Shown here: positions 1 to 64,000 of the stretch, in pieces | Position numbering within the stretch: the stretch's first letter is position 1 | Layout of the letters: each line of letters begins with the position of its first letter | UHGV virus genome: UHGV-1370141 | DNA from: a virus | Direction: 5' to 3' (one strand) | DNA length: 64,000 nucleotides | Notes under the pieces: model-generated | Database searches by the model: none | The model's input: the letters and a program-made list of their open reading frames with translations, nothing else | Told to the model about the DNA's origin: nothing | Translations under genes and position numbers: made by a program

Positions 1-1
1 A

Positions 2-133
2 TGTTCAGGTTGCTCTAGTTCATGTTCTGGAGGCTGCACGGGGACATGTATAGGCCAATGTACGACTACATGTACAGGTACATGTAGTCGTACCTGTCAT
101 GGTGGCTGTTCACAATCGTGTACGGGAAGATAA
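2..133 (+). CDS. Cys-rich SCIFF/ranthipeptide-like precursor peptide, C-terminal fragment (5' end outside window)
   Basis: Frame 2 translates to ...CSGCSSSCSGGCTGTCIGQCTTTCTGTCSRTCHGGCSQSCTGR with stop at 131-133; 11 Cys, mostly CX3C spacing; lies just upstream of a second Cys-rich peptide and two radical SAM genes. Confidence 0.45.
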   Translation, partial: CSGCSSSCSGGCTGTCIGQCTTTCTGTCSRTCHGGCSQSCTGR

Positions 134-136
134 GAA

Positions 137-346
137 ATGATAAGTCTTAAAAACATACGCGACAGATTAGTAACGGCAGAAGGGTACATTACCACAGCAG
201 GAGCAAACAACTATATTGCAAACCAAGGTACAGTGTCATCTACTAATAACCTTTCTGGTTTACCGTTGAGTCACTATAACTGTAACGGTGGGTGTAGCTG
301 GTCCTGTAGCGGTAGTTGTAGCCGTGGTGCTGGCGGTAGTAAGTAG
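137..346 (+). CDS. Cys-rich precursor-like peptide (leader plus CX3C-repeat core)
   Basis: 69-aa ORF; the C-terminal core NCNGGCSWSCSGSCSRGAGGSK has four Cys at CX3C spacing after a ~47-aa Cys-free leader; same strand and immediately upstream of the radical SAM pair. Confidence 0.5.
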   Translation: MISLKNIRDRLVTAEGYITTAGANNYIANQGTVSSTNNLSGLPLSHYNCNGGCSWSCSGSCSRGAGGSK

Positions 347-369
347 TAGAAACGTGTCAGAGGTATTCA

Positions 370-1257
370 ATGAAAAACGATTTACATTTAGCATATAACA
401 CTACATTTAACCATCCTTTGCAAATCTCTTCTCCAGATTCTGTACGTTATCATTTAAGTGATGACGTTCGTTTAATTACCATGCTACCTGGCGAATGGCC
501 GAAATTACGGGGCCGTGATATCGTCAACCGTGATAATATCTCCGTAGAAAATACTTTTACAATTCGTGATCTGCCGGTCGAACGTGTGATTGTTTTTACA
601 GGAGATGATGAACTTTATGGAATGATTGTTGATGGTAAATACTTCTTCAGTGACGGGGTTTTAAATGCTGGTAGCGATTTAGAACTTTTTTTTACACCGT
701 TTGCTGAGCTTGACGCTAAGCCTATGGTTCGCAGATGGTGGAGTCCAGATTACATGGGGGCTTTTCCGTATTACTATACTCTTGTTGGTAAGGATGTTGA
801 AGAGTATTCCGATAGTGAACCATACACCAACATTGAAGGTTATCAGGACCTCGGAATTGCACATTTAGCTGATTTAATGGCTTATAGCTATAAGTTCGAA
901 TGGATTCGTGAACGTTCTGTTTGGAAAGCCATTACTGACGACCATGTTATTACGAAACGTATTCGTAAACCATGGATGCAACATCTTGTTCAAATACGAT
1001 TTGGCCAAAGTCCAGTAACCGAGGCTGATATTTCTAAACTTGTTAGTTTTTTATTGTCTAAGGTTGAATTGACTGATGAAGAAGCCGAAGCTGTTAAGCC
1101 GATGCTTGATCGTATTGTGACCTTAGAAGACCTCAAAAGAATGAATAGTCGTTATAACGATCTTAATCGGTTGCTAGAGGCGTATAATTCGACAAAGGTT
1201 TTAAAACCTGGAGTCAATTTCGACGAAGATCCGTTGTTCGCTATCGACTATAATTAA
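370..1257 (+). CDS. hypothetical protein, accessory gene of the radical SAM cluster
   Basis: 295-aa ORF with a GAGG RBS before the ATG; sits between the peptides and the radical SAM genes; no recognisable motif. Confidence 0.55.
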   Translation: MKNDLHLAYNTTFNHPLQISSPDSVRYHLSDDVRLITMLPGEWPKLRGRDIVNRDNISVENTFTIRDLPVERVIVFTGDDELYGMIVDGKYFFSDGVLNAGSDLELFFTPFAELDAKPMVRRWWSPDYMGAFPYYYTLVGKDVEEYSDSEPYTNIEGYQDLGIAHLADLMAYSYKFEWIRERSVWKAITDDHVITKRIRKPWMQHLVQIRFGQSPVTEADISKLVSFLLSKVELTDEEAEAVKPMLDRIVTLEDLKRMNSRYNDLNRLLEAYNSTKVLKPGVNFDEDPLFAIDYN

Positions 1258-1264
1258 ATAATTA

Positions 1265-2203
1265 ATGGAGTCACCTGCAATGGCGACCAATGCGGAACCA
1301 AAATTATCAGATCAGTTATTTGACAATCCAACAATATTAGCCGTTATTACTACATCCAAATGTAATCTGGACTGTAGTTTCTGCGGCGGAGCCTATTACA
1401 TGAATCGTGAAGATTCTTCTCGAGAGTTTCAACGTGACCGAATTATGGAGGCGTTAGAAGCTAACCCAACAATCACCGAGATTCAATGGACGGGTGGTGA
1501 GCCTTTGTTAGCCACTCGTAAAATTGAGGCGTTTGTTGACGAGTTAAAAGTAATTCGTCCAGAGCTCAAACATCAGTTATATACCAACGGTTTAAAGATG
1601 CGTAAAACGCATCTCCCGTTGTTAAAACAATTTGATAATGTGTATGTTAGCATCGACGGGTTTGAGTTGTCTGAACGCCCTTTTAAGCGTTTTATTAACG
1701 ATGGTTGCTACGAAGCTTTAGAAGTAATGCATGAGCTTGAAAATGTTCATACATGGGCCGTTTTAACTCGAGAACAGTTGGGTAACAAACGGTGGCATGA
1801 AGACATTATTGAGCTTCATAATGCGATCTATCACTACGGTTATCGTACCATGACGTTGCTGTTAGACGCGAATATGCCAAAACCGTTATCTCCCGATCAC
1901 GTTATGAACTTTATTTACGGGTATTTTAGAATTCAGGAAAATATAGAAAGACTGAATGTTTCCAACTCGAAAAGGTGTGACTATGTCGTAAGCAAAGTTT
2001 TTGATGGTGGGTGTAACGTATGCAGCAATAGTTTATGGTTAAGAGCAGATGGAACCGAATATCAGTTGCAAAATGCCCCGAGATTATTAGAATCGGGATG
2101 TAACCAATTAGCTTGTTCCATCGGGTTAGAAGCCTACGAGTATATTCGACGAGTGGTTATGGCCAACCGTAATAGTGGAGTATTAAATGAACCAAGAAAA
2201 TAA
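1265..2203 (+). CDS. radical SAM enzyme
   Basis: CNLDCSFC (CX3CX2C) motif near the N-terminus and a GGEPLL glycine-rich SAM-binding motif; its end overlaps the start of the next radical SAM gene. Confidence 0.8.
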   Translation: MESPAMATNAEPKLSDQLFDNPTILAVITTSKCNLDCSFCGGAYYMNREDSSREFQRDRIMEALEANPTITEIQWTGGEPLLATRKIEAFVDELKVIRPELKHQLYTNGLKMRKTHLPLLKQFDNVYVSIDGFELSERPFKRFINDGCYEALEVMHELENVHTWAVLTREQLGNKRWHEDIIELHNAIYHYGYRTMTLLLDANMPKPLSPDHVMNFIYGYFRIQENIERLNVSNSKRCDYVVSKVFDGGCNVCSNSLWLRADGTEYQLQNAPRLLESGCNQLACSIGLEAYEYIRRVVMANRNSGVLNEPRK

Positions 2204-3509
2204 TTACCCGAAACAGTTGACTTACCAGATTGTTACAAACTTGTCGTGTAATTTGGACTGTGAGTATTGTTACGAGCGTAAATATCCCCGCAATAACAAA
2301 GCAGCAGATATTGTAGATTTTCTTCATGCCTGTTTCGAGCGTGATAAAGATTTACCAAACGTAGAAGTCGTCATTGACATTATCGGCGGCGAGCCGTTTA
2401 TGCAGCCTAAGCTTCTAATGGCCGCTTTCGAAACAGCCGAGCAGTTGTGTGAAGAACATAAACGCCCGTTTATGTTTAGTATCTCTACTAATGGGACATT
2501 ATTAGATAGGCCGTTGAACAGGGAAATTATTGAACGTTGGAAGGACAGACTTTCTATCGGGGTGTCTATTGATGGGTTACCTGAGTCGCACGATAAGTAC
2601 CGTATTTTTACAACGAGTCGCGAAGGTTCTTACGAGGCCGCTGTACGTGGTTACAATTATCTAAAAGAAGTAGGTATCGCGGAGCTTGGGGTTAAAGCGA
2701 CATTTACTTTGGAAACGCTCCCACATTATGCGGCGGGTATGAAATCCCTAATCGATTTGGCTGGAGGTGGAACCATTTCTGGTAACGTAACCTTCGAAGA
2801 CATTATGCCACGGAGTATGGCTACGTCGATAGCGCTACAAATGATGGATGTAGTCGATTATTGGGTTGAAAAGGGTTTACACACCAACCCACGTAATACC
2901 CTATCACATATCATCCCGGAAGGGTTAGATTTCGACACTATCTGGGAACCGAACTGGCGGGATCAGCTACTTTACAACGATACTGTACGTTTAAACCCGG
3001 AACGCTTGCGTCCGTTCTGCGGGACATTAACTCACATGACTTGTTTAGGGTTTGACAGGAAGATTTTCGGTTGTAACCGTTTCATGTCGACTGTAACGTC
3101 ACGTTCTGCGGTATTTGAGTTAGTCGGTCGTGAGTTTGTTAGCTTAGACGGTGGGAAACTGCTGGAAGAGATTCAGACGCAATACACCAACTATCCTGAG
3201 ACGTGCTTAGGTTGTCCGATGAAACACGCTTGTGGTAGCTGTGCAGCAGCTTCCTACGAGAATGGGGAAGGGACGTTAGAAGACCGTAAAGCGTATCACG
3301 CTGAACGTCGTCAATGTGGTTGGACAACTGCAAAATTAATGGTCGCGGAATACTGGAAACAGAAGATGGGTACAACATCTGTGAAGGATTTCCACGATAA
3401 TAGCATGTGTTACTGCCCTCGCTGTGTACGTGAACGTGCCCAAAAAGAAAAACAATTGAGAGAAGCCAAAGATGAAGCCAATTCTGATCCACAATATTAC
3501 GAAGCGTAA
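2187..3509 (+). CDS. radical SAM enzyme with SPASM/twitch-like C-terminal Cys cluster (peptide-maturase-like)
   Basis: CNLDCEYC (CX3CX2C) and GGEPFM motifs; the C-terminal region holds extra Cys clusters (CLGCPMKHACGSC, CYCPRC) as in SPASM-domain maturases. Confidence 0.8.
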   Translation: MNQENNYPKQLTYQIVTNLSCNLDCEYCYERKYPRNNKAADIVDFLHACFERDKDLPNVEVVIDIIGGEPFMQPKLLMAAFETAEQLCEEHKRPFMFSISTNGTLLDRPLNREIIERWKDRLSIGVSIDGLPESHDKYRIFTTSREGSYEAAVRGYNYLKEVGIAELGVKATFTLETLPHYAAGMKSLIDLAGGGTISGNVTFEDIMPRSMATSIALQMMDVVDYWVEKGLHTNPRNTLSHIIPEGLDFDTIWEPNWRDQLLYNDTVRLNPERLRPFCGTLTHMTCLGFDRKIFGCNRFMSTVTSRSAVFELVGREFVSLDGGKLLEEIQTQYTNYPETCLGCPMKHACGSCAAASYENGEGTLEDRKAYHAERRQCGWTTAKLMVAEYWKQKMGTTSVKDFHDNSMCYCPRCVRERAQKEKQLREAKDEANSDPQYYEA

Positions 3510-4044
3510 ATTCCGTTTTCTGGAAAAGTTTTTAGAAACTACGAAACTGTTTGGCTGTTATGTGCAGATTAACGGCGAAGATTTCAATGACGATGTTAAG
3601 CGTTTATTAATTCGTCACGGAATCACCGTTGTTATCCCGATGTATTGTACAGAACTTACCGAACTTTCTGTGGCCGAAATCGAGAAACAAAATCCAGGCT
3701 TTGAACAGCGCGTGCTGGAATTTCCTAAACATAAAATCGTTCTTTTACGCCGCGCTTTGCAAGAGCCGAGCGTTGAATCTGTTGCTGCTCTAGGTTTATC
3801 GTTTCCTGGTGTGACAATTTATGTCACACGAAACCCAGAGTCCACCATCGATGGTTTTTACGATGAAAGGGAAACTTTTCATAGTTTAGTTTATCCCGAG
3901 CTTACAGAAGACGAACGTCAAGGACTACATATTGACTGGGACTCAAATTTTGATAGTAAGTTTCGTAAAATCGATTTTGATCTTCTGATCGAGCTGGGTT
4001 TAATTAAAGGAGAAGACGAATGCCTGCTCTTGACAAAAGCTTAA
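3472..4044 (+). CDS. hypothetical protein
   Basis: 190-aa ORF overlapping the end of the SPASM gene, same strand; no motif recognised. Confidence 0.5.
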   Translation: MKPILIHNITKRKFRFLEKFLETTKLFGCYVQINGEDFNDDVKRLLIRHGITVVIPMYCTELTELSVAEIEKQNPGFEQRVLEFPKHKIVLLRRALQEPSVESVAALGLSFPGVTIYVTRNPESTIDGFYDERETFHSLVYPELTEDERQGLHIDWDSNFDSKFRKIDFDLLIELGLIKGEDECLLLTKA

Positions 4045-4694
4045 TAAACGAAGATATTCGCGCCAGATTTTTTAGCCGACTTTCCCCAATTGATCGCCAC
4101 GGAAACTTTTTGGGTCATATAGGTACTGAAGATCGCGGCAGAACGGGTTTTTGTACAATGCTTCATTACAAACTACTCGATGGCATGTCCGATGAAGACG
4201 CGTTAGATCAAATGCGTAGTTACAATATGTCAGATATTGAAGCAAATTTCACCCTGAAAAAAGCAAAAGAGTTCATTTCAGATGTATTGGAGATAGATCT
4301 GGATGAAATTCGAAGTAACGTTCGTTCAACAGCACGATATATTTATTTAGATGTTCAAAAGATCATGAAGGCGTTGGAGTCGCGTTACGAAGCAGAACGT
4401 TACGAACCAATTCAGCTGAATGATCGTCATTTTCAGGCTGATGCAATCTCCCGACAAATGTTAGGGCAATATATCCAATCTGAAACTGCGCCAGAATATT
4501 GGTTGGATACCGCCAATACGCGTTTAGAACCCTTTACATTAGAAGAATGTAAGGAACTATTGTCCGAGATCGTAAAACGTGATCAGAAACTGCATGGACA
4601 AATGACCGCGCAGAAAAAAGAGCTTCGCCTCTTAGCTGAACAGCGTGACTACGACACTATCCGTGCACTTGCACTGGAAATGGGATTAGAATAA
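4020..4694 (+). CDS. hypothetical protein
   Basis: 224-aa ORF, last gene of the plus-strand cluster, followed by a strong terminator hairpin. Confidence 0.5.
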   Translation: MPALDKSLINEDIRARFFSRLSPIDRHGNFLGHIGTEDRGRTGFCTMLHYKLLDGMSDEDALDQMRSYNMSDIEANFTLKKAKEFISDVLEIDLDEIRSNVRSTARYIYLDVQKIMKALESRYEAERYEPIQLNDRHFQADAISRQMLGQYIQSETAPEYWLDTANTRLEPFTLEECKELLSEIVKRDQKLHGQMTAQKKELRLLAEQRDYDTIRALALEMGLE

Positions 4695-4698
4695 AAAA

Positions 4699-4742
4699 TA
4701 CCTACCTCCGTAAAGGAGGTAGGTAAACTTATTATTTTTTTG
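4699..4742. terminator. bidirectional rho-independent terminator
   Basis: Inverted repeat tacctacctcc-gtaaa-ggaggtaggta flanked by an A-run upstream and a T-run downstream, between convergent genes ending at 4694 (+) and 4764 (-). Confidence 0.7.
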
Positions 4743-4763
4743 TTATAGTAGTTGACTTAGCGG

Positions 4764-5294
4764 TTAAGCAGTAAAACCGTCCAATTCACCGTTGGTGGTG
4801 GCCAGGTCAATACGATTATCGACAACCTTCGGTGTAATTACGAAAGTTGCCATTACACCCGGTTTATAACGGAGGTTCTGTTCAGTAACGGTGCACGTCA
4901 CGGTACGCAGAGTGACGTTTTCATGTTCGTCTTTCTGGTCTTCGGTGCTGTACACAACGTCACCTGGCGCGATAGCGTCGTCAGGTTTTACTTTGTTGAT
5001 GTAATATTGTAACCAAGCGCGGAGTTCGTTTTCTTGAACCCAGCGAGACAGATCATCAGTTAGTTCAATCCGTCCTACAACACCTGGCTCCAGACGATCG
5101 TAATGCAGTTCGATTGCACCTTTGAAATTCTCAGAACCTGGTAGTGCAGTCATGGTAACTTTGGTATTCTTACTTTCGCCTTCCAGCGCAGTAGGGAGAC
5201 CAAAGGACACTTCTTTATCAGTAATCTGATGTGGTAGCTCAGTGTTAGCAGCATTATAAAGCGCGACCAACATCATCTGGTTAGTAGCGGCCAT
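4764..5294 (-). CDS. hypothetical protein, probably abundant virion protein
   Basis: 176-aa ORF with codon usage that looks strongly biased; C-terminus ...GELDGFTA is shared with the upstream paralog. Confidence 0.55.
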   Translation of the reverse strand: MAATNQMMLVALYNAANTELPHQITDKEVSFGLPTALEGESKNTKVTMTALPGSENFKGAIELHYDRLEPGVVGRIELTDDLSRWVQENELRAWLQYYINKVKPDDAIAPGDVVYSTEDQKDEHENVTLRTVTCTVTEQNLRYKPGVMATFVITPKVVDNRIDLATTNGELDGFTA

Positions 5295-5343
5295 TATCTT
5301 AGGTCCTTAATAGAACAAGTTAGAGAAATATCGGGGGAGGTCA

Positions 5344-5353
5344 CCCCCCCCCC
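5344..5353. repeat. homopolymeric C10/G10 tract in conserved TCACC-Cn-GATT context
   Basis: Ten consecutive C inside a G/C hairpin about 50 nt upstream of the start of 4764..5294. Confidence 0.6.
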
Positions 5354-5365
5354 GATTTAACTTAC

Positions 5366-5938
5366 TTAGCCACCGACACCCGGCGCAGTGAAGCCATCAA
5401 GTTCACCTTCCAGACCGCCCAGTGCTACCTTCTCAGGAGCTGGGTTGGAATAAGTGAAAGTAGCAATAGTACCCGCCAGGAATTTAATGTGGCCATCGTT
5501 TACTTTGACAGTGTAAACTTTAGCACCGCTGTCGCCTTCGGATTTAACGATAGTGAGTTCGCTCTCTGCAAACGCGTCATCGACATAACCTTTAGTAACC
5601 ATTTCTTTGTTCAGTTTGGTTACAATGGCAGAGTTTTCCAGATCGAGACTACCAGCTTGTTCGTAAGCTTTAGCACCGATCAGGTCTTGGGATGCCAGAC
5701 GGATATAATGGAATTCTTTCTCGCCTTTGAAGTTCTGGCTTTCTGCCTTGGCGGTCAGTGTAATTTTGGTGTTACGACCAGCGTCTCCGCTGTGCGCTTC
5801 GACAGCACCAAAATCGACATCACCAACCGTCAGATTAGAAGCGGTTGCAGAGTTTTTAGCAATTACAGCTTCGATGAGCTGTTGTTTGAAGGCTTTAGCC
5901 ATCTTTTTTACCTCGTAAGTGGTAGGGGTGGATTGCAT
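5366..5938 (-). CDS. hypothetical protein, paralog of 4764..5294
   Basis: 190-aa ORF ending ...LEGELDGFTAPGVGG; similar central NFKG..HY.RL block; biased codons. Confidence 0.55.
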   Translation of the reverse strand: MQSTPTTYEVKKMAKAFKQQLIEAVIAKNSATASNLTVGDVDFGAVEAHSGDAGRNTKITLTAKAESQNFKGEKEFHYIRLASQDLIGAKAYEQAGSLDLENSAIVTKLNKEMVTKGYVDDAFAESELTIVKSEGDSGAKVYTVKVNDGHIKFLAGTIATFTYSNPAPEKVALGGLEGELDGFTAPGVGG

Positions 5939-6040
5939 AAGAAAGTTATTTTAGACATTTCCTAAAATATAGATATGACGGTTGGCAGTAGGCGCTAACC
6001 TGAAAAAATAATTTTTCTTAATTTTAATAAGGGTGAGTTT

Positions 6041-6520
6041 ATGCTAAAACGCATTCTCGTGGTCGTTGCTTTTGTAATGACGTTGGCAGGTTGTGCTATT
6101 CAGCCGAACGCAGAAGGTCAGTTCTCCACCGTACCTGTTGACCAACATGATATGGTCATTTACACCTGTACAGGTGCTTCTCAAGAATTCGTCGATTTTA
6201 AACCGGTACCGTCTAGCCTAAAACTGATGCCCCTTTCGGTGTTAGTCATGGATACAGGGGCGAATTGGGTCGCTACATGGGACGAAGGTAAAATCGAATC
6301 TCCGCAACTTTATAAAGACCTGTTAGGTAAGGTGGACGGTAACTTAAACGTTGTTACCGGTGAGCGCTATTACCGTGTAAACGGGTTACTGTCAAAAACT
6401 CCAACGTTTGCGTATTCTACCATCAACTACAAAACAGGTGAAGGTAAAGGTGTAACGTTCTTCAGATGTCACGAAGGTAGCATTCCGGATACCGGCACTA
6501 TGCTGCACCCGGTAGAATAA
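6041..6520 (+). CDS. putative lipoprotein
   Basis: N-terminus MLKRILVVVAFVMTLAGC has a signal peptide and an LAGC lipobox; lone plus-strand gene with its own terminator. Confidence 0.6.
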   Translation: MLKRILVVVAFVMTLAGCAIQPNAEGQFSTVPVDQHDMVIYTCTGASQEFVDFKPVPSSLKLMPLSVLVMDTGANWVATWDEGKIESPQLYKDLLGKVDGNLNVVTGERYYRVNGLLSKTPTFAYSTINYKTGEGKGVTFFRCHEGSIPDTGTMLHPVE

Positions 6521-6525
6521 TAAAT

Positions 6526-6560
6526 ACCCTCCTGCTTAGCAGGAGGGTAGGTTTATTTTG
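6526..6560 (+). terminator. rho-independent terminator
   Basis: Hairpin accctcctgc-ttag-caggagggt followed by gtttattttg, directly after the lipoprotein stop codon. Confidence 0.7.
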
Positions 6561-6640
6561 TCCGTAGAACGCGCTAGAACGCGTTCTAAGACGGTTTATA
6601 CAAAATAAGGTACAATCATCCTAAGTTTCGGTTTACGCGC

Positions 6641-7156
6641 TTAGATTTTAACTAAGGCGCTCCAATCGATAGGGCTTTGTTTCACGACTTTCGCAGTACC
6701 GCGATTCGGTGACCAGAACGTGATATTCGGTTGGTTACGAACGTCGATATGCAACCAACTGATGTCGCATTCGATAAAGTGAATAAACGGAAACTCATCA
6801 GGATTAGCGGCAATATAATCGTGGACTTGTTTTACCGTTGAATCTAACAGTGTCGCGTCGAACGCATTACCGAACTTGTGCTGACTCCCTGAATCGGAAT
6901 AGAGTTGTAACGCACGTTGTTTATAGTTACCGCCCTTAGGCTTTTCTTGATTGATGAAAAAGTCTAAGGTTCTTAGGCCACGCTGTTGCGCAGCAGACGA
7001 GTTAATCACCATTCTGCCGAAACGGTTACGAATCTGTTGCAGCGAAATCATTAACAACGGGTTCATAAACCGAATTGCAGAATCACCGTATTTGGCGATG
7101 TACGATTGCGGTACTAACTCTTTGAGTTTAAAGTTACTCGGATTTGGATGAAACAT
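6641..7156 (-). CDS. peptidase M15 family (VanY-like D,D- or L,D-peptidase) cell-wall hydrolase
   Basis: SQHKFGNAFD matches the SxHxxGxAxD zinc-binding signature of M15 peptidases; 171 aa. Confidence 0.6.
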   Translation of the reverse strand: MFHPNPSNFKLKELVPQSYIAKYGDSAIRFMNPLLMISLQQIRNRFGRMVINSSAAQQRGLRTLDFFINQEKPKGGNYKQRALQLYSDSGSQHKFGNAFDATLLDSTVKQVHDYIAANPDEFPFIHFIECDISWLHIDVRNQPNITFWSPNRGTAKVVKQSPIDWSALVKI

Positions 7157-7808
7157 CTTCCCTCCCAGACAGAAAAGCCCGTTTGATGTTCAGGTATTTG
7201 ACATTAACGGGACAACCTGTGGTGATATCAACACGTTCGTGGTCAGGAATAGCAGGCTCCTTAAACTCACGAACGAACAAATAGTTTCGATTGTAATCTA
7301 ACGTACGGTAATCGTTAGTGGTATAAGACGGCTTCGCGTTAGGGTCTACGTAAGCATCCCAACCGAACCCCGCCACGGCTTTATAAAACGTTTGGCAGAT
7401 ATACGGTGAGATTTCCAACGACTGCATAATACGCAGGAATGTTAAGTCAGAGAACTCTTTATCGATAATACGCGAAACGTTACCACCCGGTGTCATGGGA
7501 TAGCTACGCTCCGTGTTACATTTTTGATAGAGTAAGTCGTGAATGCAGGCCGCAGGTGCCCACGGTCCGTCAGGATGGAAAATTCCCTGGAGGTGTTCAG
7601 GAATTGACGCTAAATCGGTAACGAACCCTTTCGGTGCTGTTAACCACAGTTGCGTGTCAGGCAATACACCCGTTAAATAAACCGCACGGTCTAAGTGTAC
7701 GTGGTCGTGATAAATCTCACGTAACGTAAACGGATAATGGTAATCCTCCGTTAATACAAACCACTTATTGTCTAAACGTTTATATTGAAGCTTCTCCATT
7801 ACCCACAC
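7134..7808 (-). CDS. hypothetical protein (DUF1353-like)
   Basis: 224-aa ORF containing FVTDLASIP...HD..Y, which resembles the DUF1353 signature; the family assignment is from memory. Confidence 0.45.
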   Translation of the reverse strand: MWVMEKLQYKRLDNKWFVLTEDYHYPFTLREIYHDHVHLDRAVYLTGVLPDTQLWLTAPKGFVTDLASIPEHLQGIFHPDGPWAPAACIHDLLYQKCNTERSYPMTPGGNVSRIIDKEFSDLTFLRIMQSLEISPYICQTFYKAVAGFGWDAYVDPNAKPSYTTNDYRTLDYNRNYLFVREFKEPAIPDHERVDITTGCPVNVKYLNIKRAFLSGREDVSSKSE

Positions 7809-7915
7809 CTTTCCTTACAAAAACCAGAAGAACTCTTGCCCACGCTTTTCGTCTTTACGTTTTCGACCAGACGTTAACGCTTTCCACAATAACGCTAAGA
7901 GTTTAGCAAACCAGT

Positions 7916-8506
7916 TCATTTTACTAACCCCGCTTTTACCGCATAATCTGCCATTTCTCTGAAGACGCGGCCGTACCAACCGTAGGTGTATTTCTCGTTT
8001 CTCTTACGTTTTTCGGAGATTTCCGTGTAGTAAGTTACTTGGTGCGAGATTAACGCAAAGATTAAAATGCTCAACCCTTCATCTTTACGATATTTCAGGT
8101 AGGCGTTCAACGCACCCAGTGTCTTAGGACCCATACCGCCGTCGGTGTCAATATCTGCGTAAAGTTTCCCTTCGTTATTTAAAACGTTGAGAATACGTTG
8201 TAACGATTTCACACAGTTAGCACGCCCTGCGTTAATACCAAAATCAAACATCCGGTCTGCGAGTAACGGTGAGATAGCGAAAATCTCATCAAGTTTGAGC
8301 TTCTTCCACCAACCGCGATCGTAAATATCAAACGCTTGTGCACGGGTGAGGTCTTTCATTTTCCCTGTGTAGCCGTATTCGCGTGCAGTAGTTAAAGTTA
8401 CACCGTGACAGGTTTCTCCACCTTTGTCGTCAGGGTCGTTGACGTACCCGCCTTCTAAATCCGTTTTGGATTCAATAATACCTTCTTTAGTCCAACGTTC
8501 AGCCAT
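7916..8506 (-). CDS. GH108-family lysozyme with peptidoglycan-binding domain (endolysin-like)
   Basis: N-terminal EGGYVNDPDDKGGETCHGVT matches the glycoside hydrolase 108 signature; the C-terminal region resembles PG_binding_3. Confidence 0.7.
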   Translation of the reverse strand: MAERWTKEGIIESKTDLEGGYVNDPDDKGGETCHGVTLTTAREYGYTGKMKDLTRAQAFDIYDRGWWKKLKLDEIFAISPLLADRMFDFGINAGRANCVKSLQRILNVLNNEGKLYADIDTDGGMGPKTLGALNAYLKYRKDEGLSILIFALISHQVTYYTEISEKRKRNEKYTYGWYGRVFREMADYAVKAGLVK

Positions 8507-8520
8507 TTTCGTTCAACTCC

Positions 8521-8564
8521 TCTTTTACACAAAAAAGAAAAGAGGGTGGGGATTACCCCCACCC
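8521..8564 (-). terminator. terminator hairpin (ATTA-loop family)
   Basis: agggtgggg-atta-cccccaccct inverted repeat with a T-rich tract following on the minus strand, after the gene ending at 8570. Confidence 0.55.
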
Positions 8565-8569
8565 TGTAA

Positions 8570-9049
8570 TTATTTTTTCTTCTTAGCGCGTGATGGCTTA
8601 GCTGGCGGTGTTTCAACAGCCGGTTTACGTGCAACACGCACTGTAAAACCACCAACCCAGGTCAGACACTCAGGACGGAAGAAAATACCGTGTTCGATTG
8701 CGCTACCGTCCAACGGTAACTCACCAACCTGTTCTACCCATACATCGTCTTCTGTAAGGGTTAGGCTATACTGTTCGTTAATTACGGGCAGTAGGTCAGC
8801 GGTAGTCGTTGCAGACTCCACTAACAGTTTCGGTAATACGTTCAGGAAATACAAACCTGCGTCAATGCGGTTATACTGGAACGTTTGTTCGTTAGTGTAA
8901 CCGAGATTCTTAATTGACGCAACTGTGATTTCGGTATTGTACGTACCGGTGGTTACGACCGGGTCACCCAGCGTGACTTTGGTGGTGTCGAACTCAGCGT
9001 CTGGGTTAGCCTTTTTAATAAGGTCGAAGATAGTTTCTTGATTGGTCAT
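8570..9049 (-). CDS. hypothetical protein
   Basis: 159-aa ORF in the minus-strand block, lysine-rich C-terminus; no motif. Confidence 0.5.
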   Translation of the reverse strand: MTNQETIFDLIKKANPDAEFDTTKVTLGDPVVTTGTYNTEITVASIKNLGYTNEQTFQYNRIDAGLYFLNVLPKLLVESATTTADLLPVINEQYSLTLTEDDVWVEQVGELPLDGSAIEHGIFFRPECLTWVGGFTVRVARKPAVETPPAKPSRAKKKK

Positions 9050-9062
9050 TACTGTAATCCTC

Positions 9063-9911
9063 TTAATCTAAGAATCCCGGTAAGACCGGATTAGTCTGCG
9101 CTAATTCAATCTTCGACTTCGGACGATCGGTGCCGTTAAAGTGGATTAACAGATTACCGGTCAGGTTAGAACACAGCGGGCTGAGCGTCAGCACCAACAC
9201 ACGCGTGAACTTCGTATTTGCGCCTTCGTAACCTGCGGTTGGACCATCGTAAATAATCTTCGCACCATACAGGTTGTTAGCCGCGTTCTTAGGTACACTT
9301 ACCCATTTCTCATCAACGACGTTAGCCAGTTTAGTGGCTAACTCAGCCAGGTCGACGGTGTCGTTGATAGTAATCGGGTCAAGGTAATCTTTTTCTGCGG
9401 TGAAATCAATCGGGTGAGAATAAACCGCAGCGTTACCTTTCTTAGTAGACGGATACTCTACCAGATTCTCTAATTGAGTAACTGGTAACAGTTCAGTCAG
9501 GTCAATAGGATCACGCAGCGTAAGTGTTACTACACCGCACCACTCGTAAGATTTCTCGTTAGCGGTAAGCTGATGGGTTTCACCTTCAACTTTTGCGTCA
9601 ACGATATCCGAGGGTAAAATATTTAGGTTGTATTTTGCGTTAATCGCATTAAGCAAATCCGATGCGGTTACCACACTGTCGTTACCGAACACCAACTCAC
9701 CGGTTAGGTAGTCAGGTAAATTACGACGGTGGTAAGTCACGGTTAAAGTAGTAGACTCATCGCCTTTGAGTTTAGAGGTCAGAACCACCTGGGTATCAAC
9801 CCCAGTACCGGTAGGTTCTCCGATATCAACATCACTGAAAGTCAACGGTGGACTAATATTGTTTTCAGTGTTGATGAGTTTTAGCAGTTTCTGTTTTGAC
9901 GTAAGAGACAT
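9063..9911 (-). CDS. hypothetical protein
   Basis: 282-aa ORF, tightly spaced with the downstream gene; no motif. Confidence 0.5.
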   Translation of the reverse strand: MSLTSKQKLLKLINTENNISPPLTFSDVDIGEPTGTGVDTQVVLTSKLKGDESTTLTVTYHRRNLPDYLTGELVFGNDSVVTASDLLNAINAKYNLNILPSDIVDAKVEGETHQLTANEKSYEWCGVVTLTLRDPIDLTELLPVTQLENLVEYPSTKKGNAAVYSHPIDFTAEKDYLDPITINDTVDLAELATKLANVVDEKWVSVPKNAANNLYGAKIIYDGPTAGYEGANTKFTRVLVLTLSPLCSNLTGNLLIHFNGTDRPKSKIELAQTNPVLPGFLD

Positions 9912-10044
9912 CGCGTTAACTCACAGTAAGTAAAAAGGTTTAAGAGGTCGTTTTACATCCCTCAGCCAGCATAGGAATAGTCGGGTAGGGTGTAAGTAAA
10001 GCGGTGTCAAAATAACAAAAAAGAAAAGGGAAAGAAAATTAATT

Positions 10045-10070
10045 CCGCTATAGACCGAAGCCTATAGCGG
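10045..10070 (-). terminator. terminator hairpin
   Basis: ccgctatag-accgaagc-ctatagcgg inverted repeat directly after the stop of 10078..10509, followed by a T-rich tract on the minus strand. Confidence 0.55.
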
Positions 10071-10077
10071 AGAGTGG

Positions 10078-10509
10078 TTAGCGAACGTTGTGTGCTAAGT
10101 ACATTAGCGTACGGGTGTCGATATCACGAGAAGTTTGTGACATTTGGTTCAGTAGAGTGCTGGCAGTAGGGTCGTTGTAAACACGACTTAACCACTCGTC
10201 AACCATTTCTGGTACAGTGTCGACTAAAAGCGGATAGTTAAGATTTTCCAGTGTGTATTCAACGAATTCGTGCATCAGATTCTGGTCACGATGCATAGTG
10301 TCACCTAACTCACCTACAGGGTACTCTTCACGAGGACGTTTACCCCAGCTACAGATGTGCATGTAGTTAGTATTCACAATTTCTTGATATTCTTCTAACT
10401 TAACTAAATCGAAGTCAGTATTTGGACGACAGAAACCTGCTAAAACGCCTAAAGCAATCGGATTGTTACGAATGTAGTTACGGATATCATCTTTTAATAG
10501 GAAAAACAT
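10078..10509 (-). CDS. hypothetical protein (paralog of 11775..12218)
   Basis: 143 aa; N-terminal region (..IRNNPIALGVLAGF..LEEYQEIVNTNY..) aligns with 11775..12218 (..IRKYPASIPVLASL..VEKFHEVVKSSY..). Confidence 0.5.
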   Translation of the reverse strand: MFFLLKDDIRNYIRNNPIALGVLAGFCRPNTDFDLVKLEEYQEIVNTNYMHICSWGKRPREEYPVGELGDTMHRDQNLMHEFVEYTLENLNYPLLVDTVPEMVDEWLSRVYNDPTASTLLNQMSQTSRDIDTRTLMYLAHNVR

Positions 10510-10541
10510 TTTAATGCTCCTTTAGGTAAATACAATAATAG

Positions 10542-10561
10542 AGGGGTGGATTACCACCCCT
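10542..10561 (-). other. intergenic hairpin (ATTA-loop family)
   Basis: aggggtgg-atta-ccacccct, related to the hairpin at 8543-8564; no clear T-run, so it may be an RNA stability or processing element. Confidence 0.4.
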
Positions 10562-10585
10562 TGGTTGAATTTAGAACGTCGTTAA

Positions 10586-11752
10586 TTAACGACGTTTTTG
10601 ACAATTAGGGCAGTTGCAACCTACGCCAGAAGATATTTCTCTAAAGTACGCGTCGAGTAAGTGCTCGTTATTATTAAGAAAACGAACTGACCACAAGTCA
10701 CGCAGATGAGTTTTTAACTTTCCAATAATACCGGGTTCATAGTTGAGTAGAATGGTAAGTGCGTTGTCTGTGTAAGTCCACTGACGGACTTTCTCAGGAA
10801 ACCAACGAGTGATATCACGCATAAACGTATCGGCATCTTCTTTCCCAATAGCAGTGATTGTCAGAAGACGTAGACGGTTGTTAACAAACTCATCAATGAG
10901 ACTATGAATTTCTTCTTCAAAAGCAATGTTCCACCATTTCCATTTAAAGGTGAGTTTTTCGCCCTCGAGTTTGGTCTCTACCTTGGTAGAATAGAATGCT
11001 GTCAAAGTGTCATTAATCGCTTCGGCATCTGGACCAGTGTATGTAAAGGCTTTCAACACATCGGACTCTTCACGCGGTTGCTCCCCTTCTTCGAGTTGGT
11101 TAAGAAAAATTTTCTTTGTTAACTTACGCATACAGATGTTCAATTGATTAATAACAACAGGGTCATTATCAACAATCACTGTTAAAGTATCGCCAACATA
11201 ATTAGACTGGCGAATTTTCTCCTTGTGTTCGTGAACAACTATACGCATGAATTCGTCCGCTTCACCTTTTCCGATACCTTGAAACGAAATAAGACGAACG
11301 GTGTCGTTATCGATCATCTCAGCGACAGAACGTACTTCTTCCATGAGGTTACGATCGTCTTTCTTCAATCGAACGACGAGTTTGCTGTTATCCCAGTAAA
11401 TGCCTAAATCGTCGGGATAGAAGGTCTCTAACGCCTCTTTAATATCCTTAATCTTTTCGCCTTCGTACCAGAGGACGTGCGGTTCGTCTTTCTGCTGCTC
11501 TTCGACTTTCGGTTGTTCAGTCTCGGCCGTTTCTACCGGGTTGAGCAACTCACCGATTTCCACCGCGATAGTGTCGCAAAGATAATCGTTGCAGTGAGTC
11601 CAGTAGAACACGATGCTTTCATCATTGACCTGCTCTACGCGGAAATGTACACCTTTATCCAGGAATATACGATAAAGTTGATCGAGTAACTGTGCTTCAG
11701 GAACCGGACGGATTTCGGTTTTAACGAGCGGTGTAATCTCGATATTATACAT
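10586..11752 (-). CDS. hypothetical protein with internal duplicated ~60-aa domain
   Basis: 388 aa; two internal repeats (..ISFQGIGKGEADEFMRIVVHEHKEKIRQ.. and ..TITAIGKEDADTFMRDITRWFPEKVRQ..); C-terminal CNCPNC. Confidence 0.5.
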   Translation of the reverse strand: MYNIEITPLVKTEIRPVPEAQLLDQLYRIFLDKGVHFRVEQVNDESIVFYWTHCNDYLCDTIAVEIGELLNPVETAETEQPKVEEQQKDEPHVLWYEGEKIKDIKEALETFYPDDLGIYWDNSKLVVRLKKDDRNLMEEVRSVAEMIDNDTVRLISFQGIGKGEADEFMRIVVHEHKEKIRQSNYVGDTLTVIVDNDPVVINQLNICMRKLTKKIFLNQLEEGEQPREESDVLKAFTYTGPDAEAINDTLTAFYSTKVETKLEGEKLTFKWKWWNIAFEEEIHSLIDEFVNNRLRLLTITAIGKEDADTFMRDITRWFPEKVRQWTYTDNALTILLNYEPGIIGKLKTHLRDLWSVRFLNNNEHLLDAYFREISSGVGCNCPNCQKRR

Positions 11753-11774
11753 GTCAATTTTCCTTTTTGGTAAA

Positions 11775-12218
11775 TTATTCGTAGTTGTGCTTAAGGAACT
11801 CTAAAGCACGTTGGTCATTGGTTAATGCTACTGCCGACATTTTCTTTAAGGCTTGACGACAGTAAGCGTCACTCACAATACGTTGTTGCCAAGCATTGAC
11901 AATTTCCGTAACGGTTTCTCCTTCTACAGCCGTATTGAGTTTATCGATAAAGTGACGTCCCATCAGATACGCAACTGCGTAGTCCGTGAACATCTCTGTA
12001 CCGAAATCACCGTCTGGGTAGTCAGCACGTTTCCGCACTGACATATCGGTAACGATTTGATACGACGACTTCACCACTTCGTGGAATTTTTCTACCGTTA
12101 AGGTGTTAAGGTCCATACCCGATAAAGAGAGTGAAGCCAGTACCGGAATACTGGCTGGGTATTTACGAATGTAATCACGCAACTCTAATTTCAGTTCTTT
12201 GCTCATTGAACTCACCAC
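11775..12218 (-). CDS. hypothetical protein (paralog of 10078..10509)
   Basis: 147-aa ORF; paralogy seen by eye. Confidence 0.5.
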   Translation of the reverse strand: MVSSMSKELKLELRDYIRKYPASIPVLASLSLSGMDLNTLTVEKFHEVVKSSYQIVTDMSVRKRADYPDGDFGTEMFTDYAVAYLMGRHFIDKLNTAVEGETVTEIVNAWQQRIVSDAYCRQALKKMSAVALTNDQRALEFLKHNYE

Positions 12219-12685
12219 TTATATTCAAACAAATAGCTGGAGAAAACATCGGCGAAATTTTCTAAATCATCGGTGTCAATCAAATCCAATCCTTTATTCA
12301 GAGATCCTAGCCATGTACCGTCGTAGCAAACTGCCATTACAGAATGGCGAACTTTTAGTTTACCGTCATTAGTAAATGAACGTTCACCGTTCTCGCCCGC
12401 CTCGTAGCGTTCCCCATTGTCAGCCAAGATAACCAGTTTGTCTAACGGGATGAAAGCGTCCATTACAACAAAGTCATAACGTGCAGTGACATGATTGTCG
12501 GTTACAGTTAAACGTTCAATAATGTAAAGGTTTGAATCACGTTTCAGCTCTTTGCTTTTTCTCCATCCATTCTTAATCAGCGAAAAAGCATCGCTTCTGC
12601 CAGTAAACAGATCTTTAATTTTATAGGTTTTTTCTACTGAATGGAAAGCGGCATGAACGTTGCTGTTGATTTCTAAGCTAAACAT
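12212..12685 (-). CDS. hypothetical protein
   Basis: 157-aa ORF, no motif. Confidence 0.45.
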   Translation of the reverse strand: MFSLEINSNVHAAFHSVEKTYKIKDLFTGRSDAFSLIKNGWRKSKELKRDSNLYIIERLTVTDNHVTARYDFVVMDAFIPLDKLVILADNGERYEAGENGERSFTNDGKLKVRHSVMAVCYDGTWLGSLNKGLDLIDTDDLENFADVFSSYLFEYKW

Positions 12686-12733
12686 ATTCTATTCCTTATA
12701 TACAAGTCGAAGAGTTAATGTGTTAATTTTCGT

Positions 12734-13228
12734 TTAGAGATGTTTTTCGATAACTTCCGAAACTAATTCGTAAAGGTCATCGTCGCTGCACACTTCTACA
12801 CTAATTCCGATATCGATACTACGACTACGGAACCCAACTTTGAGCGATTTACCGAACTCGGTTTGAAAGGCTTTATAGAGGATGTTCTTATCTTCTTCTG
12901 TGAGGCGAACAGGTAGTCTAACGGTGAACTTGTAATGTTCTTTCGAAACAAGTTCGTTGGAATAATTGAGTCGTTTGGCTCCACGCGTTCCGACAATCTG
13001 TGTTACCAGCTTAAACATTTCCTCGTCGGTATACGCTGTTGCGCTATAACCGATATCGATAGTGTTTCTGCGGAAACCTGCGCAGAACAAAGCACCGAAC
13101 TGTTCACGGAATTCTTTGTACAGGACGTCTTTTTCTACGTCCAGTAATCCGTAACCCAAGTCAACAGTAAATTTGTATTTTTCTTTGTCAACCAATTCAT
13201 TAGTGTAATCAAGTCTAGTGAAGTTCAT
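12734..13228 (-). CDS. hypothetical protein with internal tandem duplication
   Basis: 164 aa made of two ~80-aa repeats (LDYTNELVDKEKYKFTVDL.. and LNYSNELVSKEHYKFTVRL..). Confidence 0.5.
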   Translation of the reverse strand: MNFTRLDYTNELVDKEKYKFTVDLGYGLLDVEKDVLYKEFREQFGALFCAGFRRNTIDIGYSATAYTDEEMFKLVTQIVGTRGAKRLNYSNELVSKEHYKFTVRLPVRLTEEDKNILYKAFQTEFGKSLKVGFRSRSIDIGISVEVCSDDDLYELVSEVIEKHL

Positions 13229-13258
13229 GGTATATGCTCCTAAAATGGTTTTAGTTAA

Positions 13259-13299
13259 GTGAGAGCTTTCGTACTCTCACCTAAGTAATATATATCTGA
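13259..13299 (-). promoter_or_regulatory. conserved promoter-like motif plus 5' hairpin (copy 1)
   Basis: Hairpin gtgagag..ctctcac followed by ctaagtaatatatatctga, upstream of the gene starting at 13228; same architecture recurs at 16799-16844 and 37721-37769. Confidence 0.5.
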
Positions 13300-13310
13300 A
13301 AATATTTTAA

Positions 13311-13649
13311 TTAAAACCCAGCAATAAAACTGCCTAATGAAAGACGCTGTAAGTATTTTGGCTTACGTGCCAGGTAACAGTTCTTAGGATTACCTATCGC
13401 CATCTGTGCAACCGCACGTTCTAAACGCGGTGCTTCTAAGATAGCACGATAGTTCCCTTCGTAATGCATTAACCATGCACACTCTTCAACAAAACGTTTT
13501 GCTTCTCGGTATTCTAACGTACGAATACGTTTCTTACCACGATACAAAACCACATCACCATTACTACGAAATACAACCGTTTCACGATTCATTGATTTTA
13601 CCCCATAATTCTCGCCGTAAAACTTGTTTATACATATCGACCTGAGCAC
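13311..13649 (-). CDS. hypothetical protein
   Basis: 112-aa ORF; true start may be the internal ATG at 13592 (MNRETVV..), which reduces overlap with the upstream gene. Confidence 0.4.
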   Translation of the reverse strand: MLRSICINKFYGENYGVKSMNRETVVFRSNGDVVLYRGKKRIRTLEYREAKRFVEECAWLMHYEGNYRAILEAPRLERAVAQMAIGNPKNCYLARKPKYLQRLSLGSFIAGF

Positions 13650-13896
13650 GACAATCTTTTGTGGCCTTCTCTAGTATTAAAAAACCAGCTTCTTTTGGCA
13701 ATTTCTCCTCGCAAATGTACTCGGTAATAGCACAAAGCTTGTAATAAAGCTCTAGCTGTTCCCTGAGCGATTTTTCCTGCACTTTAATTAATTCATCTTG
13801 CTTAGCAATAACCTTTTCATTAACTTCGCAGACAGGACATTTCTTACGTTTAAATAGCCGAATTAGTTTAAAAACCATTATCGCCACCGTTTGCAA
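13582..13896 (-). CDS. hypothetical protein
   Basis: 104-aa ORF with a CPVC pair near the N-terminus. Confidence 0.4.
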   Translation of the reverse strand: MQTVAIMVFKLIRLFKRKKCPVCEVNEKVIAKQDELIKVQEKSLREQLELYYKLCAITEYICEEKLPKEAGFLILEKATKDCRAQVDMYKQVLRRELWGKINES

Positions 13897-14176
13897 TCCA
13901 GGTTGCTACACGAACGTGTGCACTGTGAAAGTTAGAGACTAAGAGTATTACACCACCTAACGTACGTGGAACGCGTAAGGCTTCGAAACGACGACAGTAA
14001 GAACGTACACAATACTCAGAACCTAAGATAACGATTTCGCAGTATTCTGAACGAATCGGCAGTAGTTGAGAAACGAGTTTATCACACGTTTCTTTGTTGT
14101 CTTCTAATAACCCGCCACTGAGAATATAGTTGACGATGTTCTCAGGTGCCGATGTGTTTGCGATTTTATTTTCCAT
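13868..14176 (-). CDS. hypothetical protein
   Basis: 102-aa ORF. Confidence 0.4.
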   Translation of the reverse strand: MENKIANTSAPENIVNYILSGGLLEDNKETCDKLVSQLLPIRSEYCEIVILGSEYCVRSYCRRFEALRVPRTLGGVILLVSNFHSAHVRVATWIANGGDNGF

Positions 14177-14178
14177 CG

Positions 14179-14577
14179 TTAAACTCCTATAGTGATCTCC
14201 GTGATGTGCATTCTTCGCATCTCACGAGTCATTCTGTCTATTGCCCGTTGACATTCGAATAAATTGTCGTAGTATTTCTGGGCAGTAACGTTGAATATAA
14301 TCCGACCTTCTTTCAATTGTTTAGCAACGACTTTTGTAGTTTCCGATTCAAACAGCAGACCACCTTCCCTGCCAATCTTAACTAAAACGTCACGAATAGC
14401 AACGTTTATAAGCTCGCCATTTGGGGAAACCACGATTTCCGTATACCAGTCGCCCTCACTAACGATACGTTGTACCCTTTCACCGCATAGCCAGTTTTTG
14501 ACTTTCCCATTGACGAATAATTGGGCCTTTAGTAACAAACGTCTTTTTAAGTAAGATAAACGCATCATGCAAATCAC
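14179..14577 (-). CDS. hypothetical protein
   Basis: 132-aa ORF. Confidence 0.45.
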   Translation of the reverse strand: MICMMRLSYLKRRLLLKAQLFVNGKVKNWLCGERVQRIVSEGDWYTEIVVSPNGELINVAIRDVLVKIGREGGLLFESETTKVVAKQLKEGRIIFNVTAQKYYDNLFECQRAIDRMTREMRRMHITEITIGV

Positions 14578-14583
14578 CTTATC

Positions 14584-14604
14584 TCCCTCGGGAAAACCGA
14601 GGGA
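14584..14604 (-). terminator. intergenic hairpin or terminator
   Basis: tccctcgg-gaaaa-ccgaggga between genes ending at 14612 and starting at 14577. Confidence 0.4.
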
Positions 14605-14611
14605 GTGCTAA

Positions 14612-14893
14612 TCACAGTTTCTCTTCTATTGTATCGATTCGAACTAACGCATCGTGACTGACTTTACGTGCGTGTCCAATCGTACTACCTAAAGCTTTTG
14701 TTGTTGGGTCTAAGGTATTCAGACGGTGATACTGATAATCGATATCTCGTATACAACGCGCCTGTTGTTTTACCATCCGAATTAATTGTCGTTTGGTCTG
14801 ACGATTGTTACTAAGTTCCTGTCGTAATCGCGTGTTTTCTTTATAAAGCTCCTGTTGACGTGTGTTAATTAAACCCAACAACCAATCTAACAT
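14612..14893 (-). CDS. hypothetical protein (coiled-coil-like)
   Basis: 93-aa ORF rich in Q/R/L heptad-like sequence. Confidence 0.4.
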   Translation of the reverse strand: MLDWLLGLINTRQQELYKENTRLRQELSNNRQTKRQLIRMVKQQARCIRDIDYQYHRLNTLDPTTKALGSTIGHARKVSHDALVRIDTIEEKL

Positions 14894-14895
14894 TT

Positions 14896-15411
14896 TTACC
14901 CCCTGTGCAAGAAAATGCGGTTAGTGTTTTCGAATTTCGGTTCTGTCCACTCTAGTTCCCAGTAAGCCTGGTTAATATCGCGAGACGTGAGTTTCAAATT
15001 CGAAACACCGGGGATATCGATCTGTTGCAGTAAATTAATAATCGTCACCAGCTCTTTACGAGGACGGTTCCAGATAACTTCAAGATACTCTTTCAGACGT
15101 TCTGGGTAAGCAACGGGGCGAATATAGACTAGCCCAGAAGGATACTCAATTGCTGAGGGTGTTCTTGGCACTAACCAAACCCAGTCTTTTAATAGCGGTC
15201 CTGGGTGATAATTCGAGAGTTGGGTAAGCGCGTTCGCGACGGAACAACAGCGAAAATACATGATGTCCCAGTCTTTTTCGAAACAATTACGTGCGACCAG
15301 GACCTTTAGCTTATCGATAGGTTTACCGTCAATCGTAGTAACACCTGGCTGATTAGCCAAGATTTGACGTTCACGTTTGGTATAAAGATTCATGTTGATT
15401 GTTACAGACAT
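14896..15411 (-). CDS. hypothetical protein
   Basis: 171-aa ORF. Confidence 0.45.
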   Translation of the reverse strand: MSVTINMNLYTKRERQILANQPGVTTIDGKPIDKLKVLVARNCFEKDWDIMYFRCCSVANALTQLSNYHPGPLLKDWVWLVPRTPSAIEYPSGLVYIRPVAYPERLKEYLEVIWNRPRKELVTIINLLQQIDIPGVSNLKLTSRDINQAYWELEWTEPKFENTNRIFLHRG

Positions 15412-15453
15412 TTAATGCTCCTTTAGGTAAATAGTGGGGTAATTAAGCCTTCG

Positions 15454-16296
15454 TTATTTAAGATTCCGAACTTCTCTCATCTCGTTACAAAATCTATCAA
15501 ACAGCTGGGCGTATTCGCCAACGTGAGCTTCTAGCTGTCCAAAAAAGTGGCGTGAAAGTCGTTCGCTGATTTCTTTTTCGTATTTCTTGAGAACGTGTTT
15601 AAAATATTCACCGTCTCTCTTAATTTTCTGCGCAAGGGGTTCCAGAACTTTAAGAACCCATGGTTTGTTTGGGATCAAGAGATTCAGGTTACCTTCAAGA
15701 TATTTGCTTTGATAAATTATAAATAGATGGTGTTCGTGTTCATCTTTCACTGCGCGAATAAACTCGGCAGCATCGGCCTCGCTAATATCCTCAACTGTAA
15801 ATAGCAGAATATTTTCTTTCTCTATGTCATTCAATAGGTTATTTAAAAAAGCGCGATAAGTAGCACCTTCATAGTTCACTTTAAGCACGTTGTTTTCAAC
15901 CAGATAAGTGAATTTGTCGTTGTAAAAAAGGTATAATATCGAACCGATTTTACCTGCCTGTTTGGGGGTAAGTGGAATCTCGTCTGTGAAGTAAGCGACG
16001 TCTTTCGCAGTTGGCTTGTCTTTTAGCCTACAAGTCATTTGATCCGGAATTTCTGGATCTTTAGGCGTCTCAACAGCCCGTACTAAAATATCCATAACCG
16101 CACTAATGAGCTTGTTAGGGAAATCGACCTCGCCTTCTACCCAGAAAATGTTAAACGCTTCTGATTTAACTTTATAGTAAAACGTGTATGTGTTTTGTAG
16201 CTCAGTGATTTCTTTAATTTGATCCTCAGTAGGGATAGGGGAAATTTTAAACTTGTTGATAACCTTTTCTTCTTCGGTGAGTTCGAACTGAAACAT
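15454..16296 (-). CDS. hypothetical protein (shares EADA..EF.R repeat unit with 10586..11752)
   Basis: 280 aa; segment ..VEDISEADAAEFIRAVKDEHEHH.. resembles the repeat unit of the 388-aa protein. Confidence 0.5.
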   Translation of the reverse strand: MFQFELTEEEKVINKFKISPIPTEDQIKEITELQNTYTFYYKVKSEAFNIFWVEGEVDFPNKLISAVMDILVRAVETPKDPEIPDQMTCRLKDKPTAKDVAYFTDEIPLTPKQAGKIGSILYLFYNDKFTYLVENNVLKVNYEGATYRAFLNNLLNDIEKENILLFTVEDISEADAAEFIRAVKDEHEHHLFIIYQSKYLEGNLNLLIPNKPWVLKVLEPLAQKIKRDGEYFKHVLKKYEKEISERLSRHFFGQLEAHVGEYAQLFDRFCNEMREVRNLK

Positions 16297-16307
16297 GCTA
16301 CTCCTCC

Positions 16308-16751
16308 TTAAATCATTGCTGGGAATTCGAAATCAATCTTATTTACGATCCCGTAATCTTCTTTTAGTTGAATGTTTAATGTTCCCTGAAATAACTCAAG
16401 AGAACCGATGAAGAACGCTGTGTAGCAGTTTCCACGAACAGAAAAGGCAAGATCCAATCCCCTTAAACAGCGTTTTAAGGTATCGTGTTCTTCTTTACTA
16501 CCGAACAACTGGAAATTGATAACGGTAATCTGTTTGTTAATGATTGCCATTAACCAATTTTTAATTCTTTTCGTGGTTATACTCTCTTTAAAATCGTTAG
16601 CTTCTGGTAGCCAACTAACGTGAACAAACGGAGCGGCATAATCCACGCGAACCTTTTGCTGCCAACGTACTTGCATCAAACCACGAATACGATTTGCTAA
16701 CGTTTCAGAATCACAAAGTAGCATAATGCCATTAGTAGTATTTGGTTTCAT
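16308..16751 (-). CDS. hypothetical protein
   Basis: 147-aa ORF, first gene downstream of promoter-like motif copy 2. Confidence 0.45.
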   Translation of the reverse strand: MKPNTTNGIMLLCDSETLANRIRGLMQVRWQQKVRVDYAAPFVHVSWLPEANDFKESITTKRIKNWLMAIINKQITVINFQLFGSKEEHDTLKRCLRGLDLAFSVRGNCYTAFFIGSLELFQGTLNIQLKEDYGIVNKIDFEFPAMI

Positions 16752-16798
16752 AATTGTCCTTCCTTCTTAATGTACTCTTCAACTCAGCTATAACTAGT

Positions 16799-16844
16799 GG
16801 AGTGAACGTAATTTTCACTCTCCCCTAGGTAATATATATCTGAG
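16799..16844 (-). promoter_or_regulatory. conserved promoter-like motif plus 5' hairpin (copy 2)
   Basis: Hairpin gagtgaa..ttcactc followed by ctaggtaatatatatctgag; located between the terminator at 16858-16884 and the gene start at 16751. Confidence 0.5.
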
Positions 16845-16857
16845 AAAAAATAAAAAA

Positions 16858-16884
16858 GGTAGTAGGGGCTAAGCCCCTACTACC
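16858..16884 (-). terminator. rho-independent terminator
   Basis: ggtagtagggg-ctaa-gcccctactacc with a T-run following on the minus strand, directly after the stop of 16891..17511. Confidence 0.65.
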
Positions 16885-16890
16885 TAAAAT

Positions 16891-17511
16891 TTATTTCATT
16901 CCGTTCTGAGAAAGTGTTGTCCCTGCAAGATGCTTAATAACGATCTTGACAGGCAAATTACTATTCTCGTACTGTACTTCGGTTTCAGACAAATCGGTGA
17001 TATCGACAACTTTAGAAGGTACTTTCGCTAAGACAACCCGAATGGTGTGGGTTATCGTACTGGCTGTGGTCTTTGTATTACTAATGTAGAAGTACGCATC
17101 AATAATACCGCCGTCTTCTGCCAGATAAACCAATTTATTTTCCAACAGACACTGGGTATAAATTGACACTCCAGATAATTGCGAAATCCCCAGTCTATTA
17201 TTAACGTCAACTGTTGTTTTGCAGATTACCGCACCACCTGTCAACGTTTTTTCTACCACCATATTTCCCGATAAGGTTTTTGCATCCATTTTTGGTACAA
17301 TCGGATGAGTGCCGTCAACAAACAACCCATCGCTGTTAGACTTAAGGATGTTATTCGCCGACGGACTCACTGTAACCTCGCCACCCCCTAATTTCTCAAT
17401 CGGGAGTTGGTATTCAGTTTGTTCCTTAGACGCTAAGACTACTACACCCGTGATGTCTTCTGAAAGTGTCTCCAGTTCATGAATGCGCACCTTTCCTACC
17501 AGTTCAGCCAT
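16891..17511 (-). CDS. putative short tail fiber/receptor-binding protein with conserved N-terminal anchor domain
   Basis: N-terminus MAELVGKVRIHELETLSEDITGVVVLASKEQTEYQLPIEKL matches the N-termini of the long tail fiber (23767) and of 26851..27312. Confidence 0.55.
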   Translation of the reverse strand: MAELVGKVRIHELETLSEDITGVVVLASKEQTEYQLPIEKLGGGEVTVSPSANNILKSNSDGLFVDGTHPIVPKMDAKTLSGNMVVEKTLTGGAVICKTTVDVNNRLGISQLSGVSIYTQCLLENKLVYLAEDGGIIDAYFYISNTKTTASTITHTIRVVLAKVPSKVVDITDLSETEVQYENSNLPVKIVIKHLAGTTLSQNGMK

Positions 17512-18026
17512 TAGTGGCCTCCGAATGTTAAGACACGGTTATCTGCGGTAACGATTAAATCGTTGTCTTTTACTACAGCGGCTTCTTCATCGTTACCGAA
17601 AACCAGAACGGAGAATTGGCCTTTATAACCTAACGAGTTGGGTGAAACCTGTAACGTTACAGCGTCTTTCCCTACGGTAAATGATTCGTCGGTAAGATCG
17701 TCGGGTTGTAAATTACAACCACAAGCCGCGTTAATTCCGTCGATTAGATCGTGTGCGGTAAAGCCATTACCGGAAACCTTTACCAGAATAGGTTGCTGGT
17801 TTAACCACCGCTCTGCGGTTAAACGGTTGTAATAAATCTGTAACGTTCTGTTGTCCGGACGTTTTATCTTTACAACAGCAGTGGTGTCACGATCCATTTC
17901 GTTACTGGTCTTTACGTCGCTGACTTCAACCTCGTTCTCTTGCAGGTCGAGCTGGAGGTCATGGTTAACCAGTGAAATAACCATGTTAAGTGAAGTTAAC
18001 GACAAATCTGGCGTGAATTGTTCCAC
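17511..18026 (-). CDS. hypothetical protein (paralog of 27278..27841), tail fiber-associated
   Basis: N-terminal ..PDLSLTSLNMVISLVNHDLQLDL.. aligns with ..PDLSLTSAELVVALINHDNGLQL.. of 27278..27841; GTG start preceded by AGGAGG. Confidence 0.5.
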   Translation of the reverse strand: MEQFTPDLSLTSLNMVISLVNHDLQLDLQENEVEVSDVKTSNEMDRDTTAVVKIKRPDNRTLQIYYNRLTAERWLNQQPILVKVSGNGFTAHDLIDGINAACGCNLQPDDLTDESFTVGKDAVTLQVSPNSLGYKGQFSVLVFGNDEEAAVVKDNDLIVTADNRVLTFGGH

Positions 18027-18081
18027 GTATGGTTACCTCCTATGATTGGGGAGACGTAAAATGTTGGCTAAAAACATTTCA

Positions 18082-18090
18082 CCCCCCCCC
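18082..18090. repeat. homopolymeric C9/G9 tract in conserved TCACC-Cn-GATT context
   Basis: Nine consecutive C about 55 nt upstream of the start of 17511..18026; same context as the C10 tract at 5344-5353. Confidence 0.6.
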
Positions 18091-18124
18091 GATTACGTTT
18101 TCAAGCACACTCGCTTGAAAATTA

Positions 18125-18631
18125 TTAACTGATTTTGAAATCTCTTAACGTACCAGTTGATCTCATCACGTTTTGAAAAGCAGTGCTGATGTTATTAGTC
18201 CAGTAGTAATGCTGTCCGTTAATAACCTGCTGATAGGTCAGTGCGCAAGTGTTACCGCCTAGATTTACAGTGATGTTAGAGGCCCTGCCGCCTTGTAAGT
18301 AAACCGCTAAACTAGGCCTTGCGTTGCCAACTACCGTCGTTAACTGTAATTCGATACCTACTAAAGTTCCCACCCCGCAGTTACCCGCGTTTTGAATGGT
18401 CCCCTGATTTTTCTGGTTTAACGGCCAATTTGGTCCTACTGCGCCCCATTTCTTACCTAAAGAATCTCTATATGCGGCAGTTGCAATTTTACAGCCCATA
18501 GATCTTCCCACCATTTGACTCATCATAAAAGGTCTACTCAATCCTAATTTACTACCCGCAGCGCTCATCCACTGTTCGCCCGTTTCATTCCTAGCTGAAG
18601 ATCCGACCCATCCTGACGCTACCCCCCCCAT
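18125..18631 (-). CDS. Gly-rich tail fiber-associated protein (paralog of 18648..19286)
   Basis: N-terminus MGGVASGWVGSSARNETGEQWMSAAGSKLG aligns with the 212-aa neighbour; a G8 homopolymer spans the start codon and codons 2-3. Confidence 0.5.
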   Translation of the reverse strand: MGGVASGWVGSSARNETGEQWMSAAGSKLGLSRPFMMSQMVGRSMGCKIATAAYRDSLGKKWGAVGPNWPLNQKNQGTIQNAGNCGVGTLVGIELQLTTVVGNARPSLAVYLQGGRASNITVNLGGNTCALTYQQVINGQHYYWTNNISTAFQNVMRSTGTLRDFKIS

Positions 18632-18647
18632 CTACCCTCCTTTTTAA

Positions 18648-19286
18648 TTAAACACGTGAACCGTATATTGCACCTACTGCGTCCCATCTTGGCGCATTAC
18701 CAGTAACAGCTTTACCAGCTGCTCCGCCGTTATATTCTGTACCGTTACCATGAGTATTACATCTTCCTCCAGCAGCACCGACATTACCACCCGAACCGCC
18801 TGTATATGCACTAAGAGACCCCTCACCAACAGATCCTCTACCAGGAGCGGAAATAGTACCAGCAGCTGCACCGGAACTCATATGAGAGGAAGACCCACCA
18901 GCACCGCCTGGCGAGTTAGAACCACCGTTGCCTCCTCTGCCGTATACTGTAACCCCAGGATTGATGATGAGTGTAATATACGAATTTGGAAGATTGCTAG
19001 GGAATTCTAAACAAGGAACCCCGCTACTATAAGACACTAAATCCCCTGTAATGGTCACAACGACAGCAGTAGAGCCTAAAGAACGTAAATAGTTAATAAG
19101 AGTATCCTTATTATAGCTATGGTTAGCACCAATAGAATAATGGACCTCTTTTGATTTTCCCGCCAATTGCGACATCCAGCCTGGAACCGGCACACCAAGT
19201 GTGCGCATCGCGCCAGACATCCATTCGTTACCAGCTTCAGCTTTTGCTGAAGAACCAATCCAACCACCTACGCCGACAACTGCCAC
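18648..19286 (-). CDS. Gly-rich tail fiber-associated protein
   Basis: 212 aa with long Gly/Ser/Ala tracts (GGNGGSNSPGGAGGSS...); GTG start overlapping the tail fiber stop by 1 nt. Confidence 0.5.
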   Translation of the reverse strand: MAVVGVGGWIGSSAKAEAGNEWMSGAMRTLGVPVPGWMSQLAGKSKEVHYSIGANHSYNKDTLINYLRSLGSTAVVVTITGDLVSYSSGVPCLEFPSNLPNSYITLIINPGVTVYGRGGNGGSNSPGGAGGSSSHMSSGAAAGTISAPGRGSVGEGSLSAYTGGSGGNVGAAGGRCNTHGNGTEYNGGAAGKAVTGNAPRWDAVGAIYGSRV

Positions 19287-22200
19287 TAGGATCTCCCTTT
19301 GATTTCGTTAACCTCTTGACGCAACGCTTTCATACCCTCTACTAACAGCGCAATAACGCCATTGTAGTTTAGACGTAAACGTTTTTCGCCTGAAATGGCA
19401 TCATCATCCTCAGACACAAGTTCAGGTAACGCTTCTAATGCGTCTTGAGCAATTAGACCTACAGAAGTTTGCCAACCGTCATCCGGATGCTGAATTTCGT
19501 ACAAATAACCAGTTAGTAACTCTAACCGATCCAAAGCCTTATCCAGCTTCACCAGATTACGTTTGTTACGACGGTCAGAACGAATCTGTACGTCGTTAAA
19601 CGAACCGTTACCGCTGCCAGTAACGTTATGACCAAAGGTTACTTGGCCATTAGCGTTATTAAAATACAACGGACGTAGTCCGTTCCAGGAACCCGTTGCA
19701 GCTTGTCCGGCGTCGGTTACTAAGAAATAGGTATTGGCACCATCGTTACGTAACATAAAGCCGTAGTTGCCGTAAGCGATTCGAAAATCAGGGTACTTAG
19801 TGACCAATTTACCGTTAACGGTTAAATCGCCACCTATAGTACCGCCCCCTGACGGTAACGCACCGATGTCACCAGCGTTAGGTTTGTTGTGTGTGCTGTA
19901 AATCAGATAGACGGTACCGTCTGTTAGTCCTGCGGGTTTATTAGCCGTATAGCTTGGCGATGTGTGAATCGTTACGTTGGCATTACTAGTGTAGTCCCAC
20001 TGAATATTAACACCGGTGGCGTAATTACCTATTTCAACATAAATATCGTAAGTGTCACCAGATGTATTCACCCATGCAAAATTAGTGAAGCCGACTGAGG
20101 TCAGTCGCCATAACGCACCAGTAATACCTTTTGGATTCCCATTTCCTGCACGCAGAACCAGCTCAGAGATACCTGCTTGATGCGGGGAACCAACGTTAAA
20201 CCCTGCACCACCAATCAGGCTTATGTAAACCACGGAACTGGCTTGTGGCATCGTTACAGTTGCTAGTTTGAACCATCCGGCACCACCATTAAAAGACACA
20301 GTTGTTGTGTTCGCGGCACCAACATTTCGTAAGAATTTTCTCTTATCTGGAATATCGGCACCGTTCTGTTTCTTCTGCAATGACCCACCGGCCAATTCTA
20401 CAGTTTGGCCAAGATTTAAACTTTCAGCCGTTATTTCGATGTTTTTAGTGCCGTCAAACGCAATACCGTTGATGGTTCTTGCAGTTTGCAACTTTGTTGC
20501 AGTGGCCGCGTTTCCGGTGGTCGACTGATTACCCGTTTGGTTTACTCCAGGAAGATTAACGTCTTTCGTCCCATCGAAAACCACACCACCGATCCTACGT
20601 CCTGTTTGTAACTTGGTAGCGGTTGCTGCATTACCTGTCGTATTCTGGTTGCCTTGCTGGTTAACCCCCGGTAAATTGATATCCCCAGTACCGTCAAAGG
20701 TAACGCCGCCGATTCTGCGAGCGGTTTTCAGTTTCGTCGCGGTAGCGGCGTTGCCGGTAGTATCTTGATTACCTGTGGTATTTACGCCAGGAATACTGTC
20801 ACGGGCAGTATAAACTTGTGCCCAATCTGACCACGGCGCATCTGCCGTATCACGTCGACTACGAATATAAACTGGCGCGTGCGCACCACTCGTGCCCGAC
20901 CAACCAATTAACAACTCGCCTTCGCCTAGCGCAGCAGAACCACCCAAATGCAGTAAGTTACCATAAGCGGTCGGATAACCGTTATTGTAAACTTCGTACA
21001 TCTGAATACCAGGCGTACCTTTGTTTGAACCAGTCAGTGCAGTAACACGTCCACGTCCTACCAACGTGTTGATATTGATGTCTCTAGACCCATCAAATTT
21101 CACACCGTTGATGTTTCGAGCCGTTTGTAATTTGGTTGCGGTTCCCGCGTTCCCAGAGGTGTTTTGATTACCTTGTTGGTTAACACCTGGGAGGTTAACG
21201 TCGCCGCTACCGTCGAAGGCGACCCCACCAATTCTACGTGCCGTCTTTAATTTAGTGGCGGTTGAAGCATTGCCTGTTAACTCACCTGCTAACCCTTTTG
21301 CAAAGGTCTGTTTTTCTGCCCAGGTGTGCGCTGCGTTCAATACAGGCATCTGGCGTGGCGTAATTGTTCGACTACCTTTCTCACCAGCGATACGAACAGC
21401 AAAGAAGCGATAGTTGGCAGTAGACACCGTACTACGCCAAACCAACATGCTCCGACCGGTGCCGGTGTCATCAGACGGCCCTACAAGGATGTTAACTAAG
21501 TTACCGTCAATCACACCCCAATCCATTCCCGCAGGAATATTTTTCATGGTGTTCAACGGTGACGTTAACATCTGACCGGGAACGAAGTCGTAGGTTTGCC
21601 AGTCTAACGGGTCAACCTTAGCAGCTACACCACCAATGCCTAAAACTAACGGAAGTGAATACGAGGTGAAAACCTCTCGCCACCCACTCCAAATGTTACC
21701 CGTACGGATACGTTGGAATTTACGACCTTTAGTTTCTCTACCCGTGCCGTATGTGGTATAATTCTGTTCGACCCCTGTACCGTCTAAGCGTAAGGTAACT
21801 TCACAAACGCCTACCACGGTTTCGCTAGAAGAACCGATAAGTGGACCGTTAGTTGCCTCACCAGTGACACTGAAACGACCCGGTTTAACGAGATCGTTAA
21901 AATTGGCTTTAAAGAAAGCACCGTCAGTCTGATAACCAACCTGAATCCAATCTTCCCATTGTGGGTTTGATGAATCCCACGTTGCAGTCAAACCACGGAC
22001 ATACATTGTGCCACGACGCGTAGTGTATCGCTGCAACCGTCCGAAAAGACCACCTTCCATTACTTCTAGTACGCCTTGCGCGTTACCGCCTTCTTCAGGG
22101 TAATGCCGGTCGAACACCGCTAACGAACTGGACGAGTTCCGCCAGTTACCCATATGCTCAGCGCCACCCAGAGAGTTCAAGTCTATAGAGGTAGACAGTG

Positions 22201-23767
22201 GGCGAACACCAGTGGTTACCATTCTCCACGGTGACCAGGGTCCATTAGTTCCGTTCCACACACCTGACAACATACGGTTGTACACGTTACCATTACGACA
22301 GGTAAAACGTTGCGCGCCACTGTAGTTGCCCGCTTTATACACTTCCAGATAACCGACTGCACCGTCTTCTGGGAAGTGTTTTGCCATCGACGCATTGGTT
22401 GATGTCGACTTAGACCACGTTCCTGTGTAATTAGCATCTGGAGCAAATGTGTTAATATCAGCATCTACAGGCATTTCGCCACGGAAACGCAGGTAGGTAT
22501 CAGGAGATAGGCCGATGTTGCGAGCAAAAGTTTCTTTATCTGGGATATCAGCGCCGTTAGAGTTTTTCTGTAACGCACCATTCGCTTTATCGACGGTAGT
22601 TTTCAAACCCAGGAAGTTAATGATATCCGCCGTCGACCCTTTCGCTAACAAATCGCGCGCAGTCGAGGTGAAATCCGCTAATCCCACCCGATTACTACCG
22701 GTAAAGTAAGGGAGTTTGTTTGCAGCGGTGGTGACTGCGGCAATCGCTGTCAGTAACGGACTTAACGGCTGTTTACCCGCGAGTTGGTTCGTTATCGTTG
22801 TCGCAAAGTTAGGATCGTTTCCTAACGCGGCTGCAATTTCTGATAACGTATCTAACGTCTCGGGTGAAGAGTCCACTAATTCAGCAATCGCTTGCCGTAC
22901 CCATGCCGTCGTTGAGACTGTCGTGTCGTTAGAATCCGCAGCAGGAGTCGGAGCTTTTACTACGCCAGTAAACGTCGGCGAGTGACGGTTTGCTTTTAAC
23001 TGCAAATCATCATTTAACTGCTTAACCGTTGACGGTGTAGCCGCTTCCGTAACCGAGTCACTGGTTAAGGTATTATTAAGTTTAACGATACCTTTACTGG
23101 ACGTTGTTGCATCAACGTTACCTTTTGCAGCGATTTCCTCTGCACGCTTAGCGGCTGCCTCAGAACGCGTTGCCGCATTCTCTGCGGTTTCTTTGTCTGA
23201 GGTAACTTGCGTTGCTGTAGCCTCTACAGAGGCTTTTGACGACTCTACTGACGCGACAGCTTCGTTAACTGCCGTAAGCGACTGTTCTACTTGACCGGCT
23301 TGTGTGGCAACAGTTTCTGCTTTCTTCGTAACGGTAGTCACCGCTTGTGTGACGTTGGCCTCGCTTGCCGCTACCGCTTGTGCTTTCTCATTAACGGACA
23401 CAACCTGGGTATCTACCGCCGTTTTCGCGGCTAACACTTCAGTGTGTTTTGTACCGACCTCAGTTGCTTTTTCGGTTACAGTTTGCGCTTGTTGAGCAAC
23501 CGTAGCCGCAACGGTGTCAGTTTGTTGTTTTGCTGTTTCTGCTAAATTCTTTGCTTGTGTAGCCTGAGTTGCAGCTTCTTGTGATTGTGTTGCTGCTGCT
23601 TGTGCATCAGACACCGCATTACGCACGGTGTCAATATCTGCAACGATCTCACGGACTGGTAACTTATAATCTTTCTCATCTTTGGAGAAAAGTAAAACAC
23701 CTTCACCGATATCCCCGGTGTATGGACGTAAGTCGTGTAAACGAATTTTCTTTACCGCTTTAGCCAT
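19286..23767 (-). CDS. long tail fiber protein with C-terminal intramolecular chaperone (peptidase S74-like) domain
   Basis: 1493 aa; Ala/Thr/Gln-rich N-terminal region after a conserved anchor; five tandem copies of a ~33-aa GN..TATKL.TAR.I.GV.FDG fibre repeat; C-terminus ..DRRNKRNLVKLDKALDRLELLTGYLYE..GLIAQD..NYNGVIALLVEG.. resembles the self-cleaving chaperone of tail fibers. Confidence 0.85.
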   Translation of the reverse strand: MAKAVKKIRLHDLRPYTGDIGEGVLLFSKDEKDYKLPVREIVADIDTVRNAVSDAQAAATQSQEAATQATQAKNLAETAKQQTDTVAATVAQQAQTVTEKATEVGTKHTEVLAAKTAVDTQVVSVNEKAQAVAASEANVTQAVTTVTKKAETVATQAGQVEQSLTAVNEAVASVESSKASVEATATQVTSDKETAENAATRSEAAAKRAEEIAAKGNVDATTSSKGIVKLNNTLTSDSVTEAATPSTVKQLNDDLQLKANRHSPTFTGVVKAPTPAADSNDTTVSTTAWVRQAIAELVDSSPETLDTLSEIAAALGNDPNFATTITNQLAGKQPLSPLLTAIAAVTTAANKLPYFTGSNRVGLADFTSTARDLLAKGSTADIINFLGLKTTVDKANGALQKNSNGADIPDKETFARNIGLSPDTYLRFRGEMPVDADINTFAPDANYTGTWSKSTSTNASMAKHFPEDGAVGYLEVYKAGNYSGAQRFTCRNGNVYNRMLSGVWNGTNGPWSPWRMVTTGVRPLSTSIDLNSLGGAEHMGNWRNSSSSLAVFDRHYPEEGGNAQGVLEVMEGGLFGRLQRYTTRRGTMYVRGLTATWDSSNPQWEDWIQVGYQTDGAFFKANFNDLVKPGRFSVTGEATNGPLIGSSSETVVGVCEVTLRLDGTGVEQNYTTYGTGRETKGRKFQRIRTGNIWSGWREVFTSYSLPLVLGIGGVAAKVDPLDWQTYDFVPGQMLTSPLNTMKNIPAGMDWGVIDGNLVNILVGPSDDTGTGRSMLVWRSTVSTANYRFFAVRIAGEKGSRTITPRQMPVLNAAHTWAEKQTFAKGLAGELTGNASTATKLKTARRIGGVAFDGSGDVNLPGVNQQGNQNTSGNAGTATKLQTARNINGVKFDGSRDININTLVGRGRVTALTGSNKGTPGIQMYEVYNNGYPTAYGNLLHLGGSAALGEGELLIGWSGTSGAHAPVYIRSRRDTADAPWSDWAQVYTARDSIPGVNTTGNQDTTGNAATATKLKTARRIGGVTFDGTGDINLPGVNQQGNQNTTGNAATATKLQTGRRIGGVVFDGTKDVNLPGVNQTGNQSTTGNAATATKLQTARTINGIAFDGTKNIEITAESLNLGQTVELAGGSLQKKQNGADIPDKRKFLRNVGAANTTTVSFNGGAGWFKLATVTMPQASSVVYISLIGGAGFNVGSPHQAGISELVLRAGNGNPKGITGALWRLTSVGFTNFAWVNTSGDTYDIYVEIGNYATGVNIQWDYTSNANVTIHTSPSYTANKPAGLTDGTVYLIYSTHNKPNAGDIGALPSGGGTIGGDLTVNGKLVTKYPDFRIAYGNYGFMLRNDGANTYFLVTDAGQAATGSWNGLRPLYFNNANGQVTFGHNVTGSGNGSFNDVQIRSDRRNKRNLVKLDKALDRLELLTGYLYEIQHPDDGWQTSVGLIAQDALEALPELVSEDDDAISGEKRLRLNYNGVIALLVEGMKALRQEVNEIKGRS
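20450..21300 (-). repeat. tandem in-frame tail-fibre repeats (about 99 nt unit; 3 + 2 copies), approximate bounds
   Basis: Repeated nucleotide blocks encoding GNQ.T.GNA.TATKLQTAR.I.GV.FDG..D.NLPGVNQ within the tail fiber gene. Confidence 0.55.
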
Positions 23768-23800
23768 GATATTTAATTCTCTATCGGGAGCTAAAAGATC

Positions 23801-23824
23801 TGGGGGAGGTAAGCACCTCCCCCA
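23801..23824 (-). other. intergenic G5/C5 hairpin
   Basis: tgggggaggt-aagc-acctccccca between the 1001-aa gene stop and the tail fiber start; no clear T-run. Confidence 0.35.
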
Positions 23825-23844
23825 ACATTTTTATAAGCGGGTTA

Positions 23845-26800
23845 TTATTGCTCCGGTTTTAATGGAACATCTTCTACCGTTAACGTAACGTCTAAGGCCG
23901 CTTGACTGTGGTCAGTAATCGCTAAGTCACGATAAATATTAGCATTGGCTCCGTAGGTTTTATAAGTAACGTAGAGACCTAACGCACGTAGCACTTCCCC
24001 AGTGTAGAACCCATAAGCCATTCCGTTATCAGAAGACTCTCGAGCGGCTGGAGACCACGCTCCATTAATCGGCTTATTCGGAATTGAGGTAATCGTAAAC
24101 CCTTCACCTAACTCCTTAATTGCCGCATTAACCACTTTATCGTAGTTCGGATTCGTTGCACCGGCGAGTAATGCCCAGCAACACCCTGCTAACCACAACC
24201 CACACATATGTGCGGTGAAGTCGTTTTCCACCCAAACAGCTTTATCCGGTGCTGTAGGGAACTCGTTAGGAGTGTGGCCATTAAACCGATCCACAAACCC
24301 ACCTAGCCAATTCACCCAGTTGTCAATATAGCTTGTTAACGCCTCGGGAACGTCTTTACCTCGCAGTTTCAGTTCGTACCAACAGCGACATGCGGCATGA
24401 AACGCACGAGGCTGATACCCTGCCCAAGGATGGTCATCACCCCAATGGAACGTCGTCCAGGTATCCGCTTCTCCGTAGCTGTAGTTGTCCCAACGGTTCC
24501 AGATATAAGCTGCACAACCAGGTCCTAATTCCCCAATTTGCTGTTGGTAAGCCAACTGCGAATCGTACAGGAATTGAATCTGGTTATCTAACCACAGCTT
24601 ATACCGGTCGTCTTTGTGGATACTGTACATAAACGGATACTGATAACCCGGATAAGGCATCCCGTGCCAAGCACCTAACTGTTCCGAACCTTCTAAGTAG
24701 CTGTTCGTGAACGGTATCGTACCCGGACAGTACGCTAACGAATCCAATCGGTAATCTACAATCGTACAATCACCCACTTTTGCATCAAACTCTGCACCAC
24801 CGCGTAAGGCAATACGGAAGGTTAAAATATAACCATCGTCTTTATTAAAGACCGGTGGAACATCGTTAACACAATAGTAAGCAAAGTGCGCATGGTCAAC
24901 CGTAGAGTCAGGAAGAATCGTGACCTGATCCACCTTATCGAAATTCGGTGCTGAAGGTTTAGGGTCAGCGTCTGTGTGGTCTGGCTGATAACCGGAAAGT
25001 GTGGCTTCATCTGGATTCAACGTTACCTGACGCCATTCGTTGTTTGTGTTGGGTAACATCCACCACCAACGCCAGTTATCACTGTCGACTAAACGCAAGT
25101 TAAAATCTGCGTCTGCACGGTAAACAATAGAAACGGGTTTTACCTTCTCTTCAGCGGTTAACCAAAACCCGATAATAAACCCGGCACTGTCATCAGGAAA
25201 TTCAGCTTCTACCACGGTACCCGCGCGACCATCGTAAATGCTATCCTCAAAACGTTCTTCCCATGTACAACCACCATAGTCCGAACACGCACGGGCTTCA
25301 GCTATCAGGTAGTCTCCCCCTTCTGGGGTGGTAATACGGGAAAGTTGGCCTAAGTCAATATCGTACTGTTTAACGGTATTTACCGTAGACCGAGGTAAGG
25401 TTAAACCGTACCAGTTTACTTCCTCGGTATCAGCTTTCGCAGGGTTAATGTTCACCATCGCTTTACAGTAGACAGGATCGCCATTCTTACAAACTCCACC
25501 GTACGTGACACGAAGTTTGGAGTCTTTGTTAATCCTGAATCGAACCGCTTGCTGCTCCATAAAGTGTTGTACCGCTTCAGGCGCATGGATGGTAATGTCT
25601 CCATTCTCATCACGGCCGTAGGTAACACTTACGGTGTCCGGGTAATTGAAGTCGTACGAAATGCCATCCGTAAACGGTGTTTCCGCAGCGGTAGAACGAC
25701 GGAAGAATTTATCTACCGCATCAATATACGTGTACTCGTGTGCTGTGTAGAAAGCACAGTCTAACGCTTGTTTGTATTTCTCTTCACCTGTTATACGCCA
25801 CAGCAAATAACAGGCGTCGATAAACCACAGTTCAGCATCAGCGGCGTTACCGTATTGGTTTTTCGACCCTAAGAACGGTGTGTGGACCGGACGGTTGTGC
25901 CACGGCTCATTACGTTTAAATTCGTAACCGCCGTGTTCGACGGGAAGTTTTACCGCGTAGTTAATTAAATAGACACCGTTTAACTGTGTGTCTTTTAACT
26001 GTACGGTACCTTTATCAGCGTCTGCTAATCCCGTCTCAATAATTTCACTATCCTGGATTTTGTTACCCGTCCAGGCAATTATCCAGTCAACGTCGTATTT
26101 AGGAGCTTTTGTTGCAGACCCGCCCCAAAGCGGGGTGTAACCTGTAGCATTATTTAGCAGTGTTGGCCAATCGACCCAAGCGATGCTTTCGTAAGGCTTA
26201 TCAGGATTAGTAATAACGTGAGTTAAAACGTCTTCCCAATTAATCGACCCTTCTTTGTCTTCCTTGATAATCTGTACATCTGCGTTAATCGCGGCCCAGG
26301 CAGGGTGGCCACGATGTGCAAACGTACAGATATCCAAATACTCTCCCCAGAAAGGTGCACCGTGCGGTATCTTACATTGGCCATTTGTAAACCTTACAGG
26401 AACACATTTATACCCGCCGTTGGTAGGTTCCGTAGGGTGAATAGGATAGTGTGCTAATACCGGTTCTTTCCCGTTTACTAACCAGTTACAAATCCGACGC
26501 TGGGGTGTTGTCGGAATAGGCTGTCCGGCGTAGAAGTACGTGTTGTACGCATCCCAGGCGTGTTTCGCAGCATCTAACCATCTTTCGTCTTTTGTTGCGA
26601 TATACATGTGGCAATAACCGATAATGTGTAACGACTGACCCTCGGTCGTTGCGTCACCATTCGGTTGGTATTCCGCCATGGTATCAGCGATGAAATGACG
26701 GTTATTCGACAGAACACCTTCTTCGTTTTGAATATAGTGTTCGTTGTGCGCGTCGTGAGTCGTTCCCGTATTCCGGGTAACGAAGGATTGGTGTCCGTAA

Positions 26801-26850
26801 GCTAACGATAACGCGTAGCTAATCGCGTGACGCTGAAAATGTTTTCTCAT
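23845..26850 (-). CDS. putative tailspike/depolymerase-like receptor-binding protein (catalytic body lacking its own anchor)
   Basis: 1001 aa, Trp/Tyr-rich, located between anchor-domain genes and the tail fiber; its ATG directly follows, in frame, the TAA of the upstream anchor gene. Confidence 0.5.
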   Translation of the reverse strand: MRKHFQRHAISYALSLAYGHQSFVTRNTGTTHDAHNEHYIQNEEGVLSNNRHFIADTMAEYQPNGDATTEGQSLHIIGYCHMYIATKDERWLDAAKHAWDAYNTYFYAGQPIPTTPQRRICNWLVNGKEPVLAHYPIHPTEPTNGGYKCVPVRFTNGQCKIPHGAPFWGEYLDICTFAHRGHPAWAAINADVQIIKEDKEGSINWEDVLTHVITNPDKPYESIAWVDWPTLLNNATGYTPLWGGSATKAPKYDVDWIIAWTGNKIQDSEIIETGLADADKGTVQLKDTQLNGVYLINYAVKLPVEHGGYEFKRNEPWHNRPVHTPFLGSKNQYGNAADAELWFIDACYLLWRITGEEKYKQALDCAFYTAHEYTYIDAVDKFFRRSTAAETPFTDGISYDFNYPDTVSVTYGRDENGDITIHAPEAVQHFMEQQAVRFRINKDSKLRVTYGGVCKNGDPVYCKAMVNINPAKADTEEVNWYGLTLPRSTVNTVKQYDIDLGQLSRITTPEGGDYLIAEARACSDYGGCTWEERFEDSIYDGRAGTVVEAEFPDDSAGFIIGFWLTAEEKVKPVSIVYRADADFNLRLVDSDNWRWWWMLPNTNNEWRQVTLNPDEATLSGYQPDHTDADPKPSAPNFDKVDQVTILPDSTVDHAHFAYYCVNDVPPVFNKDDGYILTFRIALRGGAEFDAKVGDCTIVDYRLDSLAYCPGTIPFTNSYLEGSEQLGAWHGMPYPGYQYPFMYSIHKDDRYKLWLDNQIQFLYDSQLAYQQQIGELGPGCAAYIWNRWDNYSYGEADTWTTFHWGDDHPWAGYQPRAFHAACRCWYELKLRGKDVPEALTSYIDNWVNWLGGFVDRFNGHTPNEFPTAPDKAVWVENDFTAHMCGLWLAGCCWALLAGATNPNYDKVVNAAIKELGEGFTITSIPNKPINGAWSPAARESSDNGMAYGFYTGEVLRALGLYVTYKTYGANANIYRDLAITDHSQAALDVTLTVEDVPLKPEQ

Positions 26851-27312
26851 TTAGTAACCCGCTGCAAGAAGAGAACCTTTCCAGGTGGCACCCCCATCAA
26901 GGGTATAAAGCGACAGAGTGTCTTCCGCATTTGCCGCGTAGGATAAAACCGGTTGTGCACCGTGAGGCCATTTAACGTTTTCAGGCCAGGTTACTTTATT
27001 CGCCCCTGTTCCTTGCTTAATCGTTAGCATTACTTCGAAACGGGTATTTTCTGCAACGTTGGTAAGGGCTGCGAACGTCACTGTAGTGTTAGGATCGTTT
27101 AACACCAGAATAATGTCAGTGCTGGTATTGAAATCCAACGTGGCGGCATTATTCGAACCGTTAACCGTGGTGACTGTCGCAACCGGGGCTAACTTATCAA
27201 CATCAATTTTATATTCTTTATTGTCTTTGCTATACAGCAGTACCCCGCCTTGGGGTGTGCCTGCGTAGCTTTCGAGCTCATGGAGTCTCGTCTTCTTCAG
27301 TGCTGTCGCCAT
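26851..27312 (-). CDS. tail fiber N-terminal anchor domain protein
   Basis: MATALKKTRLHELESYAGTPQGGVLLYSKDNKEYKIDVDKL matches the N-termini of the tail fiber and of 16891..17511; start placed at the ATG at 27312 rather than the ORF-track start at 27363. Confidence 0.55.
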   Translation of the reverse strand: MATALKKTRLHELESYAGTPQGGVLLYSKDNKEYKIDVDKLAPVATVTTVNGSNNAATLDFNTSTDIILVLNDPNTTVTFAALTNVAENTRFEVMLTIKQGTGANKVTWPENVKWPHGAQPVLSYAANAEDTLSLYTLDGGATWKGSLLAAGY

Positions 27313-27841
27313 CTGGAACCTCAAATGTAAGAACGGCATCGTCACCAATACAGAAGATTGCATCTTCTTCGTTTGCTAATGCCCGTTCGGTTGTATCAAA
27401 CAACGTCACCATAAACGCGTTCATCCACGCAGGAGAATCGTCGGCAACGTTAACGGAAATGGGATCGTTACCTAAAGTGATATCTGAAGCACGTAAATCC
27501 TCGGGTTGTAAGTTCGTTCCGCAGAATTCATTTACAACACTAAGAATGTCACGAACGTTGTCTTCAGTACCGTCTAACGAAATCAGAATGGGTTCATACG
27601 TTAATACTTCATCTGCGTCGAGTCTGTCGTAGTAAACCACAACAGACGCGCCATCCGGTTTTCTGATTTTACTGATTTCGGTAATGGTGTTACGACGCGA
27701 AGTTGTTGGGGATGGGTTTGTTACAGTTCCGCTAATACGGATTTCGTTTAGTGTAAGCTGTAACCCGTTATCATGATTGATTAAAGCGACCACTAGCTCT
27801 GCTGAGGTCAGACTCAAATCAGGTACGTATGGTGTGGCCAC
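27278..27841 (-). CDS. hypothetical protein (paralog of 17511..18026), tail fiber-associated
   Basis: 187 aa; paralogy to 17511..18026; acidic C-terminus. Confidence 0.5.
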   Translation of the reverse strand: MATPYVPDLSLTSAELVVALINHDNGLQLTLNEIRISGTVTNPSPTTSRRNTITEISKIRKPDGASVVVYYDRLDADEVLTYEPILISLDGTEDNVRDILSVVNEFCGTNLQPEDLRASDITLGNDPISVNVADDSPAWMNAFMVTLFDTTERALANEEDAIFCIGDDAVLTFEVPDGDSTEEDETP

Positions 27842-27872
27842 TTAACCCTCCGAGATCAAAAAAAATAAAACA

Positions 27873-27900
27873 CCTACCGCCCATAGAATCGGGCGGTAGG
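27873..27900 (-). terminator. rho-independent terminator
   Basis: cctaccgccc-atagaatc-gggcggtagg preceded on the plus strand by an A-run (T-run on minus), after the gene ending at 27968. Confidence 0.55.
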
Positions 27901-27967
27901 AGACTATTCTGTAGTTAAAAATCAAGAACGATTAGTGATTTTTTTCGGAAGATTTCGATAGAATTTT

Positions 27968-28342
27968 TTATTCGGTTAATTCTCCACACAACACAACGTC
28001 GATACCAAACATCATTCCCACTTCTTGAAGTTTGTTCGCCAGTAAGTGACGATGACAAAACTTACCTGCGGGACAATAACACATCAAAACCAAATCATCG
28101 TGTCTGAGTAATGACACTAAAACTTCGGCGTTGGTATCTAACAGTCGTTCGAGCTTATATAAATACTTTATCGTGTACTCACGTTCAGCGACAGTGTCCT
28201 TGGCAGAGTTTTTATACGCCATTAAGAAATCCCAGTCTGGGGCGAGTTCCTTTCTCCCCGATTTGACTGTAATATCCACTGCGTGAAATCCTTTCTGCTT
28301 AGCTAACCGCCACTTAGCGAGTTGTAACGTCCAGATACGCAT
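27968..28342 (-). CDS. hypothetical protein (DUF488-like Cys motif)
   Basis: 124 aa with CYCPAGKFCHRH, reminiscent of the DUF488 CxC...CHR signature; family assignment from memory. Confidence 0.4.
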   Translation of the reverse strand: MRIWTLQLAKWRLAKQKGFHAVDITVKSGRKELAPDWDFLMAYKNSAKDTVAEREYTIKYLYKLERLLDTNAEVLVSLLRHDDLVLMCYCPAGKFCHRHLLANKLQEVGMMFGIDVVLCGELTE

Positions 28343-28539
28343 TAGGAACGGGTCTGCGATTCAGCCATCAGCGCACAACTTTTCACAGCCTGTGCATGAA
28401 GTTCTGTACCCGGTGTGTAATCCTTTATACAATCCTGATACAATTCGCTTTTCTTTTCTAAAACACGATTGTCACACTCGGCACTTGCTAGTGCCCCTGC
28501 GATAAGGATAAAAACTAGAATCGGCAACCAAATTTTCAT
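28342..28539 (-). CDS. small secreted protein
   Basis: 65 aa; N-terminal signal-peptide-like MKIWLPILVFILIAGALASA; three Cys. Confidence 0.4.
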   Translation of the reverse strand: MKIWLPILVFILIAGALASAECDNRVLEKKSELYQDCIKDYTPGTELHAQAVKSCALMAESQTRS

Positions 28540-28748
28540 TGCCCACCTCCCATTCGTTTAGCGTATTCCGTACATGCCATTACTAATTCAGCATAACGTG
28601 GGTTATCGACAGTGGTACCTGACATACATTCACGATAAAGGGACTCTTTACGCGATTCGTCAGACGTCTTAACGTAGAACATCAGCATCGTTACAATCAG
28701 CGCAGTTGAAACAATTGCTGAGATGATATATCCGTCATTTATTTTCAT
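28536..28748 (-). CDS. small membrane protein
   Basis: 70 aa; one hydrophobic helix (IISAIVSTALIVTMLMFYV); Cys pattern similar to 28342..28539. Confidence 0.4.
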   Translation of the reverse strand: MKINDGYIISAIVSTALIVTMLMFYVKTSDESRKESLYRECMSGTTVDNPRYAELVMACTEYAKRMGGGQ

Positions 28749-29265
28749 CTATAAAGCACCAAGGTTCTGGATAAAACTCTGTAAGTAAATCAACGTAAAA
28801 GCAGTTTAGGTGGGTTAATTTTATAACACAACCCAACAGATCGTGTTCCCTCCAATGGTAGATTACCACGGACGTTTCTGATAATCGCTTAACGTTCGTA
28901 TATCCCGCATCTTTAATCGTACGATAAAATTGACCGAAATCGATTTGACCAGTAACGTCCTTGTCGTCTGCGGTGAGATAACGTATTCGTGGAGCCTCGT
29001 TATTTACTAACGAAAGAAATTTCTCCACACTTTCAGCATGGATTCGTTCCATAAGGGATAAATGTGGGAACACTTCTTTACGTAATGCACCACTTGAAAT
29101 CTTAGCAAAAACCTGACGTTCCGTTAAGCGCATTAACTCGCCTAATCTTTTCAAGTCTTTGTTATATCCCAAAAAAAGAGCCACTTTCTCGTCATGCGTA
29201 ATAGGCGGCCATTCGACCGCCTTTGCCCGACGTTGCTTAAACCAACTCGCAAGTCGCGCTATCAC
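28735..29265 (-). CDS. hypothetical protein
   Basis: 176-aa ORF. Confidence 0.45.
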   Translation of the reverse strand: MIARLASWFKQRRAKAVEWPPITHDEKVALFLGYNKDLKRLGELMRLTERQVFAKISSGALRKEVFPHLSLMERIHAESVEKFLSLVNNEAPRIRYLTADDKDVTGQIDFGQFYRTIKDAGYTNVKRLSETSVVIYHWREHDLLGCVIKLTHLNCFYVDLLTEFYPEPWCFIDENK

Positions 29266-29267
29266 GT

Positions 29268-29960
29268 TTAGTAATCCTCTTCCTGATTGACTACCGATTG
29301 GATACGGGTTGCGACTTCGCTGGTGTCCAGGTCAGTTTCGTCTACCTTATCCACGAGTTTCTGTACTTTACGTACATGAGATTCGGTAATATCAAAACGA
29401 CCACGATCGGCTAACAACAACGTTACCATATCCTTACGCGTAACCATCAGTTCTTCTTCAGGTAAGTGTAAGGATTTGTCTAACAGACCCGAATGCATGA
29501 AGTTTTCCAGTAAGCGTTCTTCTCCCTGGTCGAAATCATAACGTTCGTTAGGTGCAGCAACGAAAGCGTAACCGAAGTAGTTTTCTTCCGTCTCACGTAG
29601 CGACTTGATGATTTTATCACCATGCTGACAGAAATCACTTAACGTGTAGTCGTCAAGCGTTGCAACGATGGTTTCTGCTTGTACACCATTATCTGTTTCG
29701 TACAGATGTGCAACCCAAAGTTTCCAGTTACGCGGTTCGTCAAACAAACCACCGATTAACATGTCGGTGGCTGCCATGCGCATACGCGGTGACGTTGTAA
29801 ACTGGAAACCACGACCTGCATACGGACCGATAGGACGAATAGAGCTACCGACGAAAGTAATGCGGTTTAGCGCATTTTCAGCAATGGTGTGTGCAGTACG
29901 GTTAGCAGCCGCTTTCGGGTTATACTTTTTGTTACGAGGTTTCTTTTGTTTGGTAGCCAT
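29268..29960 (-). CDS. hypothetical protein
   Basis: 230-aa ORF with basic N-terminus (KQKKPRNKKYNPK). Confidence 0.5.
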   Translation of the reverse strand: MATKQKKPRNKKYNPKAAANRTAHTIAENALNRITFVGSSIRPIGPYAGRGFQFTTSPRMRMAATDMLIGGLFDEPRNWKLWVAHLYETDNGVQAETIVATLDDYTLSDFCQHGDKIIKSLRETEENYFGYAFVAAPNERYDFDQGEERLLENFMHSGLLDKSLHLPEEELMVTRKDMVTLLLADRGRFDITESHVRKVQKLVDKVDETDLDTSEVATRIQSVVNQEEDY

Positions 29961-30442
29961 TATTTATTCTCAACTAATACTGTGTGAAATGCTTTATAAA
30001 GAGCTTGACGTGTCTCAATTAACACAGGGCGATTAATCAAGCACATATATCCGATTTTCCAAGACCAGTAAGACGTGTCGTCGGTATTTAACCCGTAATC
30101 GGGTTCAAGATATACCAAATCCGTGTATGAATCTGGTATATAAAGACGACACAAACTAAGATTCCAAAAATTAGGTAAATCCGATTTTGCAAGTTCGGAC
30201 ATAACCTGCATTGGAAGCCAGCTTCCAATGGCATCTGTTGCAAAAACAATGTGCAGATTTCCAGGCGACTTAGAATACATACCGTGACCTTCACAGCTCC
30301 ACATTGTCGCCAAGTGCGGATGGTCGTTGATTAGTTTACAAGTATCACGAACACCTTTCTCAATGTAACCGTTTTTGATTGCAGACTGAGCACGCTCTTT
30401 AAACGACGCCAATCTTTCTGCGTCAACAGAAAATTGAATCAT
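29960..30442 (-). CDS. hypothetical protein
   Basis: 160-aa ORF, 1-nt overlap with upstream gene. Confidence 0.45.
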   Translation of the reverse strand: MIQFSVDAERLASFKERAQSAIKNGYIEKGVRDTCKLINDHPHLATMWSCEGHGMYSKSPGNLHIVFATDAIGSWLPMQVMSELAKSDLPNFWNLSLCRLYIPDSYTDLVYLEPDYGLNTDDTSYWSWKIGYMCLINRPVLIETRQALYKAFHTVLVENK

Positions 30443-30945
30443 GACGGATTCTTCCCTAAAATTATCTCGCGCATTTCCAGGTAGGTGTCAAACGGCACCA
30501 CGGTGTCTTTGTAACGCAACGTTACGTAGGTTACGAAATGCTGGGGTGCCAGGAAAGCACGTTTTGGCGACCCGTCGTGGTTGTAATACTGTTTCGGACG
30601 ATAGTTGTTGAAAATGTCTTCACGCGGGAACAACGATTTCTGAATAACCACTTCCCAGCGATGCGGCGTTTCCAAAAGCGCGATACGGTTCAGTATGTCA
30701 TCTACCCAACGTTCCTTATTTTCAGTTAACACGAAACTCACGTGATGGTGTTGGACTTCTGCTAATGCGATTTCGGGTTCTTTATCCAGTTTCAACAATA
30801 CCGCAAACAGAGGACGATAATCAGAATCGTACAGGTCACGGAAAGCGGTTTTCTCACGCTGTTTAAACAACTCAACAATTTCTTTAGATTCGAAGCAATT
30901 CATTTTGAAATCCCCAATTCGTAAGTAACCAAATCGAACAAACAC
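30439..30945 (-). CDS. hypothetical protein
   Basis: 168-aa ORF. Confidence 0.45.
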   Translation of the reverse strand: MFVRFGYLRIGDFKMNCFESKEIVELFKQREKTAFRDLYDSDYRPLFAVLLKLDKEPEIALAEVQHHHVSFVLTENKERWVDDILNRIALLETPHRWEVVIQKSLFPREDIFNNYRPKQYYNHDGSPKRAFLAPQHFVTYVTLRYKDTVVPFDTYLEMREIILGKNPS

Positions 30946-31295
30946 ATTTCCAGCATCGCTTGATACAACGTGTGTTCCCCATTACCCACAAAACCGTTGG
31001 TCAACATTTTATACGTATCTGCCCCAAACATCGTCTTTATGTCTATAGGACGTTTTTCGATAATACGTAATAGCGATATTTCCATTACAATCCAATAAGC
31101 AGGCTCAACCCTAATTCTAAATAACGGATTGATTTTACTTATTGTTTTATCCCAAATCCTAAACCAGCGAACCCATTCTGTGCTATTCTGGGGTTTACGC
31201 AATCTAAGACGCGTATACGGTGAGTTGTTATATTGGTCAATAAATGTCTCAATGACATCAGCTTTTCTTGACATTATACCTAATATTGCGGTCAT
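30900..31295 (-). CDS. hypothetical protein
   Basis: 131-aa ORF. Confidence 0.4.
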   Translation of the reverse strand: MTAILGIMSRKADVIETFIDQYNNSPYTRLRLRKPQNSTEWVRWFRIWDKTISKINPLFRIRVEPAYWIVMEISLLRIIEKRPIDIKTMFGADTYKMLTNGFVGNGEHTLYQAMLEMCLFDLVTYELGISK

Positions 31296-31341
31296 CTCTA
31301 TATTCTCCTAATCATTAAAATAGCCGCAGTTGTAAAAAAGA

Positions 31342-31863
31342 CTACGGGTTAAAAGGTAGCGGTTTGCAATCCCGCTTTTTCAACTCTTCTACTAACTCAG
31401 GTAATGTACACCAACGTTTAAATTTGTTGTTGGCTTTAAAGTGACTAAGAATTTCCTCTACGCGTTCAATAGACCACTTCCCTTTACCCACGTTATCTAA
31501 ATCTTTACGTACCGAGAGCGTCTCAATGGTAAACGCTAATTCTGAAGTGTCCGAGTGGTCGTACAGCAGTCTTACTGGTGTAGATTGGTGTAGCGTAACA
31601 CGCCACCCTGACTCTTTAGCCCAGTAGACGTCTTTAATTCGACCACTGACATCAATTACGGAACTGATATAGCACCACTCCTTTTCTAGTTTGTTCTCTT
31701 CAGCAGTTAATGCTTCTTCTAATCTTAAAGAATTAGGGGACGGAATCCACCAACCGTACTTACCGTAATAATCGTCTATTACAGTAATACCTTCGTAATA
31801 CAGATATTGAGTTTTTGTATTAACGAATATTTCATCGCCAATTAAGACAGCGTTTATCTTCAT
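31342..31863 (-). CDS. hypothetical protein
   Basis: 173-aa ORF. Confidence 0.45.
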   Translation of the reverse strand: MKINAVLIGDEIFVNTKTQYLYYEGITVIDDYYGKYGWWIPSPNSLRLEEALTAEENKLEKEWCYISSVIDVSGRIKDVYWAKESGWRVTLHQSTPVRLLYDHSDTSELAFTIETLSVRKDLDNVGKGKWSIERVEEILSHFKANNKFKRWCTLPELVEELKKRDCKPLPFNP

Positions 31864-32348
31864 CGTAAGTGCTTCCTGTAAAATAAGTCATACGCCTCCG
31901 ATGTGGCGGTATCAATAGATCCTACTAAGGGAATAATATTCTTTTCGCTTATACCTGATGCCCAGGCCGCACGAGCAAAACCTTGACCCGAACCCGTTGC
32001 CCAAACCGTGTTTTTATTCAGTACACGGGATTCAAATTTACCCTCTAGCAGCCCGAGCCAGTGTGTTTCCTCAGCTGTGTAAATGATAATCTGATCGTAA
32101 AACTGTTCTTTTTCAATAAGATCTTTAAATAACCCTTCGATCTTGGCTCGCTTTTCTTCAATCAAATATTTTTCTGCTGCGACCATTATCGTCTTTTTCC
32201 AGAGATCCGAGTCCAATACGCGTTCCCCAGTATAAACAACGAATTTGTTTTTGTACTTGTGTAATTTAGGTGCCGCTTTAACTGTACCGCCGTAGTCAAC
32301 CAACCGATCGGCTAAAATGTAATCGTTTGTTACTAAAACTGTTGTCAT
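31860..32348 (-). CDS. hypothetical protein
   Basis: Start placed at the internal ATG (MTTVLVTNDY..) because the ORF-track N-terminal extension would run through the terminator hairpin at 32377-32400. Confidence 0.45.
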   Translation of the reverse strand: MTTVLVTNDYILADRLVDYGGTVKAAPKLHKYKNKFVVYTGERVLDSDLWKKTIMVAAEKYLIEEKRAKIEGLFKDLIEKEQFYDQIIIYTAEETHWLGLLEGKFESRVLNKNTVWATGSGQGFARAAWASGISEKNIIPLVGSIDTATSEAYDLFYRKHLR

Positions 32349-32376
32349 CACACACCTCGAAGAAAAATAAAAGTAC

Positions 32377-32400
32377 CCTCTCTCCAAACGGAGAGAGGGG
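32377..32400 (-). terminator. rho-independent terminator (exact-repeat hairpin, copy 1)
   Basis: ccctctctcc-aaac-ggagagaggg preceded by an A-run on the plus strand; the same sequence recurs at 33163-33186. Confidence 0.6.
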
Positions 32401-32406
32401 CACTGC

Positions 32407-32676
32407 TTAAATCTTACGACTGCTACCGTAGCAGCCACGACCTGCTGTCGTTTTCGCAGCACTGACAGGTGCTAACGCAGCCATCGTACCATCGGCCTTA
32501 ACAATGTGTAAATTACCTGCGCGAACCAGACCTTTAAAGGTAATCTTCACACCTTTGCGTAAACTCTTCACTTCATACCCGTCGAGTTTGAGTGTTTTAA
32601 CTTTTTCAGGTTTACCTTCTTCGTAATAGGAAAGAACATTACCCGCACGTTTCTCAACAATGTAAATCTTAGCCAT
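32407..32676 (-). CDS. hypothetical protein
   Basis: 89-aa ORF bounded by hairpin elements. Confidence 0.4.
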   Translation of the reverse strand: MAKIYIVEKRAGNVLSYYEEGKPEKVKTLKLDGYEVKSLRKGVKITFKGLVRAGNLHIVKADGTMAALAPVSAAKTTAGRGCYGSSRKI

Positions 32677-32699
32677 TTTAGATTACTCCATTTAGTTAA

Positions 32700-32740
32700 G
32701 TGAGAATTCTCACATAGATGAAATATATCTTAAATTTTTT
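32700..32740 (-). promoter_or_regulatory. degenerate copy of promoter-like motif plus hairpin
   Basis: gtgagaattctcac hairpin followed by atagatgaaatatatcttaaatttttt, upstream of the gene starting at 32676. Confidence 0.35.
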
Positions 32741-32777
32741 AGACCGTTAACAACACAATGCTGAAGCCATATCGAAA

Positions 32778-33110
32778 TTAGTGTGGCTCGGGTTCGACAT
32801 AAATTTCCCCAAACACGTATGCGGTTCCGGCTTCATTTGTCGGTTTAGCAACACACCACATCCATTCTTTAGTTTCTTGGTTTTGCCAGGACAACAAAAG
32901 AACACCGTCACAAATTTCAGAAGTATCCACTTCTGGATGATACAACATAAATTCGTTGTCATTATCATCCATTACAACAAACTGCCCTTCTTCGATTCTT
33001 TCGAATTTCGCGACGCCTACCGCAATCGCGGGCTCCTCAACAGTAAACGACACGTCACGTTTTGGCAAATCACGGTGAATAGCACTTAACCACATCAGAT
33101 TGTTCCTCAA
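32778..33110 (-). CDS. hypothetical protein
   Basis: 110-aa ORF. Confidence 0.4.
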   Translation of the reverse strand: MRNNLMWLSAIHRDLPKRDVSFTVEEPAIAVGVAKFERIEEGQFVVMDDNDNEFMLYHPEVDTSEICDGVLLLSWQNQETKEWMWCVAKPTNEAGTAYVFGEIYVEPEPH

Positions 33111-33162
33111 TTAATTTTGTTTACTTGTGCATAACTACGGCTATACGCGTAAAATAAATACA

Positions 33163-33186
33163 CCCTCTCTCCAAACGGAGAGAGGG
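33163..33186 (-). terminator. rho-independent terminator (exact-repeat hairpin, copy 2)
   Basis: ccctctctcc-aaac-ggagagaggg with an A/T-rich flank, after the stop of 33192..33698. Confidence 0.6.
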
Positions 33187-33191
33187 GCAGC

Positions 33192-33698
33192 TTACAGCAG
33201 ATTCTCTTCGCGATCATCTACCAAGATAGACGTAATAACATAACGCGCTAAGCGACTACGCGCTTCTTCAGTTTCTTCGTCGGACGGTAATTGCTCACCT
33301 GCTGGCGCACACAGCGTCAGTCCTGATTCACGAAGCTGTTCCGTGTATTCTTCTACGGCAGTTTCAAACGTACCACGAATACCTGCGACAGTGTCCATAA
33401 TCTCATCAGTTGGGATAATGGATTCTTTCAACACAGCATGGGCATCAGTAGGTTCGACGGAGTCTAAGTTCAGTTCGACCAGCAACGCTTTCTTCGCCAG
33501 ACAGTCAGTGATAAAACACGACAGAACTTTTTCAAACTCATCTAAACTGAATTCGGTGTCGTCAGAGGCACCGGTGATGAGCTGACCGTAACGGTTAAAC
33601 AGCTCTTTACAACGTGTTTCATAATCAGCATCGATATCACGAACACCGAGGTCGAAATCGTGTTGTTCGAGCTGATTAAAATCCAGAGTCTCACTCAT
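33192..33698 (-). CDS. hypothetical acidic protein
   Basis: 168 aa, Asp/Glu-rich. Confidence 0.45.
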   Translation of the reverse strand: MSETLDFNQLEQHDFDLGVRDIDADYETRCKELFNRYGQLITGASDDTEFSLDEFEKVLSCFITDCLAKKALLVELNLDSVEPTDAHAVLKESIIPTDEIMDTVAGIRGTFETAVEEYTEQLRESGLTLCAPAGEQLPSDEETEEARSRLARYVITSILVDDREENLL

Positions 33699-33737
33699 TA
33701 TTAAAGTCTCCAGTTAAGAGGTCATATTACCTGCTGA

Positions 33738-33965
33738 CTAGAGGGCCAGCGTTAACCCCGTGTGGGTTTGTACTGAACCAACACCGTCACGCGCTTTCGC
33801 TTTTGCGATAAGTTTGTCAATCACACGTTGGTGACTGCGCGTAATAACTTTACCCGGATAACCGATAATGAGCGCATTTTCGCTGTTGATTACCGCCGAG
33901 AATTCGTTATCACCTGCGACGTAAACAATCTGTTTGTTTTTGGTTACAATACGTTTAATTTCCAT
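33738..33965 (-). CDS. hypothetical protein
   Basis: 75-aa ORF. Confidence 0.4.
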   Translation of the reverse strand: MEIKRIVTKNKQIVYVAGDNEFSAVINSENALIIGYPGKVITRSHQRVIDKLIAKAKARDGVGSVQTHTGLTLAL

Positions 33966-33974
33966 TCATCATCC

Positions 33975-34748
33975 TTAAAAGATAAAGTGGCCTGTTAATG
34001 GTTCTACCTCAACTCCGCCCATAGACGGTGGAGCTGTGTATGGAAACGTGAGGCGTACAGTTGCGCCTTTCAGATAAGCAATACGGAAATACGTGGTTAG
34101 TAGTGCGTTTCCGTAAGTACAGTCGTTATAGAAAAAACCTTCGGTGGCAAACGTCTTTTCGTTGATTTTCGAATAGACTAAGATACCTTCAACCTTACCA
34201 TCTTTACGACAACACAACCCTTCTGCTGCACCTACGGCTAACAACCCTAAACAGTGCGTGTCCAGGTTGACATTAACAACCTTAGGAATCGTAAACGTCT
34301 CTTCCAACGTTAGGGATTCAACGTCGAACACGTCAGGTAAGTCAGTGCGTACTTCCGGCTTTTCAGTAATCGTAAGGTCATAATCGATAGACGTTGGTTG
34401 CATACCTAAAAACGACATTAACTGATCACGACGTTTTAGGTCGTTAGCAGGGTACGTGACATCGAACATCTTCACGTTTAACAGACGTTTGAGTTGGGCG
34501 AAGTTGATGTTCTTCTTCGCAAACACAACGATTGCGGACATATAGAAAATCTTACCGTCTGCACGCCCTGAAAAGATGCCCTGTAACTGGTTAGTATTCG
34601 AAAGGATGATAAAGGTAGGGTCTTCAGATTCCCGAATGATTTCTTTTTCCATTAACCCTTTGCGTACACGGGTTAACGAAACCATTTTACCTTCTACACC
34701 AATCGCTAAATGATCATTACGATAATCGTGGATATCCACTATACGCAT
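33975..34748 (-). CDS. hypothetical protein
   Basis: 257-aa ORF, 1-nt overlap with the dam gene upstream. Confidence 0.5.
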   Translation of the reverse strand: MRIVDIHDYRNDHLAIGVEGKMVSLTRVRKGLMEKEIIRESEDPTFIILSNTNQLQGIFSGRADGKIFYMSAIVVFAKKNINFAQLKRLLNVKMFDVTYPANDLKRRDQLMSFLGMQPTSIDYDLTITEKPEVRTDLPDVFDVESLTLEETFTIPKVVNVNLDTHCLGLLAVGAAEGLCCRKDGKVEGILVYSKINEKTFATEGFFYNDCTYGNALLTTYFRIAYLKGATVRLTFPYTAPPSMGGVEVEPLTGHFIF

Positions 34749-35563
34749 TAGAGCACTCCTAACAATTCCGTTACCGTTTTACGAGCAGCACCTGACGCAC
34801 CCATGTAACGCCCTACTTCTACAGAACGCCATTCGAACCCGTAATAAATCTCACGCGTTAGTAACGTATCTGCATTGGACAACACAACGCTATTCCCCTT
34901 CTCAACCTGCTTAAACAGCGCTCTGGCGAGTTCCCGATGGTCAGCCTGGGAAAACTCTTTCCGATGGTATTGCGCGTGTTTAGCGGTCTCTGAAAGCGGT
35001 ATATAAGGTGGGTCCGCGTAAATCACGCTGTCTTCCGGTGTACGCTCTAAAACTGTTCGGAAATCTTCACAAACAATTTCTAAGTATTCCGGCTCTTGAC
35101 AACGTTTAGCCCAACCACGAATTTCGTCTAACGGGTAATACACACCGTTAGGATAGCGGCCGAATGGAACGTTAAAGCCACCACTGCCATTGTAACGACA
35201 CATCCCGTTAAAACCGTGACGCATTAAATACAAGAACATCGCTGCCCGGTCTAACGGAGCCATATCCGTTTCACGATTAAACAGTTCTCGTCTCTCCATA
35301 TACTTAATACAATCGTTACCGTCTTCGAATAGCGGTTTCGACTTTAAGATAAGTTCTTCAGGTTGGTCTTTCGCCACGTTCAGCAACTGTATTAAATCGG
35401 GGTTAGAGTCAGCAAGAATGTAACGTTTATAACGTGTGTTCAAAAACACCGACCCTGCACCAACAAACGGTTCAACGAAAGTGGTACGTTCAGGTAAGAC
35501 TTGTAGTAAGGTGTCGATAATCCGCGATTTGCCACCCATCCACTTTATAATTGGTTTATGCAT
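34748..35563 (-). CDS. dam: DNA adenine methyltransferase (Dam-like, GATC-type N6-adenine MTase)
   Basis: KWMGGKSR..VEPFVGAGSVFLN..LYLMRHGFNGMCRYN..FNVPFGRY..YADPPY aligns along its length with E. coli Dam (KWAGGK, EPFVGAGSVFLN, DPPY motifs). Confidence 0.85.
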   Translation of the reverse strand: MHKPIIKWMGGKSRIIDTLLQVLPERTTFVEPFVGAGSVFLNTRYKRYILADSNPDLIQLLNVAKDQPEELILKSKPLFEDGNDCIKYMERRELFNRETDMAPLDRAAMFLYLMRHGFNGMCRYNGSGGFNVPFGRYPNGVYYPLDEIRGWAKRCQEPEYLEIVCEDFRTVLERTPEDSVIYADPPYIPLSETAKHAQYHRKEFSQADHRELARALFKQVEKGNSVVLSNADTLLTREIYYGFEWRSVEVGRYMGASGAARKTVTELLGVL

Positions 35564-36542
35564 TAATTCCGCCTTGTAACGATGACATTTCGTCGCCTAA
35601 CACTAACTCGACGCGGTTTTTCCGACGCTCCCAACTGACGACATCGTCGTCGCGCACTAAAACAAATTCGTACTCGTAGGGACGGAATTTAAACAAATCT
35701 ACAGCCAGATGTCTAAATGCTGGGTTGTTATTGTAACACCCTATTTCTAATGGTGCCGCTGTTGTCGATGCAATCTGTAAAGCACGATACAGCAACGCAC
35801 GCCCAATCCCACGGCCCCGGTGTGATTCACTTACCGCAATGGCTTTTAGTTCGCATTCGCTAAGATTACGTGATTTAACTTGCACCACACCCACAACGTC
35901 ATTACCTTCCATCCAAACGTAAGTGTAGTGATTGATGTGTCGCACTAACTCCACCAATGTTTCAACTTGCGGCATTATTTGTCGAGAACGCGTTACAGGG
36001 TCAGCATTGATGTTTTCAACGATGCTAGTGCCAAACAACATCATGAGCTGTTCACGTTGTGCTCCGGTTAAGTCTTTATAGAAGTCGCCGGAGACGTTCT
36101 TCACGTTCGTCGGTAAAGTGACATCCGATAGCGTACGTGTACCTAAACGATATGCTGTGTGGGTGTGTCTAAACCCTAAATCGTTAAGCTCAGCAATTTC
36201 TTCCACACCTCTGGCAATTCGGTTAAGGTACGTAAAACCCGTATAGTCAAGTACCAATAGAAGACTCAGTTTGTTCAAACACCCTGGTACAATTTCGTGC
36301 ATATACAAGCAGTGTAACGTTGGATCACCGTAAATGTGTTTTGTGATGATAAACCCTTGGATTGTTTTTCCTTTTTGTAAAGAGAACGTATTCAGCTCGG
36401 TATTACACAGTGCCTCACGAATCACCGCACCGTTAGGGCCCGTTAAACATGCCTGAAGTTGAGGATTACGAATATCTCTACGGGCTAAGCGTCCTACTGT
36501 CAAATCAGAAGAGGTTCTTTCTATCGTTTTACGATATACCAT
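35556..36542 (-). CDS. GNAT-family acetyltransferase domain protein
   Basis: C-terminal ..VVGVVQVKS..AIAVSESHRGRGIGRALLYRAL.. matches the GNAT acetyl-CoA binding motif (R/Q-x-x-G-x-G/A); N-terminal ~200 aa unassigned. Confidence 0.5.
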   Translation of the reverse strand: MVYRKTIERTSSDLTVGRLARRDIRNPQLQACLTGPNGAVIREALCNTELNTFSLQKGKTIQGFIITKHIYGDPTLHCLYMHEIVPGCLNKLSLLLVLDYTGFTYLNRIARGVEEIAELNDLGFRHTHTAYRLGTRTLSDVTLPTNVKNVSGDFYKDLTGAQREQLMMLFGTSIVENINADPVTRSRQIMPQVETLVELVRHINHYTYVWMEGNDVVGVVQVKSRNLSECELKAIAVSESHRGRGIGRALLYRALQIASTTAAPLEIGCYNNNPAFRHLAVDLFKFRPYEYEFVLVRDDDVVSWERRKNRVELVLGDEMSSLQGGINA

Positions 36543-36599
36543 TTTAATACTCCTTATCGGCTTTCCTCACAACAAAAGAAAAAGTTGTAAAAAGAAAAA

Positions 36600-36615
36600 G
36601 GGAGCCGAAGCTCCC
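36600..36615 (-). terminator. rho-independent terminator
   Basis: gggagc-cgaa-gctccc preceded on the plus strand by an A-run (T-run on minus), after the stop of 36629..37312. Confidence 0.55.
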
Positions 36616-36628
36616 TGTTTGTTACAAA

Positions 36629-37312
36629 CTACCAAAGCTTAGAACTAGTGAATGCTGCACTAGAATCTGGAACCTTGCCTCTTAATTTATCGCGCAGAAG
36701 TTCAAAGAACATGCGATGATAAGCGTAATATTTTTCCAACCGTTGGTATTCGATCAGGTTTTCTAACGCCGGATGAAAGCGAAGATGTTTGTTAGGACTG
36801 GTAAGGGAAAACGGAACGACTTCTTCATTAAGCAAGATAGGATACTTAACACTATCGCCCATTTCAGCATACAACATTTTGGTGTCGAAAACGAAATAAG
36901 CCGTTGGGTGAAAGCCTAACCACGTTGAAGCCTCAACAAAGAAGTCAGTCAATTTACTAGCAATCTGGCTGATCATCTTATCGTCTGATTTAAACATCAA
37001 GCGCAGGAAAATCTCGCTAATGACTGAACCCGTAAGCAGTTTTTCTTTGTGGATACCTGGAACGACTGCCAGTATCTCGTCGTCGAGTCGACAGACAAGC
37101 GTGTACAGATCGAATACCGGGTAATGGTAAATATCGATCGTTAAACTCGCGCGTGGAGTGTAACTTAAGATTTTATCCCCGTGTATTTCTGTGGCAGGCG
37201 GCATAAGCGCAAGCTTCTTGCTAGGCTCAGTCTGCTTAACTTCTGCTTCCTTAGTTTCAATCGGTTTTTCTACAGTTTCTTTAACTTCGGTTTTCTTAGT
37301 TCTCGGTGCCAT
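36629..37312 (-). CDS. hypothetical protein
   Basis: 227 aa with Lys/Glu-rich N-terminus. Confidence 0.5.
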   Translation of the reverse strand: MAPRTKKTEVKETVEKPIETKEAEVKQTEPSKKLALMPPATEIHGDKILSYTPRASLTIDIYHYPVFDLYTLVCRLDDEILAVVPGIHKEKLLTGSVISEIFLRLMFKSDDKMISQIASKLTDFFVEASTWLGFHPTAYFVFDTKMLYAEMGDSVKYPILLNEEVVPFSLTSPNKHLRFHPALENLIEYQRLEKYYAYHRMFFELLRDKLRGKVPDSSAAFTSSKLW

Positions 37313-37333
37313 GATAATACTCCTTTAGGTTGA

Positions 37334-37693
37334 TTAGTGTGTTGCGGTGTTAGTAACAAAACGAATATTCTTCGCGGTACGTTTAAGGGACGTATTTGCA
37401 ACGTAGTCCAACGCAGACTCTACGTGAACCGTTACTGAGCAACGCCCTTTAACGGAGTTAAACGTAATCTGATATTTCAGGCGAATTGCATCAGCAACCT
37501 TCATCATTATCGGTAGACTCAGGCGTTCGCTACGATCGTTCTTAATAGATGAAATAACCGGTTGTGAAACTTTCGCAAGCTGGGCAAGTTCACGCTGTGT
37601 AATGTCTTTCGCTGTCAAATGACGAATCACGTAAGAAAGATGAAGACCGAATTTACGTTTTGCTAAAACAATAGAGTTGTGATTATAAGCCAT
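37334..37693 (-). CDS. HTH (XRE-like) DNA-binding protein
   Basis: ..LTAKDITQRELAQLAKVSQPVISSIKNDRS.. is a helix-turn-helix; start placed at the internal ATG (MAYNHNS..) because the ORF-track extension to 37831 covers the promoter-like motif and hairpin. Confidence 0.55.
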   Translation of the reverse strand: MAYNHNSIVLAKRKFGLHLSYVIRHLTAKDITQRELAQLAKVSQPVISSIKNDRSERLSLPIMMKVADAIRLKYQITFNSVKGRCSVTVHVESALDYVANTSLKRTAKNIRFVTNTATH

Positions 37694-37720
37694 GGTAATT
37701 AATCCTAATCTGTAGAACAA

Positions 37721-37769
37721 GTCGTAAAAGAGATTACGATGTAATCTCACTAAGGTAATATATATCTGA
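37721..37769 (-). promoter_or_regulatory. conserved promoter-like motif plus 5' hairpin (copy 3)
   Basis: Hairpin gagattac-gat-gtaatctc followed by ctaaggtaatatatatctgag; located between the tmk terminator and the HTH gene start. Confidence 0.5.
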
Positions 37770-37781
37770 GAAAAAATTAAA

Positions 37782-37805
37782 TAACCCCTACCCGAAGGTA
37801 GGGGG
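37782..37805 (-). terminator. rho-independent terminator
   Basis: cccctacc-cgaa-ggtaggggg directly after the tmk stop, with an A-rich flank on the plus strand. Confidence 0.55.
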
Positions 37806-37812
37806 TATGTGA

Positions 37813-38436
37813 TTAATTCTCTAAAATACAAGCAACGATTTCAGCCGCTTTTAAACGGTAATCGTCGTCTTGCTTCACGGGTAATAAATGGTGTAGACAA
37901 CCGCCTTCAGTGAGAATGTGGTGGGCGAAACGGTAGTGGTCACGTAACGCTTCCCAGCTTTGGTTGTCTTTTAAATACTTAACGGTAAGAACCTCATCGT
38001 CCCAATTCTTACCTTGTTCTTCTACCCGTTTCTTAAAGCGTGCTACTGCGCCGTCGTAATCCACATCTGTCCAAACGTACAAATCTGGTGCGTTGAAATG
38101 ACGCGTTAGCTTACGTCGGAAAACTTCGTCTTTACCATCGACGCCCTGGTAAACGACTGTAGAGGGACAGAACCTGTCGAAAATAACAACATCGTAATCG
38201 TCAACAACGTGGTCTAACGTGTGAAGGAAATCGTCGCACATCGCTTCGGCAATTTTTGCTTTTGCTGCGGACTGAATGACTAAACTGCGTGCGCGGATAC
38301 CCGCTTCGGTCTCCGTCGTAGGGTGATTACGGATGCAGACCTTTAACCCCGCAGATTCCAGCATACCTTTTACTATTTTGCACAACGTCGATTTCCCAGA
38401 AAAGTCAGGGCCATCAATAGACACTGTCTTAAGCAT
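37813..38436 (-). CDS. tmk: thymidylate kinase
   Basis: MLKTVSIDGPDFSGKST (P-loop) and FDRFCPSTVVYQG match the Tmk GxxGxGKST and DR..SxxAYQG motifs; start placed at the ATG at 38436 rather than 38484, which would overlap a hairpin. Confidence 0.7.
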   Translation of the reverse strand: MLKTVSIDGPDFSGKSTLCKIVKGMLESAGLKVCIRNHPTTETEAGIRARSLVIQSAAKAKIAEAMCDDFLHTLDHVVDDYDVVIFDRFCPSTVVYQGVDGKDEVFRRKLTRHFNAPDLYVWTDVDYDGAVARFKKRVEEQGKNWDDEVLTVKYLKDNQSWEALRDHYRFAHHILTEGGCLHHLLPVKQDDDYRLKAAEIVACILEN

Positions 38437-38497
38437 TATTGTTTTACCTTTACGCACTTTTAGATAAAAGGGGCGTAAAAACACCCCTTAATTTTAC

Positions 38498-39112
38498 TTA
38501 CAATTCAAAATATGTGGAAATTAAACTCTCAAGGTTACGTTCTTCGTACACTTCCTTACTCGTAGGGTAGCCAACGGTATGGTATTTCGCTGTAAAAGAA
38601 ATGGCCTTGTTTGCAATAACGTACCGGTCACCGACATTCACCTTTTCAGGATATTTGAGGTTGAGCGTGACGGTGCGTATATGGGTCACCTCAAAATCTT
38701 TGATGATAACGCGATCTCTATGTCGTGAGATAACAATATTGCATCTGCCCGCTTCAAACTCTTCATAACCCCCTACCAGTTTAAGAGCTGCTAAACATGC
38801 GGTATAAGCAGGGTATTTATCAGCCAATAGTTGCTCTTTTGTTACAAAGAGTTTATAGTCTTCCTCATCGCGAAGGTATCTCAACAATAACTGGGAACGG
38901 AATTTTGACAACAGTCTTTCGTACTGCGATTCCCAGAGTTTTCCATTTTCAGTGAAGAGATGACCGACAGTATACTTTAGTTTCTCACCTTCATAAATCA
39001 AAAGCGAATTTTTCGAGACAAAGCCCGCATCCTTTCTATTTTCGCTAATTTCATTTTCAGCAACTTCAACTAAAGTGTAGTTGTTAGGAAGTTCAAAGCG
39101 TTTAATTTCCAT
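38498..39112 (-). CDS. hypothetical protein
   Basis: 204-aa ORF. Confidence 0.5.
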   Translation of the reverse strand: MEIKRFELPNNYTLVEVAENEISENRKDAGFVSKNSLLIYEGEKLKYTVGHLFTENGKLWESQYERLLSKFRSQLLLRYLRDEEDYKLFVTKEQLLADKYPAYTACLAALKLVGGYEEFEAGRCNIVISRHRDRVIIKDFEVTHIRTVTLNLKYPEKVNVGDRYVIANKAISFTAKYHTVGYPTSKEVYEERNLESLISTYFEL

Positions 39113-39214
39113 AATTTATCTCTCTTTTCTAAATTGGTGAGTTACCGACTCACTACGGTTGTCACATTGATAATATCAGTCTGTAATAAATTTTAGGATA
39201 AAAAAAGAAACCCG

Positions 39215-39234
39215 CCCCTACCGTTAGGTAGGGG
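39215..39234 (-). terminator. terminator hairpin
   Basis: cccctacc-gtta-ggtagggg preceded by an A-run on the plus strand; after the stop of 39242..39850. Confidence 0.5.
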
Positions 39235-39241
39235 TAAGGTT

Positions 39242-39850
39242 TTATTGATGGTCAACAATCGGACCACTCCACACTTCTGACGTTTCCGGTGCGGTGAGAT
39301 TAGCAGCCTGTGCAGACGGTACACACAGTATAACTAACCCTTGCTTAGCAAGATAGTGCTGCATTCTTGCGGCCTGTACTGCGGTGTCCACAATAACGAG
39401 CTCAGCGCCTCGTAGAAGCGCTAAAGCCGCTTGGCCTTCTTGCGGTGTGGTAAACGCGTCTGAGTCGTCCAGAATGCGTTTGAGGCGGTTATACGCAAGT
39501 CCTGTAACGTTACAGTGTTCGGTACGTAAATCAACAACCATTTCGTTATAGACCCCCACAACCTGTTGCGTAGAGTTTGGATAAAAGCGAAACGAGGCAC
39601 GACGACGCGCACGACGGACTTCAGAAATCGCACGTTGGAGTACCACTAATACGTATTTCGGTGCTGCGTCTGACGTCGGTCTACGCATCTTCGCTAACCG
39701 CGCTGCCAAATCGAGAACTTTCGTTAACGGGTAGCGGTGCTTAAACCCCTCCCGTTCAATCGTCACCCCACGCTTTGGTAGCTTACCGGTTTTGTTGATA
39801 TACGCCACCGTAATCAGCAGTAATGAGTCGAGAATCATCTCTGACATCAC
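39242..39850 (-). CDS. hypothetical protein
   Basis: 202-aa ORF. Confidence 0.5.
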   Translation of the reverse strand: MMSEMILDSLLLITVAYINKTGKLPKRGVTIEREGFKHRYPLTKVLDLAARLAKMRRPTSDAAPKYVLVVLQRAISEVRRARRRASFRFYPNSTQQVVGVYNEMVVDLRTEHCNVTGLAYNRLKRILDDSDAFTTPQEGQAALALLRGAELVIVDTAVQAARMQHYLAKQGLVILCVPSAQAANLTAPETSEVWSGPIVDHQ

Positions 39851-39860
39851 AATACCCTCT

Positions 39861-40232
39861 TTAGAACCCCTCGAGAACAGCTTTCACAAATTCATAAACC
39901 GTGCGTCGGTGTTCTTCAAGTGGATAAACAAACTTAGAATAATCGTTGTTCCAGACAACCGGATAGAGGTCACCGTCACAACTTAAATAGCTCTTACGAA
40001 CCATGTAATAATCTAAACCTACACGGAAGTTTAACGACAGACTGCCGTGTTTACTACAAACGTGTAGCTGGAGCGATTTCACACCGTCGCGGGTTGGCGT
40101 TTCAATCGTTTCCGCATACAATACATCCGAACACTGTTCTATAACGCTAACGACATCTCTGAGGTTGTTGTGAGCATCGATGGTCGCTTTTCGGAGAGCG
40201 TCGGTGTATTGCTGAAGTTCTCGATAGAACAT
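39861..40232 (-). CDS. hypothetical protein
   Basis: 123-aa ORF. Confidence 0.4.
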   Translation of the reverse strand: MFYRELQQYTDALRKATIDAHNNLRDVVSVIEQCSDVLYAETIETPTRDGVKSLQLHVCSKHGSLSLNFRVGLDYYMVRKSYLSCDGDLYPVVWNNDYSKFVYPLEEHRRTVYEFVKAVLEGF

Positions 40233-40771
40233 CCTGCTAATCTCCTGTCTCTACCGTAAGGCAGAGGAAATGCTTTGTGTTCGTATTCTGCAACGACGTA
40301 GGCAGGATAGAACAAAAGGTATTTATAGAACGTGGCTAATGTAACGTCTTTCGGGGTAGCCAGAAAATAATTAAGGTCAGGGTTATCCGGGAACGCAAAA
40401 TGTAACCCAGTGTACACCTGACCGTGATATTCACCGTTAAAGGGCGTGACGGCACAACGGGGATGTGTTGGCTCAACGTGTAACCAACGACTCCCTACGT
40501 GATAAACACCACGTACCGTCGCGTTTCGTGTTTTACCCAAATAACGGCAACGAATATTCTTTTCCCACGCAGCACGTTGCGTGGGAGAACCCAGAGAAAC
40601 AAACCGCGTTAAAGCTTCAGGTGTAAAGTAATCAAAAATGCCGGTCGGTAAACACCAACACGCTTTATCGATTCGTACCACTCTCCAACCAGGACGAAAA
40701 CCCACAGCGTAACGCTCTACACCAAAAGTATATCTAGACCCGTCGTGAAACGGTACGAATCTTGCAGCCAT
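40139..40771 (-). CDS. hypothetical protein
   Basis: 210-aa ORF; overlaps the downstream ORF, so the boundaries are uncertain. Confidence 0.45.
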   Translation of the reverse strand: MAARFVPFHDGSRYTFGVERYAVGFRPGWRVVRIDKACWCLPTGIFDYFTPEALTRFVSLGSPTQRAAWEKNIRCRYLGKTRNATVRGVYHVGSRWLHVEPTHPRCAVTPFNGEYHGQVYTGLHFAFPDNPDLNYFLATPKDVTLATFYKYLLFYPAYVVAEYEHKAFPLPYGRDRRLAGCSIENFSNTPTLSEKRPSMLTTTSEMSLAL

Positions 40772-40772
40772 T

Positions 40773-41240
40773 TTAGATTTCCTTTATCATTTCCCTGCAT
40801 TCGGTACGGAATCCCATTTTCTCATACAAGGAGATAGCTTTAACGTTGTTGTCTAACACATCCAGACTCATCCAACCACAACCTTTGGACTTTCCGTATT
40901 CACGGACTTTGTCCATAAGCGCACGCCCTACCCCTTGAGAACGTGCTTCAGGAATCACATAGTAATTCCCGATGTAAACAAACGTGTCTTTTGAGCAAGA
41001 ACCCAATGAGAACGTCATAAATCCCAGAAGCTGTTCGTTGTCACCCACCGCACACGCACAGAGATAGTCTTGAGGCCAAATCTCTTCTAAACGCTCGATG
41101 GGGTTGAACGTGTCACGTCCAGTTAACTGACTAATACGCACTTTCTCTTCTGCGAACAACATGTTGTGCAGTTTGAGTACCTGGTCGCCGTATAACTTTC
41201 CGTATTTACTGTCGGGTTTGAGAATAATAGTGATACGCAT
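40773..41240 (-). CDS. GNAT-family N-acetyltransferase
   Basis: 155 aa; ..YYVIPEARSQGVGRALMDKVREY..ISLYEKMGF.. is a typical GNAT fold signature. Confidence 0.65.
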   Translation of the reverse strand: MRITIILKPDSKYGKLYGDQVLKLHNMLFAEEKVRISQLTGRDTFNPIERLEEIWPQDYLCACAVGDNEQLLGFMTFSLGSCSKDTFVYIGNYYVIPEARSQGVGRALMDKVREYGKSKGCGWMSLDVLDNNVKAISLYEKMGFRTECREMIKEI

Positions 41241-42373
41241 TATTTAACCTCAATCAGCGACAACCTGCACCATTCCAGTAAGCCTTCCGCAACACGCACT
41301 AACGAGGTAGTAAACGCATCTTCTAAACGCAGTGCGTTCTTATACCGAACGGTAGCGTCACGTAACTCACGACCGTCTAACGATTTCAGCTCTTTTTTCA
41401 TTCGCTGAATTTCATCGTAAATACCGGTATAACCAACGCTACGTCGCTTCGTACCACGCTGACGTAAAGCTCGGATAATTTTTTCAACGGCTTCGAGAGC
41501 TGAACCGATTTCGTGTAAGTTCAGAGATTTGATTGTGTGGCCAAAATCACCATCACGGGCAATCGCCCACTCAATCTTACCGCTGTCGTGTTCAACGACC
41601 ACCACGTTACCTGGCCACGGATACGCTTTCACCGTTTTAAACGGATCGATAATACCGAACAGCCCTGCACTACGTTTAATCGCCCAGTTCGTTGAGCGGC
41701 CTACTTTCTCCAAGCCACTCTCAGTAACTTTCTTGCTCTTACCAATAATGGTGCGCGTTTTAACGGTATACTCGTTGACCATCGCATCCAATGCGTTCAG
41801 GTTCTTACTGAACTCAATACACGCTTTTACATTAGGTTTGTCTTCTAAACAAACTTTGGTCGTCCAGCTTCCCGTGTCGCAGTCAACCGGTTTTAAGGTG
41901 TCTTTGTCACCGATTAAACTTAGACGGGCATTTAACTTTTGCAGTTTGCGCTCTAAGGTCGTCGCTTTAGACGTCGCTTCTTTTAATTCCTTAATGACTT
42001 CTTTACCCGCAGCTTCGGCAAAATCCACAAAACGTAAAGCAAGTTGTTTGGAATGTTTACCTGCAAAGTTCGCTGACGCTTTTGCACCTGCACTGGCAGC
42101 ACGTCCTGCTACCCGACTTACGCCACGAACCGCACGTCCGGTGAGTCGCGCCGCCGCTTTGCCTATCCCTTTATCAGGTTCCGTGTCTGACAAAAACTGT
42201 GCACGGTGCATCATGGCCGCAGACTCTGACGCAACAACCACATCATCCAAAAGCCAACGTTTACGGATAGCAACGATAGCCGGATAATTGTCTTTTACTC
42301 CAATGGATTCTAACGCTACGAGTCGGTCGTAATCGTCACAAAGCACTTCTAAGTCGCTATCTAACGTTGACAT
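41240..42373 (-). CDS. hypothetical protein (tandem paralog A)
   Basis: 377 aa; C-terminal ~120 aa aligns with 42380..43264 (..GIYDEIQRMKKE..YKNALRLEDAFTTSLVRVAEGLLEW..). Confidence 0.5.
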   Translation of the reverse strand: MSTLDSDLEVLCDDYDRLVALESIGVKDNYPAIVAIRKRWLLDDVVVASESAAMMHRAQFLSDTEPDKGIGKAAARLTGRAVRGVSRVAGRAASAGAKASANFAGKHSKQLALRFVDFAEAAGKEVIKELKEATSKATTLERKLQKLNARLSLIGDKDTLKPVDCDTGSWTTKVCLEDKPNVKACIEFSKNLNALDAMVNEYTVKTRTIIGKSKKVTESGLEKVGRSTNWAIKRSAGLFGIIDPFKTVKAYPWPGNVVVVEHDSGKIEWAIARDGDFGHTIKSLNLHEIGSALEAVEKIIRALRQRGTKRRSVGYTGIYDEIQRMKKELKSLDGRELRDATVRYKNALRLEDAFTTSLVRVAEGLLEWCRLSLIEVK

Positions 42374-42379
42374 GATAAT

Positions 42380-43264
42380 TTACTCGTTTGCTTTGATCGT
42401 CGCTTTCACCCAGGCTAACAACCCATCCGCTACTCGGTCGAGTGCAGTGGTCACCGCGTCTTCCAACTTAATAACGTTTTTGTAAGCGCGTTTAACCTCG
42501 GAGATTTCATCCCGATCGACTTTGTACATTTTATCTTTAATCTTTTCAGCTTCTTGGTAAATACCGCTGTAGCCAAAAAGTCCGTTTTTCGCGTTGCGAG
42601 ATTCCATGATGTCTGCAATCTTACGCACCGCTTTTAATGCCTGGTGACATTCACGCTCGGTGAGTGCGGCAATAGTGTCTTTATACATCCCGCCGTTACC
42701 GATACCGAACGTAGTCTTACTTTTACCCAGTTCACCCTGCGTAACGACGTAGACGTTTCCTGCTAACGGATACGCAGTAACTTCCGTGCCCATCAAATTA
42801 GGGATATACCCCATCGCACGATGAATCGCTGAACTACTGGAGTAGCTCAATTCTTTTAACATCCCGTCTTCAACTTTACGGTGAACTTCTTTAGGACCGA
42901 TAGCCATCGGGTTAGTCACAACCAGGAATTTCTTCGCAGCCGCCTCGAACCCGTTTACGGAATCGACTAACTTAAGACATTCTTTTAAATCAGGAACGTC
43001 TTCGTAACACACGCGCGCACACCAGGTGCCCGCAGGAACCACTTTGGCAGAAAACGTTTTGACGTCTTTCAACCGATCTTCTAATCGGTCAGCGTCTTCT
43101 TTCATCGTTTTCATTTTGCCGGTGACGACACGCTTAGCATCGTGTAATCGGTTGTTCACTAAACCGATAATTTCCAAATAGACCTGGTGGCCATACGAGG
43201 CAGAAGAGTCGGTGCGATCGCGAGACTCCTGTCCCACCTGTTGGCCAATCCAACTACGACGCAT
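42380..43264 (-). CDS. hypothetical protein (tandem paralog B)
   Basis: 294 aa; ..GIYQEAEKIKDK..YKNVIKLEDAVTTALDRVADGLLAW.. paralogous to the gene downstream. Confidence 0.5.
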   Translation of the reverse strand: MRRSWIGQQVGQESRDRTDSSASYGHQVYLEIIGLVNNRLHDAKRVVTGKMKTMKEDADRLEDRLKDVKTFSAKVVPAGTWCARVCYEDVPDLKECLKLVDSVNGFEAAAKKFLVVTNPMAIGPKEVHRKVEDGMLKELSYSSSSAIHRAMGYIPNLMGTEVTAYPLAGNVYVVTQGELGKSKTTFGIGNGGMYKDTIAALTERECHQALKAVRKIADIMESRNAKNGLFGYSGIYQEAEKIKDKMYKVDRDEISEVKRAYKNVIKLEDAVTTALDRVADGLLAWVKATIKANE

Positions 43265-43300
43265 ATCGAGATTTCCTTTGTAAAACGGTTAAAGTCAAGT

Positions 43301-43867
43301 TCATAATAAACGAAGACTTTCCAACCACTTATCTCGATCGGCGGTATGGTAGTAACAAGGAACGTCGATTGACTTCGCATATTTTACACCCATCGCAGTA
43401 CCACCTTTTGCGTTTCCGTGTTTGTCGTGGTCGCTGAAATAATAGACTGCGTCTACCGGTTCGTCTAAGCGGTCACCTGCGATGATGTTCAGATTACGGC
43501 CGTGTAACGCCCAGGCAATCGGTGAGAGCTTATCTGGGTTTGGGTGGAGTGAAGCAACAACTGCTCGGTACTGAACGTCTTGTGGGATATAACGAAACTC
43601 TACCTTAGGGTGTATTTTCCCTAACCACATTTTCTTTTCATCCGGCAGATAACAAACGCTCTTAACGTCCTCGGTACGTGCTATCATAAACTGAAGTTGG
43701 TCTGGGCCTTTATAACATCCTCCAGAACGGGTGGTAATCGTGTAGCCTTTCTTTCGTAAGATTCGAAACCCTTCCCGTAACGTGTCTAACATTTCCTCCA
43801 TAACGTCTTCCGGTGTTTCTCGAGACCCGATAATCGCGATTTTATATTCTTTCATGGTCACCTCCAT
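43301..43867 (-). CDS. hypothetical protein, possible SLOG/DprA-like Rossmann-fold protein
   Basis: N-terminal KIAIIGSRE..TRSGG pattern resembles the nucleotide-binding loops of DprA/LOG-type folds; weak. Confidence 0.3.
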   Translation of the reverse strand: MEVTMKEYKIAIIGSRETPEDVMEEMLDTLREGFRILRKKGYTITTRSGGCYKGPDQLQFMIARTEDVKSVCYLPDEKKMWLGKIHPKVEFRYIPQDVQYRAVVASLHPNPDKLSPIAWALHGRNLNIIAGDRLDEPVDAVYYFSDHDKHGNAKGGTAMGVKYAKSIDVPCYYHTADRDKWLESLRLL

Positions 43868-43896
43868 AAAGACCGTCGATAATGAAAAAAAGAAAA

Positions 43897-43923
43897 GTAG
43901 AGAGAGCCCGAAAGCTCTCTCTA
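43897..43923 (-). terminator. rho-independent terminator
   Basis: gtagagagagc-ccgaaa-gctctctctac preceded by an A-run on the plus strand, after the stop of 43937..44599. Confidence 0.6.
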
Positions 43924-43936
43924 CCCACCGTTACTA

Positions 43937-44599
43937 TTACATTTCCAGGCCGCTTAAGACGACTGTCTCAACCAACGCCTGGCCCATCCACACTTCTAAC
44001 TCACCGTCCAAATCCGCCAATGGTTTCTTGTTCAGTTCGTTATTGTAATTAAGACCGTCTAATGTCGTGTCGTTAATCACCTGCCCTAAGTGTAGAGGTA
44101 AGATGAATCGGTTTCTCGCACTATAAATAAAAGAGTCGCACTCGTAAACAACCACATAGCGTTCGATAGACTCGTCAAACTCAATGTGACACTGTGAACC
44201 GGTGTCCCAAGCGCGCGATATCACCATACCTCGGTCTTGGCACATTTTCTCTACAGCGACTTTAGCGGAAGCTGCCCACGTATCGTAGTTCTTAGGTTGA
44301 CCGTTTTCGAAATCAAACCAATCCAGATACTTGGCAGGAATCTCAAGGAAGTCGTTCAGTTGAAGCTTTGTGTAGGTAATCAGTACCGCATCGTTTATGT
44401 CGTTACGGTTCGTTAACTTTACCTTATAGCGTCCTTCCGGTGTTGGGGCACCGACGAGCGTAACGTCTACCTTTTCAGCCGAAAGCTTTTTCCGTACACT
44501 GTCGCTGTTACAATAACTAACGAGATTAAGTAAGTTCTGTCTGTGGCCAACGTCGAAATCAATTACAAAAGACATACGAACTCCGTGGGGGCTAATCAC
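43937..44599 (-). CDS. hypothetical protein
   Basis: 220-aa ORF. Confidence 0.5.
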   Translation of the reverse strand: MISPHGVRMSFVIDFDVGHRQNLLNLVSYCNSDSVRKKLSAEKVDVTLVGAPTPEGRYKVKLTNRNDINDAVLITYTKLQLNDFLEIPAKYLDWFDFENGQPKNYDTWAASAKVAVEKMCQDRGMVISRAWDTGSQCHIEFDESIERYVVVYECDSFIYSARNRFILPLHLGQVINDTTLDGLNYNNELNKKPLADLDGELEVWMGQALVETVVLSGLEM

Positions 44600-44988
44600 T
44601 AATACCCGTATAACGGATAACGTGCTGTGATTTCATCACCCGCATAAAAGGTTAAACGTTGTATATTAATGTTTTTATTCGTGTAAGGTACGGTTTCTAA
44701 CGTCACCTTAACCATTGCAGAGCAGCTACCCGGATCAACAAACTGATAAGTTCGACGTTTGATGTTCACCAGATAAAATCCACCCGCAGGGCATAAGTCC
44801 GTTTTGCCGTAATTCACCACTGCAAACTCATCGTTTTGAACCGCAGTGACGGGTTGGTCATCTGCTTTAAACACAACCGGTTTATCGCCAGGGACAGCGG
44901 GTTCGTAACGACTGATATCGTACGGTTTAAAATCCGCTAATACAGAAAACGAAAGTAACATTAGAAATGGAGTAATAAAACGTTTCAT
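44599..44988 (-). CDS. hypothetical secreted protein
   Basis: N-terminal signal-peptide-like MKRFITPFLMLLSFSVLA; 129 aa. Confidence 0.5.
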   Translation of the reverse strand: MKRFITPFLMLLSFSVLADFKPYDISRYEPAVPGDKPVVFKADDQPVTAVQNDEFAVVNYGKTDLCPAGGFYLVNIKRRTYQFVDPGSCSAMVKVTLETVPYTNKNINIQRLTFYAGDEITARYPLYGY

Positions 44989-45464
44989 CAGTTTACCTCA
45001 TCGAGATAAACACGAAGCCAAGGCATTGACTCTAAACGCGGCATCATATTCCGGGTGTTCGGAGACCAACGCAATGACTCGTGGTATTTCTTTTTGAAAC
45101 GTTCCCAGTGATACGAGAACGGTTTGGGTTGAAAACCACGCTCTTTAAGCACTTCTTCCCAAACCAGGTCTTTAATGAAATCGTCGACTAACATTAAAAC
45201 CAACACCTTCCATTTACTCCGGCGATAGTGTCGTTGAAAACACTTACGGAGTTCTGAAAAGTCTTCTCGTTTACTGGAACGTACTACTGGGACAGCTTTC
45301 TCTTTATATTGCGAACAATGGCTGTGTTGTACGATCTTAACCGGAACGCCCCGAACCTTACCAGCTTGAATATCCAGTTCGTGTTCGGGGACGATTTCAA
45401 CACAACGTAATGCTTTTGCTCGATTGTCTTCTAAGCACCGCGTCTCATATTCGACACGTATCAT
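44988..45464 (-). CDS. hypothetical protein
   Basis: 158-aa ORF. Confidence 0.45.
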   Translation of the reverse strand: MIRVEYETRCLEDNRAKALRCVEIVPEHELDIQAGKVRGVPVKIVQHSHCSQYKEKAVPVVRSSKREDFSELRKCFQRHYRRSKWKVLVLMLVDDFIKDLVWEEVLKERGFQPKPFSYHWERFKKKYHESLRWSPNTRNMMPRLESMPWLRVYLDEVN

Positions 45465-45480
45465 TTTAGACTCTCAACGG

Positions 45481-45957
45481 TTAATAAATTTTATCCGCAA
45501 CAGAGAGAAAGATGGGCGTGTTTTCGATAAAATCCACCAAATATCCTTCTTCCGGCGGGGCGTATGACGAAACAACGTTACCGTTCGTCATACGAAAATA
45601 CCGACGAGAGTCGCTGGCGATATACCAACGGTCAATCTGGTAGCCTTTTTTCGAAAAGAAACACAGGCCGTCAATGTTCGAAGGGTGGACACGACACGTC
45701 ACCATTTGGCGATCGGAATTCAGTTGAACGTACTGCAATAAGAACGAACCCACACCGAAACGTCGAGAGCCTTCCGCTACCACCAGATAGATAAGATTAC
45801 CCGGTTCCCAAATCGCGATACCGTGCGTAATGTCGTCTTCTATCGCTAACGTAATACGAACAGGTGTTTCGCGTATCGAGTTTAAGTCCTTGATATATTC
45901 GCGTAATTGTGGAAATTTAGCGGAGATTTTGTCTTCAGTAATATCTAACTGCTGCAT
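45481..45957 (-). CDS. hypothetical protein, possible GNAT-like acetyltransferase
   Basis: ..VVAEGSRRFGVGSFLLQYV.. resembles the GNAT acetyl-CoA binding loop; weak. Confidence 0.4.
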   Translation of the reverse strand: MQQLDITEDKISAKFPQLREYIKDLNSIRETPVRITLAIEDDITHGIAIWEPGNLIYLVVAEGSRRFGVGSFLLQYVQLNSDRQMVTCRVHPSNIDGLCFFSKKGYQIDRWYIASDSRRYFRMTNGNVVSSYAPPEEGYLVDFIENTPIFLSVADKIY

Positions 45958-46610
45958 TATTGTTCCCCAATTGACATAACGTTATTAACGAATTCAGCCC
46001 ACGTAGTGTTCTCGCCGGAAGTAAATAAACTGCTAAGCGGAACGTTTCGGTGTTTTGGAATAATCGTATCGAGTTTATTTACTGGAACTTCGCTCCATAG
46101 CGCCCAGCCGTACAACCCCTCCACCGTTTTTCTCTCACCGTGCAATACCGGCACCCACCACGCAAACTGTACGAATCTTTTACCGCGACAAGTTTTGAGA
46201 GTTGTGGTAAAACCGTGGTCTAACATGCGTACGTCATCAACCTTACAGTTAATTGAGAAAAGACCGTAGCGGGTGAGTAATTTTCTTATCTGAAACGTCA
46301 GTTCGATCTGATAACTCTTCAGTTTATCGGTGTCCAAATAAACCCGACCTTTCCCAACCCCGATTCCTTTCTGTTCTAAATACTCTGCGATTAACGCAGA
46401 CGTACTCCCTTCTACGCCAGGGCAATCTAATCCGCCCGACAAAGGTACTGCATTATAATAATGATGCAGCGTCTCCTGGAAAGCCGTCAACACAAATTCT
46501 TCGTCTTTAATGAAATCAATGACCTCCCCATTAGAGGCAGGCAATGGGGCAAGCTTCAATTCCCAGATAGGAATCAGTAGCGTTCTGGTCATTAAACGTA
46601 GTGGTTCCAT
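45957..46610 (-). CDS. hypothetical protein
   Basis: 217-aa ORF. Confidence 0.5.
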   Translation of the reverse strand: MEPLRLMTRTLLIPIWELKLAPLPASNGEVIDFIKDEEFVLTAFQETLHHYYNAVPLSGGLDCPGVEGSTSALIAEYLEQKGIGVGKGRVYLDTDKLKSYQIELTFQIRKLLTRYGLFSINCKVDDVRMLDHGFTTTLKTCRGKRFVQFAWWVPVLHGERKTVEGLYGWALWSEVPVNKLDTIIPKHRNVPLSSLFTSGENTTWAEFVNNVMSIGEQ

Positions 46611-46670
46611 GATAAGTCTCCTTGTTCAAGTCTCACAGTATGATCAAAAATTGTAAAATAAAAAGAAGAA

Positions 46671-46694
46671 AACCTCTACCCGAAGGTAGAGGTT
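46671..46694 (-). terminator. rho-independent terminator
   Basis: aacctctacc-cgaa-ggtagaggtt preceded by an A-run on the plus strand; after the stop of 46699..47277. Confidence 0.6.
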
Positions 46695-46698
46695 GGTT

Positions 46699-47277
46699 TT
46701 ATTTCGTTGTCTTTGTTTCCGTCTTCGCGACGACCTGACCTGATTTCTCAAGTTTCTTCTCGACAACTTTGGTAGCAATCTCCAACGACTTGTAAGCCAA
46801 TGTTTTAATCGGCCACGTTGCAAATACTACCAGTCCGAACAGCGGAAGTAAGGATACAAACAACACTTCCATGCTGTCTTTTGGAAAGTTCTGATGCGTG
46901 TCGTACGCTAAGAAGCCTGTCACGACCACAGTGGCGAGAGCAAGCAGAACAATAATGAACTTCTGTGCACCGGCAAGTTTCGGCCACAGCGTCAACATCG
47001 TTTCTTTGCTTACTTCGTCACCTAAACTCTCTACAGCGTTTGTGGCTTGCTGCTGAAAGTTTTCCGCCATCTTTCCAATGTTCTCAAGAAGCGTTGGGCG
47101 TAACTCCGACAGAATCTTTGTACCCGACCGCGTTACGTCTACAGAGACTTCGTCACCGAAGTTGTCTTTGAGAATCTTAGACAGTTCTTCGGACTGCTCT
47201 TTACTTAACTTTCTGTTTCCTGCTTGGATAAGAATGTCAAGAATTGCGGCTGACACGTCTTGTGTTGGTTGCGACAT
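46699..47277 (-). CDS. hypothetical membrane protein
   Basis: 192 aa with two predicted hydrophobic helices (FIIVLLALATVVVTGFLAY; VLFVSLLPLFGLVVFATWPI). Confidence 0.5.
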   Translation of the reverse strand: MSQPTQDVSAAILDILIQAGNRKLSKEQSEELSKILKDNFGDEVSVDVTRSGTKILSELRPTLLENIGKMAENFQQQATNAVESLGDEVSKETMLTLWPKLAGAQKFIIVLLALATVVVTGFLAYDTHQNFPKDSMEVLFVSLLPLFGLVVFATWPIKTLAYKSLEIATKVVEKKLEKSGQVVAKTETKTTK

Positions 47278-47279
47278 CG

Positions 47280-47924
47280 CTATTTCCTCCGACGTCTTCT
47301 CCGCCGTTTTGCCGTCTTAGCAGACTTTTGTTTTGGCGGTAGGAGACTATTCAAGTTTAACAGGTTTACCCTGACAAAGATATTCCCCACCGCCACGGCA
47401 TCGATACTGTGCTCATCCAACGTTGTAATATCAAACAACGCGTGGTCGCGATACAACTTCGTTACGGCACGAAACATATCTGTTTTGTCCGTTCCTTTCG
47501 CTTCCACACCGACGAATGATTTTACAATAATCGGATTGAACCCGTGTAGCACCTTCTCTGGAAACACGTCCCATAACGCACGTCTTAACATCAGCTGTAA
47601 CTCTACGCCAGATTCGTACGCGGAGAGTTTTGCCCGCCGCATAAACGGCGTTTCTGTTGCAACAAACGTCGGACGCGCAATCCGAAGAAACTCACGGTAG
47701 CACGCTTCGAGTTTTACTAAGCGATCGTCGCGTTTACCGACACACTCTGCAAACGCACTTGGATGTGTTGGGTCTAATACGTGCATGGTATCAGCCCACA
47801 CCACTTCGGCTTGGTCGCTGCCATATTCCCAATCCAGCACCGCCATCCCGAGATGGCTCGTACCGGGGTCTATCGCCGCGATCCTGACCATTTTATCGGG
47901 AAGTCTCGGCTCAGGAATCAACAT
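47280..47924 (-). CDS. RuvC-like Holliday junction resolvase
   Basis: ..VRIAAIDPGTSHLGMAV.. matches the RuvC GIDPG motif; later VATETPF and EHSIDAVAVG match positions of the catalytic acidic residues; poly-Arg C-terminal tail (KRRRRRRRK). Confidence 0.6.
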   Translation of the reverse strand: MLIPEPRLPDKMVRIAAIDPGTSHLGMAVLDWEYGSDQAEVVWADTMHVLDPTHPSAFAECVGKRDDRLVKLEACYREFLRIARPTFVATETPFMRRAKLSAYESGVELQLMLRRALWDVFPEKVLHGFNPIIVKSFVGVEAKGTDKTDMFRAVTKLYRDHALFDITTLDEHSIDAVAVGNIFVRVNLLNLNSLLPPKQKSAKTAKRRRRRRRK

Positions 47925-48811
47925 TAATTCGCTGTCCCTAAGAAGAACGGTGCAGGTTGACCGATACGGATCGTCAGTGACAGTTTATCGTTCGTCTGCG
48001 CCAGGTTAGTAAACATCGAAATGTAATACAGGGCTTGTACACCGATAGCTTCAGTGTAGCTGAACTTCGAACCTGTGGCAGAGTCACCAGACGTTACCTG
48101 GTCTAAACCGGAGCACAGTGCCAGTTCAGAGATAATCGAACTACGAGGGCTACCGCGCATAATGCTGGTTACGTTCATGTACTCCTGAACGTCGAAGTCC
48201 GTCCATGGGATAACCAGGTCTGCACCTGACTCCACATAACGGCCGTCAGGAATTGCAACGGTACCGTCGTCGTCGTAATCGTAATCCGGCAACACTTTCG
48301 GTACCGGGTTCAGTTCAGTATCTGTATAAACAAAGTCTTCTACAGTTTCAACACCGTTCTCACGCTTAATGTCGTAGTCGGTGGTTTTTACTGCACGCAT
48401 GTCAATGCGTTTTAAGTAGTACGCCCAATATTCACGTTTGTTGATGGTTTCCAGAGTACGGAAAGCGTAGTTCTTACGCTGTTCATCAGACAAATCGTTG
48501 TCTTTAGTACGCAGGACAAACGGAACGCGTGAAAACATCCCGGACGCGATAGGTTCTTTAGCTACAGGAACAACATCAGCAACAACATCTGATGTGTCGA
48601 CCATGTGGCCACGGTTACCAATCGCCATGTACTGCAAATGGGGACGTGCTTTACCGTCCGGCACTGGGGTTTGCATGAGCTTATAAAACTCATTCAGTGT
48701 GGACTTCTGTGGGTATTGCACATCGGCACCGGTAATTAATGCGGTAGCCAGACGCATCGCATTAAGTGTTACCGTCGAGAGTTTACCGTCGTAAACTTTG
48801 ACATTAGACAT
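47924..48811 (-). CDS. hypothetical protein (possible virion protein)
   Basis: 295-aa ORF. Confidence 0.5.
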   Translation of the reverse strand: MSNVKVYDGKLSTVTLNAMRLATALITGADVQYPQKSTLNEFYKLMQTPVPDGKARPHLQYMAIGNRGHMVDTSDVVADVVPVAKEPIASGMFSRVPFVLRTKDNDLSDEQRKNYAFRTLETINKREYWAYYLKRIDMRAVKTTDYDIKRENGVETVEDFVYTDTELNPVPKVLPDYDYDDDGTVAIPDGRYVESGADLVIPWTDFDVQEYMNVTSIMRGSPRSSIISELALCSGLDQVTSGDSATGSKFSYTEAIGVQALYYISMFTNLAQTNDKLSLTIRIGQPAPFFLGTAN

Positions 48812-49358
48812 TGATTAATTCTCCAGGGCGGAACCCGTCCAGCGCAAGTTTCGTCACGAGAGACGCCAACGTACGTGGTGTGGGGTCAGTAAATACGACC
48901 GGAATCGTTCCTTTAAAAGATAAGTGATTCGGGACTAAGCGAACATCATAAGAATCGAGTTCCTCACTGATAGGCTCGATCATAATGTCGTCTTCAGTCA
49001 AATCAATACCGGTCTGGGCAACGATATAGTCTGCTAGTTCTTGGCTGCTGGTTACTTCGCCTTTCGGTACTGTAACCGGTTCGTCAGCTAAGAACGTTGC
49101 CAGGTCAACACGGGTTAAGATGAATTCCTGGTTCCCTGTAACACCGTTTTTAAAGTCGGCCGCCACTTTCGATTCCAGTCCGTAACGACGGGCTTCGTCT
49201 TTCGTCAGCGGTTGCACACCTTTATCGTTAAAATCGATGTTATCAGTGGTATAGGATACCCCGAAAACGTAGTTAATACGATCTACCAGAATTTGTTTCG
49301 GAGTTTTCGTTAAGTCGACGCGATATGCCATGGTTTTCTCACTTAGGTAGCTGGTCAA
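48804..49358 (-). CDS. hypothetical protein
   Basis: 184-aa ORF. Confidence 0.5.
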   Translation of the reverse strand: MTSYLSEKTMAYRVDLTKTPKQILVDRINYVFGVSYTTDNIDFNDKGVQPLTKDEARRYGLESKVAADFKNGVTGNQEFILTRVDLATFLADEPVTVPKGEVTSSQELADYIVAQTGIDLTEDDIMIEPISEELDSYDVRLVPNHLSFKGTIPVVFTDPTPRTLASLVTKLALDGFRPGELINV

Positions 49359-51522
49359 GCGTGAAGCCGTCCAGATCGTTAATTTTCACCTGTTCGTTTA
49401 ACGTCCAATCGTCAAGCGAAGATTTCACTTTAACAACCCCGGTAGTCGGCTCGTTAATATCCACCACAACCTGCTGTGTTACTTTCACTCGGATGCCCAT
49501 GTAAATGTTCATCCTGAGTTTGATGTGCTGCGGCATCGACAGTTCTTTAATAACAGGCGCTGCCGGTAACACAGTGTCGGTAGACATATACTGGTGACGC
49601 GTAACTTGCTGTACGCCTAAGAGGGGTTCAATAATTGTAATTGTCCCCTCCCCACTCATAGGGATATCCCCTAAGATGGGACAGAGCGGGTCCATAACGT
49701 CGTAAGAATCTGACCCCATTCGCGCAGCAAAATGTACGGTGTAGGATGACAACTTCGTCATCAGTCGTACCATCGCACGCTGAATCTCAGACTGTGAAAT
49801 CGTTGCACGGGTTTCCAGGTTAGTCGCGGTGTTAAACGCATCAATAGCAATGTCTTGCCACGTCTCCGCCGAAACCAACGTATAATCTAACCCGAACGTT
49901 TTAAAGAACTCATCGTAGTTACGGTAGTTCAGTTTTAAATCGCAGCGATAATCACGATAATGGTAGTTAAACAGCATCAAGCCCGCAGCGCGGTCAGGAA
50001 TCTTCCGACGGTTTTGGCTATAACGCCAACGACGACGTTTCTGGGTAATGATTTCATTAACCGTGTCGTAAAGCTCATCAGCACTAAGAATCGTTCCGAC
50101 GACTTCTGTGTGCGTATCGGTATAATAGTTAATCAACGCATTGAAACGGTTTTCCCAGCTCGGGATTAAATGTTGTTCCATTTCGTCGAACGAAACCCAA
50201 CGTTTGATTAACACCCCGAACACGTTGAACACAGGAATCTCTTCTAACGCAACGTCAGAATATCCTTTATACGCCGCATACAAGAACAGCGCCAATAACT
50301 CTTTTGAGCTAAGCTTTAAGGTATCCCCGTTTGTTGGGTTAAGAATCTCGTGGTAGATATTGTACTTCCCTTTCGCGACGAGATGTACCCATTCGTTAAA
50401 GAGGTTATGCAGATACTCAAAGCGCTCAATCGCTTCTGGGTCGACTGCTGTCACTTCAATGAGTTTGGTTTTCAGGTTAGGGTATTGCGTTAAACTTAAA
50501 CGGGTATCTAAGTCTTCCTGATACTCCGGTTCGTACGCCGGGTTATTGTACGCTAACGCGACTTCCTTCTGGATAATGTCCGTCGTCGTTACAATGTCAA
50601 GGTCTCGACCAGAATCCTTTTCTGTGTAATTAAGCGATTGCTGGTAACCGATCGGTAACGGAGTTAACGTGGAATCGTCATCATCCTTCGGCTCGTGTAT
50701 TTGCTGCGCAACATTATACCCAACCGCAGGCATCCCCCAACCTGTCAGTAGCGCATCAATCTGCCAGTCGAAAATCTCCTCTTTCCCTGAGTTACGTTCC
50801 CAGTAACGAATATTCCGATAAAGAATGAATTTCTGTTTCTGGGTCAGATACGGCATAAACTCGTGAAGTTCTTGGTGTGATGCTAAGAACTCTGTCACGT
50901 AAAACGAGTGTGTTTCCGTGGTATGCTGTAAAGAAGAACGGATGTAACCAATAATGCCGGGTAGCTGCGGATACAGAATACAGTAGAACGCTAACACGAA
51001 CGCATCGTTGTGAACTTTCCACCCTTCTGACATATAGCGAACGTGAGCTGCCCTTATTCTGTCTTCCAATCTCGACATCAGCGACGTCTCTTGCGACTCC
51101 ACTAATGAACTGTCGTAATAGAGAATAGAACAATCAGCCACACGGATGGCGTAGTTTATATCCACCGGATTAAACACACCTCGGATATAAATCGCGTAGT
51201 CAGGATACGTTCTGATCAGCTCCTCAACGTACTCGCCGTTCGAACGAAATACGTTTGAGGTCTTTTTATGACGGGACAGGTTGGCTGTCGTTAATTCTAT
51301 CTGCTCTTGCGTGTCGAGCGACGTTATGTAAATAGGCTTATCCCATTCGTGACGTTGTCCTGCTAAATGCAGGTAGTATCGCCACGTACTTCGGTTATCG
51401 GAAACGAAACCGCCGTTCTCGGTTATTGCCAGATTCATCTGTTGTGCGATTGATTCTGATTTAATAATCAGTGATTTCGCCAACGCGATGTTCTGTTCAC
51501 GAAATATGTTAAATCTCTGCAT
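49339..51522 (-). CDS. large hypothetical protein (possible virion/morphogenesis protein)
   Basis: Start assigned to the ATG at 51522 (MQRFNIF..), which has a GGGG RBS; the ORF-track start at 51534 is a TTG with no RBS. Confidence 0.55.
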   Translation of the reverse strand: MQRFNIFREQNIALAKSLIIKSESIAQQMNLAITENGGFVSDNRSTWRYYLHLAGQRHEWDKPIYITSLDTQEQIELTTANLSRHKKTSNVFRSNGEYVEELIRTYPDYAIYIRGVFNPVDINYAIRVADCSILYYDSSLVESQETSLMSRLEDRIRAAHVRYMSEGWKVHNDAFVLAFYCILYPQLPGIIGYIRSSLQHTTETHSFYVTEFLASHQELHEFMPYLTQKQKFILYRNIRYWERNSGKEEIFDWQIDALLTGWGMPAVGYNVAQQIHEPKDDDDSTLTPLPIGYQQSLNYTEKDSGRDLDIVTTTDIIQKEVALAYNNPAYEPEYQEDLDTRLSLTQYPNLKTKLIEVTAVDPEAIERFEYLHNLFNEWVHLVAKGKYNIYHEILNPTNGDTLKLSSKELLALFLYAAYKGYSDVALEEIPVFNVFGVLIKRWVSFDEMEQHLIPSWENRFNALINYYTDTHTEVVGTILSADELYDTVNEIITQKRRRWRYSQNRRKIPDRAAGLMLFNYHYRDYRCDLKLNYRNYDEFFKTFGLDYTLVSAETWQDIAIDAFNTATNLETRATISQSEIQRAMVRLMTKLSSYTVHFAARMGSDSYDVMDPLCPILGDIPMSGEGTITIIEPLLGVQQVTRHQYMSTDTVLPAAPVIKELSMPQHIKLRMNIYMGIRVKVTQQVVVDINEPTTGVVKVKSSLDDWTLNEQVKINDLDGFTLDQLPK

Positions 51523-51533
51523 CGGAGACCCCA

Positions 51534-54251
51534 ATGGACGATATTAGTAAATTAACGGGCGACCCCGCCGTAGCTGCAATTCTTCGTAAAACTACGGGCC
51601 CAGCACCTCAGCAACAACGCGGTACGCGTAGCGAGGGTGGTTCTACGCCAACACGTCAAGAACTCACGGCAATTGCGAGTTCACGTATTCGTACTATCAA
51701 AAATGCGGAACGTATCTTTGATGCGTTACCTGAACTCGAAACAATCGTTACTATTGCAACTTCGAGCCTGCTATCAACAAAAGACTTAATCAACACGACG
51801 TTGATTTACGACAACGTCGCGGACATCCCCATTGATCTGCGTAACGCACTACTGACACCGACCCGTGATTATCACGATAACATTCGTCAGCTACCTAAGA
51901 AATTATATCAGTGGATTTACGATGCGTTAAAAACCAAAGGCGCAAGTCCAGTGATGATAATCTCGGATACCGGCTTCGACCAATTATTCGGTCTGAATAC
52001 AAAGGTCGCTACTGAATCTGTTCGTCGTTCCCAAACGGCGTTCTTCGAACAGCAGCTTGGTATTCTCGGGCCTATTAATGCGCCGAAAGAAGGGCAGCGT
52101 GTTGGTGTGGAATCAATTCTCAACCGTTTACACGGAGCCGTTACTGGTCCACAGACGTTGAAAATCGATTTCGGTAAGCACGATTCGATGTTCTCGGATA
52201 AATTCCAGATGGAAATCACGATTACCGATAACCCGCGCATTACCATGCTGCCAGATTTGTATCGTCGTATTGCGCATGAGAACGCACGTACGGGATTGTA
52301 CGGGCAATTAGAGCAAGCCGCATATGAAAAGCCGTCTACACCAAACGGTGGCAGTCCGTTCGACCCTAACCAATCTTTCGATGACCGTCAGCGTGACGCT
52401 GCTGAAAAAGGGTTCATTAACTTGGGTGATTTAAACGAAGCGTATAAGTCAACACCGAAAACACAAACGTACGGTGATATTCCTATTATCTCAATGGATG
52501 AGAATAACAAAATCGAATACATCGAACGTTTACTGCCCGCAGAGTCAACGCTGCCACTGGTAATTGGCGATGACGTTCGTAACCCTATCGGTTATCTGAC
52601 TATCGTAGATGACATGGGTAACTTCATCAATGCTCGCTCCTCGCTGTACGGCGATGCGAACTTTATGAACTACCTGAATAACGACGGGATGACGGACAGC
52701 ATCATTAACCGTTCTAATCTGGGCCTAGGGAACACTTCTCGTATTACCCCGGAAATCGCCAACCGTTTAAGTGCACGTTGCGGTGAAATCGCTGAAAACG
52801 AATTTGCACGCGCATTAAGTCAGGCACTAGGTGGCGCAGAAATCAGCATGAATATTACCGAAACATTCGGTCGTATTCTGTTAGCGCGTCATCTCGCAAA
52901 ACGTCATACTCAGGTGGTTTACATTCCGGTTAATAACCTATGCTATTTTGCAACGGACTTTAACGAAGACGGTATCGGGGTTTCTATTACTGAACGCTCC
53001 TTTATTATCTCTACTGTCAGGATGGCGCTGCTGTTCGCAACGATGAACTCATCTGTACTGAACTCGGCTCGTCACATGCAGTACGACATTGAGCTGTCAC
53101 CAGATGATGCAAACGGTCAAAAAACCGTTGACCAAGTTAAATCAGATATCCTTAATTCCTACAATCGTCGCCTGCCGATGTGGGGCGATATCAACGACGC
53201 CTGGTCAATGGGGGCTAACGCGGGGATTGCCTTTAACGTAACGGGTAACGATTACTACGCCAGTCACAAAGTGTCTGTGTCTGATACCACGCCGGAGTAT
53301 AAAGTTCCTGATCAACAAATTGACGAGAACCTGTTACGCCGTACATGTCACATCGCGTGTGTTGATCCTGACCTTGTACTTACCCCGGAGAACCTGGAGT
53401 TTGCTTCTCAGATTTATTCTAAATCGCTGTTGGTCACTCAACAGATTGTGAAGAAACAGGAAATCCTCTCAACCCCGCTTACGCGCTACGTTACAAACAG
53501 TCTGCAAGCTTCACCGAAACTGCAAGCAGAACTCATCCGTATTATCGTTGAGTATATCCGTGAGCAGAATCCGGATGTATCTAGCGAAGAGATGACAAAA
53601 CAAACGTCAGAGTATATGGCGAAGTTTATCAACGGTATGAAGGTCACCTTGCCACCGCCTGATACTTCTGCAACAGCATCTCAAGCTGATCTCTTCGATA
53701 AACGCTATGAATTTATCGAGAAACTTGCAGATCTGGTGGTCACGGATGACATTGCTAATATGCTTCAGAACGAAGGTATTGAAATGTCACCTGATGACCT
53801 CAAGACGATGGTTAAGACCTTCTACGCGCGCAACTGGCTACGTAATCAGGGCATTGAGAACGATATGTTCGACCTGATTTACGATGAAGAGAAACGCGGT
53901 GAAAATGTGAAGATGATCTCTGACGAAATTGCTTCTGCGTCTAAGACATTGATTCAGTTAGCAAAACGTGTAACAGGGAAAGTCGAAACATTAGCAAAAG
54001 CAGCCGATCTGAATCCTGAAGACGCCAATAACTTCGGCGGTGGTAGCGACTTTGGTGGCGGCACTGAAGATGACGGTGGCTTAGGAGGCGATGAGGACTT
54101 AGGGGGTGACGATCTGGGCGGTGATGAAGACTTGGACATGACCGATGATGAAACGACGGAAACCGATACGACAACGGAAGAAGACGTTTCAACTGAAGGC
54201 ACGGACGAGACGGATACCGGTACAGACGACAACACCGATGAAACTCTCTAA
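51534..54251 (+). CDS. large hypothetical protein with polyacidic low-complexity C-terminal tail
   Basis: 905 aa; GGAGA RBS before the ATG; C-terminal ~80 aa is GGGSDFGGGTEDDGGLGGDEDLGGDDLGGDEDLD..TDDETTETDTTTEED..; followed by a terminator. Confidence 0.6.
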   Translation: MDDISKLTGDPAVAAILRKTTGPAPQQQRGTRSEGGSTPTRQELTAIASSRIRTIKNAERIFDALPELETIVTIATSSLLSTKDLINTTLIYDNVADIPIDLRNALLTPTRDYHDNIRQLPKKLYQWIYDALKTKGASPVMIISDTGFDQLFGLNTKVATESVRRSQTAFFEQQLGILGPINAPKEGQRVGVESILNRLHGAVTGPQTLKIDFGKHDSMFSDKFQMEITITDNPRITMLPDLYRRIAHENARTGLYGQLEQAAYEKPSTPNGGSPFDPNQSFDDRQRDAAEKGFINLGDLNEAYKSTPKTQTYGDIPIISMDENNKIEYIERLLPAESTLPLVIGDDVRNPIGYLTIVDDMGNFINARSSLYGDANFMNYLNNDGMTDSIINRSNLGLGNTSRITPEIANRLSARCGEIAENEFARALSQALGGAEISMNITETFGRILLARHLAKRHTQVVYIPVNNLCYFATDFNEDGIGVSITERSFIISTVRMALLFATMNSSVLNSARHMQYDIELSPDDANGQKTVDQVKSDILNSYNRRLPMWGDINDAWSMGANAGIAFNVTGNDYYASHKVSVSDTTPEYKVPDQQIDENLLRRTCHIACVDPDLVLTPENLEFASQIYSKSLLVTQQIVKKQEILSTPLTRYVTNSLQASPKLQAELIRIIVEYIREQNPDVSSEEMTKQTSEYMAKFINGMKVTLPPPDTSATASQADLFDKRYEFIEKLADLVVTDDIANMLQNEGIEMSPDDLKTMVKTFYARNWLRNQGIENDMFDLIYDEEKRGENVKMISDEIASASKTLIQLAKRVTGKVETLAKAADLNPEDANNFGGGSDFGGGTEDDGGLGGDEDLGGDDLGGDEDLDMTDDETTETDTTTEEDVSTEGTDETDTGTDDNTDETL

Positions 54252-54273
54252 ATAGCAAAAAAAATAATTCGAG

Positions 54274-54318
54274 CTTACTCCGACCCTTCTGGGGTCGGAG
54301 TAGCTTTCTTTTTTTTTT
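54274..54318 (+). terminator. rho-independent terminator
   Basis: Hairpin actccgaccc-ttct-ggggtcggag(tag) followed by a run of about 13 T. Confidence 0.75.
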
Positions 54319-54617
54319 CACCACGCTATTTCGTCTTTGTTGATAGCAAGGTCTAACATAATTCCTATTGCTAAAGGATCGTTATCAAACGCCATCAGTT
54401 TCGCTAACAGTTCTGACTGACCTGATTTCTTGACGGCTTTCAGTAACTCATTACGGGCATTATAGTAGATAAGCCAGTATCTACCGTGATTGACTTTGGT
54501 GTTTGAATGTTCTAACAGGTAACGATTAAACTCCATGGTTGCATTGGTTTCAGGTAATTCGAAGCGAAAACGTGGACTACGTTCGTAGTTTACATTAATA
54601 ACAACATATTTAATCAT
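54318..54617 (-). CDS. hypothetical protein
   Basis: 99-aa ORF. Confidence 0.45.
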   Translation of the reverse strand: MIKYVVINVNYERSPRFRFELPETNATMEFNRYLLEHSNTKVNHGRYWLIYYNARNELLKAVKKSGQSELLAKLMAFDNDPLAIGIMLDLAINKDEIAW

Positions 54618-54676
54618 TTCCTCATTCCCTCACTATAGTGGGCAGCTATAATAAATTGGGGAATAAAAATAAAGGA

Positions 54677-54694
54677 GGAGAGCCGAAGCTCTCC
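54677..54694 (-). terminator. terminator hairpin
   Basis: ggagagc-cgaa-gctctcc preceded by an A-rich tract on the plus strand, after the stop of 54706..54960. Confidence 0.5.
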
Positions 54695-54705
54695 TTGTGT
54701 GGTGA

Positions 54706-54960
54706 TTAACCAATAGCAGCGATACGTTCTTCGAGTAACAGTTTCTCTGCGGCCATAACTTCTAACTCCGCAGTGATAAGTTTTACCTGCTTCTCGTCGA
54801 TAAATAATGGACGTTTCTCAATAAGTTGTTCACGCTCGTGAATACGGACGCGAAGTTGATATAACTCCAAAGAAAGTTGTTGCTTTAAACGCTCTACGGT
54901 ATCAATTACGTTTAGCTCTATCTTGGCTTTACTGTAATCAACATAAGCGGCCATACGCAC
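54706..54960 (-). CDS. hypothetical coiled-coil protein
   Basis: 84 aa, heptad-like Leu/Glu/Gln-rich sequence. Confidence 0.45.
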   Translation of the reverse strand: MRMAAYVDYSKAKIELNVIDTVERLKQQLSLELYQLRVRIHEREQLIEKRPLFIDEKQVKLITAELEVMAAEKLLLEERIAAIG

Positions 54961-54998
54961 TCCTTAAAAATGGGGATGTTTCCACCCCCAATCCAAAC

Positions 54999-56609
54999 TT
55001 AATAACGAACTGGTGCAGTAACGTCACCTGTGCTCAGTAGCGAATAAACATGAGACGGGGTCTTAAGTTTAATGAACGCTTCTGGTGCTTTCTGGTTAAT
55101 GACTTCGTAGATTGAAACAATCGGTTCGAAGCTGTTACCAAACGATGAGATTTCCACGATATGGCGATCGTTAGCGGATTGATAATCTGCTTGCAGAGAA
55201 ATCGTGTACGTTACCTGAGACAGTTCAATAGCTTTATTATCGCAGGTCAGACGAATGTGCAGCTTACGCAGAGAACGCGCGATCAGCAGGAACATTTCAC
55301 GGAAATAATCCGCAGACTTGCTCACACCATTTTCACCGATGGTACGACCATACACTGTCTCTTTAAAGTAGGTCATGTCATCCAGGCAGCATTCCAACTG
55401 TACGAATTTCGTACCCGGAACGTCTTTACCGTAAGCAGATGCCACGGAGATGGCGTTGTGAACCAGCACAGTTAATGTTGCAATGAAACGACGAGTAAAC
55501 ATTGAACATTCGCTACGATACGTTTCATTCTCATCAGATTTGGTGAGGAAGTACATTAACAAACGTTGTGCAAGGTCACGCAGTCTGAAGACGTCATTAG
55601 AAACACGCTCCATCAGCTTTTCAATATCGTCAATATCACGTACGGTATCGAGATCGTCGATAATCTGGCGAACCGAACTATAAAACTCCTGGAGATACAC
55701 CGCAGAAGTTTCAGTCTGTGCCATCGGATACAGACGATATTCGCTTTCGACTTTCACCATGATACCCGCATCGTCATACGAGCAATATTGTTTGTCGTTA
55801 TCTTCAACCAGTTCACTAACCTTATCACCCCAGTCACGATGTTCTGCATACACAGAATTCTTGACGCGTGTATTAGCTTCTTTCGGCGAAACAACGTTTT
55901 GCTGAATCTTTTCTTTCAGCTCGTGATCTAAATAGTCTTCCACAATTTCTACCCGCAAAATGTCATGGTGAGGACGGTTAGCACGTTGAATGATATCATC
56001 CATCGTTTCCTTATTCATATCCACAGGCTTGCTTTTGTTCATCACTTCCTGCGGAACAGTCGGCTGAATAATAGCAGGCTGCGTTTGCGGCTGAGGTTGA
56101 GGTTGCGGAGTACCGCCGAATACCGGAGCGGGTTGTACAGGTTGCACTGTTACACCTGCCGGAGTATAGCTGGCCATCGGTACAGAAGAACCCTGAATCG
56201 GTGCAGTTGATTGCGCATTCTGTGAATTCTGAATACCGAAGTTAACCGGTTCAGTACGTACACCGAAACCACCCTGCCCGGCACGACGGGCTTCTTCTGC
56301 AAGTTGATTTGCCAGCACAAACGCTTTCTCTAACGCGCTATGAATTTCCGGCTGCAACGGCGTCAGACCTAAACCTAACAGACGGCTATACAGCGTTGCC
56401 TTAAAGGTTTCGATAACCGCAACGTTAGTCTGGTCGTTAGGACGACGGTTTTGCAGATACCAGTTACCCACAATGCACGCTGCATTAACAAACGGATCTT
56501 CTTTTATCCCCTTCGCGTTCATCGCGTCGACGAGATAGTTCAACAGCTGATCCTGTTTAGCCATAAAAACTTTCAAGATAAATTCACGAGTTTCGCTGTA
56601 GCTTGCCAT
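54999..56609 (-). CDS. hypothetical protein with Pro/Gln-rich linker
   Basis: 536 aa; internal PQPQPQTQP low-complexity linker. Confidence 0.55.
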   Translation of the reverse strand: MASYSETREFILKVFMAKQDQLLNYLVDAMNAKGIKEDPFVNAACIVGNWYLQNRRPNDQTNVAVIETFKATLYSRLLGLGLTPLQPEIHSALEKAFVLANQLAEEARRAGQGGFGVRTEPVNFGIQNSQNAQSTAPIQGSSVPMASYTPAGVTVQPVQPAPVFGGTPQPQPQPQTQPAIIQPTVPQEVMNKSKPVDMNKETMDDIIQRANRPHHDILRVEIVEDYLDHELKEKIQQNVVSPKEANTRVKNSVYAEHRDWGDKVSELVEDNDKQYCSYDDAGIMVKVESEYRLYPMAQTETSAVYLQEFYSSVRQIIDDLDTVRDIDDIEKLMERVSNDVFRLRDLAQRLLMYFLTKSDENETYRSECSMFTRRFIATLTVLVHNAISVASAYGKDVPGTKFVQLECCLDDMTYFKETVYGRTIGENGVSKSADYFREMFLLIARSLRKLHIRLTCDNKAIELSQVTYTISLQADYQSANDRHIVEISSFGNSFEPIVSIYEVINQKAPEAFIKLKTPSHVYSLLSTGDVTAPVRY

Positions 56610-56648
56610 TCTTAATTCTCCTAATAGGTCTTAATACGTCTTTCGTGG

Positions 56649-58424
56649 TTAACGGCCAATCTTCGCAATATCTTCTTCGGTTGCTTGGATTAACTCGTCA
56701 AGTTTTGGATTACGAACCATCACTAACTGACGGTTAGTTTTCATGTACGGGTTAAGGACACCCCATTTGAACGGGGACGATTTCGGAATGTAATAAACGT
56801 TACCGCACTCCAGATGCGATGCAGAAGCGTGTTTCGTACGGTCGTTAAGGTTAACCGTTTTACCGCCTTTGCTGTTACGTTTAGATTCCGTTTCAGTTTG
56901 ACTAATCGCGTGTGTGGATACTCCTAACACCATGGACTCTGTTGATGCGTTGAAATAACTTACACCGCCGTTACCAGTGATATTACGCAACACCAGACTC
57001 GTGACAATTTCTTTATTGAGTGCGCTACGAATCATATTCGCGCAGGATTCTGGCGAACGATTCTCCGTTTGTCCCAGATGGAAACGAATAGCCGCTACCG
57101 TTGGTGTAAACCCACGGTCACCTAACAGTAAGTAGTCAGTCACGGTTAAACGTTTTCCGTACATCGACGGAATGTCACCCTGTTTAGTCAAACGGGTACG
57201 TACCATCAGTTTCGTTGCATACCAGAAGAAATCAAACATATCCATGTCGTCTGGAATGTCAGGATCGGTCATCTTCAGTTCTGCACGGAACGTTGAGTTA
57301 ACGTAGCGATCGCATTCGGTATAATGTTTCGCCATACTGTGTGCTAACTCAATATCGGAAGGTTTTAGTCCTACGATACTTCTTCCCAGAATCTCACGCC
57401 AAATCGGAGCAGAGTTCAGGTTAGCAATATCGTCTTCCATCGCTAACTCGTTAATTGCAGTAAACAGCGGCGGGAGCGGCGTGACGTTACCGTTCTTAAT
57501 GGATTGTTTACTGCAATAGTAGTGAGCGGCTTTGAAGAACGCAGCAATTGCGGCCAGCAACAAATGCTCGTTTTGATCCCAACCAACTTTATCCACGTTC
57601 GGCAATGCTTCTGCGGGTACGACAACCGCGTACATTATCGAACGGTTATATTTCGATTCACCGGAACTGATTACAACTTTCTCGTTGAGATCGAGTTCTG
57701 GGATCTTAAACGATGGATAAATTTCTACGTCAACACCAGTATAGCGTTTAATCGCTTCTTTAAATCCATAACGTCCGAACAACCAATACATTAACGGTTT
57801 CTCGTCGGTATCAGGATGTGTTGCGTTCTTCGCTTTGAACAGGTTTTTGGTTCCTGGTAAGAATAGCTCCTCTTTTTTACCGTTGACTAACACACGGACA
57901 GGTTGCTTACAGAATTTCAACGAGGCTTTACGTTTAAAGTCAAAGTTAACAAATACCCCACCGTGTTCGCGACAGATACCTGGCTGGTGAATAACCGGTG
58001 CAACATGATACGTCGTACCGTAATAGTTCATTAAACCACCACGACGGATAAAGGGTAAGTTAATCGGTCTTGAGATCGGTCGAGAATCTCCTGGAATACG
58101 GAATGTTGACATGACCATATACGCATCGGTATTCGCAATGGACATCACACCACGACGTCTATCCATTCTGCTGCTCTCAGAACGAGACAGCTTATAGATG
58201 AACGTTTCAAACGGTGACATTAACCGTACACCTAATACAGCCAGCCCTTCAGGAACACGCGGATTATCAACAGGATGATAATCCAGCTCACGTTTCAAGA
58301 TAATCTGAACACGCTCGTGTATACCGTCTTTGGCCTGTGTATAACCGACACCTTCCGCAATCGCTCGGTTAAAGGGTACTATTTTGCCATCCTCTTTAAG
58401 CTTTCTGATTGCATCTTTAAACAC
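56649..58424 (-). CDS. hypothetical protein
   Basis: 591-aa ORF with a tight gap to the neighbouring gene. Confidence 0.55.
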   Translation of the reverse strand: MFKDAIRKLKEDGKIVPFNRAIAEGVGYTQAKDGIHERVQIILKRELDYHPVDNPRVPEGLAVLGVRLMSPFETFIYKLSRSESSRMDRRRGVMSIANTDAYMVMSTFRIPGDSRPISRPINLPFIRRGGLMNYYGTTYHVAPVIHQPGICREHGGVFVNFDFKRKASLKFCKQPVRVLVNGKKEELFLPGTKNLFKAKNATHPDTDEKPLMYWLFGRYGFKEAIKRYTGVDVEIYPSFKIPELDLNEKVVISSGESKYNRSIMYAVVVPAEALPNVDKVGWDQNEHLLLAAIAAFFKAAHYYCSKQSIKNGNVTPLPPLFTAINELAMEDDIANLNSAPIWREILGRSIVGLKPSDIELAHSMAKHYTECDRYVNSTFRAELKMTDPDIPDDMDMFDFFWYATKLMVRTRLTKQGDIPSMYGKRLTVTDYLLLGDRGFTPTVAAIRFHLGQTENRSPESCANMIRSALNKEIVTSLVLRNITGNGGVSYFNASTESMVLGVSTHAISQTETESKRNSKGGKTVNLNDRTKHASASHLECGNVYYIPKSSPFKWGVLNPYMKTNRQLVMVRNPKLDELIQATEEDIAKIGR

Positions 58425-58434
58425 GCCACGCTCC

Positions 58435-59445
58435 TTATTTTAGCATCCCTATAAATGCGACACCCGCCGCCAGATACGCAGGGACTGATTTAAATAGGTC
58501 TGACCCATCTTTACGAATGTAAGAACGAGTCTCGTAGAATTCTTTTCGTGCCTCTGCCCGAGACTTTGCTTCTAGTTCTTGTTGTTTATACGCTAGAGTC
58601 AAACGCTCCTTTTCCAAAGCCAAATTCTGTAGTTGTTTTTTGTGTTCTATTTCCAGTTTGTCTTTTGCCGAATCCAAACTTTCTAATTTTTCTCTGTATT
58701 GACTTTCCAGCTTTTCCTTTATCTCGTGAATATCCGGTAACGTTTCTTGCCATCGAAACGCAGTGGCTGTTTCTTTATCTTTAAAAACACGGAACGGTGA
58801 CAATAAGTCATCGAACTCGAAGTGAATCATCCTGCTCCCTTCTACTTTGTCTCCACCTCCGATTACCATATACACACCCGGTTCGTAATACCGTGATAGT
58901 ACCGGTTGTACTTCCATGCGCGTTCCGTAGAATCTAATCCAACGATATAGTTCGGGATCGTCGTAACGCTGCACAACAATAACACCTAATGTAAATTCAG
59001 TTCTCTCACCTCCTGGTCTTACGCTCGGTGGCGTACTTTCTAATCGAACTGGTGTAATTGAAAATGCGAATCCTAGCTGCTTCAATACAACCAAGTCCCC
59101 ACGTAATAAAGCACCGATATCGTCAACCACGTATCGGAGTGTGACCTCTCCTTTCTCCTTTAAATCTGCACAAAATTTAGTGAATTGTTTTTCTGGTAAG
59201 ACTTCTGCAAACCCGTTCAGGTTAGCCAGATTTCCGAACGATTGATACGTTACATAAACAACAACCCCATGCTCATCAGCCGGGCTTTTGGACGGAGTTA
59301 AAATAAAGCTACCGCCACTGGTTTCAGTGACGTAAATTGGCACACCAGTATTATTCTCAAAAGTGATGAGTTTTTGTAGTCCTGACTTTTGATACAACGA
59401 ACGGTCAGTAATACTGGGTACCACATCAATATCAAGACGGTTCAT
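58435..59445 (-). CDS. hypothetical protein with C-terminal coiled coil and membrane anchor
   Basis: 336 aa; C-terminal region is heptad-rich (KEKLESQYREKLESL..) and ends in a hydrophobic segment (PAYLAAGVAFIGML). Confidence 0.5.
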   Translation of the reverse strand: MNRLDIDVVPSITDRSLYQKSGLQKLITFENNTGVPIYVTETSGGSFILTPSKSPADEHGVVVYVTYQSFGNLANLNGFAEVLPEKQFTKFCADLKEKGEVTLRYVVDDIGALLRGDLVVLKQLGFAFSITPVRLESTPPSVRPGGERTEFTLGVIVVQRYDDPELYRWIRFYGTRMEVQPVLSRYYEPGVYMVIGGGDKVEGSRMIHFEFDDLLSPFRVFKDKETATAFRWQETLPDIHEIKEKLESQYREKLESLDSAKDKLEIEHKKQLQNLALEKERLTLAYKQQELEAKSRAEARKEFYETRSYIRKDGSDLFKSVPAYLAAGVAFIGMLK

Positions 59446-59586
59446 GTAGGGGCCAGATTAAGTTTTAATAATGGTACATATCTTTAGTCTTAAATGTATT
59501 TTTTCCATAAAGTCTCCTTTAAACCAACTGACAGTCTCCCTTTGATAATATCTATCCAAAAAATAATAGAAAGAAAAAAATAAAAG

Positions 59587-59610
59587 GTCTAAGCCCCGAA
59601 GGGCTTAGAC
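59587..59610 (-). terminator. rho-independent terminator
   Basis: gtctaagccc-cgaa-gggcttagac flanked by an A-run on the plus strand (T-run on minus), directly after the stop of the 761-aa gene. Confidence 0.7.
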
Positions 59611-59625
59611 ACTTTTTATTCGGTA

Positions 59626-61911
59626 TTATTTACCAGCTTTGTCTTTACCGTCGCCAGCAACATTACCTGCTACACCACCTTCGGTTTGTTTCTGGCCGTT
59701 CTGTTCTACAGAAACGTTGTAAGCCAGTTTTTCTTCAACCAGTTTAGTGATGCCTTTAACCCAAATCAGACCAGTGATCGGGCAGTGGCAGATATGCGCG
59801 TTACGCGGCTGTACAGCCAGTTCTTTAGAAGTAGAACTGTTACGCTGGATGTTGATGTTGGTAACCATGATCGGAGACCAGAAGTGGTTACCCCAGTTCA
59901 GTACGCAGTAGGAACCATCGTCCGCAGTCGGAACTTTCAGGAACCATTGCAGACGACGAGTCCAGGAATCGTCAGCTGCGTTGTAGATACGCCAGCGGTC
60001 ATCGTTGGTGGTAACGACTTCGTATTCATAACGGTCGCCCAGCAGACGTTGGTCGCCCTGAACCAGCAGCAGCATGGATGCAGTCGGTTCGTCAGTTGCG
60101 ATAATAACTTTCGGCAGAATGTCCGGATCAGCGGTCAGCAGGCGCAGTGCAGGAATGAAACGAGAATCCTGGATAGCCTGAGTTACCTGGCTACCGATAC
60201 GCTGCAACAGACCCTGACGAGCGTTGATCAGCGCTTCTTTGGTATCCAGAGACTGAACAACTTCATCGACTTTGTAGTCAGACTCTTTGAACCACGGAGC
60301 AACCCAGTGACGGCCCAGACCACGGATAGCCGGTTTGTCCCACGGAGTGATCATCGCAGCGGCTGCGTTACGTACTGCTTCGGTGTAAGACAGCGTCTGA
60401 GTAATAGCCAGCTGTTCGTTACGGATGTTCACCGCAGAGATCAGGTCGTCCAGACGTTCAGTGTCGTCGTATTCAACACCAACCGGAGACTTGGTCAGAA
60501 TCGGAGAACCGTATTGCAGTTTGTAGTTTTCCTGTTCCCAAATTGGGTCAAGCAGCAGACCCTGGGTACGACGGTTTTCGTTGGTACGAGTACCATCGAA
60601 GCGCCAGCCCATCAGCTCGAGCTTCAGGCCGTCCAGGATAACTTTACCGGTACCAGACTTGGTATCAACTTTGTTACCAGTTGCATCGTACAGACCTTCG
60701 ATTTCCAGTTTGTGGCCGGAAATGTCTACTTTACCACCGAACTGGCCGCTGGTGAACAGGGACATGGTGATGGTGATAACGTAGCGCAGGGTGTAGGAGT
60801 TCTGGCCCAGTGCTTGCAGAGCCGGAATAGCTGCACCAGTCCAGTCGGTAGTTTTCGCATTCAGAGAGAACGCGGTACGACGGAATTGCAGAACCAGTTC
60901 ACGGCCGTCACCTTCAGCAGGACGCTGGAAGGTTGCGAACTGCATGTCACGAACGTGCAGTTTGATGAATTTACCCGCTTTCGCTTCTTCGGTCGGTTTA
61001 CGTACAGAAATCAGCAGGCTGCCCAGAGCACAACCCGGTGCGATTTCATCAGTTTCATCGTAACCTTCCTGAACGATACCCGGATGCGCAGACAGCTGGA
61101 ACAGGTTCAGCGTGTCGTTTGCAAAGCTCAGGTAGTTAGTCGGATACGGAGGTACACGACCCAGGCGAACGGTTTCGTTCGGAACCAGTTCTTCGCTTAC
61201 GAAGTATTCCTGGTTTTCACCGGTTTCCATTACGTAAGGAACGATGTTGATCGCTTCGTCCTGGAGAACGGTGTGGTCAGTCAGTGCGTTGTGCAGCGGA
61301 CGACGATGGTCTTCAACCACGTCTTTGCTCAGCAGCGCGTTCATGATACCGCGAGAAACGGTAGTCACTTTAGTACGTACGGTAATACCAACATCGTTGG
61401 TGTCAACGGTAATGGTCGGGAACAGCGTTTCAGCAAACTTGGACTGAGTTTCCAGAGCACGTACGTTCAGGGTCCAGGTCAGGCCCAGGTTTTTGTCGTA
61501 GTCTTTGTTGCTGTAGTATTCCTGAGCAACAACCATGCGCTCACGACCCCAGTCACCACCTTGCGCACCAGGGATACCAATATCCAGGTTATACTTGCTG
61601 TGGAATTCCGGCTTAGCGTATTCCTGGGCAACACGTTCTTGCAGGTCTTTACCGTGGTTAGCTGCGCCCAGAATCATTGCGGAGGCGACAGTCGCAGCAT
61701 GAGACATTTTCTTGCCACCAAAAGCGTTGGCATAGTGCTGTGATGCTTCGTCACGCAGAGCGCCAAACACTTTTGCGTTGCTACGTACGGACTCGCCTGC
61801 AACAATCGTGTTCCACATTTCGCTGGCGGTGTTGTTGCCGATGACGTTTTGGGCCAGACTAGTACCGGCTTCTACGAGTTTCTCTAAATTAGAGATTCGG
61901 GTATCTTTCAT
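59626..61911 (-). CDS. major virion structural protein (candidate major capsid or tail sheath protein)
   Basis: 761 aa; codon usage looks the most biased in the window; own strong terminator; the antisense strand gives a long artefactual ORF typical of highly biased genes. Confidence 0.55.
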   Translation of the reverse strand: MKDTRISNLEKLVEAGTSLAQNVIGNNTASEMWNTIVAGESVRSNAKVFGALRDEASQHYANAFGGKKMSHAATVASAMILGAANHGKDLQERVAQEYAKPEFHSKYNLDIGIPGAQGGDWGRERMVVAQEYYSNKDYDKNLGLTWTLNVRALETQSKFAETLFPTITVDTNDVGITVRTKVTTVSRGIMNALLSKDVVEDHRRPLHNALTDHTVLQDEAINIVPYVMETGENQEYFVSEELVPNETVRLGRVPPYPTNYLSFANDTLNLFQLSAHPGIVQEGYDETDEIAPGCALGSLLISVRKPTEEAKAGKFIKLHVRDMQFATFQRPAEGDGRELVLQFRRTAFSLNAKTTDWTGAAIPALQALGQNSYTLRYVITITMSLFTSGQFGGKVDISGHKLEIEGLYDATGNKVDTKSGTGKVILDGLKLELMGWRFDGTRTNENRRTQGLLLDPIWEQENYKLQYGSPILTKSPVGVEYDDTERLDDLISAVNIRNEQLAITQTLSYTEAVRNAAAAMITPWDKPAIRGLGRHWVAPWFKESDYKVDEVVQSLDTKEALINARQGLLQRIGSQVTQAIQDSRFIPALRLLTADPDILPKVIIATDEPTASMLLLVQGDQRLLGDRYEYEVVTTNDDRWRIYNAADDSWTRRLQWFLKVPTADDGSYCVLNWGNHFWSPIMVTNINIQRNSSTSKELAVQPRNAHICHCPITGLIWVKGITKLVEEKLAYNVSVEQNGQKQTEGGVAGNVAGDGKDKAGK

Positions 61912-61923
61912 TTGTTTAATACC

Positions 61924-62448
61924 TTAATGAGATAAATGACATGCGTATAATTGCGTCAGCACTTCGTTAGCGGCAAACTGCGTTGAGGTACTGAAGCAGT
62001 CATCCACGACGCGAGTCTTGGTACGCATATATTTAAAAAGTTCTGCGCAGAACATCTTTTTCGCAGCGTGGTCTTCACCCGAAGAAAAACCCGAACCGGA
62101 CTTCGCTTCTGCAAATGACGCCACAATCGTATCACCACGTTGGGTAAAGACCCAGCGTAAGCGACAAGGAATTGTTTCCCCATATAAATCGTCAAGGGAA
62201 ACCTTTTCGCCTGATTCGACCAGACGTAACACCTGATCATAATATTTACCTGGAAGTACAGGCGGAGCCATTAACGCTTTATAAATAGCAGAACGACTTA
62301 CTTCAGGTATAATGATAGAACTGAAACCATTCGGACAGTCATATAACCAGTTAAAGAACCCTGCCTGGAGCAATTCTACACTTTTAACGGCAGCGCCTTT
62401 ATCTATGTTAGGCTGAACTTCCCACGGTGGACTAAAACGAATTTGCAT
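61924..62448 (-). CDS. hypothetical protein
   Basis: 174-aa ORF immediately upstream of, and co-oriented with, the 761-aa gene. Confidence 0.5.
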   Translation of the reverse strand: MQIRFSPPWEVQPNIDKGAAVKSVELLQAGFFNWLYDCPNGFSSIIIPEVSRSAIYKALMAPPVLPGKYYDQVLRLVESGEKVSLDDLYGETIPCRLRWVFTQRGDTIVASFAEAKSGSGFSSGEDHAAKKMFCAELFKYMRTKTRVVDDCFSTSTQFAANEVLTQLYACHLSH

Positions 62449-62461
62449 TTAAGGATGCTCC

Positions 62462-64000
62462 ATGAATAACAAAATGATGTTGATAACCGCATTAGCCACA
62501 CTATACACTGAAAGTTTGCTGACCGACCCTGAGAAGGATCACGAGGTCATAAGAAAAGTGCTGTTAGAGGCTAAGCTTCCTGATTACGTAGAGGAAGGTG
62601 ACGAACGTGCCGCCCTCGTCGAAATCAAGGATATCATCACATCCATCATAGACGGCGGTATGCCTTACGACCACACAAACGTCATGAAACGCTTGAAGTT
62701 GGCCACTACGCAAATACGTCCTCTATACGATACGATTACCAAATTCCTGGAAGATGATATTCCAGAAGAACCAGAAGCACGCATCGAGCATCTTAACCGT
62801 CAAGTAGCACAATACTACTTCCAATTACGTCAAGCTATTCAAGGCGTACAACTGAAACAAAAATTAGGTCGTACGTTAGGCGCACTGAACGGAACCGAAA
62901 CGCGCGTTGATTTACAAACGGCGCTCAACGACCTCAGAGATAGTCTCTCTACGTTCAGTGAACGCTCTCATAATAAGATTCCCTCACTAGTTGGTGAGCT
63001 TATTACGGATAACCGTGCACCATTCGTACATGTCTTCGACTCAATCAGTAAGAAAGCAGCGGGTAACGGTTTACGTACCGGATGGAAAGCCATTAACCAG
63101 ATGCTGGGTTGTAACAAAGGGATTACCGAAGAACTTTGGCTAATGCCTGCACTGCCCTTTAACTGTAAATCGCTTTTTAGTCTGTTGTTGTCTATCAGTA
63201 TTCCGGTATTCAATACACCTGAAAAAGTAATGGAAAACGTTAAAGGGGATTTGCAGCCGGTTATTCTCGATTTAAGTTTAGAGAACGAACTGGACGTTAA
63301 CTTGGCGTATGCGTACCAAGCGCTCTACGGTCATTTTGAAGGTGAAGCACCGGTTATGGTTGCTTCTGAAAACGCTACCGACGAAGAGAAAGCTTTGCAC
63401 AACACAAAAATGTCGGACTACCTCTGTAGTAAAATGCGGGCTAACGGTTGGGAGTACATCTTTCAGAAACACACAAACTCAGATTTTAAAATACATTACT
63501 TAAACGACTTAATACTGGACTTAAAGCGTCGAGGTTATCATGTAGCTGGGATTCGCGGAGACTATTTCGGGACTATCAGTAAAGCAGGTCACGGTAACGG
63601 GATTGCCGGTAGCGACATTAAAGAAATTTATCGTATCGCTCGAAACATCCAGGTAGTACGTAACCGTGGTTTCTTGTTAGCGCCACACCAAATCTCACCA
63701 GAAGGCAAAAAATTAAAAGCGTTAGACCCAGCAAGTTTCTGTAAGAACTTACCAGGTCGCGGTCTTTACGATAACTGCTCCAGCTTGGATAACGAAGCTG
63801 ACGGTGAGATGTATTTTAACAAACGTGTTGTCAATGGGCATAGTTACTTAGAAGTACAACGTGGTAAACACCGTACAATTATCGATACTAAAGAAGCTTA
63901 CCATTATACAGTAATACCTTTCCGTGAAGTTGGCATTCTGCCATGGGATTGCGATAAAGAAGAAACAGTAACTGCATCGTCGATTAACGTCTTTACAGGC
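62462..64000 (+). CDS. hypothetical protein, partial (3' end beyond window)
   Basis: ATG at 62462 with an AAGGA RBS; open frame of more than 500 codons with no stop before position 64000; absent from the ORF track because it is unterminated. Confidence 0.6.
   Translation, partial: MNNKMMLITALATLYTESLLTDPEKDHEVIRKVLLEAKLPDYVEEGDERAALVEIKDIITSIIDGGMPYDHTNVMKRLKLATTQIRPLYDTITKFLEDDIPEEPEARIEHLNRQVAQYYFQLRQAIQGVQLKQKLGRTLGALNGTETRVDLQTALNDLRDSLSTFSERSHNKIPSLVGELITDNRAPFVHVFDSISKKAAGNGLRTGWKAINQMLGCNKGITEELWLMPALPFNCKSLFSLLLSISIPVFNTPEKVMENVKGDLQPVILDLSLENELDVNLAYAYQALYGHFEGEAPVMVASENATDEEKALHNTKMSDYLCSKMRANGWEYIFQKHTNSDFKIHYLNDLILDLKRRGYHVAGIRGDYFGTISKAGHGNGIAGSDIKEIYRIARNIQVVRNRGFLLAPHQISPEGKKLKALDPASFCKNLPGRGLYDNCSSLDNEADGEMYFNKRVVNGHSYLEVQRGKHRTIIDTKEAYHYTVIPFREVGILPWDCDKEETVTASSINVFTG

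What the first reader, a model, noticed from the sequence alone, without database searches (positions are those of the whole stretch)
6041..6520. Lone opposite-strand lipoprotein gene with its own terminator (moron-like)
A 159-aa protein with signal peptide and LAGC lipobox is encoded on the plus strand inside a long minus-strand region and ends in a strong terminator. Such autonomous lipoprotein genes in phages often act in superinfection exclusion, receptor masking or as spanin components.
Basis: partly seen in the sequence, partly recalled or inferred. Interest (0 to 1): 0.45.

Follow-up and report, generated by a model that had tools for sequence, protein, structure and literature searches.

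The report
Conserved jumbo-phage outer-membrane lipoprotein gene
This is a real, self-contained gene for an outer-membrane lipoprotein that SPN3US/Goslar-type giant phages keep among their tail-fibre genes; its function is untested, and my best guess is that it alters the infected cell's envelope to keep further phages out.

Summary
Window 6041-6520 (+) encodes a 159-aa protein with a canonical lipoprotein signal (MLKRILVVVAFVMTLAG|C). It is the only plus-strand gene between 4764 and 51534 and the only convincing lipobox ORF in the window. A strong bidirectional terminator follows it (6525-6549, -22.7 kcal/mol, z -5.8).

The window is an SPN3US-like nucleus-forming jumbo phage. The protein belongs to PHROG 9559 (unknown function), which includes SPN3US gp159, Asesino gp174 and Goslar gp88. 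The family is narrow: 55 phage records and 14 hits among 1.84 billion representatives.

24 of 25 members keep the lipobox. All keep two further cysteines, and none has Asp at +2, so the outer membrane is the expected destination. AlphaFold gives a small all-beta barrel (pLDDT 80.5) with no specific structural relative.

Gene order was rearranged repeatedly, but the gene stays beside tail genes with a DUF7941 N-terminal domain. The endolysin block moves away from it. A sister genus lacks the gene.

A spanin role is disfavoured, and MliC-type homology is not supported. A receptor-masking or superinfection-exclusion role is the best guess (about 0.35), resting on gene position only. A conserved TATGAC motif suggests late-type transcription, which does not fit the T5 Llp model. 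Overall this is an ordinary, already catalogued gene of unknown function.

The parts
5974..5977 (+). TATG motif (ATATGAC at 5973-5979). Candidate late-type promoter and transcription start, with G5977 as the predicted +1.
   Evidence: TATGAC lies upstream of the start codon in six relatives: the window, SPN3US, Asesino, Kwan, ChrisDB and SPAsTU. Spacing from the motif to the start codon is about 35-65 nt (61 nt in the window), and the intergenic sequences are otherwise diverged. phiKZ late promoters have the consensus TATG, with G as the start site for the non-virion RNA polymerase (PMC4666361). Function here is inferred, not shown.
5980..6000 (+). Hairpin at the 5' end of the predicted transcript: 7-bp stem 5980-5986 / 5994-6000, with a 7-nt loop.
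   Evidence: The fold shows the stem in the MFE and centroid structures. A stem-loop starts within a few bases of TATG, with different sequences, in SPN3US and Asesino, and by eye in Kwan, ChrisDB and SPAsTU. The z-score of the whole leader is not significant (-1.0).
6030..6037 (+). Ribosome-binding site AGGGTGAG
   Evidence: Read directly from the sequence.
6041..6091 (+). Signal peptide, residues 1-17 (MLKRILVVVAFVMTLAG), ending in the lipobox L-A-G before Cys18
   Evidence: The lipobox leucine (L15) and Cys18 are invariant in alignment A1.
6092..6520 (+). Mature lipoprotein (Cys18 to Glu159, plus the stop codon). Predicted all-beta barrel, with conserved Cys43 and Cys143.
   Evidence: The AlphaFold2 model has pLDDT 80.5 and pTM 0.69, with ten strands. 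C43 and C143 are invariant in A1 and A2. The PHROG 9559 match has E 1.7e-71.
6525..6549 (.). Bidirectional intrinsic terminator. It is shared with the converging minus-strand genes.
   Evidence: A structurally equivalent hairpin lies downstream of the gene in all eight loci inspected.
5366..5938 (-). Divergently transcribed neighbour: a small protein with a DUF7941 N-terminal domain. It is the most consistent partner gene. The true start is probably M13 at 5902, which has a GAGG Shine-Dalgarno.
   Evidence: Pfam DUF7941 E 1.8e-07 and phrog_4862. The ortholog (37-46% identity) sits immediately upstream and divergent in SPN3US, Asesino, pEa_SNUABM_43, Kwan, ChrisDB and SPAsTU.
4764..5294 (-). 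Second small DUF7941 paralog of the same array
   Evidence: Copy number is 1-4 among relatives.

Best explanation
The gene is a self-contained transcription unit. It has a conserved TATGAC start motif, a 5' hairpin, a ribosome-binding site, the coding sequence and a strong bidirectional terminator. It lies in an SPN3US/Goslar-type nucleus-forming jumbo phage.

The product is exported by Sec and lipidated at Cys18. [quoted passage not shown] There it would present a roughly 15-kDa beta-barrel to the periplasm. Two invariant cysteines lie in strands of that barrel and could form a disulfide.

The gene is dispensable in sister phages. It always travels with the variable tail-fibre/receptor-binding genes rather than with the lysis genes. 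I therefore think it most likely works like T5 Llp, Rtp45 or Cor. It would bind the periplasmic side of an envelope component used for phage entry. That would stop further phages, or released progeny, from adsorbing to or injecting into an already infected cell or its debris.

What is shown: the gene, its signals, the family and its conservation, and its genomic associations. What is inferred: lipidation, outer-membrane location, the disulfide, promoter class and timing, and the whole exclusion function.
For: - Canonical lipoprotein signal, kept in 24 of 25 members. Ala, Val or Ser at +2, never Asp.
- Two further invariant cysteines, lying in predicted strands of a confident beta model.
- Own terminator and a conserved upstream TATGAC.
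- The gene is accessory. It is absent at the syntenic site in EarlPhillipIV, where the small DUF7941 genes, M15 and DUF1353 are all present.
- The association with tail genes is conserved through rearrangements:
  - Divergent pairing with the small DUF7941 ortholog in seven SPN3US-like genomes.
  - In Machinavirus the endolysin/DUF1353 block lies on the other side, while the lipoprotein stays between DUF7941 genes.
  - In Goslar it directly follows a P1 S-like tail fibre gene and its assembly gene, and precedes by two genes a DUF7941 + TIM-barrel tail protein.
  - In metagenomic relatives of 27-31% identity it sits between DUF7941+LRR and DUF7941+DUF285 proteins, or at the end of a DUF7941 gene run.
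- DUF7941 proteins are phiKZ gp127-like (PDB 9xqd hit, E 2.4e-05).
- Precedent: Llp and Rtp45 are periplasmic outer-membrane lipoproteins of lytic phages that block the receptor from the periplasmic side (PMC9586334; PMC12685063).
Against: - There is no sequence similarity to any known exclusion lipoprotein. tblastn over 50,697 phage records finds only the 55 jumbo-phage records. PADLOC gives no hit.
- The mature protein is about twice the size of Llp or Rtp45 (about 6 kDa).
- It is no more variable than its neighbours (56% identity to SPN3US, against 36-43% for the adjacent small DUF7941 proteins). It therefore does not track the fast-evolving receptor-binding genes as a receptor-specific blocker might.
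- The conserved TATG motif resembles phiKZ late promoters, whereas Llp is made shortly after infection (bioRxiv 10.64898/2026.03.26.714494).
- SPN3US is reported to use flagella (PMC11428620), so the target is not obvious.
- No expression or phenotype data could be retrieved.
Confidence: 0.35

Rival explanations
1. Lysis accessory. The lipoprotein would be an atypical outer-membrane spanin subunit, or another factor that weakens the outer membrane or times its disruption at the end of infection.
For: - It is an outer-membrane-type lipoprotein.
- In the window, SPN3US, SPAsTU, Asesino and Kwan it converges on a block holding the GH108/PG_binding_3 endolysin, DUF1353 and, in some, an M15-like peptidase.
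- The TATG-type motif would fit late expression.
- No other spanin candidate was seen in this 64 kb.
Against: - No adjacent, overlapping or embedded gene has an N-terminal transmembrane segment.
- It has no C-terminal transmembrane segment, so it is not a u-spanin.
- The mature domain is 141-142 aa, about 6% proline, and is predicted to be a folded barrel. Typical o-spanins are short and proline-rich (own knowledge).
- There is no spanin hit in Pfam or PHROGs.
- The endolysin block is separated from it in Machinavirus and absent from its neighbourhood in Goslar and locus L014.
- The sister phage EarlPhillipIV lacks the gene.
- A small cationic amphipathic ORF directly after the endolysin (7815-7919, minus strand) is a more natural lysis partner.
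Confidence: 0.12
2. Tethered inhibitor of a peptidoglycan hydrolase. It would be MliC/PliC/PhiA-like in fold and T4 Spackle-like in logic. It would neutralise the tail-borne wall-degrading enzyme of superinfecting phages, or restrain the phage's own M15-like peptidase or endolysin in the periplasm.
For: - The BFVD hits include an RB49 protein named as having a lysozyme-inhibitor LprI-like domain (E 1.3e-03).
- Like E. coli MliC, it is a lipoprotein with one cysteine early and one near the C-terminus.
- The gene converges on an M15-like peptidase gene in the window, SPN3US, SPAsTU and L018, and lies three genes away in L016.
- The SPN3US ortholog of that peptidase, gp158, is a virion protein that is not in the head (PMC5105663).
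Against: - No PF09864 hit for any of 17 members, even at E <= 10.
- Profile-profile alignment to an MliC alignment covers only the signal peptide and the first cysteine (probability 52%).
- The distributions do not match. The lipoprotein occurs where the M15 search found no match (Asesino, Kwan, Machinavirus, Goslar). M15 occurs without the lipoprotein (EarlPhillipIV, Phobos, CR5, many Vibrio phages).
Confidence: 0.1
3. Some other envelope function unrelated to exclusion or lysis. Examples are stabilising or remodelling the outer membrane during the long jumbo-phage cycle, binding a lipid or small ligand in the barrel, or counteracting an envelope-based host defence.
For: - The fold class (small beta-barrel) is shared with lipid- and ligand-binding lipoproteins and lipocalin-like proteins.
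- The strongly conserved motifs (D71-x-G73, SPQLY, G-x-RYYR, G133-x-G135) across hosts of different genera suggest a conserved target rather than a strain-specific receptor.
- The family has no annotation anywhere.
Against: This does not explain the persistent placement among tail-fibre genes. No specific ligand-binding family is matched.
Confidence: 0.3

Closest known systems
T5 Llp (and the analogous Rtp45 of phage Rtp): superinfection-exclusion lipoproteins of lytic siphophages
   Same: - Phage-encoded lipoprotein aimed at the periplasmic leaflet of the outer membrane.
- Encoded by a virulent phage.
- Sits in the receptor-binding gene neighbourhood. For llp, lying next to the pb5 gene is my own knowledge.
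- Non-essential accessory gene.
- The proposed logic is the same: binding an envelope protein from the periplasmic side (PMC9586334; PMC12685063).
   Different: - No detectable sequence similarity.
- Mature size is about 15 kDa and a predicted barrel, against about 6 kDa.
- The host phage is a nucleus-forming jumbo myophage.
- The upstream motif resembles a late promoter, whereas Llp is made shortly after infection.
- The target is unknown and no phenotype is known.
Cor (phi80, N15, HK022, T1-type phages)
   Same: Outer-membrane lipoprotein encoded beside tail-fibre genes. It acts by inactivating the receptor (own knowledge).
   Different: No sequence similarity. Cor is best known from temperate phages, expressed from the prophage, and targets FhuA (own knowledge).
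Rz1-type o-spanins
   Same: Lipoprotein signal with outer-membrane sorting. In some relatives it lies within a few genes of the endolysin.
   Different: No i-spanin partner gene. Long, folded, proline-poor mature domain. Linkage to the lysis genes is not conserved. No family hit.
MliC/PliC/PhiA lysozyme inhibitors (Pfam PF09864)
   Different: No sequence or profile similarity beyond the signal peptide. The mature part is about 50 residues longer. The structural scores are no better than for unrelated barrels.
Lambda-type morons (bor, lom)
   Same: Autonomous unit with its own terminator and a probable promoter of its own. Placed in the tail-fibre region. Present in some relatives and absent in others.
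   Different: The phage is virulent. Base composition is not deviant. The gene is old and vertically conserved within the clade. The promoter motif is of the phage-polymerase type rather than sigma-70. The sigma-70-like site at 5982-6009 is weak, and I did not find an equivalent by eye in SPN3US or SPAsTU.

Membership tests
Bacterial lipoprotein precursors (Lgt/LspA substrates) | Basic n-region, uncharged hydrophobic core, lipobox [LVI][ASTVI][GAS]C, with the Cys at position 15-35 | tested here: met
   MLKR-ILVVVAFVMT-LAG-C18. The PS51257-type pattern matches the window protein and 24 of 25 family members. L15 and C18 are invariant in A1.
Bacterial lipoprotein precursors (Lgt/LspA substrates) | Actual diacylglyceryl modification and signal peptidase II cleavage | not testable with these tools
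   Needs globomycin sensitivity, palmitate labelling or mass spectrometry.
Outer-membrane-sorted lipoproteins (Lol pathway, Enterobacterales rule) | No Asp at position +2 after the lipidated Cys | tested here: met
   The +2 residue is Ala in most members, Val in one and Ser in three. It is never Asp. The rule itself is established knowledge.
Two-component spanin, o-spanin subunit (Rz1-like) | Partner i-spanin gene (N-terminal transmembrane segment, periplasmic coiled coil) that is adjacent, overlapping or embedding | tested here: not met
   The neighbours 5366-5938 and 6641-7156 have no hydrophobic segment. No overlapping ORF has one.
Two-component spanin, o-spanin subunit (Rz1-like) | Short, proline-rich, largely unstructured mature domain | tested here: not met
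   141-142 residues with 9 prolines (about 6%). Ten predicted strands and pLDDT 80.5.
Two-component spanin, o-spanin subunit (Rz1-like) | Conserved linkage to the holin/endolysin cassette | tested here: not met
   The endolysin lies on the far side of the DUF7941 genes in pEa_SNUABM_43 and ChrisDB, and is not in the Goslar or L014 neighbourhoods.
Unimolecular spanin (T1 gp11-like) | Lipoprotein signal plus a C-terminal transmembrane segment | tested here: not met
   The only hydrophobic segment is the signal peptide.
Receptor-blocking exclusion lipoproteins (Llp, Rtp45, Cor) | Sequence homology to a characterised member | tested here: not met
   tblastn against 50,697 phage records returns only 55 SPN3US/Goslar-type jumbo phages. 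The only PHROG hit is 9559, of unknown function.
Receptor-blocking exclusion lipoproteins (Llp, Rtp45, Cor) | Gene located with the receptor-binding / tail-fibre genes | tested here: met
   It is flanked by genes with a DUF7941 N-terminal domain, or by tail-fibre genes, in all lineages with enough context. The neighbours in L016 have no annotation.
Receptor-blocking exclusion lipoproteins (Llp, Rtp45, Cor) | Expression early in infection (or from the prophage) | tested here: inconclusive
   Only a conserved TATGAC motif is available, and it resembles phiKZ late promoters. The time-course data for SPN3US and Goslar were not retrievable.
Receptor-blocking exclusion lipoproteins (Llp, Rtp45, Cor) | Binds the receptor and reduces adsorption or plating of the same or related phages | not testable with these tools
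   Needs expression in the host plus plating and adsorption assays.
MliC/PliC lysozyme inhibitors (PF09864) | Match to the family profile | tested here: not met
   No PF09864 hit for 17 members at E <= 10. hhalign against an MliC alignment covers only the signal peptide region.
MliC/PliC lysozyme inhibitors (PF09864) | Eight-stranded beta-barrel fold specifically similar to MliC/PliC | tested here: inconclusive
Moron (autonomous accessory unit in a phage late region) | Own promoter and terminator | tested here: met
   The terminator is shown. The promoter is inferred from a conserved motif.
Moron (autonomous accessory unit in a phage late region) | Deviant base composition or recent acquisition | tested here: not met
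   GC is 0.42-0.45 across the gene against 0.43-0.47 in the flanks. The gene is conserved across several genera.
Moron (autonomous accessory unit in a phage late region) | Present in some close relatives and absent in others at the same site | tested here: met
   It is absent between the small DUF7941 genes and the structural genes of EarlPhillipIV.

The most novel reading that the evidence does not exclude
The family would be the first envelope-level exclusion factor described for nucleus-forming jumbo phages (Chimalliviridae). It would be a roughly 15-kDa beta-barrel tethered to the outer membrane and unrelated to Llp, Cor or Rtp45. It would block entry through a component conserved across Escherichia, Salmonella and Erwinia. 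That component could be a conserved envelope protein used as the terminal receptor, or the incoming tail's wall-degrading enzyme (a lipid-anchored analogue of T4 Spackle). A 2026 review of jumbo-phage biology held in the library does not contain the words superinfection, lipoprotein or spanin.
Probability: 0.3. Interest if true: 0.55.

Novelty: new member of a known kind. Interest (0 to 1): 0.3.

Why it matters
Very little has been published on how nucleus-forming jumbo phages deal with the cell envelope after entry, that is, on exclusion of competitors, loss of progeny to debris, and outer-membrane disruption at lysis. This gene is a compact, conserved and dispensable candidate for such a role. 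It is present in two laboratory models, SPN3US (gp159) and Goslar (gp88), so it can be tested directly by plasmid expression and by antisense or amber knockouts. Finding its target could also point to the still unknown terminal receptor or entry route of these phages. As it stands, it is an uncharacterised family already present in databases, so its present value is as a lead and not a discovery.

Tried and rejected
Searches that gave nothing useful:
- Megablast of 4700-7900 against the phage collection found no match. The window phage is related to SPN3US only at the protein level.
- Pfam, NCBIfam and PADLOC gave nothing for the protein. The NCBIfam PRK11627 and PDB TrwH matches cover only the signal peptide.
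- The PDB sequence search found nothing meaningful.
- Foldseek against the PDB found nothing at E <= 0.001. The AlphaFold-database library was unavailable.

MliC idea:
- I built an MliC alignment from E. coli mliC and its homologs. The profile comparison aligned only the signal peptide.
- That alignment is shallow (at least 74% identity), so this is a weak negative.

'DUF2846' label:
- The pEa_SNUABM_43 homolog carries this label in GenBank. It was not reproduced at E <= 1.

M15-peptidase partner idea:
- Rejected as an obligatory link, because the two genes occur independently.

Sigma-70 promoter:
- The site at 5982-6009 scores only 9 of 12. I found no equivalent by eye in SPN3US or SPAsTU.

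TATG enrichment:
- TATG alone is not enriched in upstream gaps of the window. By my count, about 9 of 24 gaps have one, which is close to chance.
- The promoter call therefore rests on cross-phage conservation of TATGAC.

Literature and retrieval failures:
- The SPN3US infection proteome paper (PMC6384053) and the Goslar RNA-seq tables are not held.
- The SPN3US virion paper does not mention gp159 in the text or in the supplements held.

Full report

Yes. Window 6041-6520 (+) is an ATG-initiated ORF of 159 codons, preceded by AGGGTGAG at 6030-6037.

The N-terminus is MLKRILVVVAFVMTLAG|CAIQ. It has two basic residues, an uncharged hydrophobic core, the lipobox L-A-G-C and Cys18. It satisfies the PROSITE-type lipoprotein rule that I coded.

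A scan of all ORFs of at least 35 aa found one other pattern match. That is a 37-aa ORF inside a 905-aa gene, so this is the only convincing lipoprotein gene in the 64 kb.

Every other long ORF from 4764 to 51534 is on the minus strand.

The terminator at 6525-6549 has an 11-bp stem followed by a T-run. It folds at -22.7 kcal/mol (z -5.8, 0 of 200 shuffles as good). It folds equally well on the minus strand. It therefore ends both the lipoprotein gene and the converging minus-strand genes.

**2. What genome is this, and what family?**

Megablast finds nothing. tblastn finds the protein in 55 phage records, all jumbo phages of about 200-250 kb that infect Salmonella, Escherichia, Erwinia or Proteus. 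They include:
- SPN3US, where the gene is SPN3US_0159;
- Asesino gp174, Kwan gp173 and ChrisDB gp174;
- more distantly, Goslar gp88.

The protein matches PHROG 9559, 'unknown function', at E 1.7e-71. It matches nothing in Pfam, NCBIfam or PADLOC.

The family is narrow. There are 17 clusters in the 5.8-billion-protein collection. A profile search of 1.84 billion representatives gave only 14 hits. Two of those are scrambled sequences, and one very long protein matched in 21 short stretches, probably through low-complexity sequence.

Some sources already name the protein 'Lipoprotein'. I found no paper that discusses it.

**3. Conserved features of the protein**

- In the 17-sequence alignment, L15 and C18 (lipobox), C43 and C143 are invariant.
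- In the broader alignment, which reaches down to 27% identity, the invariant residues are C18, C43, C143, G73, R109, Y111, R112, S126, G133 and G135.
- 24 of 25 members pass the lipobox rule. The exception has LIAC at position 12.
- Every member has exactly two further cysteines after the lipobox Cys. The +2 residue is never Asp. By the Enterobacterales sorting rule (established knowledge), this predicts transfer to the outer membrane.
- AlphaFold2 on the family alignment gives an all-beta model (pLDDT 80.5, pTM 0.69) with ten strands. C43 and C143 each lie in a predicted strand. A disulfide between them, in the oxidising periplasm, is my inference.
- Some Erwinia-phage members carry a Pro/Ala/Thr-rich C-terminal tail.

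**4. Fold comparison**

BFVD returns family members and a handful of small uncharacterised phage proteins. One RB49 protein among them is named for a lysozyme-inhibitor LprI-like domain.

The PhiA and PliC hits suggested a lysozyme-inhibitor relationship, so I tested it. No member hits PF09864 even at E <= 10. Profile-profile comparison with an MliC alignment aligns only the signal peptide and the first cysteine. Homology to MliC/PliC is therefore not supported, and the fold does not identify a function.

**5. Genomic context, the most informative evidence**

In the window the gene order is as follows:

| Coordinates | Strand | Content |
|---|---|---|
| 370-4694 | + | Unannotated ORF, two radical-SAM orthologs (by similarity to the annotated SPN3US genes), a hypothetical gene, DUF4376 |
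| 4764-5938 | - | Two small DUF7941 paralogs |
| 6041-6520 | + | Lipoprotein |
| 6641-7156 | - | M15-like peptidase |
| 7134-7808 | - | DUF1353 |
| 7815-7919 | - | Small ORF |
| 7916-8506 | - | GH108 + PG_binding_3 endolysin |
| 8570-9911 | - | Two DUF7941 proteins, the start of a long run of minus-strand genes |

Relatives show repeated rearrangement:
- SPN3US, SPAsTU and Asesino keep this order, with 1-4 small DUF7941 copies. The M15 gene is missing in Asesino.
- In Kwan the flanks are arranged differently.
- In Machinavirus (pEa_SNUABM_43, ChrisDB) the endolysin/DUF1353 block lies on the other side and on the other strand. The lipoprotein remains between the small DUF7941 genes and the annotated virion structural genes.
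- In Goslar it directly follows a P1 S-like tail-fibre gene and its assembly gene. Two genes further on is a DUF7941 + NCTSP TIM-barrel protein.
- In a metagenomic relative of 27% identity it sits between DUF7941+LRR and DUF7941+DUF285 proteins.
- In another relative it ends a run of DUF7941 genes and converges on M15/DUF1353.

The constant neighbour is therefore the DUF7941 gene set. In seven SPN3US-like genomes it is specifically the ortholog of 5366-5938, transcribed divergently.

DUF7941 proteins carry variable C-terminal domains (LRR, DUF285, TIM barrel). One window member matches chain PHIKZ127 of PDB entry 9xqd. I read them as modular tail or baseplate-periphery proteins. That reading is an inference.

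The small paralogs evolve fast (26-46% identity). The lipoprotein is 56-60% identical to its SPN3US and Asesino orthologs, which is within the range of its neighbours.

**6. The gene is accessory**

EarlPhillipIV (Derbicusvirus) has the radical-SAM, DUF4376, DUF1353, M15 and two small DUF7941 genes. It has no lipoprotein gene at the site. EarlPhillipIV, Phobos and CR5 are not among the 55 records.

Base composition is not deviant. The gene is therefore old in this clade but dispensable.

**7. Transcription signals**

Upstream of the start codon, six relatives share TATGAC in otherwise diverged spacers. Spacing from the motif to the start codon is about 35-65 nt (61 nt in the window). A short hairpin follows within a few bases. 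In the window, SPN3US and Asesino the stem is 6-7 bp with a 7-nt loop.

phiKZ late promoters have the consensus TATG, with G as the start site for the non-virion polymerase (PMC4666361). I therefore infer a phage-polymerase promoter of the late type, with +1 at G5977.

There are caveats:
- TATG alone is not enriched in the window's upstream gaps (my count).
- WTATGR and TATGAC are depleted overall.
- No transcript data could be retrieved.

A different motif, CAGATATATATTACYTAGG, occurs three times elsewhere in the window and not here.

**8. Weighing the functions**

*Spanin.* Disfavoured.
- There is no transmembrane partner gene and no C-terminal anchor.
- The mature domain is long, folded and proline-poor.
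- There is no family hit.
- Linkage to the lysis genes is not conserved.
- A sister genus lacks the gene.

*Peptidoglycan-hydrolase inhibitor.* A minority possibility.
- Fold similarity is weak and sequence similarity is absent.
- The lipoprotein and the M15-like peptidase occur independently.
- The idea is attractive in one respect. The SPN3US ortholog of that peptidase, gp158, is a virion protein that is not in the head (PMC5105663).

*Exclusion or receptor masking.* The best fit to the gene's position and its dispensability. It has precedents in Llp and Rtp45, which bind their receptors from the periplasmic side (PMC9586334; PMC12685063).

Against it:
- There is no homology to those proteins.
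- The protein is about twice their size.
- The promoter motif looks late.
- The protein is conserved across hosts rather than varying with the tail fibres.
- SPN3US is reported to use flagella (PMC11428620).

I put exclusion at about 0.35, an unidentified envelope function at about 0.3, a lysis role at 0.12 and a hydrolase inhibitor at 0.1.

**9. Verdict**

- The family is already catalogued without a function.
- The useful new points are its fixed association with the DUF7941 tail-gene set through several rearrangements, its absence from a sister genus, and its conserved start motif and terminator.
- Interest is modest until a phenotype is shown. It can be tested directly in SPN3US and Goslar.

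Noticed in passing
window 6565-6588: Between the terminator and the stop of the M15-like gene there is a direct repeat, TAGAACGCG (6565-6573 and 6575-6583). The second copy forms the perfect 14-bp palindrome TAGAACGCGTTCTA (6575-6588). The identical 14-mer occurs at the same place in Asesino, and related sequences occur in SPN3US, Kwan and SPAsTU. It is absent in Machinavirus, where the lysis block has moved. It could be a protein-binding site or a 3'-UTR element of the converging genes.
   Followed up: partly
window 7815-7919 (-): A 34-aa ORF (MNWFAKLLALLWKALTSGRKRKDEKRGQEFFWFL) starts at an ATG that overlaps the endolysin stop codon. It looks amphipathic and strongly cationic. Small ORFs are annotated at the same position in Asesino, Kwan, ChrisDB, pEa_SNUABM_43 and SPAsTU. 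It may be a membrane-active lysis peptide, which would make a spanin unnecessary.
   Followed up: no
window 6641-7156 (-): A 171-aa protein carries LAS/M15-type zinc-peptidase motifs (SQHKFGNAFD ... WLHID). It has a sub-threshold Peptidase_M15_3 hit (E 0.032) and matches PHROG 894 'endolysin'. It is 79% identical to SPN3US gp158, which is reported as a virion protein not in the head. Its distribution is patchy: Seoulvirus, Derbicusvirus, CR5 and many Vibrio phages. This would be a second wall-degrading enzyme beside the GH108 endolysin, possibly tail-borne.
   Followed up: partly
window 4764-5938 (-); L013 2612-4875: There is an array of small (about 170-190 aa) paralogs that carry only the N-terminal part of DUF7941 and end in a G-E-L-D-G-F-T-A-type motif. 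The array has 1 copy in SPN3US, 2 in the window, Asesino and pEa_SNUABM_43, 3 in ChrisDB and 4 in SPAsTU. Identities are 26-46%. The pattern fits fast-evolving host-range genes.
   Followed up: partly
window 5900-5939 (-): The listed start of ORF 5366-5938 is probably not the real one. M13 (ATG at 5902-5900) has a GAGG Shine-Dalgarno at 5914-5911, and the PHROG alignment starts at residue 13. The upstream ATG is part of a TATG (5939-5936, minus strand). That could be the start motif of this divergent gene, about 35 bp from the lipoprotein's TATG.
   Followed up: no
window 13280-13298, 16824-16842, 37750-37768 (-): The 19-nt motif CAGATATATATTACYTAGG occurs three times on the coding strand, against none expected in shuffles. 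Two copies lie in intergenic gaps just after terminator-like hairpins and upstream of genes. It is probably a second promoter class of this phage, distinct from the TATG type.
   Followed up: partly
window 28342-28748 (-): Two overlapping small ORFs (65 and 70 aa) each have an N-terminal hydrophobic segment. Their C-terminal halves are similar and each contain two cysteines. They look like paralogous small membrane or secreted proteins inside the minus-strand gene run.
   Followed up: no
whole window: WTATGR (73 found, about 115 expected) and TATGAC (15 found, about 31 expected) are markedly under-represented on both strands. This could reflect selection against spurious start sites for the phage polymerase, or simply codon usage.
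   Followed up: no
P0001 (relative of window 6041-6520): A 97%-identical protein stands for 308 member sequences on 23 contigs. One source names it from a Salmonella enterica serovar Agona record, and the longest contig is 227 kb. This suggests that close relatives of this jumbo phage turn up in sequence assemblies of bacterial isolates, through a carrier state or contamination.
   Followed up: no

What the first reader, a model, noticed from the sequence alone, without database searches (positions are those of the whole stretch)
6562..6585. Perfect 12-bp palindrome AGAACGCGTTCT with adjacent half-site repeat
The sequence agaacgcgctagaacgcgttct contains a perfect self-complementary 12-mer preceded by a direct copy of its left half, in the convergent intergenic region after the lipoprotein terminator. 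It could be a protein-binding site or part of a bidirectional terminator.
Basis: seen in the sequence. Interest (0 to 1): 0.25.

Follow-up and report, generated by a model that had tools for sequence, protein, structure and literature searches.

The report
Palindrome marks a widespread repeat element
The palindrome is real but incidental: it is the junction of 10-bp repeats that form one copy of a ~35-45-bp non-coding DNA element of unknown function, shared by this jumbo phage's relatives, T5-like phages (inside the T5 injection-stop region), other phages and IncX plasmids.

Summary
The sequence exists, about 4 nt right of the stated coordinates. The perfect palindrome is 14 bp (TAGAACGCGTTCTA, 6575-6588) and its left half is repeated at 6565-6574. 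By itself it is unremarkable: the window holds 22 palindromes of 12 bp or more against 17 expected, and no second copy. The dyad symmetry is not conserved in close relatives. The true bidirectional terminator is the neighbouring hairpin at 6525-6549.

What is conserved is an array of helically phased 10-bp units. Read on the minus strand it is CCGTCTTAGAAC-GCGTTCTAGC-GCGTTCTACG (6594 to 6563). A matrix built from other clades finds this element at only three intergenic loci in the whole SPN3US genome.

The same element occurs in 597 phage records, including T5, where it lies inside the annotated injection stop signal. It also occurs in about 1,300 mostly IncX plasmids, next to the replication origin, and in a prophage family of E. 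coli. One 29-mer is identical between a relative of this phage and IncX plasmids.

The best reading is a DNA-level platform for a sequence-specific binding protein that is still unidentified. This particular copy seems dispensable. The Cro-type operator and terminator readings are not supported.

The parts
6563..6594 (-). Phased-repeat element. It has three units read on the minus strand: CCGTCTTAGAAC (6594 to 6583), GCGTTCTAGC (6582 to 6573) and GCGTTCTACG (6572 to 6563). The GCGT cores are exactly 10 bp apart.
   Evidence: Matrix hit at 6561-6589 (-), 30.0 bits, using a matrix built without this clade. It is orthologous to the SPN3US element at 137549-137577. It is paralogous to the elements upstream of an early promoter and in the large non-coding region of relatives. 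It shares 22-23 of 29 bases with the copies in T5, My1, the E. coli prophage and IncX3 copy 2, and 20 of 29 with IncX3 copy 1.
6575..6588 (.). It arises at the junction of the first and second units (..GAAC|GCGTTC..).
   Evidence: The junction base varies between C and T across family members (GAAT|GCG in L012, L032, L037, L044), so the dyad is not constrained.
6565..6574 (+). It is the third unit on the other strand.
   Evidence: It is absent as a clean 10-bp deletion in L003 and L008, whose neighbouring protein is 99% identical to the window's.
6525..6549 (.). The real bidirectional intrinsic terminator. It has an 11-12-bp stem, with T-runs at 6553-6559 for the plus-strand gene and at 6515-6524 (read on the minus strand) for the minus-strand gene.
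   Evidence: The terminator scan finds it on both strands. The stem is kept with different sequences in the three clades: CCCTCCTGC/GCAGGAGGG, CCCTACTCC/GGAGTAGGG and CCCACTCCC/GGGAGTGGG.
6553..6608 (.). Outer inverted repeat TTATTTTGT (6553-6561) / ACAAAATAA (6600-6608). It brackets the element and extends the predicted hairpin.
   Evidence: It is only partly kept in the other clades.
6041..6520 (+). Lipoprotein gene of 159 aa (signal peptide with LAGC lipobox), family phrog_9559 of unknown function. The element lies just after its terminator.
   Evidence: It is syntenic with SPN3US gp107.
6641..7156 (-). Gene of 171 aa in an endolysin-family PHROG (HxxxxxxD...H motif seen by eye), 79% identical to SPN3US gp108. 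The element lies in its 3' untranslated stretch, upstream of the terminator.
37334..37831 (-).

Best explanation
The palindrome plus 'half-site' is one copy of a conserved non-coding DNA element. The element is three to four direct repeats of about 10 bp, with the consensus AAAnCGC-TTAGAAY-GCGTTnnAGA-GCGTTTTAGA-GG. Its invariant GCGT cores sit exactly one helical turn apart. The palindrome is a by-product of the way one unit abuts the next.

Shown: the window is from an SPN3US-like jumbo phage, and the element is orthologous across that group. It recurs at three intergenic loci per genome. It is strongly conserved at the locus upstream of an early promoter, where the flanking sequence has randomised. 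It also occurs in T5-like and other virulent phages of Enterobacterales and Vibrio, in a prophage family of E. coli, and next to the replication origin of IncX plasmids.

Inferred: it works at the DNA level as a platform on which several protomers of one sequence-specific DNA-binding protein line up on the same face of the helix. Because the carriers are so unrelated, that protein may be host-encoded, but it is unidentified and this was not tested. What the binding achieves is also unknown; replication or entry control, or promoter regulation, are the candidates.

This particular copy sits in a transcription-free pocket beside a bidirectional terminator. It appears to be an accessory copy under relaxed constraint.
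For: Identity of the phage: the flanking protein is 79% identical to SPN3US gp108, with conserved gene order.

Orthology: 19 homologous intergenic regions were aligned. The invariant block is T..AAC....TCTAA, at 6575-6589 in the window.

Three loci per genome: a matrix built without SPN3US-clade sequences scores only three loci of the complete 240-kb SPN3US genome above every shuffle. They score 34.8, 29.6 and 20.9 bits, against a shuffle maximum of 18.7. In 826 kb of fetched relatives, hits of at least 17 bits fall only at those three kinds of locus.

Purifying selection: in a 12-phage alignment of the early-promoter locus, the only conserved blocks are the terminator stem, the element (invariant GCG....AG.GCGT) and the promoter.

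Spread beyond this group: an exact-pattern scan of IMG/VR gave 64 loci. Of these, 53 lie outside ORFs of at least 90 aa, and their flanks extend the consensus beyond the pattern searched. A 48-nt consensus matches 597 phage records, 1,321 plasmids and 1,319 of 5,426 E. coli genomes.

Known contexts: in T5 the copy lies at 9352-9380, inside the annotated injection stop signal. It overlaps a repeat region that the literature calls extremely conserved and of unknown function (10.1101/866236). IncX3 and an IncN-X1 hybrid plasmid carry two direct copies about 190 nt apart, and an IncX4 plasmid one clear copy, beside the iterons and DnaA boxes of the origin.

Horizontal sharing: a 29-mer is identical (29 of 29) between a close relative of this phage and IncX1/X3-type plasmids.

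DNA rather than RNA: the element's position relative to transcription is inconsistent between loci. It is in a 3' untranslated stretch here, but downstream of a terminator and upstream of a promoter at the early-promoter locus. It occurs in both orientations in the large non-coding region.
Against: No binding protein has been identified, and no tool here can show binding. I recognised no known operator consensus, but that rests on memory and is not a test.

At this locus the element is barely more conserved than its flanks. Across all clades, 21 of 32 element columns vary against 37 of 46 spacer columns. Within the window's own clade the figures are 4 of 32 against 8 of 46. It has decayed in one clade and in Erwinia phage pEa_SNUABM_29, and it has lost a unit in L003 and L008.

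No A+T-rich tract was noted next to it here; DnaA boxes were not searched for in the window. The window has no second copy.

The identical 29-mer in unrelated replicons fits horizontal spread of a selfish mini-element as well as it fits shared function.

The minus-strand RNA of every homologue folds better than the plus strand, which leaves an RNA role open.
Confidence: 0.55

Rival explanations
1. The copy is a relic or a selfish mini-element. A short sequence spreads horizontally by recombination or transposition among phages and plasmids. The copy at 6563-6594 is a decaying passenger with no function for this phage, even if other copies have been put to use.
For: A 29-mer is identical between a close relative of this jumbo phage and IncX plasmids, and it includes the atypical unit GCGATACAGC. 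Copies occur as inverted pairs 50-130 nt apart at the early-promoter locus and in the large non-coding region, which resembles terminal inverted repeats. CR5-like relatives have an 'empty' site, with the terminator directly abutting the early promoter. This copy has decayed, lost a unit or mutated in close relatives, and is little more conserved than its flanks.
Against: The early-promoter copy is kept, in one orientation, across phages whose neighbouring protein has diverged to 65% identity, while the flanks have randomised. The T5-like copy is reported as extremely conserved in all T5-like phages. No target-site duplication or clear termini were found. Copy number is low, one to four per genome. 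No transposase is associated with it.
Confidence: 0.2
2. The element acts as an RNA stem-loop in the 3' untranslated stretch of the minus-strand gene 6641..7156. The hairpin just upstream of the intrinsic terminator would stabilise or process the mRNA 3' end, or pause RNA polymerase.
For: The minus-strand RNA forms a 14-bp stem with one bulge, at -19.2 kcal/mol and z = -5.5. In all 16 distinct homologues the minus-strand fold is more stable than the plus-strand fold. Two variants (the G-to-A change in L012 and the G-to-A change shared by L004 and L009-L011) create G.U pairs on the minus strand only. Two pairs show compensatory changes between the window and pEa_SNUABM_29 (by eye).
Against: RNAalifold finds no consensus structure over the element. 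The stems use different registers and arms in different clades, and SPN3US pairs other segments. L004, L003/L008 and L018 have weak or no hairpins (z = -2.3, -2.25 and +0.2). The paralogous copies lie in stretches not expected to be transcribed, or in both orientations. The unit contains the self-complementary TCTAGA, so tandem copies form hairpins automatically. Rfam gives nothing.
Confidence: 0.12
3. The element is an upstream promoter element. The repeats would be activator or repressor sites, or a -35 substitute, for a promoter immediately downstream. This resembles the lambda CII sites, TTGC-N6-TTGC, which straddle the -35 region.
For: The GCGT-N6-GCGT geometry matches that arrangement. 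At the best-conserved locus the element always points toward, and lies about 20-45 nt upstream of, the early-promoter motif CAGATATATATTAC. In many unrelated phages a TATAT- or TTAT-like box follows the last unit. In IncX3 the second copy lies about 75 nt upstream of what I read as the stbDE promoter.
Against: At this locus the next feature, 12 nt downstream, is a terminator hairpin, so no gene could be served. The sigma-70 scan finds no promoter between 6550 and 6640. Only one of about eight SPN3US early-type promoters has the element. The distance to the promoter varies. The T5 copy lies in a stretch with no annotated genes. Phages of this type are reported to transcribe with their own RNA polymerases (PMC7598289).
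Confidence: 0.08
4. One reading: a palindromic operator bound by a dimer of the phage Cro/C1-type HTH protein, or simply a chance palindrome with no meaning.
For: The dyad is a perfect 14 bp. An XRE-family HTH gene exists in the window behind an early-type promoter.
Against: The dyad is broken or absent in most relatives and in this clade's own paralogous copy. Palindromes of this size occur at chance frequency. Against pure chance, the site scores 30 bits with a matrix built from other clades and is orthologous across the group.
Confidence: 0.05

Closest known systems
IRD' segment of the IRD'-spacer-IRC' repeat in the injection stop signal region (Repeat Region 3) of the phage T5 left terminal repeat
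   Same: It is the same sequence element. T5 9352-9380, TTAGAATGCGATCTAGGACGTTTTAGGCA, scores 25.6 bits with the SPN3US-derived matrix and shares 22 of 29 bases with the window copy. It is non-coding, lies about 55 nt after a predicted rho-independent terminator, and is highly conserved among T5-like phages.
   Different: In T5 it is embedded in a 1.2-kb maze of repeats with eight DnaA boxes and lies in the DNA that enters the cell first. Here it stands alone between convergent genes of a jumbo phage, with no such repeat maze around it; DnaA boxes were not searched for in the window. Its function in T5 is itself unknown; the literature offers only hypotheses (10.1101/866236). I did not find the 10-bp phased substructure or the occurrence outside T5-like phages described in the library I could search.
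Iterons of plasmid and phage replication origins (for example R6K/IncX pi iterons and lambda O-protein iterons)
   Same: Both are tandem direct repeats in helical phase, located in non-coding DNA. Other copies of this element lie next to origin-like regions. In IncX plasmids they are about 350-550 nt from the DnaA boxes and iterons of the origin. In SPN3US-like phages they lie in a 1.7-kb non-coding region with a 110-nt A+T tract.
   Different: The units are about 10 bp, not 17-22 bp. In IncX plasmids the element is distinct from the true 22-bp iterons. No initiator gene is adjacent. No A+T tract was noted at this locus; DnaA boxes were not searched for here.
Lambda CII activator sites (TTGC-N6-TTGC at pRE, pI and paQ); from my own knowledge
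   Same: Both have a tetranucleotide direct repeat one helical turn apart (GCGT-N6-GCGT). Both occur at a handful of loci per phage genome, and one locus is promoter-proximal.
   Different: The sequence is different, and there are three to four units rather than two. It is not positioned over a -35 region here. It is present in replicons that were not checked for a CII homologue.
Rho-independent (intrinsic) terminator
   Same: A G+C-containing hairpin can form on either strand.
   Different: No U-run follows it on either strand. The genuine bidirectional terminator lies 15-25 nt away at 6525-6549.

Membership tests
Phased 10-bp repeat element (SPN3US-like three-locus element; same as the T5 IRD' segment and the IncX origin-adjacent element) | Two or more GCGT(T) cores exactly 10 bp apart, preceded by a TTAGA(A/G)N unit | tested here: met
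   The minus strand reads CTTAGAAC-GCGTTCTAGC-GCGTTCTACG at 6591 to 6563. It matches the invariant columns GCG....AG.GCGT of alignment A4.
Phased 10-bp repeat element (SPN3US-like three-locus element; same as the T5 IRD' segment and the IncX origin-adjacent element) | Scores above genome background with a matrix built from other lineages | tested here: met
   30.0 bits at 6561-6589 (-). The next unrelated site in the window scores below 10 bits. The best score per shuffled window averaged 9.2 (sd 3.9; one of 60 reached 26.7).
Phased 10-bp repeat element (SPN3US-like three-locus element; same as the T5 IRD' segment and the IncX origin-adjacent element) | Intergenic location and presence at the orthologous position in relatives | tested here: met
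   It lies in the 120-bp convergent gap. Orthologues of at least 36 bits occur in L001, L004, L007, L009-L012, L016, L017 and L019. It is decayed in L005, L006, L013-L015, L018 and L002, and one unit is deleted in L003 and L008.
Phased 10-bp repeat element (SPN3US-like three-locus element; same as the T5 IRD' segment and the IncX origin-adjacent element) | Bound by a specific protein | not testable with these tools
   No binding data exist. No candidate emerged from the neighbouring genes.
Intrinsic terminator | Stable G+C-rich stem-loop immediately followed by a U-run | tested here: not met
   A hairpin is predicted. The sequence after it is AGACGGTTTATAC on the plus strand and CGGACAAAATAAACC on the minus strand. 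The terminator scan reports only the hairpin at 6525-6549.
Dyad-symmetric operator of a Cro/C1 (XRE) repressor | Dyad symmetry conserved in orthologous sites, with repeated operators sharing the half-site | tested here: not met
   The perfect dyad is present in only 6 of 19 aligned homologues. No further copy of the half-site exceeds chance in the window. Paralogous copies in the same clade are not palindromic.
Replication-origin iterons | Tandem direct repeats adjacent to an A+T-rich unwinding element, DnaA boxes and/or an initiator gene | tested here: inconclusive
   Tandem repeats are present. No A+T-rich tract was noted at this locus, the neighbouring genes gave no initiator-type domain, and DnaA boxes were not searched for here. 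Such features accompany other copies, in the large non-coding region of relatives, in T5 and in IncX plasmids. GC skew follows gene orientation and is uninformative.
Miniature inverted-repeat mobile element | Terminal inverted repeats with target-site duplication, and empty sites in relatives | tested here: inconclusive
   Inverted pairs exist at the two other loci, and CR5-like phages have an empty site. No target-site duplication or defined ends were seen. Here the units abut head-to-head with nothing between them.
Known RNA family (Rfam 15) | Match at or near a family's gathering score | tested here: not met
   Only sub-threshold chance matches in 5800-7300. Six loci carrying the element gave only two tRNA matches, neither at an element.

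The most novel reading that the evidence does not exclude
The element is the recognition site of a single conserved DNA-binding factor, perhaps host-encoded. Many unrelated mobile elements of Enterobacterales and Vibrio would recruit this factor at the DNA regions that control entry, early expression or replication. These carriers include T5-like phages (in the injection stop signal), nucleus-forming jumbo phages, other virulent phages, a prophage family of E. coli and IncX plasmids (next to the gamma origin). Identifying the factor would give an experimental handle on the unresolved T5 injection-stop mechanism and on the unknown origins or control regions of SPN3US-like jumbo phages.
Probability: 0.3. 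Interest if true: 0.7.

Novelty: new member of a known kind. Interest (0 to 1): 0.45.

Why it matters
The palindrome on its own would not matter. The element it belongs to might.

It is a short non-coding sequence kept, in places base for base, in replicons that share almost nothing else. In T5 it lies in a region called 'extremely conserved' and of unknown function, the candidate injection stop signal, which has been an open question since the 1980s.

Finding the same module in jumbo phages and beside IncX plasmid origins narrows what it can be. A common factor, or a horizontally mobile module, fits better than a T5-specific injection device. It also offers three simpler systems in which to test it. 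For SPN3US-like phages it flags three candidate control loci in genomes whose origins and regulatory sites are unmapped.

If the element turns out to be only a selfish mini-repeat, the finding is of minor, descriptive interest.

Tried and rejected
Further copies in the window. The 14-mer with up to 3 mismatches, the 9-mer with up to 1 mismatch, AACGCNNTCTAA, AACG-N(2-5)-TCTAA, AACGCGTT and AACGNCGTT all occur at about chance frequency, and mostly inside genes. The only similar intergenic site is 10571-10583, next to a 22-bp palindrome, and I judged it a coincidence.

Clusters of the AACGC pentamer, and density of single 10-bp units, are too uninformative. The pentamer is common throughout the genome.

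The sigma-70 promoter scan finds nothing in 6550-6640. No ORF of at least 20 aa lies inside the gap. No tRNA is present. Rfam gives nothing. RNAalifold finds no consensus structure over the element.

A late-promoter reading by analogy with the AR9 motif AACA-N6-TA was dropped. The motif does not recur upstream of structural genes, and here it would drive antisense transcription.

GC skew of SPN3US only tracks gene orientation.

Genes next to the three SPN3US loci carry no informative domains.

A megablast of the locus against the deposited phage genome collection found nothing.

Searching with SPN3US gp201 and gp002 failed to reach this phage's own clade. The regions were reached instead through the gp192 homologue and the terminase.

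Literature searches found no description of the element, whether by SPN3US intergenic repeats or by literal strings of the sequence. The IncX papers located oriT and the alpha, beta and gamma origins only coarsely.

From memory I compared the consensus with many E. coli operator motifs (DnaA, IHF, Fis, Lrp, RcsAB, DeoR, SlyA, Ter/Tus, boxA, P1 C1, the sigma-E promoter, MarA). None fits. These comparisons are recollections, not tests.

Full report
**1. What is in the sequence.** The self-complementary 12-mer AGAACGCGTTCT (6576-6587) extends to a perfect 14-bp palindrome, TAGAACGCGTTCTA (6575-6588). The 9-mer TAGAACGCG is directly repeated 10 bp upstream, at 6565-6573.

The site lies in the 120-bp gap between two convergent ORFs. 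One is 6041..6520 (+), which encodes a 159-aa protein starting MLKRILVVVAFVMTLAGC, a signal peptide with a lipobox. The other is 6641..7156 (-), a 171-aa protein in an endolysin-family PHROG. A strong hairpin at 6525-6549, with T-runs on both sides, is detected as a terminator on both strands.

**2. Is it more than chance?** As a palindrome, no. The window has 22 perfect palindromes of at least 12 bp, against 17.2 +/- 3.8 in dinucleotide-preserving shuffles. For at least 14 bp the count is 10 against 4.3 +/- 2.0. Relaxed searches for the 14-mer, the 9-mer and several sub-motifs find nothing beyond chance elsewhere in the 64 kb.

**3. Where the window comes from.** The 171-aa protein is 79% identical to gp108 of Salmonella phage SPN3US (genus Seoulvirus), and gene order is conserved. 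The window therefore comes from an SPN3US-like jumbo phage. No close DNA relative is in the deposited phage collection. Relatives whose homologue of this protein is 95-99% identical are present in IMG/VR and in ENA/JGI metagenome contigs.

**4. Conservation at the orthologous locus.** Nineteen homologous intergenic regions fall into three clades:
- the window's own clade: window, L003, L004 and L008-L012;
- a clade whose flanking protein is 95% identical (97% over the part held for L018): L005, L006, L013-L015 and L018;
- the SPN3US clade, together with Erwinia phage pEa_SNUABM_29.

The terminator stem is kept through different sequences in each clade, so it is a genuine structure.

The palindrome is not kept. 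It is perfect in only 6 of the 19. L004 and L012 mutate its centre. L003 and L008 lack exactly one 10-bp unit. The other clades carry non-palindromic sequences, such as CTAAAACGCTCTGTAACGCTCTCTAA in SPN3US. What stays invariant is T..AAC....TCTAA.

Across all clades, 21 of 32 element columns vary, against 37 of 46 in the adjacent spacer. Within the window's clade the figures are 4 of 32 against 8 of 46. At this locus the constraint is therefore modest.

**5. The palindrome is a junction of phased repeats.** Read on the minus strand, the site is CCGTCTTAGAAC | GCGTTCTAGC | GCGTTCTACG (6594 to 6563). The SPN3US orthologue reads ..TTTTAGAGA | GCGTTACAGA | GCGTTTTAGA | GGGT.

While scanning the complete SPN3US genome, assembled, I found that CCCTCTAAA occurs four times, always in intergenic DNA. 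The best non-self matches of the SPN3US element fall in two other intergenic regions.

A 29-column position weight matrix built without any SPN3US-clade sequence scores exactly three loci of the 240-kb genome above every shuffle:
- 137549, the orthologue of this finding: 34.8 bits;
- 65359: 29.6 bits;
- 240170: 20.9 bits.

The shuffle maximum was 18.7 bits. The same approach applied to the window, with its own clade left out of the matrix, gives 30.0 bits at 6561-6589 (-) and nothing else. In 826 kb of fetched relatives, hits of at least 17 bits occur only at these three kinds of locus.

The first kind, 'region 1', lies between the terminator of the gp201 homologue and an early-type promoter motif, TTTCAGATATATATTAC. 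In a 12-phage alignment of this region the flanks are unalignable, but the element is conserved, with invariant GCG....AG.GCGT. CR5-like phages lack it there.

The second kind, 'region 3', is a non-coding stretch of about 1.7 kb. It holds a 110-nt pure A+T tract, GC-rich palindromes and GATC clusters. Copies there occur in inverted pairs.

The palindrome in the window arises because the first unit ends in ..GAAC and the next begins GCGTTC... That junction base varies between C and T across family members, so the dyad is incidental.

**6. The element is not confined to this phage group.** An exact scan of IMG/VR for TTAGARNGCGTTNNAGNGCGT returned 64 loci. Of these, 53 lie outside ORFs of at least 90 aa. 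Their flanks extend the similarity beyond the pattern searched, to aaa..AAA.c..cTTAGAA.GCGTTt.AGAGCGTTTTAG.Gg.ttat. These are therefore real relatives of the element and not random hits.

They include T5-like phages. Salmonella phage SP01 and Pectobacterium phage My1 carry the element in their terminal repeats.

In T5 itself the element lies at 9352-9380 (25.6 bits). This is inside the annotated 'injection stop signal' (9140-10149) and about 55 nt after a predicted terminator. It overlaps IRD' of the IRD'-spacer-IRC' repeat. Davison describes that repeat as extremely conserved among T5-like phages and of unknown function (10.1101/866236).

A 48-nt consensus matches 597 of 50,697 phage records, almost always with no annotated feature beneath the match. 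The records include:
- T5-like phages of Salmonella, Klebsiella and Escherichia;
- Pectobacterium phages My1, DU_PP_V, Wc4 and phiTE;
- Erwinia jumbo phages;
- Vibrio phages Ceto and River4;
- Cronobacter phage PBES 02.

It also matches 1,321 plasmids; the three plasmid hits I inspected carry IncX replicons (IncX3, IncX4 and an IncN-X1 hybrid). And it matches 1,319 of 5,426 complete E. coli genomes.

In E. coli chromosomes the one hit I inspected sits in a long non-coding stretch of a prophage integrated beside a tRNA-Thr gene next to proA; a 56-nt version of that copy is found in 702 genomes. In the IncX3 plasmid and the IncN-X1 hybrid, two direct copies about 190 nt apart lie between the origin and the stbDE genes; the IncX4 plasmid has one clear copy in the same origin region. 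The origin there comprises 22-bp iterons, an A+T tract and DnaA boxes, plus a stretch that I recognise as resembling the ColE1 primosome assembly site.

The window copy shares 22-23 of 29 bases with the T5, My1, prophage and IncX3 copy-2 versions, and 20 of 29 with IncX3 copy 1. The region-1 29-mer of a close relative of this phage is identical, 29 of 29, to IncX3 copy 1 (also present in the IncN-X1 hybrid), including an atypical unit.

**7. How it most likely works.** Shown: the element is a conserved, horizontally shared, non-coding array of three to four units of about 10 bp, with invariant GCGT cores one helical turn apart.

Inferred: it is a DNA-level platform for several protomers of one sequence-specific protein bound on the same face of the helix.

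A DNA-level role is favoured over an RNA role for two reasons. The transcriptional context differs between loci: a 3' untranslated stretch here, an apparently untranscribed stretch between a terminator and a promoter in region 1, and both orientations in region 3. And no common structure is recovered.

Because the carriers appear to share little else, the binder may be host-encoded. Neither the gene overlap between carriers nor the binder was tested, and I could not match the consensus to any operator I know.

What the binding achieves is unknown. Its recurrent neighbours are origin-like regions, DnaA boxes, the T5 first-step-transfer boundary and early promoters. These point to control of replication, DNA entry or early expression.

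This copy lies 12 nt from a bidirectional terminator, with no gene to serve. It has decayed or lost a unit in near relatives. I read it as an accessory copy under relaxed constraint.

**8. Rivals.**
- (a) A selfish or relic mini-element. The 29 of 29 identity across replicons, the inverted pairs, the empty site in CR5-like phages and the decay seen here all favour it. The deep conservation at region 1 and in T5-like phages argues against it as the whole story.
- (b) An RNA hairpin in the 3' untranslated stretch. Minus-strand folds are always the more stable. But registers shift between clades, several relatives lose the stem, and the unit contains the self-complementary TCTAGA, so tandem copies pair automatically.
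- (c) An upstream promoter element of the lambda CII type. The geometry fits, but there is no promoter here.
It is rejected on conservation and distribution. The HTH protein (37334..37831) is a generic XRE-family member.

**9. Novelty and score.** The kind of element is familiar: a direct-repeat, iteron-like binding array. One instance, the T5 IRD' segment, is in the literature as a conserved repeat of unknown function.

I found no description of the 10-bp substructure, the three-locus distribution in SPN3US-like phages, or the sharing with IncX plasmids and other phages. That statement is limited to the library I could search.

The original observation deserves a low score. The element it points to is a moderately interesting and directly testable lead. 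Overall interest is 0.45.

Noticed in passing
window 13285, 16829, 37755 (all minus strand): An exact 14-mer, CAGATATATATTAC, lies upstream of minus-strand genes. One of them is the HTH gene 37334..37831. The same motif occurs about 8-10 times in SPN3US and is invariant in 12 related phages. It looks like the A+T-rich early-promoter consensus described for virion RNA polymerases of this phage type (PMC7598289).
   Followed up: partly
window 10575-10596: A perfect 22-bp palindrome, AACGTCGTTAATTAACGACGTT, spans the stop codon of ORF 10586..11752 and is followed by a terminator hairpin. It is the longest palindrome in the window. Each arm contains AACGNCGTT, reminiscent of the AACGCGTT core studied here.
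   Followed up: no
whole window; 17649-17662 and 39502-39515: There is a mild excess of perfect palindromes of at least 14 bp (10 against 4.3 +/- 2.0). The 14-mer CTGTAACGTTACAG occurs twice, inside two different ORFs. The hexamer AACGTT is over-represented (146 against 87 +/- 12).
   Followed up: no
window about 5335-5345 and about 18075-18085: Homopolymer runs of 10 and 9 G lie inside terminator-like hairpins of intergenic regions. They could be slippage-prone tracts or sequencing-sensitive spots.
   Followed up: no
window 4764..5294, 5366..5938, 8570..9049 (minus strand): Three paralogous DUF7941 virion-protein genes flank the lysis-related cluster. That cluster comprises a GH108 endolysin (7916..8506), a DUF1353 protein (7134..7808) and the endolysin-family gene 6641..7156. 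SPN3US has one fewer copy between the gp105 and gp107 homologues.
   Followed up: no
L051 15000-16650; SPN3US 239883-240413 plus 1-1185 (outside the window): A non-coding region of about 1.7 kb holds a 110-nt pure A+T tract with an internal palindrome, AATAATACCTTTAGGTATTATT. The tract is flanked by GC-rich palindromes and GATC clusters, which is origin-like. IMG/VR contigs of two clades (L050, L052) break within or close to this tract.
   Followed up: partly
L134 (T5) about 9405-9425: A perfect LexA-box-like palindrome, TACTGTATAAATATACAGTA, lies about 35 nt to the right of the T5 copy of the element, inside the injection stop signal. My1-type phages have ATGTATAAATATACAG about 10 nt after their copy.
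   Followed up: no
L031 6258-6286 against L136 3509-3537: The 29-mer TCAGAATGCGATACAGCGCGTTTTAGAGG is identical between a close relative of this jumbo phage and an IncX3 plasmid (also present in an IncN-X1 hybrid). This implies recent horizontal exchange of the module between a virulent phage and plasmids.
   Followed up: partly
L135 3672-7268 (E. coli chromosome next to tRNA-Thr and proA): A prophage family seen in about 13% of complete E. coli genomes (by a 56-nt probe from its non-coding stretch) starts with about 3.6 kb almost free of annotated genes. This stretch contains the element. An early operon follows with small proteins, one of which looks like a ribbon-helix-helix protein by eye.
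   Followed up: no

What the first reader, a model, noticed from the sequence alone, without database searches (positions are those of the whole stretch)
13259..13299. Recurrent promoter-like motif with invariant architecture: terminator, TAATATATATCTGAG box, hairpin, gene
Near-identical 20-nt motifs (plus-strand c-t-a-r-g-taatatatatctga) occur at 13281-13299, 16825-16844 and 37749-37769, each followed towards the gene by a small hairpin and then the start codon, with a degenerate fourth copy at 32700-32740. This conserved arrangement suggests a phage-specific promoter class with a structured 5' UTR.
Basis: seen in the sequence. Interest (0 to 1): 0.55.

Follow-up and report, generated by a model that had tools for sequence, protein, structure and literature searches.

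The report
Jumbo-phage early promoters with 5' hairpin
The repeated motif is the already-described early promoter of phiKZ-like giant phages, presumably read by the RNA polymerase carried in the virion, here in a new SPN3US-like phage; a conserved stem-loop at the start of each transcript does not appear in the papers I could read.

Summary
TCAGATATATATTACYT (minus strand) occurs three times, against 0.00 expected. An unbiased repeat search and a covariance model return these four sites and no others.

The window comes from a jumbo phage related to Salmonella phage SPN3US and Erwinia phage phiEaH2 (major capsid protein 78-80% identical). In the 6 kb tested, the promoter box was the only nucleotide-level match to any deposited phage.

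The box (A/T-rich, TTTCAGATATATATTACYTAGGTGAGA) matches the published predicted early promoters of phiKZ (TATATTAC), 201phi2-1, OBP and N1M2. The virion-packaged multisubunit RNA polymerase is thought to read these.

The hairpin is also real:
- Across 49 non-identical copies from related contigs, folding energy drops sharply just downstream of the box.
- The stem covaries.
- G-T pairs outnumber A-C pairs 43 to 5, which places the fold on the sense strand.
- phiKZ early promoters lack it, so it is specific to this clade.

Its function is inferred. The most likely role is a 5'-terminal stem-loop that stabilises early mRNAs.

A terminator lies upstream of only 2 of the 4 window copies, so that part of the architecture is not invariant.

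The parts
13281..13314 (-). Promoter copy A. An A/T-rich upstream stretch, then TTTCAGATATATATTACTTAG. The exact 15-mer lies at 13285-13299. No terminator lies upstream: the preceding ORF's stop codon is at 13311-13313.
   Evidence: covariance-model hit E=1.9e-7; the only megablast match to deposited phages
13259..13280 (-). Hairpin A: GUGAGAGU-ACGAAA-GCUCUCAC, 8 base pairs. It begins at about the inferred transcription start.
   Evidence: leader MFE -13.9 kcal/mol, z -4.09
12734..13228 (-). Gene downstream of copy A (164 aa, no family match). AGGAG Shine-Dalgarno at 13237-13241.
   Evidence: not homologous to SPN3US gp135, which follows the equivalent promoter there
16857..16885 (-). Intrinsic-terminator-like hairpin (13 base pairs, then a T-run) just upstream of promoter copy B.
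16825..16856 (-). Promoter copy B: TTTTTTATTTTTTCTCAGATATATATTACCTAG. The exact 15-mer lies at 16829-16843.
   Evidence: covariance-model E=0.0032
16796..16824 (-). Hairpin B: GGGAGAGUGAA-AAUUACG-UUCACUCC. The core stem lies at 16800-16820.
16308..16751 (-). Gene downstream of copy B (147 aa, no family match).
37785..37804 (-). Terminator-like hairpin CCCCTACC-TTCG-GGTAGGGG followed by TTATTTAATT, upstream of promoter copy C.
   Evidence: member of repeat family D2
37751..37784 (-). Promoter copy C: TTATTTAATTTTTTCTCAGATATATATTACCTTA. The exact 15-mer lies at 37755-37769.
   Evidence: covariance-model E=1.5e-6
37730..37748 (-). Hairpin C: GAGAUUAC-AUC-GUAAUCUC, 8 base pairs.
37334..37693 (-). 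Gene downstream of copy C: a Cro/C1-type helix-turn-helix protein (119 aa). It is the orthologue of SPN3US gp101, which carries the same promoter.
   Evidence: 40% identity; SPN3US promoter copy at 94244
32714..32747 (-). Degenerate promoter copy D: GGTCTAAAAAATTTAAGATATATTTCATCTAT. It is in the same register as the others, with 3 of 8 mismatches in the TATATTAC core. No upstream terminator.
   Evidence: PWM 21.7 against 50-58 for A-C; E=1.3; one base differs across three related contigs
32700..32713 (-). Hairpin D: GUGAG-AAUU-CUCAC.
   Evidence: z -2.13
32407..32676 (-). Gene downstream of copy D (89 aa, phrog_12339, unknown function). A terminator follows at 32376-32399.

Best explanation
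The four sites are early promoters of a phiKZ-related (SPN3US-like) jumbo phage. This promoter class is thought to be read by the multisubunit RNA polymerase packaged in the virion and injected with the DNA.

The promoter has four elements:
- an A/T-rich stretch near -30;
- TTTCAGA near -20;
- the TATATTAC core near -10;
- YTAGGTG around the start site.

Transcription most likely starts at a G within GGTGAGA. The transcript would then begin with a short stem-loop (core stem GAGAnnnn/nnnnUCUY), followed by a roughly 50-nt leader, a Shine-Dalgarno sequence and a small gene.

Shown here: the sequence identity with the known class, the positional architecture, and the conserved sense-strand hairpin.

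Inferred: which polymerase reads the promoter, the early timing, the exact start site, and the role of the hairpin.

My preferred reading of the hairpin is a 5'-terminal stem-loop that protects early mRNAs from 5'-end-dependent decay by the host (RNase E / RppH). I give that about 0.4 on its own. The 0.85 confidence applies to the promoter assignment.
For: 1. The phage is a jumbo phage of the right kind.
- The major capsid protein (59626-61911, minus strand) is 78-80% identical to those of SPN3US, phiEaH2 and Asesino.
- Gene order is collinear with SPN3US from about 68 to 143 kb.
- SPN3US has annotated RNA polymerase beta/beta' genes.

2. The sequence matches the published class.
- PMC7058600 Table 2 lists the predicted early promoters: phiKZ TATATTAC; 201phi2-1 TTAWTAVAA_HYWTTTRARR_BTATATTACDWHDGTG; OBP and N1M2 ...WWWWWTTTCARRYAKATATTATYWAAGTGWA.
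- The window consensus is WWWWTTTCAGATATATATTACYTAGGTGAGA.

3. The literature describes this class.
- Every RNA-polymerase-encoding jumbo phage has a conserved AT-rich motif of about 10 nt, centred near -10, upstream of early operons. It was confirmed as the early promoter wherever transcripts were mapped (PMC7598289).
- phiKZ: an extended -10 plus a T-rich element upstream of -19 (PMC8244752).
- 201phi2-1: conserved -10, -20 and -30 regions, upstream of hypothetical genes (PMC11512511).

4. The motif is under strong selection and is specific.
- It is the only megablast match of window 12000-18000 to 50,697 phage records.
- The 20-mer GATATATATTACYTAGGTGA hits 39 stretches of IMG/VR. All lie on contigs of 107-246 kb except one 7-kb fragment.
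- SPN3US has 6 strong copies and 4 weaker ones. One weaker copy precedes gp22-gp23; gp23 is annotated as an RNA polymerase beta subunit.

5. The architecture fits a promoter.
- 48 of 49 copies have a Shine-Dalgarno sequence and start codon, at a median of 57 nt after TATATTAC.
- 32 of 49 have a terminator within 90 nt upstream.
- The downstream genes are small and of unknown function.

6. The hairpin is real.
- Mean folding energy of 30-nt windows falls to -6.1 and -7.7 kcal/mol at +10 and +15, against about -1 elsewhere. Mean z is -3.0, and 43 of 49 copies have z below -1.5.
- All 49 copies have a hairpin starting 0-8 nt after TATATTAC.
- On the covariance-model alignment, 92% of cells are paired against 73.7% in shuffles (0/500). 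57 cells changed on both sides against 18 (0/500). The covariation score is 0.331, against 0.063 or less for slid controls.
- G-T pairs number 43 against 5 A-C, which indicates the sense strand.
Against: - There are no transcript data for this phage or, in the literature I could reach, for any SPN3US-like phage. Promoter activity, start site and timing rest on homology.
- As of the 2017 AR9 paper (PMC5312081), no virion RNA polymerase of this group had been purified. I found nothing later, so the link between polymerase and motif appears correlative even in phiKZ.
- The window itself carries no RNA polymerase gene.
- I found far fewer strong copies than phiKZ has: 3-4 in this 64 kb window and 6-10 in SPN3US, against 28-32 early promoters in phiKZ. 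Other early promoter variants may exist.
- The covariation alignment was fitted to the model, which biases it towards pairing.
- The stabiliser role of the hairpin is untested. phiKZ manages without such a hairpin.
Confidence: 0.85

Rival explanations
1. The hairpin with its following U-rich tract (…UCUUUUA) is a leader attenuator or conditional terminator. It would yield short RNAs of about 30 nt from the 5' UTR, or gate read-through into the gene, rather than act as a stability element.
For: - Many copies carry TCTTTTA at and after the 3' arm (covariance-model consensus).
- Premature termination inside 5' UTRs, giving abundant short RNAs, is reported for phiKZ and 201phi2-1 (PMC10914365; PMC11512511).
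Against: - The stems are short and AU-rich (-6 to -12 kcal/mol).
- Only 2-3 U residues lie beyond the stem.
- Copies A and B have no U-tract.
- The terminator scan did not flag any of these hairpins.
- The genuine terminators of this phage have GC-rich stems (families D2, D3, D6).
Confidence: 0.12
2. The sites are ordinary host sigma-70 promoters: TATATT acts as a -10 element read by the bacterial RNA polymerase.
For: - The core contains TATATT, one mismatch from TATAAT.
- At copy D the scan finds TTAACG-17-TATATT, matching 9 of 12 positions.
Against: - The sigma-70 scan does not call copies A, B or C. Its total count of sites is at or below the shuffle expectation.
- There is no -35 hexamer and no TG extension.
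- About 25 contiguous bases are conserved, including positions sigma-70 does not read. This exact pattern is confined to jumbo-phage contigs.
- phiKZ infection is unaffected by the host RNA polymerase inhibitor rifampicin.
Confidence: 0.04
3. The motif is a promoter, but of the middle or late class read by the non-virion polymerase rather than the early class.
For: - Timing was not measured.
- A related variant, GGATAGATATTATCAAAGGGAGA, lies just downstream of the major capsid gene, in a structural-gene region. A copy occupies the same position in SPN3US.
Against: Published middle and late motifs look quite different:
- phiKZ middle promoters have TACT at about -22 preceded by an A-rich stretch.
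- phiKZ late promoters have only TATG at the start site.
- In contrast, the TATATTAC-type extended consensus is the early one.

Copies A-D precede small genes of unknown function, as the early promoters of 201phi2-1 do.
Confidence: 0.06
4. The repeated 45-nt cassette matters mainly as a recombination substrate, a mobile regulatory cassette that shuffles genes as the promoter-early stem-loops of T4-type phages do. This would be in addition to, or instead of, its role in transcription.
For: - The same promoter precedes non-homologous genes in the window and in SPN3US.
- In related contigs, sequence upstream of copy D diverges right at the edge of the promoter.
- The stem of hairpin C is identical to that of a promoter in front of a different gene in a related contig (L148 against L076).
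Against: - This is a by-product reading. It does not explain the tight spacing to the Shine-Dalgarno sequence and ATG, the strand bias, or the covariation.
- Comparing the T4 cassettes is from my own memory, not from a tool result.
Confidence: 0.1
5. The box is an operator for a DNA-binding regulator, for example the helix-turn-helix protein encoded downstream of copy C.
For: Copy C drives a Cro/C1-type helix-turn-helix gene. The ATATATAT core is partly palindromic.
Against: - There is no dyad symmetry beyond the AT run.
- The orientation is always the same as that of the downstream gene.
- The match to known promoter consensus sequences covers the whole length.
Confidence: 0.03

Closest known systems
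Early (virion RNA polymerase) promoters of phiKZ-related jumbo phages: phiKZ, 201phi2-1, OBP, N1M2, EL
   Same: - The TATATTAC core, the TTTCARR element about 20 nt upstream of the start, and the A/T-rich region near -30.
- A conserved GTG after the core.
- Multiple highly conserved copies per genome.
- Location upstream of small genes of unknown function, often after a terminator.
   Different: - The SPN3US-like version extends the conserved block into the start of the transcript (GGTGAGA).
- It is always followed by a covarying stem-loop.
- Fifteen phiKZ early-promoter-like sites show no such folding signal: mean z -0.49, against -3.0 here.
SPN3US / phiEaH2 (Seoulvirus and relatives) copies of the same box
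   Same: - The 25-nt core TTTCAGATATATATTACYTAGGTGAG is identical.
- The architecture of hairpin, Shine-Dalgarno sequence and ATG is the same.
- Copy C is at the same genome position as the copy in front of SPN3US gp101.
   Different: - Stem sequences differ, with compensating changes.
- The cargo gene behind copy A is unrelated.
- The SPN3US leaders carry an extra AATCGACTATTA box, which is weak or absent in the window.
5'-terminal stabilising stem-loops, such as the E. coli ompA leader and the phage T7 phi10 leader (GGGAGACC…), from my own knowledge
   Same: A short hairpin within 0-2 nt of the inferred 5' end of the mRNA, on the sense strand, followed by a single-stranded leader and a Shine-Dalgarno sequence.
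   Different: Neither the 5' end nor the half-life has been measured here. The analogy is functional only.
Phage N4 virion RNA polymerase hairpin promoters, from my own knowledge
   Same: An injected virion polymerase and a promoter associated with a small hairpin.
   Different: - The N4 hairpin lies upstream of the start site, forms in template-strand DNA, and is the recognition element for a single-subunit polymerase.
- Here the hairpin lies at or after the start site.
- The G-T pairs place it on the sense strand.

Membership tests
phiKZ-type early (virion RNA polymerase) promoter | The host genome is a phiKZ-related jumbo phage that encodes multisubunit RNA polymerases. | tested here: inconclusive
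   - Relatedness is shown: the major capsid protein is 78-80% identical to SPN3US, phiEaH2 and Asesino, and gene order is shared.
- The RNA polymerase genes lie outside this 64-kb window. They are annotated in SPN3US.
- Their presence in this phage is therefore inferred.
phiKZ-type early (virion RNA polymerase) promoter | Extended consensus: an AT-rich core (TATATTAC or KATATTAT), TTTYARR upstream of it, an A/T-rich region further upstream, and GTG downstream. | tested here: met
   The window consensus WWWWTTTCAGATATATATTACYTAGGTGAGA was compared with the published consensus sequences. phiKZ genome copies read directly also fit.
phiKZ-type early (virion RNA polymerase) promoter | Several highly conserved copies per genome, intergenic and in the same orientation as the downstream operon. 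| tested here: met
   - There are 3 strong copies and 1 degenerate copy in 64 kb, all on the gene strand.
- SPN3US has 6 strong and 4 weaker copies.
- 48 of 49 related copies have a Shine-Dalgarno sequence and a start codon downstream.
phiKZ-type early (virion RNA polymerase) promoter | The transcription start lies about 10 nt downstream of the centre of the AT-rich core. | not testable with these tools
   This needs 5' end mapping. I infer a start at a G within GGTGAGA from the published positions.
phiKZ-type early (virion RNA polymerase) promoter | Expression immediately after infection and independent of the host RNA polymerase (rifampicin-resistant). | not testable with these tools
   No expression data are available for this phage.
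Bacterial sigma-70 promoter | A -35 hexamer (TTGACA-like) 16-18 nt upstream of a -10 hexamer. | tested here: not met
   The consensus scan does not call copies A, B or C. Copy D matches 9 of 12 positions, which is within chance.
Intrinsic terminator (for the downstream hairpin) | A GC-rich stem followed by a run of at least 5 T within 8 nt. | tested here: not met
   The scan flags none of the four hairpins. The stems are AU-rich and at most 3-4 T follow.
Rfam RNA families | A match at or above a family's gathering score. | tested here: not met
   There are no matches anywhere in the window.
N4-type hairpin promoter | A hairpin upstream of the start site, formed on the template strand. | tested here: not met
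   The hairpin lies downstream of the conserved -10 core. G-T pairs outnumber A-C pairs 43 to 5, which favours the sense strand.

The most novel reading that the evidence does not exclude
The conserved stem-loop beginning GUGAGAG at the very 5' end of early transcripts may be more than a generic stabiliser. It could be a dedicated recognition tag specific to SPN3US-like nucleus-forming phages. Possible roles:
- a binding site for a phage or host RNA-binding protein;
- a signal that marks virion-polymerase transcripts made inside the early infection vesicle for export or preferential translation;
- an element the virion polymerase needs for promoter escape.

phiKZ lacks it. It would therefore be a lineage-specific second layer of early gene control.
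Probability: 0.2. Interest if true: 0.6.

Novelty: new member of a known kind. Interest (0 to 1): 0.33.

Why it matters
For annotation, these boxes mark the starts of early transcription units in an otherwise unannotated SPN3US-like jumbo phage. They flag the small genes behind them as candidate host-takeover or anti-defence genes.

Among them is a helix-turn-helix regulator that is conserved together with its promoter in SPN3US.

The promoter class itself is not new. The added observation is a positionally fixed, covarying stem-loop at the start of the early transcripts of this enterobacterial clade, which phiKZ lacks.

How early mRNAs made by the injected polymerase survive and reach ribosomes is an open question for nucleus-forming phages (PMC13282480). 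This leader is a concrete, mutable element for testing that. It could also serve as a compact early-expression cassette for engineering these phages.

Tried and rejected
- Searching the 15-mer with up to 3 mismatches, or TATATTAC alone, was not informative: 4 hits against 1.7-2.4 expected. Only the long exact pattern is specific.
- The first IMG/VR scan, with a 14-mer, was swamped by unrelated AT-rich contigs. The 20-mer was specific.
- MAFFT aligned the hairpins without gaps and put the 3' arms out of register. I replaced this with a same-geometry seed and a covariance model.
- A sigma-70 promoter and an intrinsic terminator were considered and not supported.
- No Rfam family and no tRNA was found.
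- I tried to get exact phiKZ and 201phi2-1 start-site coordinates from supplements, but none are held.
- Two primary papers are not in the library: Ceyssens 2014 and Cornelissen 2012. Lavysh 2016, the source the review cites for per-phage motifs, was not looked up. Whether it shows the SPN3US motif could not be checked.
- Generality of the hairpin was tested on 150 kb of phiKZ and rejected.
- The gene behind copy A is not homologous to SPN3US gp135, the gene behind the matching SPN3US box.
- The orthologue of copy D was not among the loci already fetched. It was then found through its downstream protein.

Full report
**1. The observation**

The genes around the finding are on the minus strand. 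On that strand the motif reads TCAGATATATATTAC(C/T)T. Exact copies lie at 13285-13299, 16829-16843 and 37755-37769. The 17-mer TCAGATATATATTACYT occurs three times, against 0.00 expected in 100 dinucleotide-preserving shuffles.

Loose versions of the pattern are not above chance. The signal is the long exact block, not TATATTAC alone.

The fourth copy, at 32700-32747, lies in the same register without an indel (TTTAAGATATATTTCATCTATGTGAGA). It has three mismatches in the eight-base core.

Two independent searches recover the same four sites. A direct-repeat search lists them as its top family (D1). A covariance-model scan of the whole window with filters off ranks them 1 to 4 (E = 1.9e-7, 1.5e-6, 0.0032, 1.3), and the remaining hits are insignificant.

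Each copy is followed by a hairpin, a Shine-Dalgarno sequence and an ATG.

The terminator named in the title exists only upstream of the copies at 16843 (16857-16885) and 37769 (37785-37804). At the other two sites the preceding ORF ends 12-14 nt before the box.

**2. What the window is**

The 761-aa ORF at 59626-61911 (minus strand) is a major head protein. It is 78-80% identical to those of Salmonella phage SPN3US and Erwinia phages phiEaH2 and Asesino.

Gene order is collinear, in reverse, with SPN3US from about 68 to 143 kb. Shared landmarks are the radical SAM gene, the tail protein, thymidylate kinase, a helix-turn-helix regulator and the capsid gene.

SPN3US is a phiKZ-related jumbo phage with annotated multisubunit RNA polymerase genes.

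A megablast of window 12000-18000 against 50,697 phage records matched nothing except about 40 nt at 13273-13314, which is the motif itself. The matches were in SPN3US-like and phiEaH2-like genomes at 93-95% identity. In that 6 kb, the promoter box is therefore the only stretch conserved at the nucleotide level.

**3. The same cassette in relatives**

The matching SPN3US site has a terminator, then TTTTCAGATATATATTACTTAGGTGAGAGTTAACCATTAACTCT, then a Shine-Dalgarno sequence and the ATG of gp135.

SPN3US carries six strong copies, all followed by a hairpin of different sequence. They lie at 56299, 65418, 94244, 113991, 165692 and 223282. It also has four weaker variants. One of these, at 15619, precedes gp22-gp23; gp23 is annotated as an RNA polymerase beta subunit.

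The copy at 94244 precedes gp101, the orthologue of the helix-turn-helix gene behind window copy C. The proteins are 40% identical and the promoter cores are identical. In contrast, the gene behind copy A is unrelated to gp135.

The 20-mer GATATATATTACYTAGGTGA hits 39 stretches in IMG/VR. All are on contigs of 107-246 kb except one 7-kb fragment.

**4. Identity with a known promoter class**

PMC7058600 (Table 2) lists the predicted early promoters of the group:

| Phage | Predicted early promoter |
|---|---|
| phiKZ | TATATTAC |
| 201phi2-1 | TTAWTAVAA_HYWTTTRARR_BTATATTACDWHDGTG |
| OBP | BSHAWWWWWTTTYARRYAKATATTATYWWADTG |
| N1M2 | TBYAWWWWWTTTCARRYAKATATTATYWAAGTGWA |

The window consensus, WWWWTTTCAGATATATATTACYTAGGTGAGA, fits these almost base for base.

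The literature on this class says the following:
- Every RNA-polymerase-encoding jumbo phage has such a motif upstream of presumed early operons. It is an AT-rich block of about 10 nt centred near -10. It proved to be the early promoter wherever transcripts were mapped (PMC7598289).
- In phiKZ the motif is an extended -10 box plus a T-rich element upstream of -19, found at 32 start sites (PMC8244752).
- In 201phi2-1 there are conserved -10, -20 and -30 regions in front of hypothetical genes (PMC11512511).
- These promoters are attributed to the virion-packaged polymerase. As of 2017 that enzyme had not been purified (PMC5312081), and I found nothing later.

I confirmed the phiKZ form directly in its genome: TTTRAR-N3-5-TATATTAC-WAANNTGA.

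**5. The hairpin**

I collected 49 non-identical copies from the window, SPN3US and related contigs.
- The mean folding energy of 30-nt windows is about -1 kcal/mol along the region. It drops to -6.1 and -7.7 at +10 and +15 from the start of the box.
- The mean z-score against shuffles is -3.0, and 43 of 49 copies are below -1.5.
- All 49 copies have a hairpin starting 0-8 nt after TATATTAC, with loops mostly of 3-8 nt. The inner stem positions show several Watson-Crick pair types.

I built a covariance model from seven copies of identical geometry. It aligned 46 hits. On that alignment:

| Measure | Observed | Shuffled control |
|---|---|---|
| Cells paired | 92% | 73.7% (0/500 as high) |
| Cells changed on both sides | 57 | 18 (0/500 as high) |
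| Covariation score | 0.331 | 0.126 |

Controls with the 3' partner slid by 1-3 columns gave covariation scores of 0.063 or less. The alignment was fitted to the model, which favours pairing, but the slid controls and the energy profile do not depend on it.

G-T pairs outnumber A-C pairs 43 to 5, or 13 to 5 without the closing pair. The fold therefore belongs to the sense strand, most simply the RNA.

From the published positions of the core, the start site should fall on a G within GGTGAGA. That places the stem within 0-2 nt of the 5' end. This is an inference.

Fifteen phiKZ early-promoter-like sites show no such signal: mean z -0.49, median 0.0, and 3 of 15 below -1.5. The stem-loop is therefore an addition of the SPN3US-like clade. 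It is not mentioned in the phiKZ and 201phi2-1 transcriptome papers I could search.

**6. Architecture**

In 48 of 49 copies a Shine-Dalgarno sequence and a start codon follow, at a median of 57 nt after TATATTAC. Most lie between 50 and 70 nt. A terminator-like hairpin with a T-run lies within 90 nt upstream in 32 of 49.

The downstream genes in the window have no known function, apart from the helix-turn-helix protein.

Copy D differs at a single base from about -30 to the ATG across three closely related contigs, while the sequence further upstream diverges. It looks like a maintained variant rather than a decayed copy.

**7. Mechanism and rivals**

Best supported: these are early promoters of the phiKZ type. 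They head short transcription units that are often insulated by an upstream terminator.

The hairpin most likely forms the 5' end of the mRNA. By analogy with 5'-terminal stem-loops such as those of the ompA and T7 phi10 leaders (my own knowledge, not tested here), it would protect the message from 5'-end-dependent decay.

Alternatives for the hairpin are a leader attenuator, a protein recognition tag, or an aid to promoter escape. In favour of an attenuator, many copies end in UCUUUUA, and 5' UTR termination is known in phiKZ. Against it, the stems are AU-rich and copies A and B lack a U-tract.

Other readings are poorly supported:
- A sigma-70 promoter is not supported.
- So is an intrinsic terminator.
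- No Rfam family matches.
- An N4-type template-strand hairpin promoter is contradicted by the position and the strand of the fold.

The cassette may also act as a recombination substrate. That would be a by-product of its repetition.

**8. Verdict**

The promoter class is already known, and this is a new member in a new SPN3US-like phage. The clade-specific 5' stem-loop is a modest new detail that is worth an experiment.

Noticed in passing
window 59540-59570 (minus strand), just downstream of the major capsid gene: A variant box, TTTTTTGGATAGATATTATCAAAGGGAGA, resembles the OBP/N1M2-type consensus (KATATTATYWAAG). No hairpin follows it (z +1.47). SPN3US has a similar box at the same genome position (72491) and another at 92545. 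It may be a weaker promoter or one of a different timing class.
   Followed up: partly
window 32364-32402 and 33151-33189: Two copies of a 39-nt block are 92% identical and share the same terminator hairpin, CCCTCTCTCC-GTTT-GGAGAGAGGG. They bracket a small cassette that contains promoter copy D and its 89-aa gene.
   Followed up: no
window 37772-37804, 39202-39234, 46660-46692; also 36589-36622 and 54667-54700: These are families of near-identical GC-rich terminator hairpins. The copy at 37785-37804 is followed by TTAT, as described for phiKZ terminators (PMC10914365); the tails of the others were not checked.
   Followed up: no
window 10510-10532 and 15411-15433: A 23-nt leader, TATTTACCTAAAGGAGCATTAAA on the minus strand, is 100% identical at both sites. 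It lies directly in front of two different start codons (ORFs 10078-10509 and 14896-15411).
   Followed up: no
SPN3US and related contigs (L121, L122, L124, L125, L136, L142, L158 and others); weak in the window at 37705-37725: A second semi-conserved leader box, (A/T)TCGAC(T/C)AT(C/T)A, sits between the hairpin and the Shine-Dalgarno sequence. A loose pattern finds it in about half of the copies (26 of 48). Its function is unknown.
   Followed up: partly
window 12734-13228 compared with SPN3US gp135 (L122 14059-14505): The same promoter-hairpin cassette precedes unrelated genes in the two phages. In a related contig, the stem found in window hairpin C belongs to the promoter of a different gene. 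This suggests cassettes are exchanged or converted between sites.
   Followed up: partly
IMG/VR contigs IMGVR_UViG_3300045988_113438 (220,786 nt), 3300029126_000001 (225,000 nt) and 3300045988_095954 (151,598 nt): These metagenomic contigs are close relatives of the window's phage. The 89-aa protein behind copy D is 87-97% identical, and copies A, B and C have orthologues there. They would allow a whole-genome promoter census.
   Followed up: partly
window 19286-23767 and 23845-26850 (minus strand); 2187-3509 (plus strand): A 1493-aa multi-domain tail fibre protein and a 1001-aa tail protein lie between promoter copies B and D. A radical SAM gene (440 aa) corresponds to SPN3US gp163.
   Followed up: no
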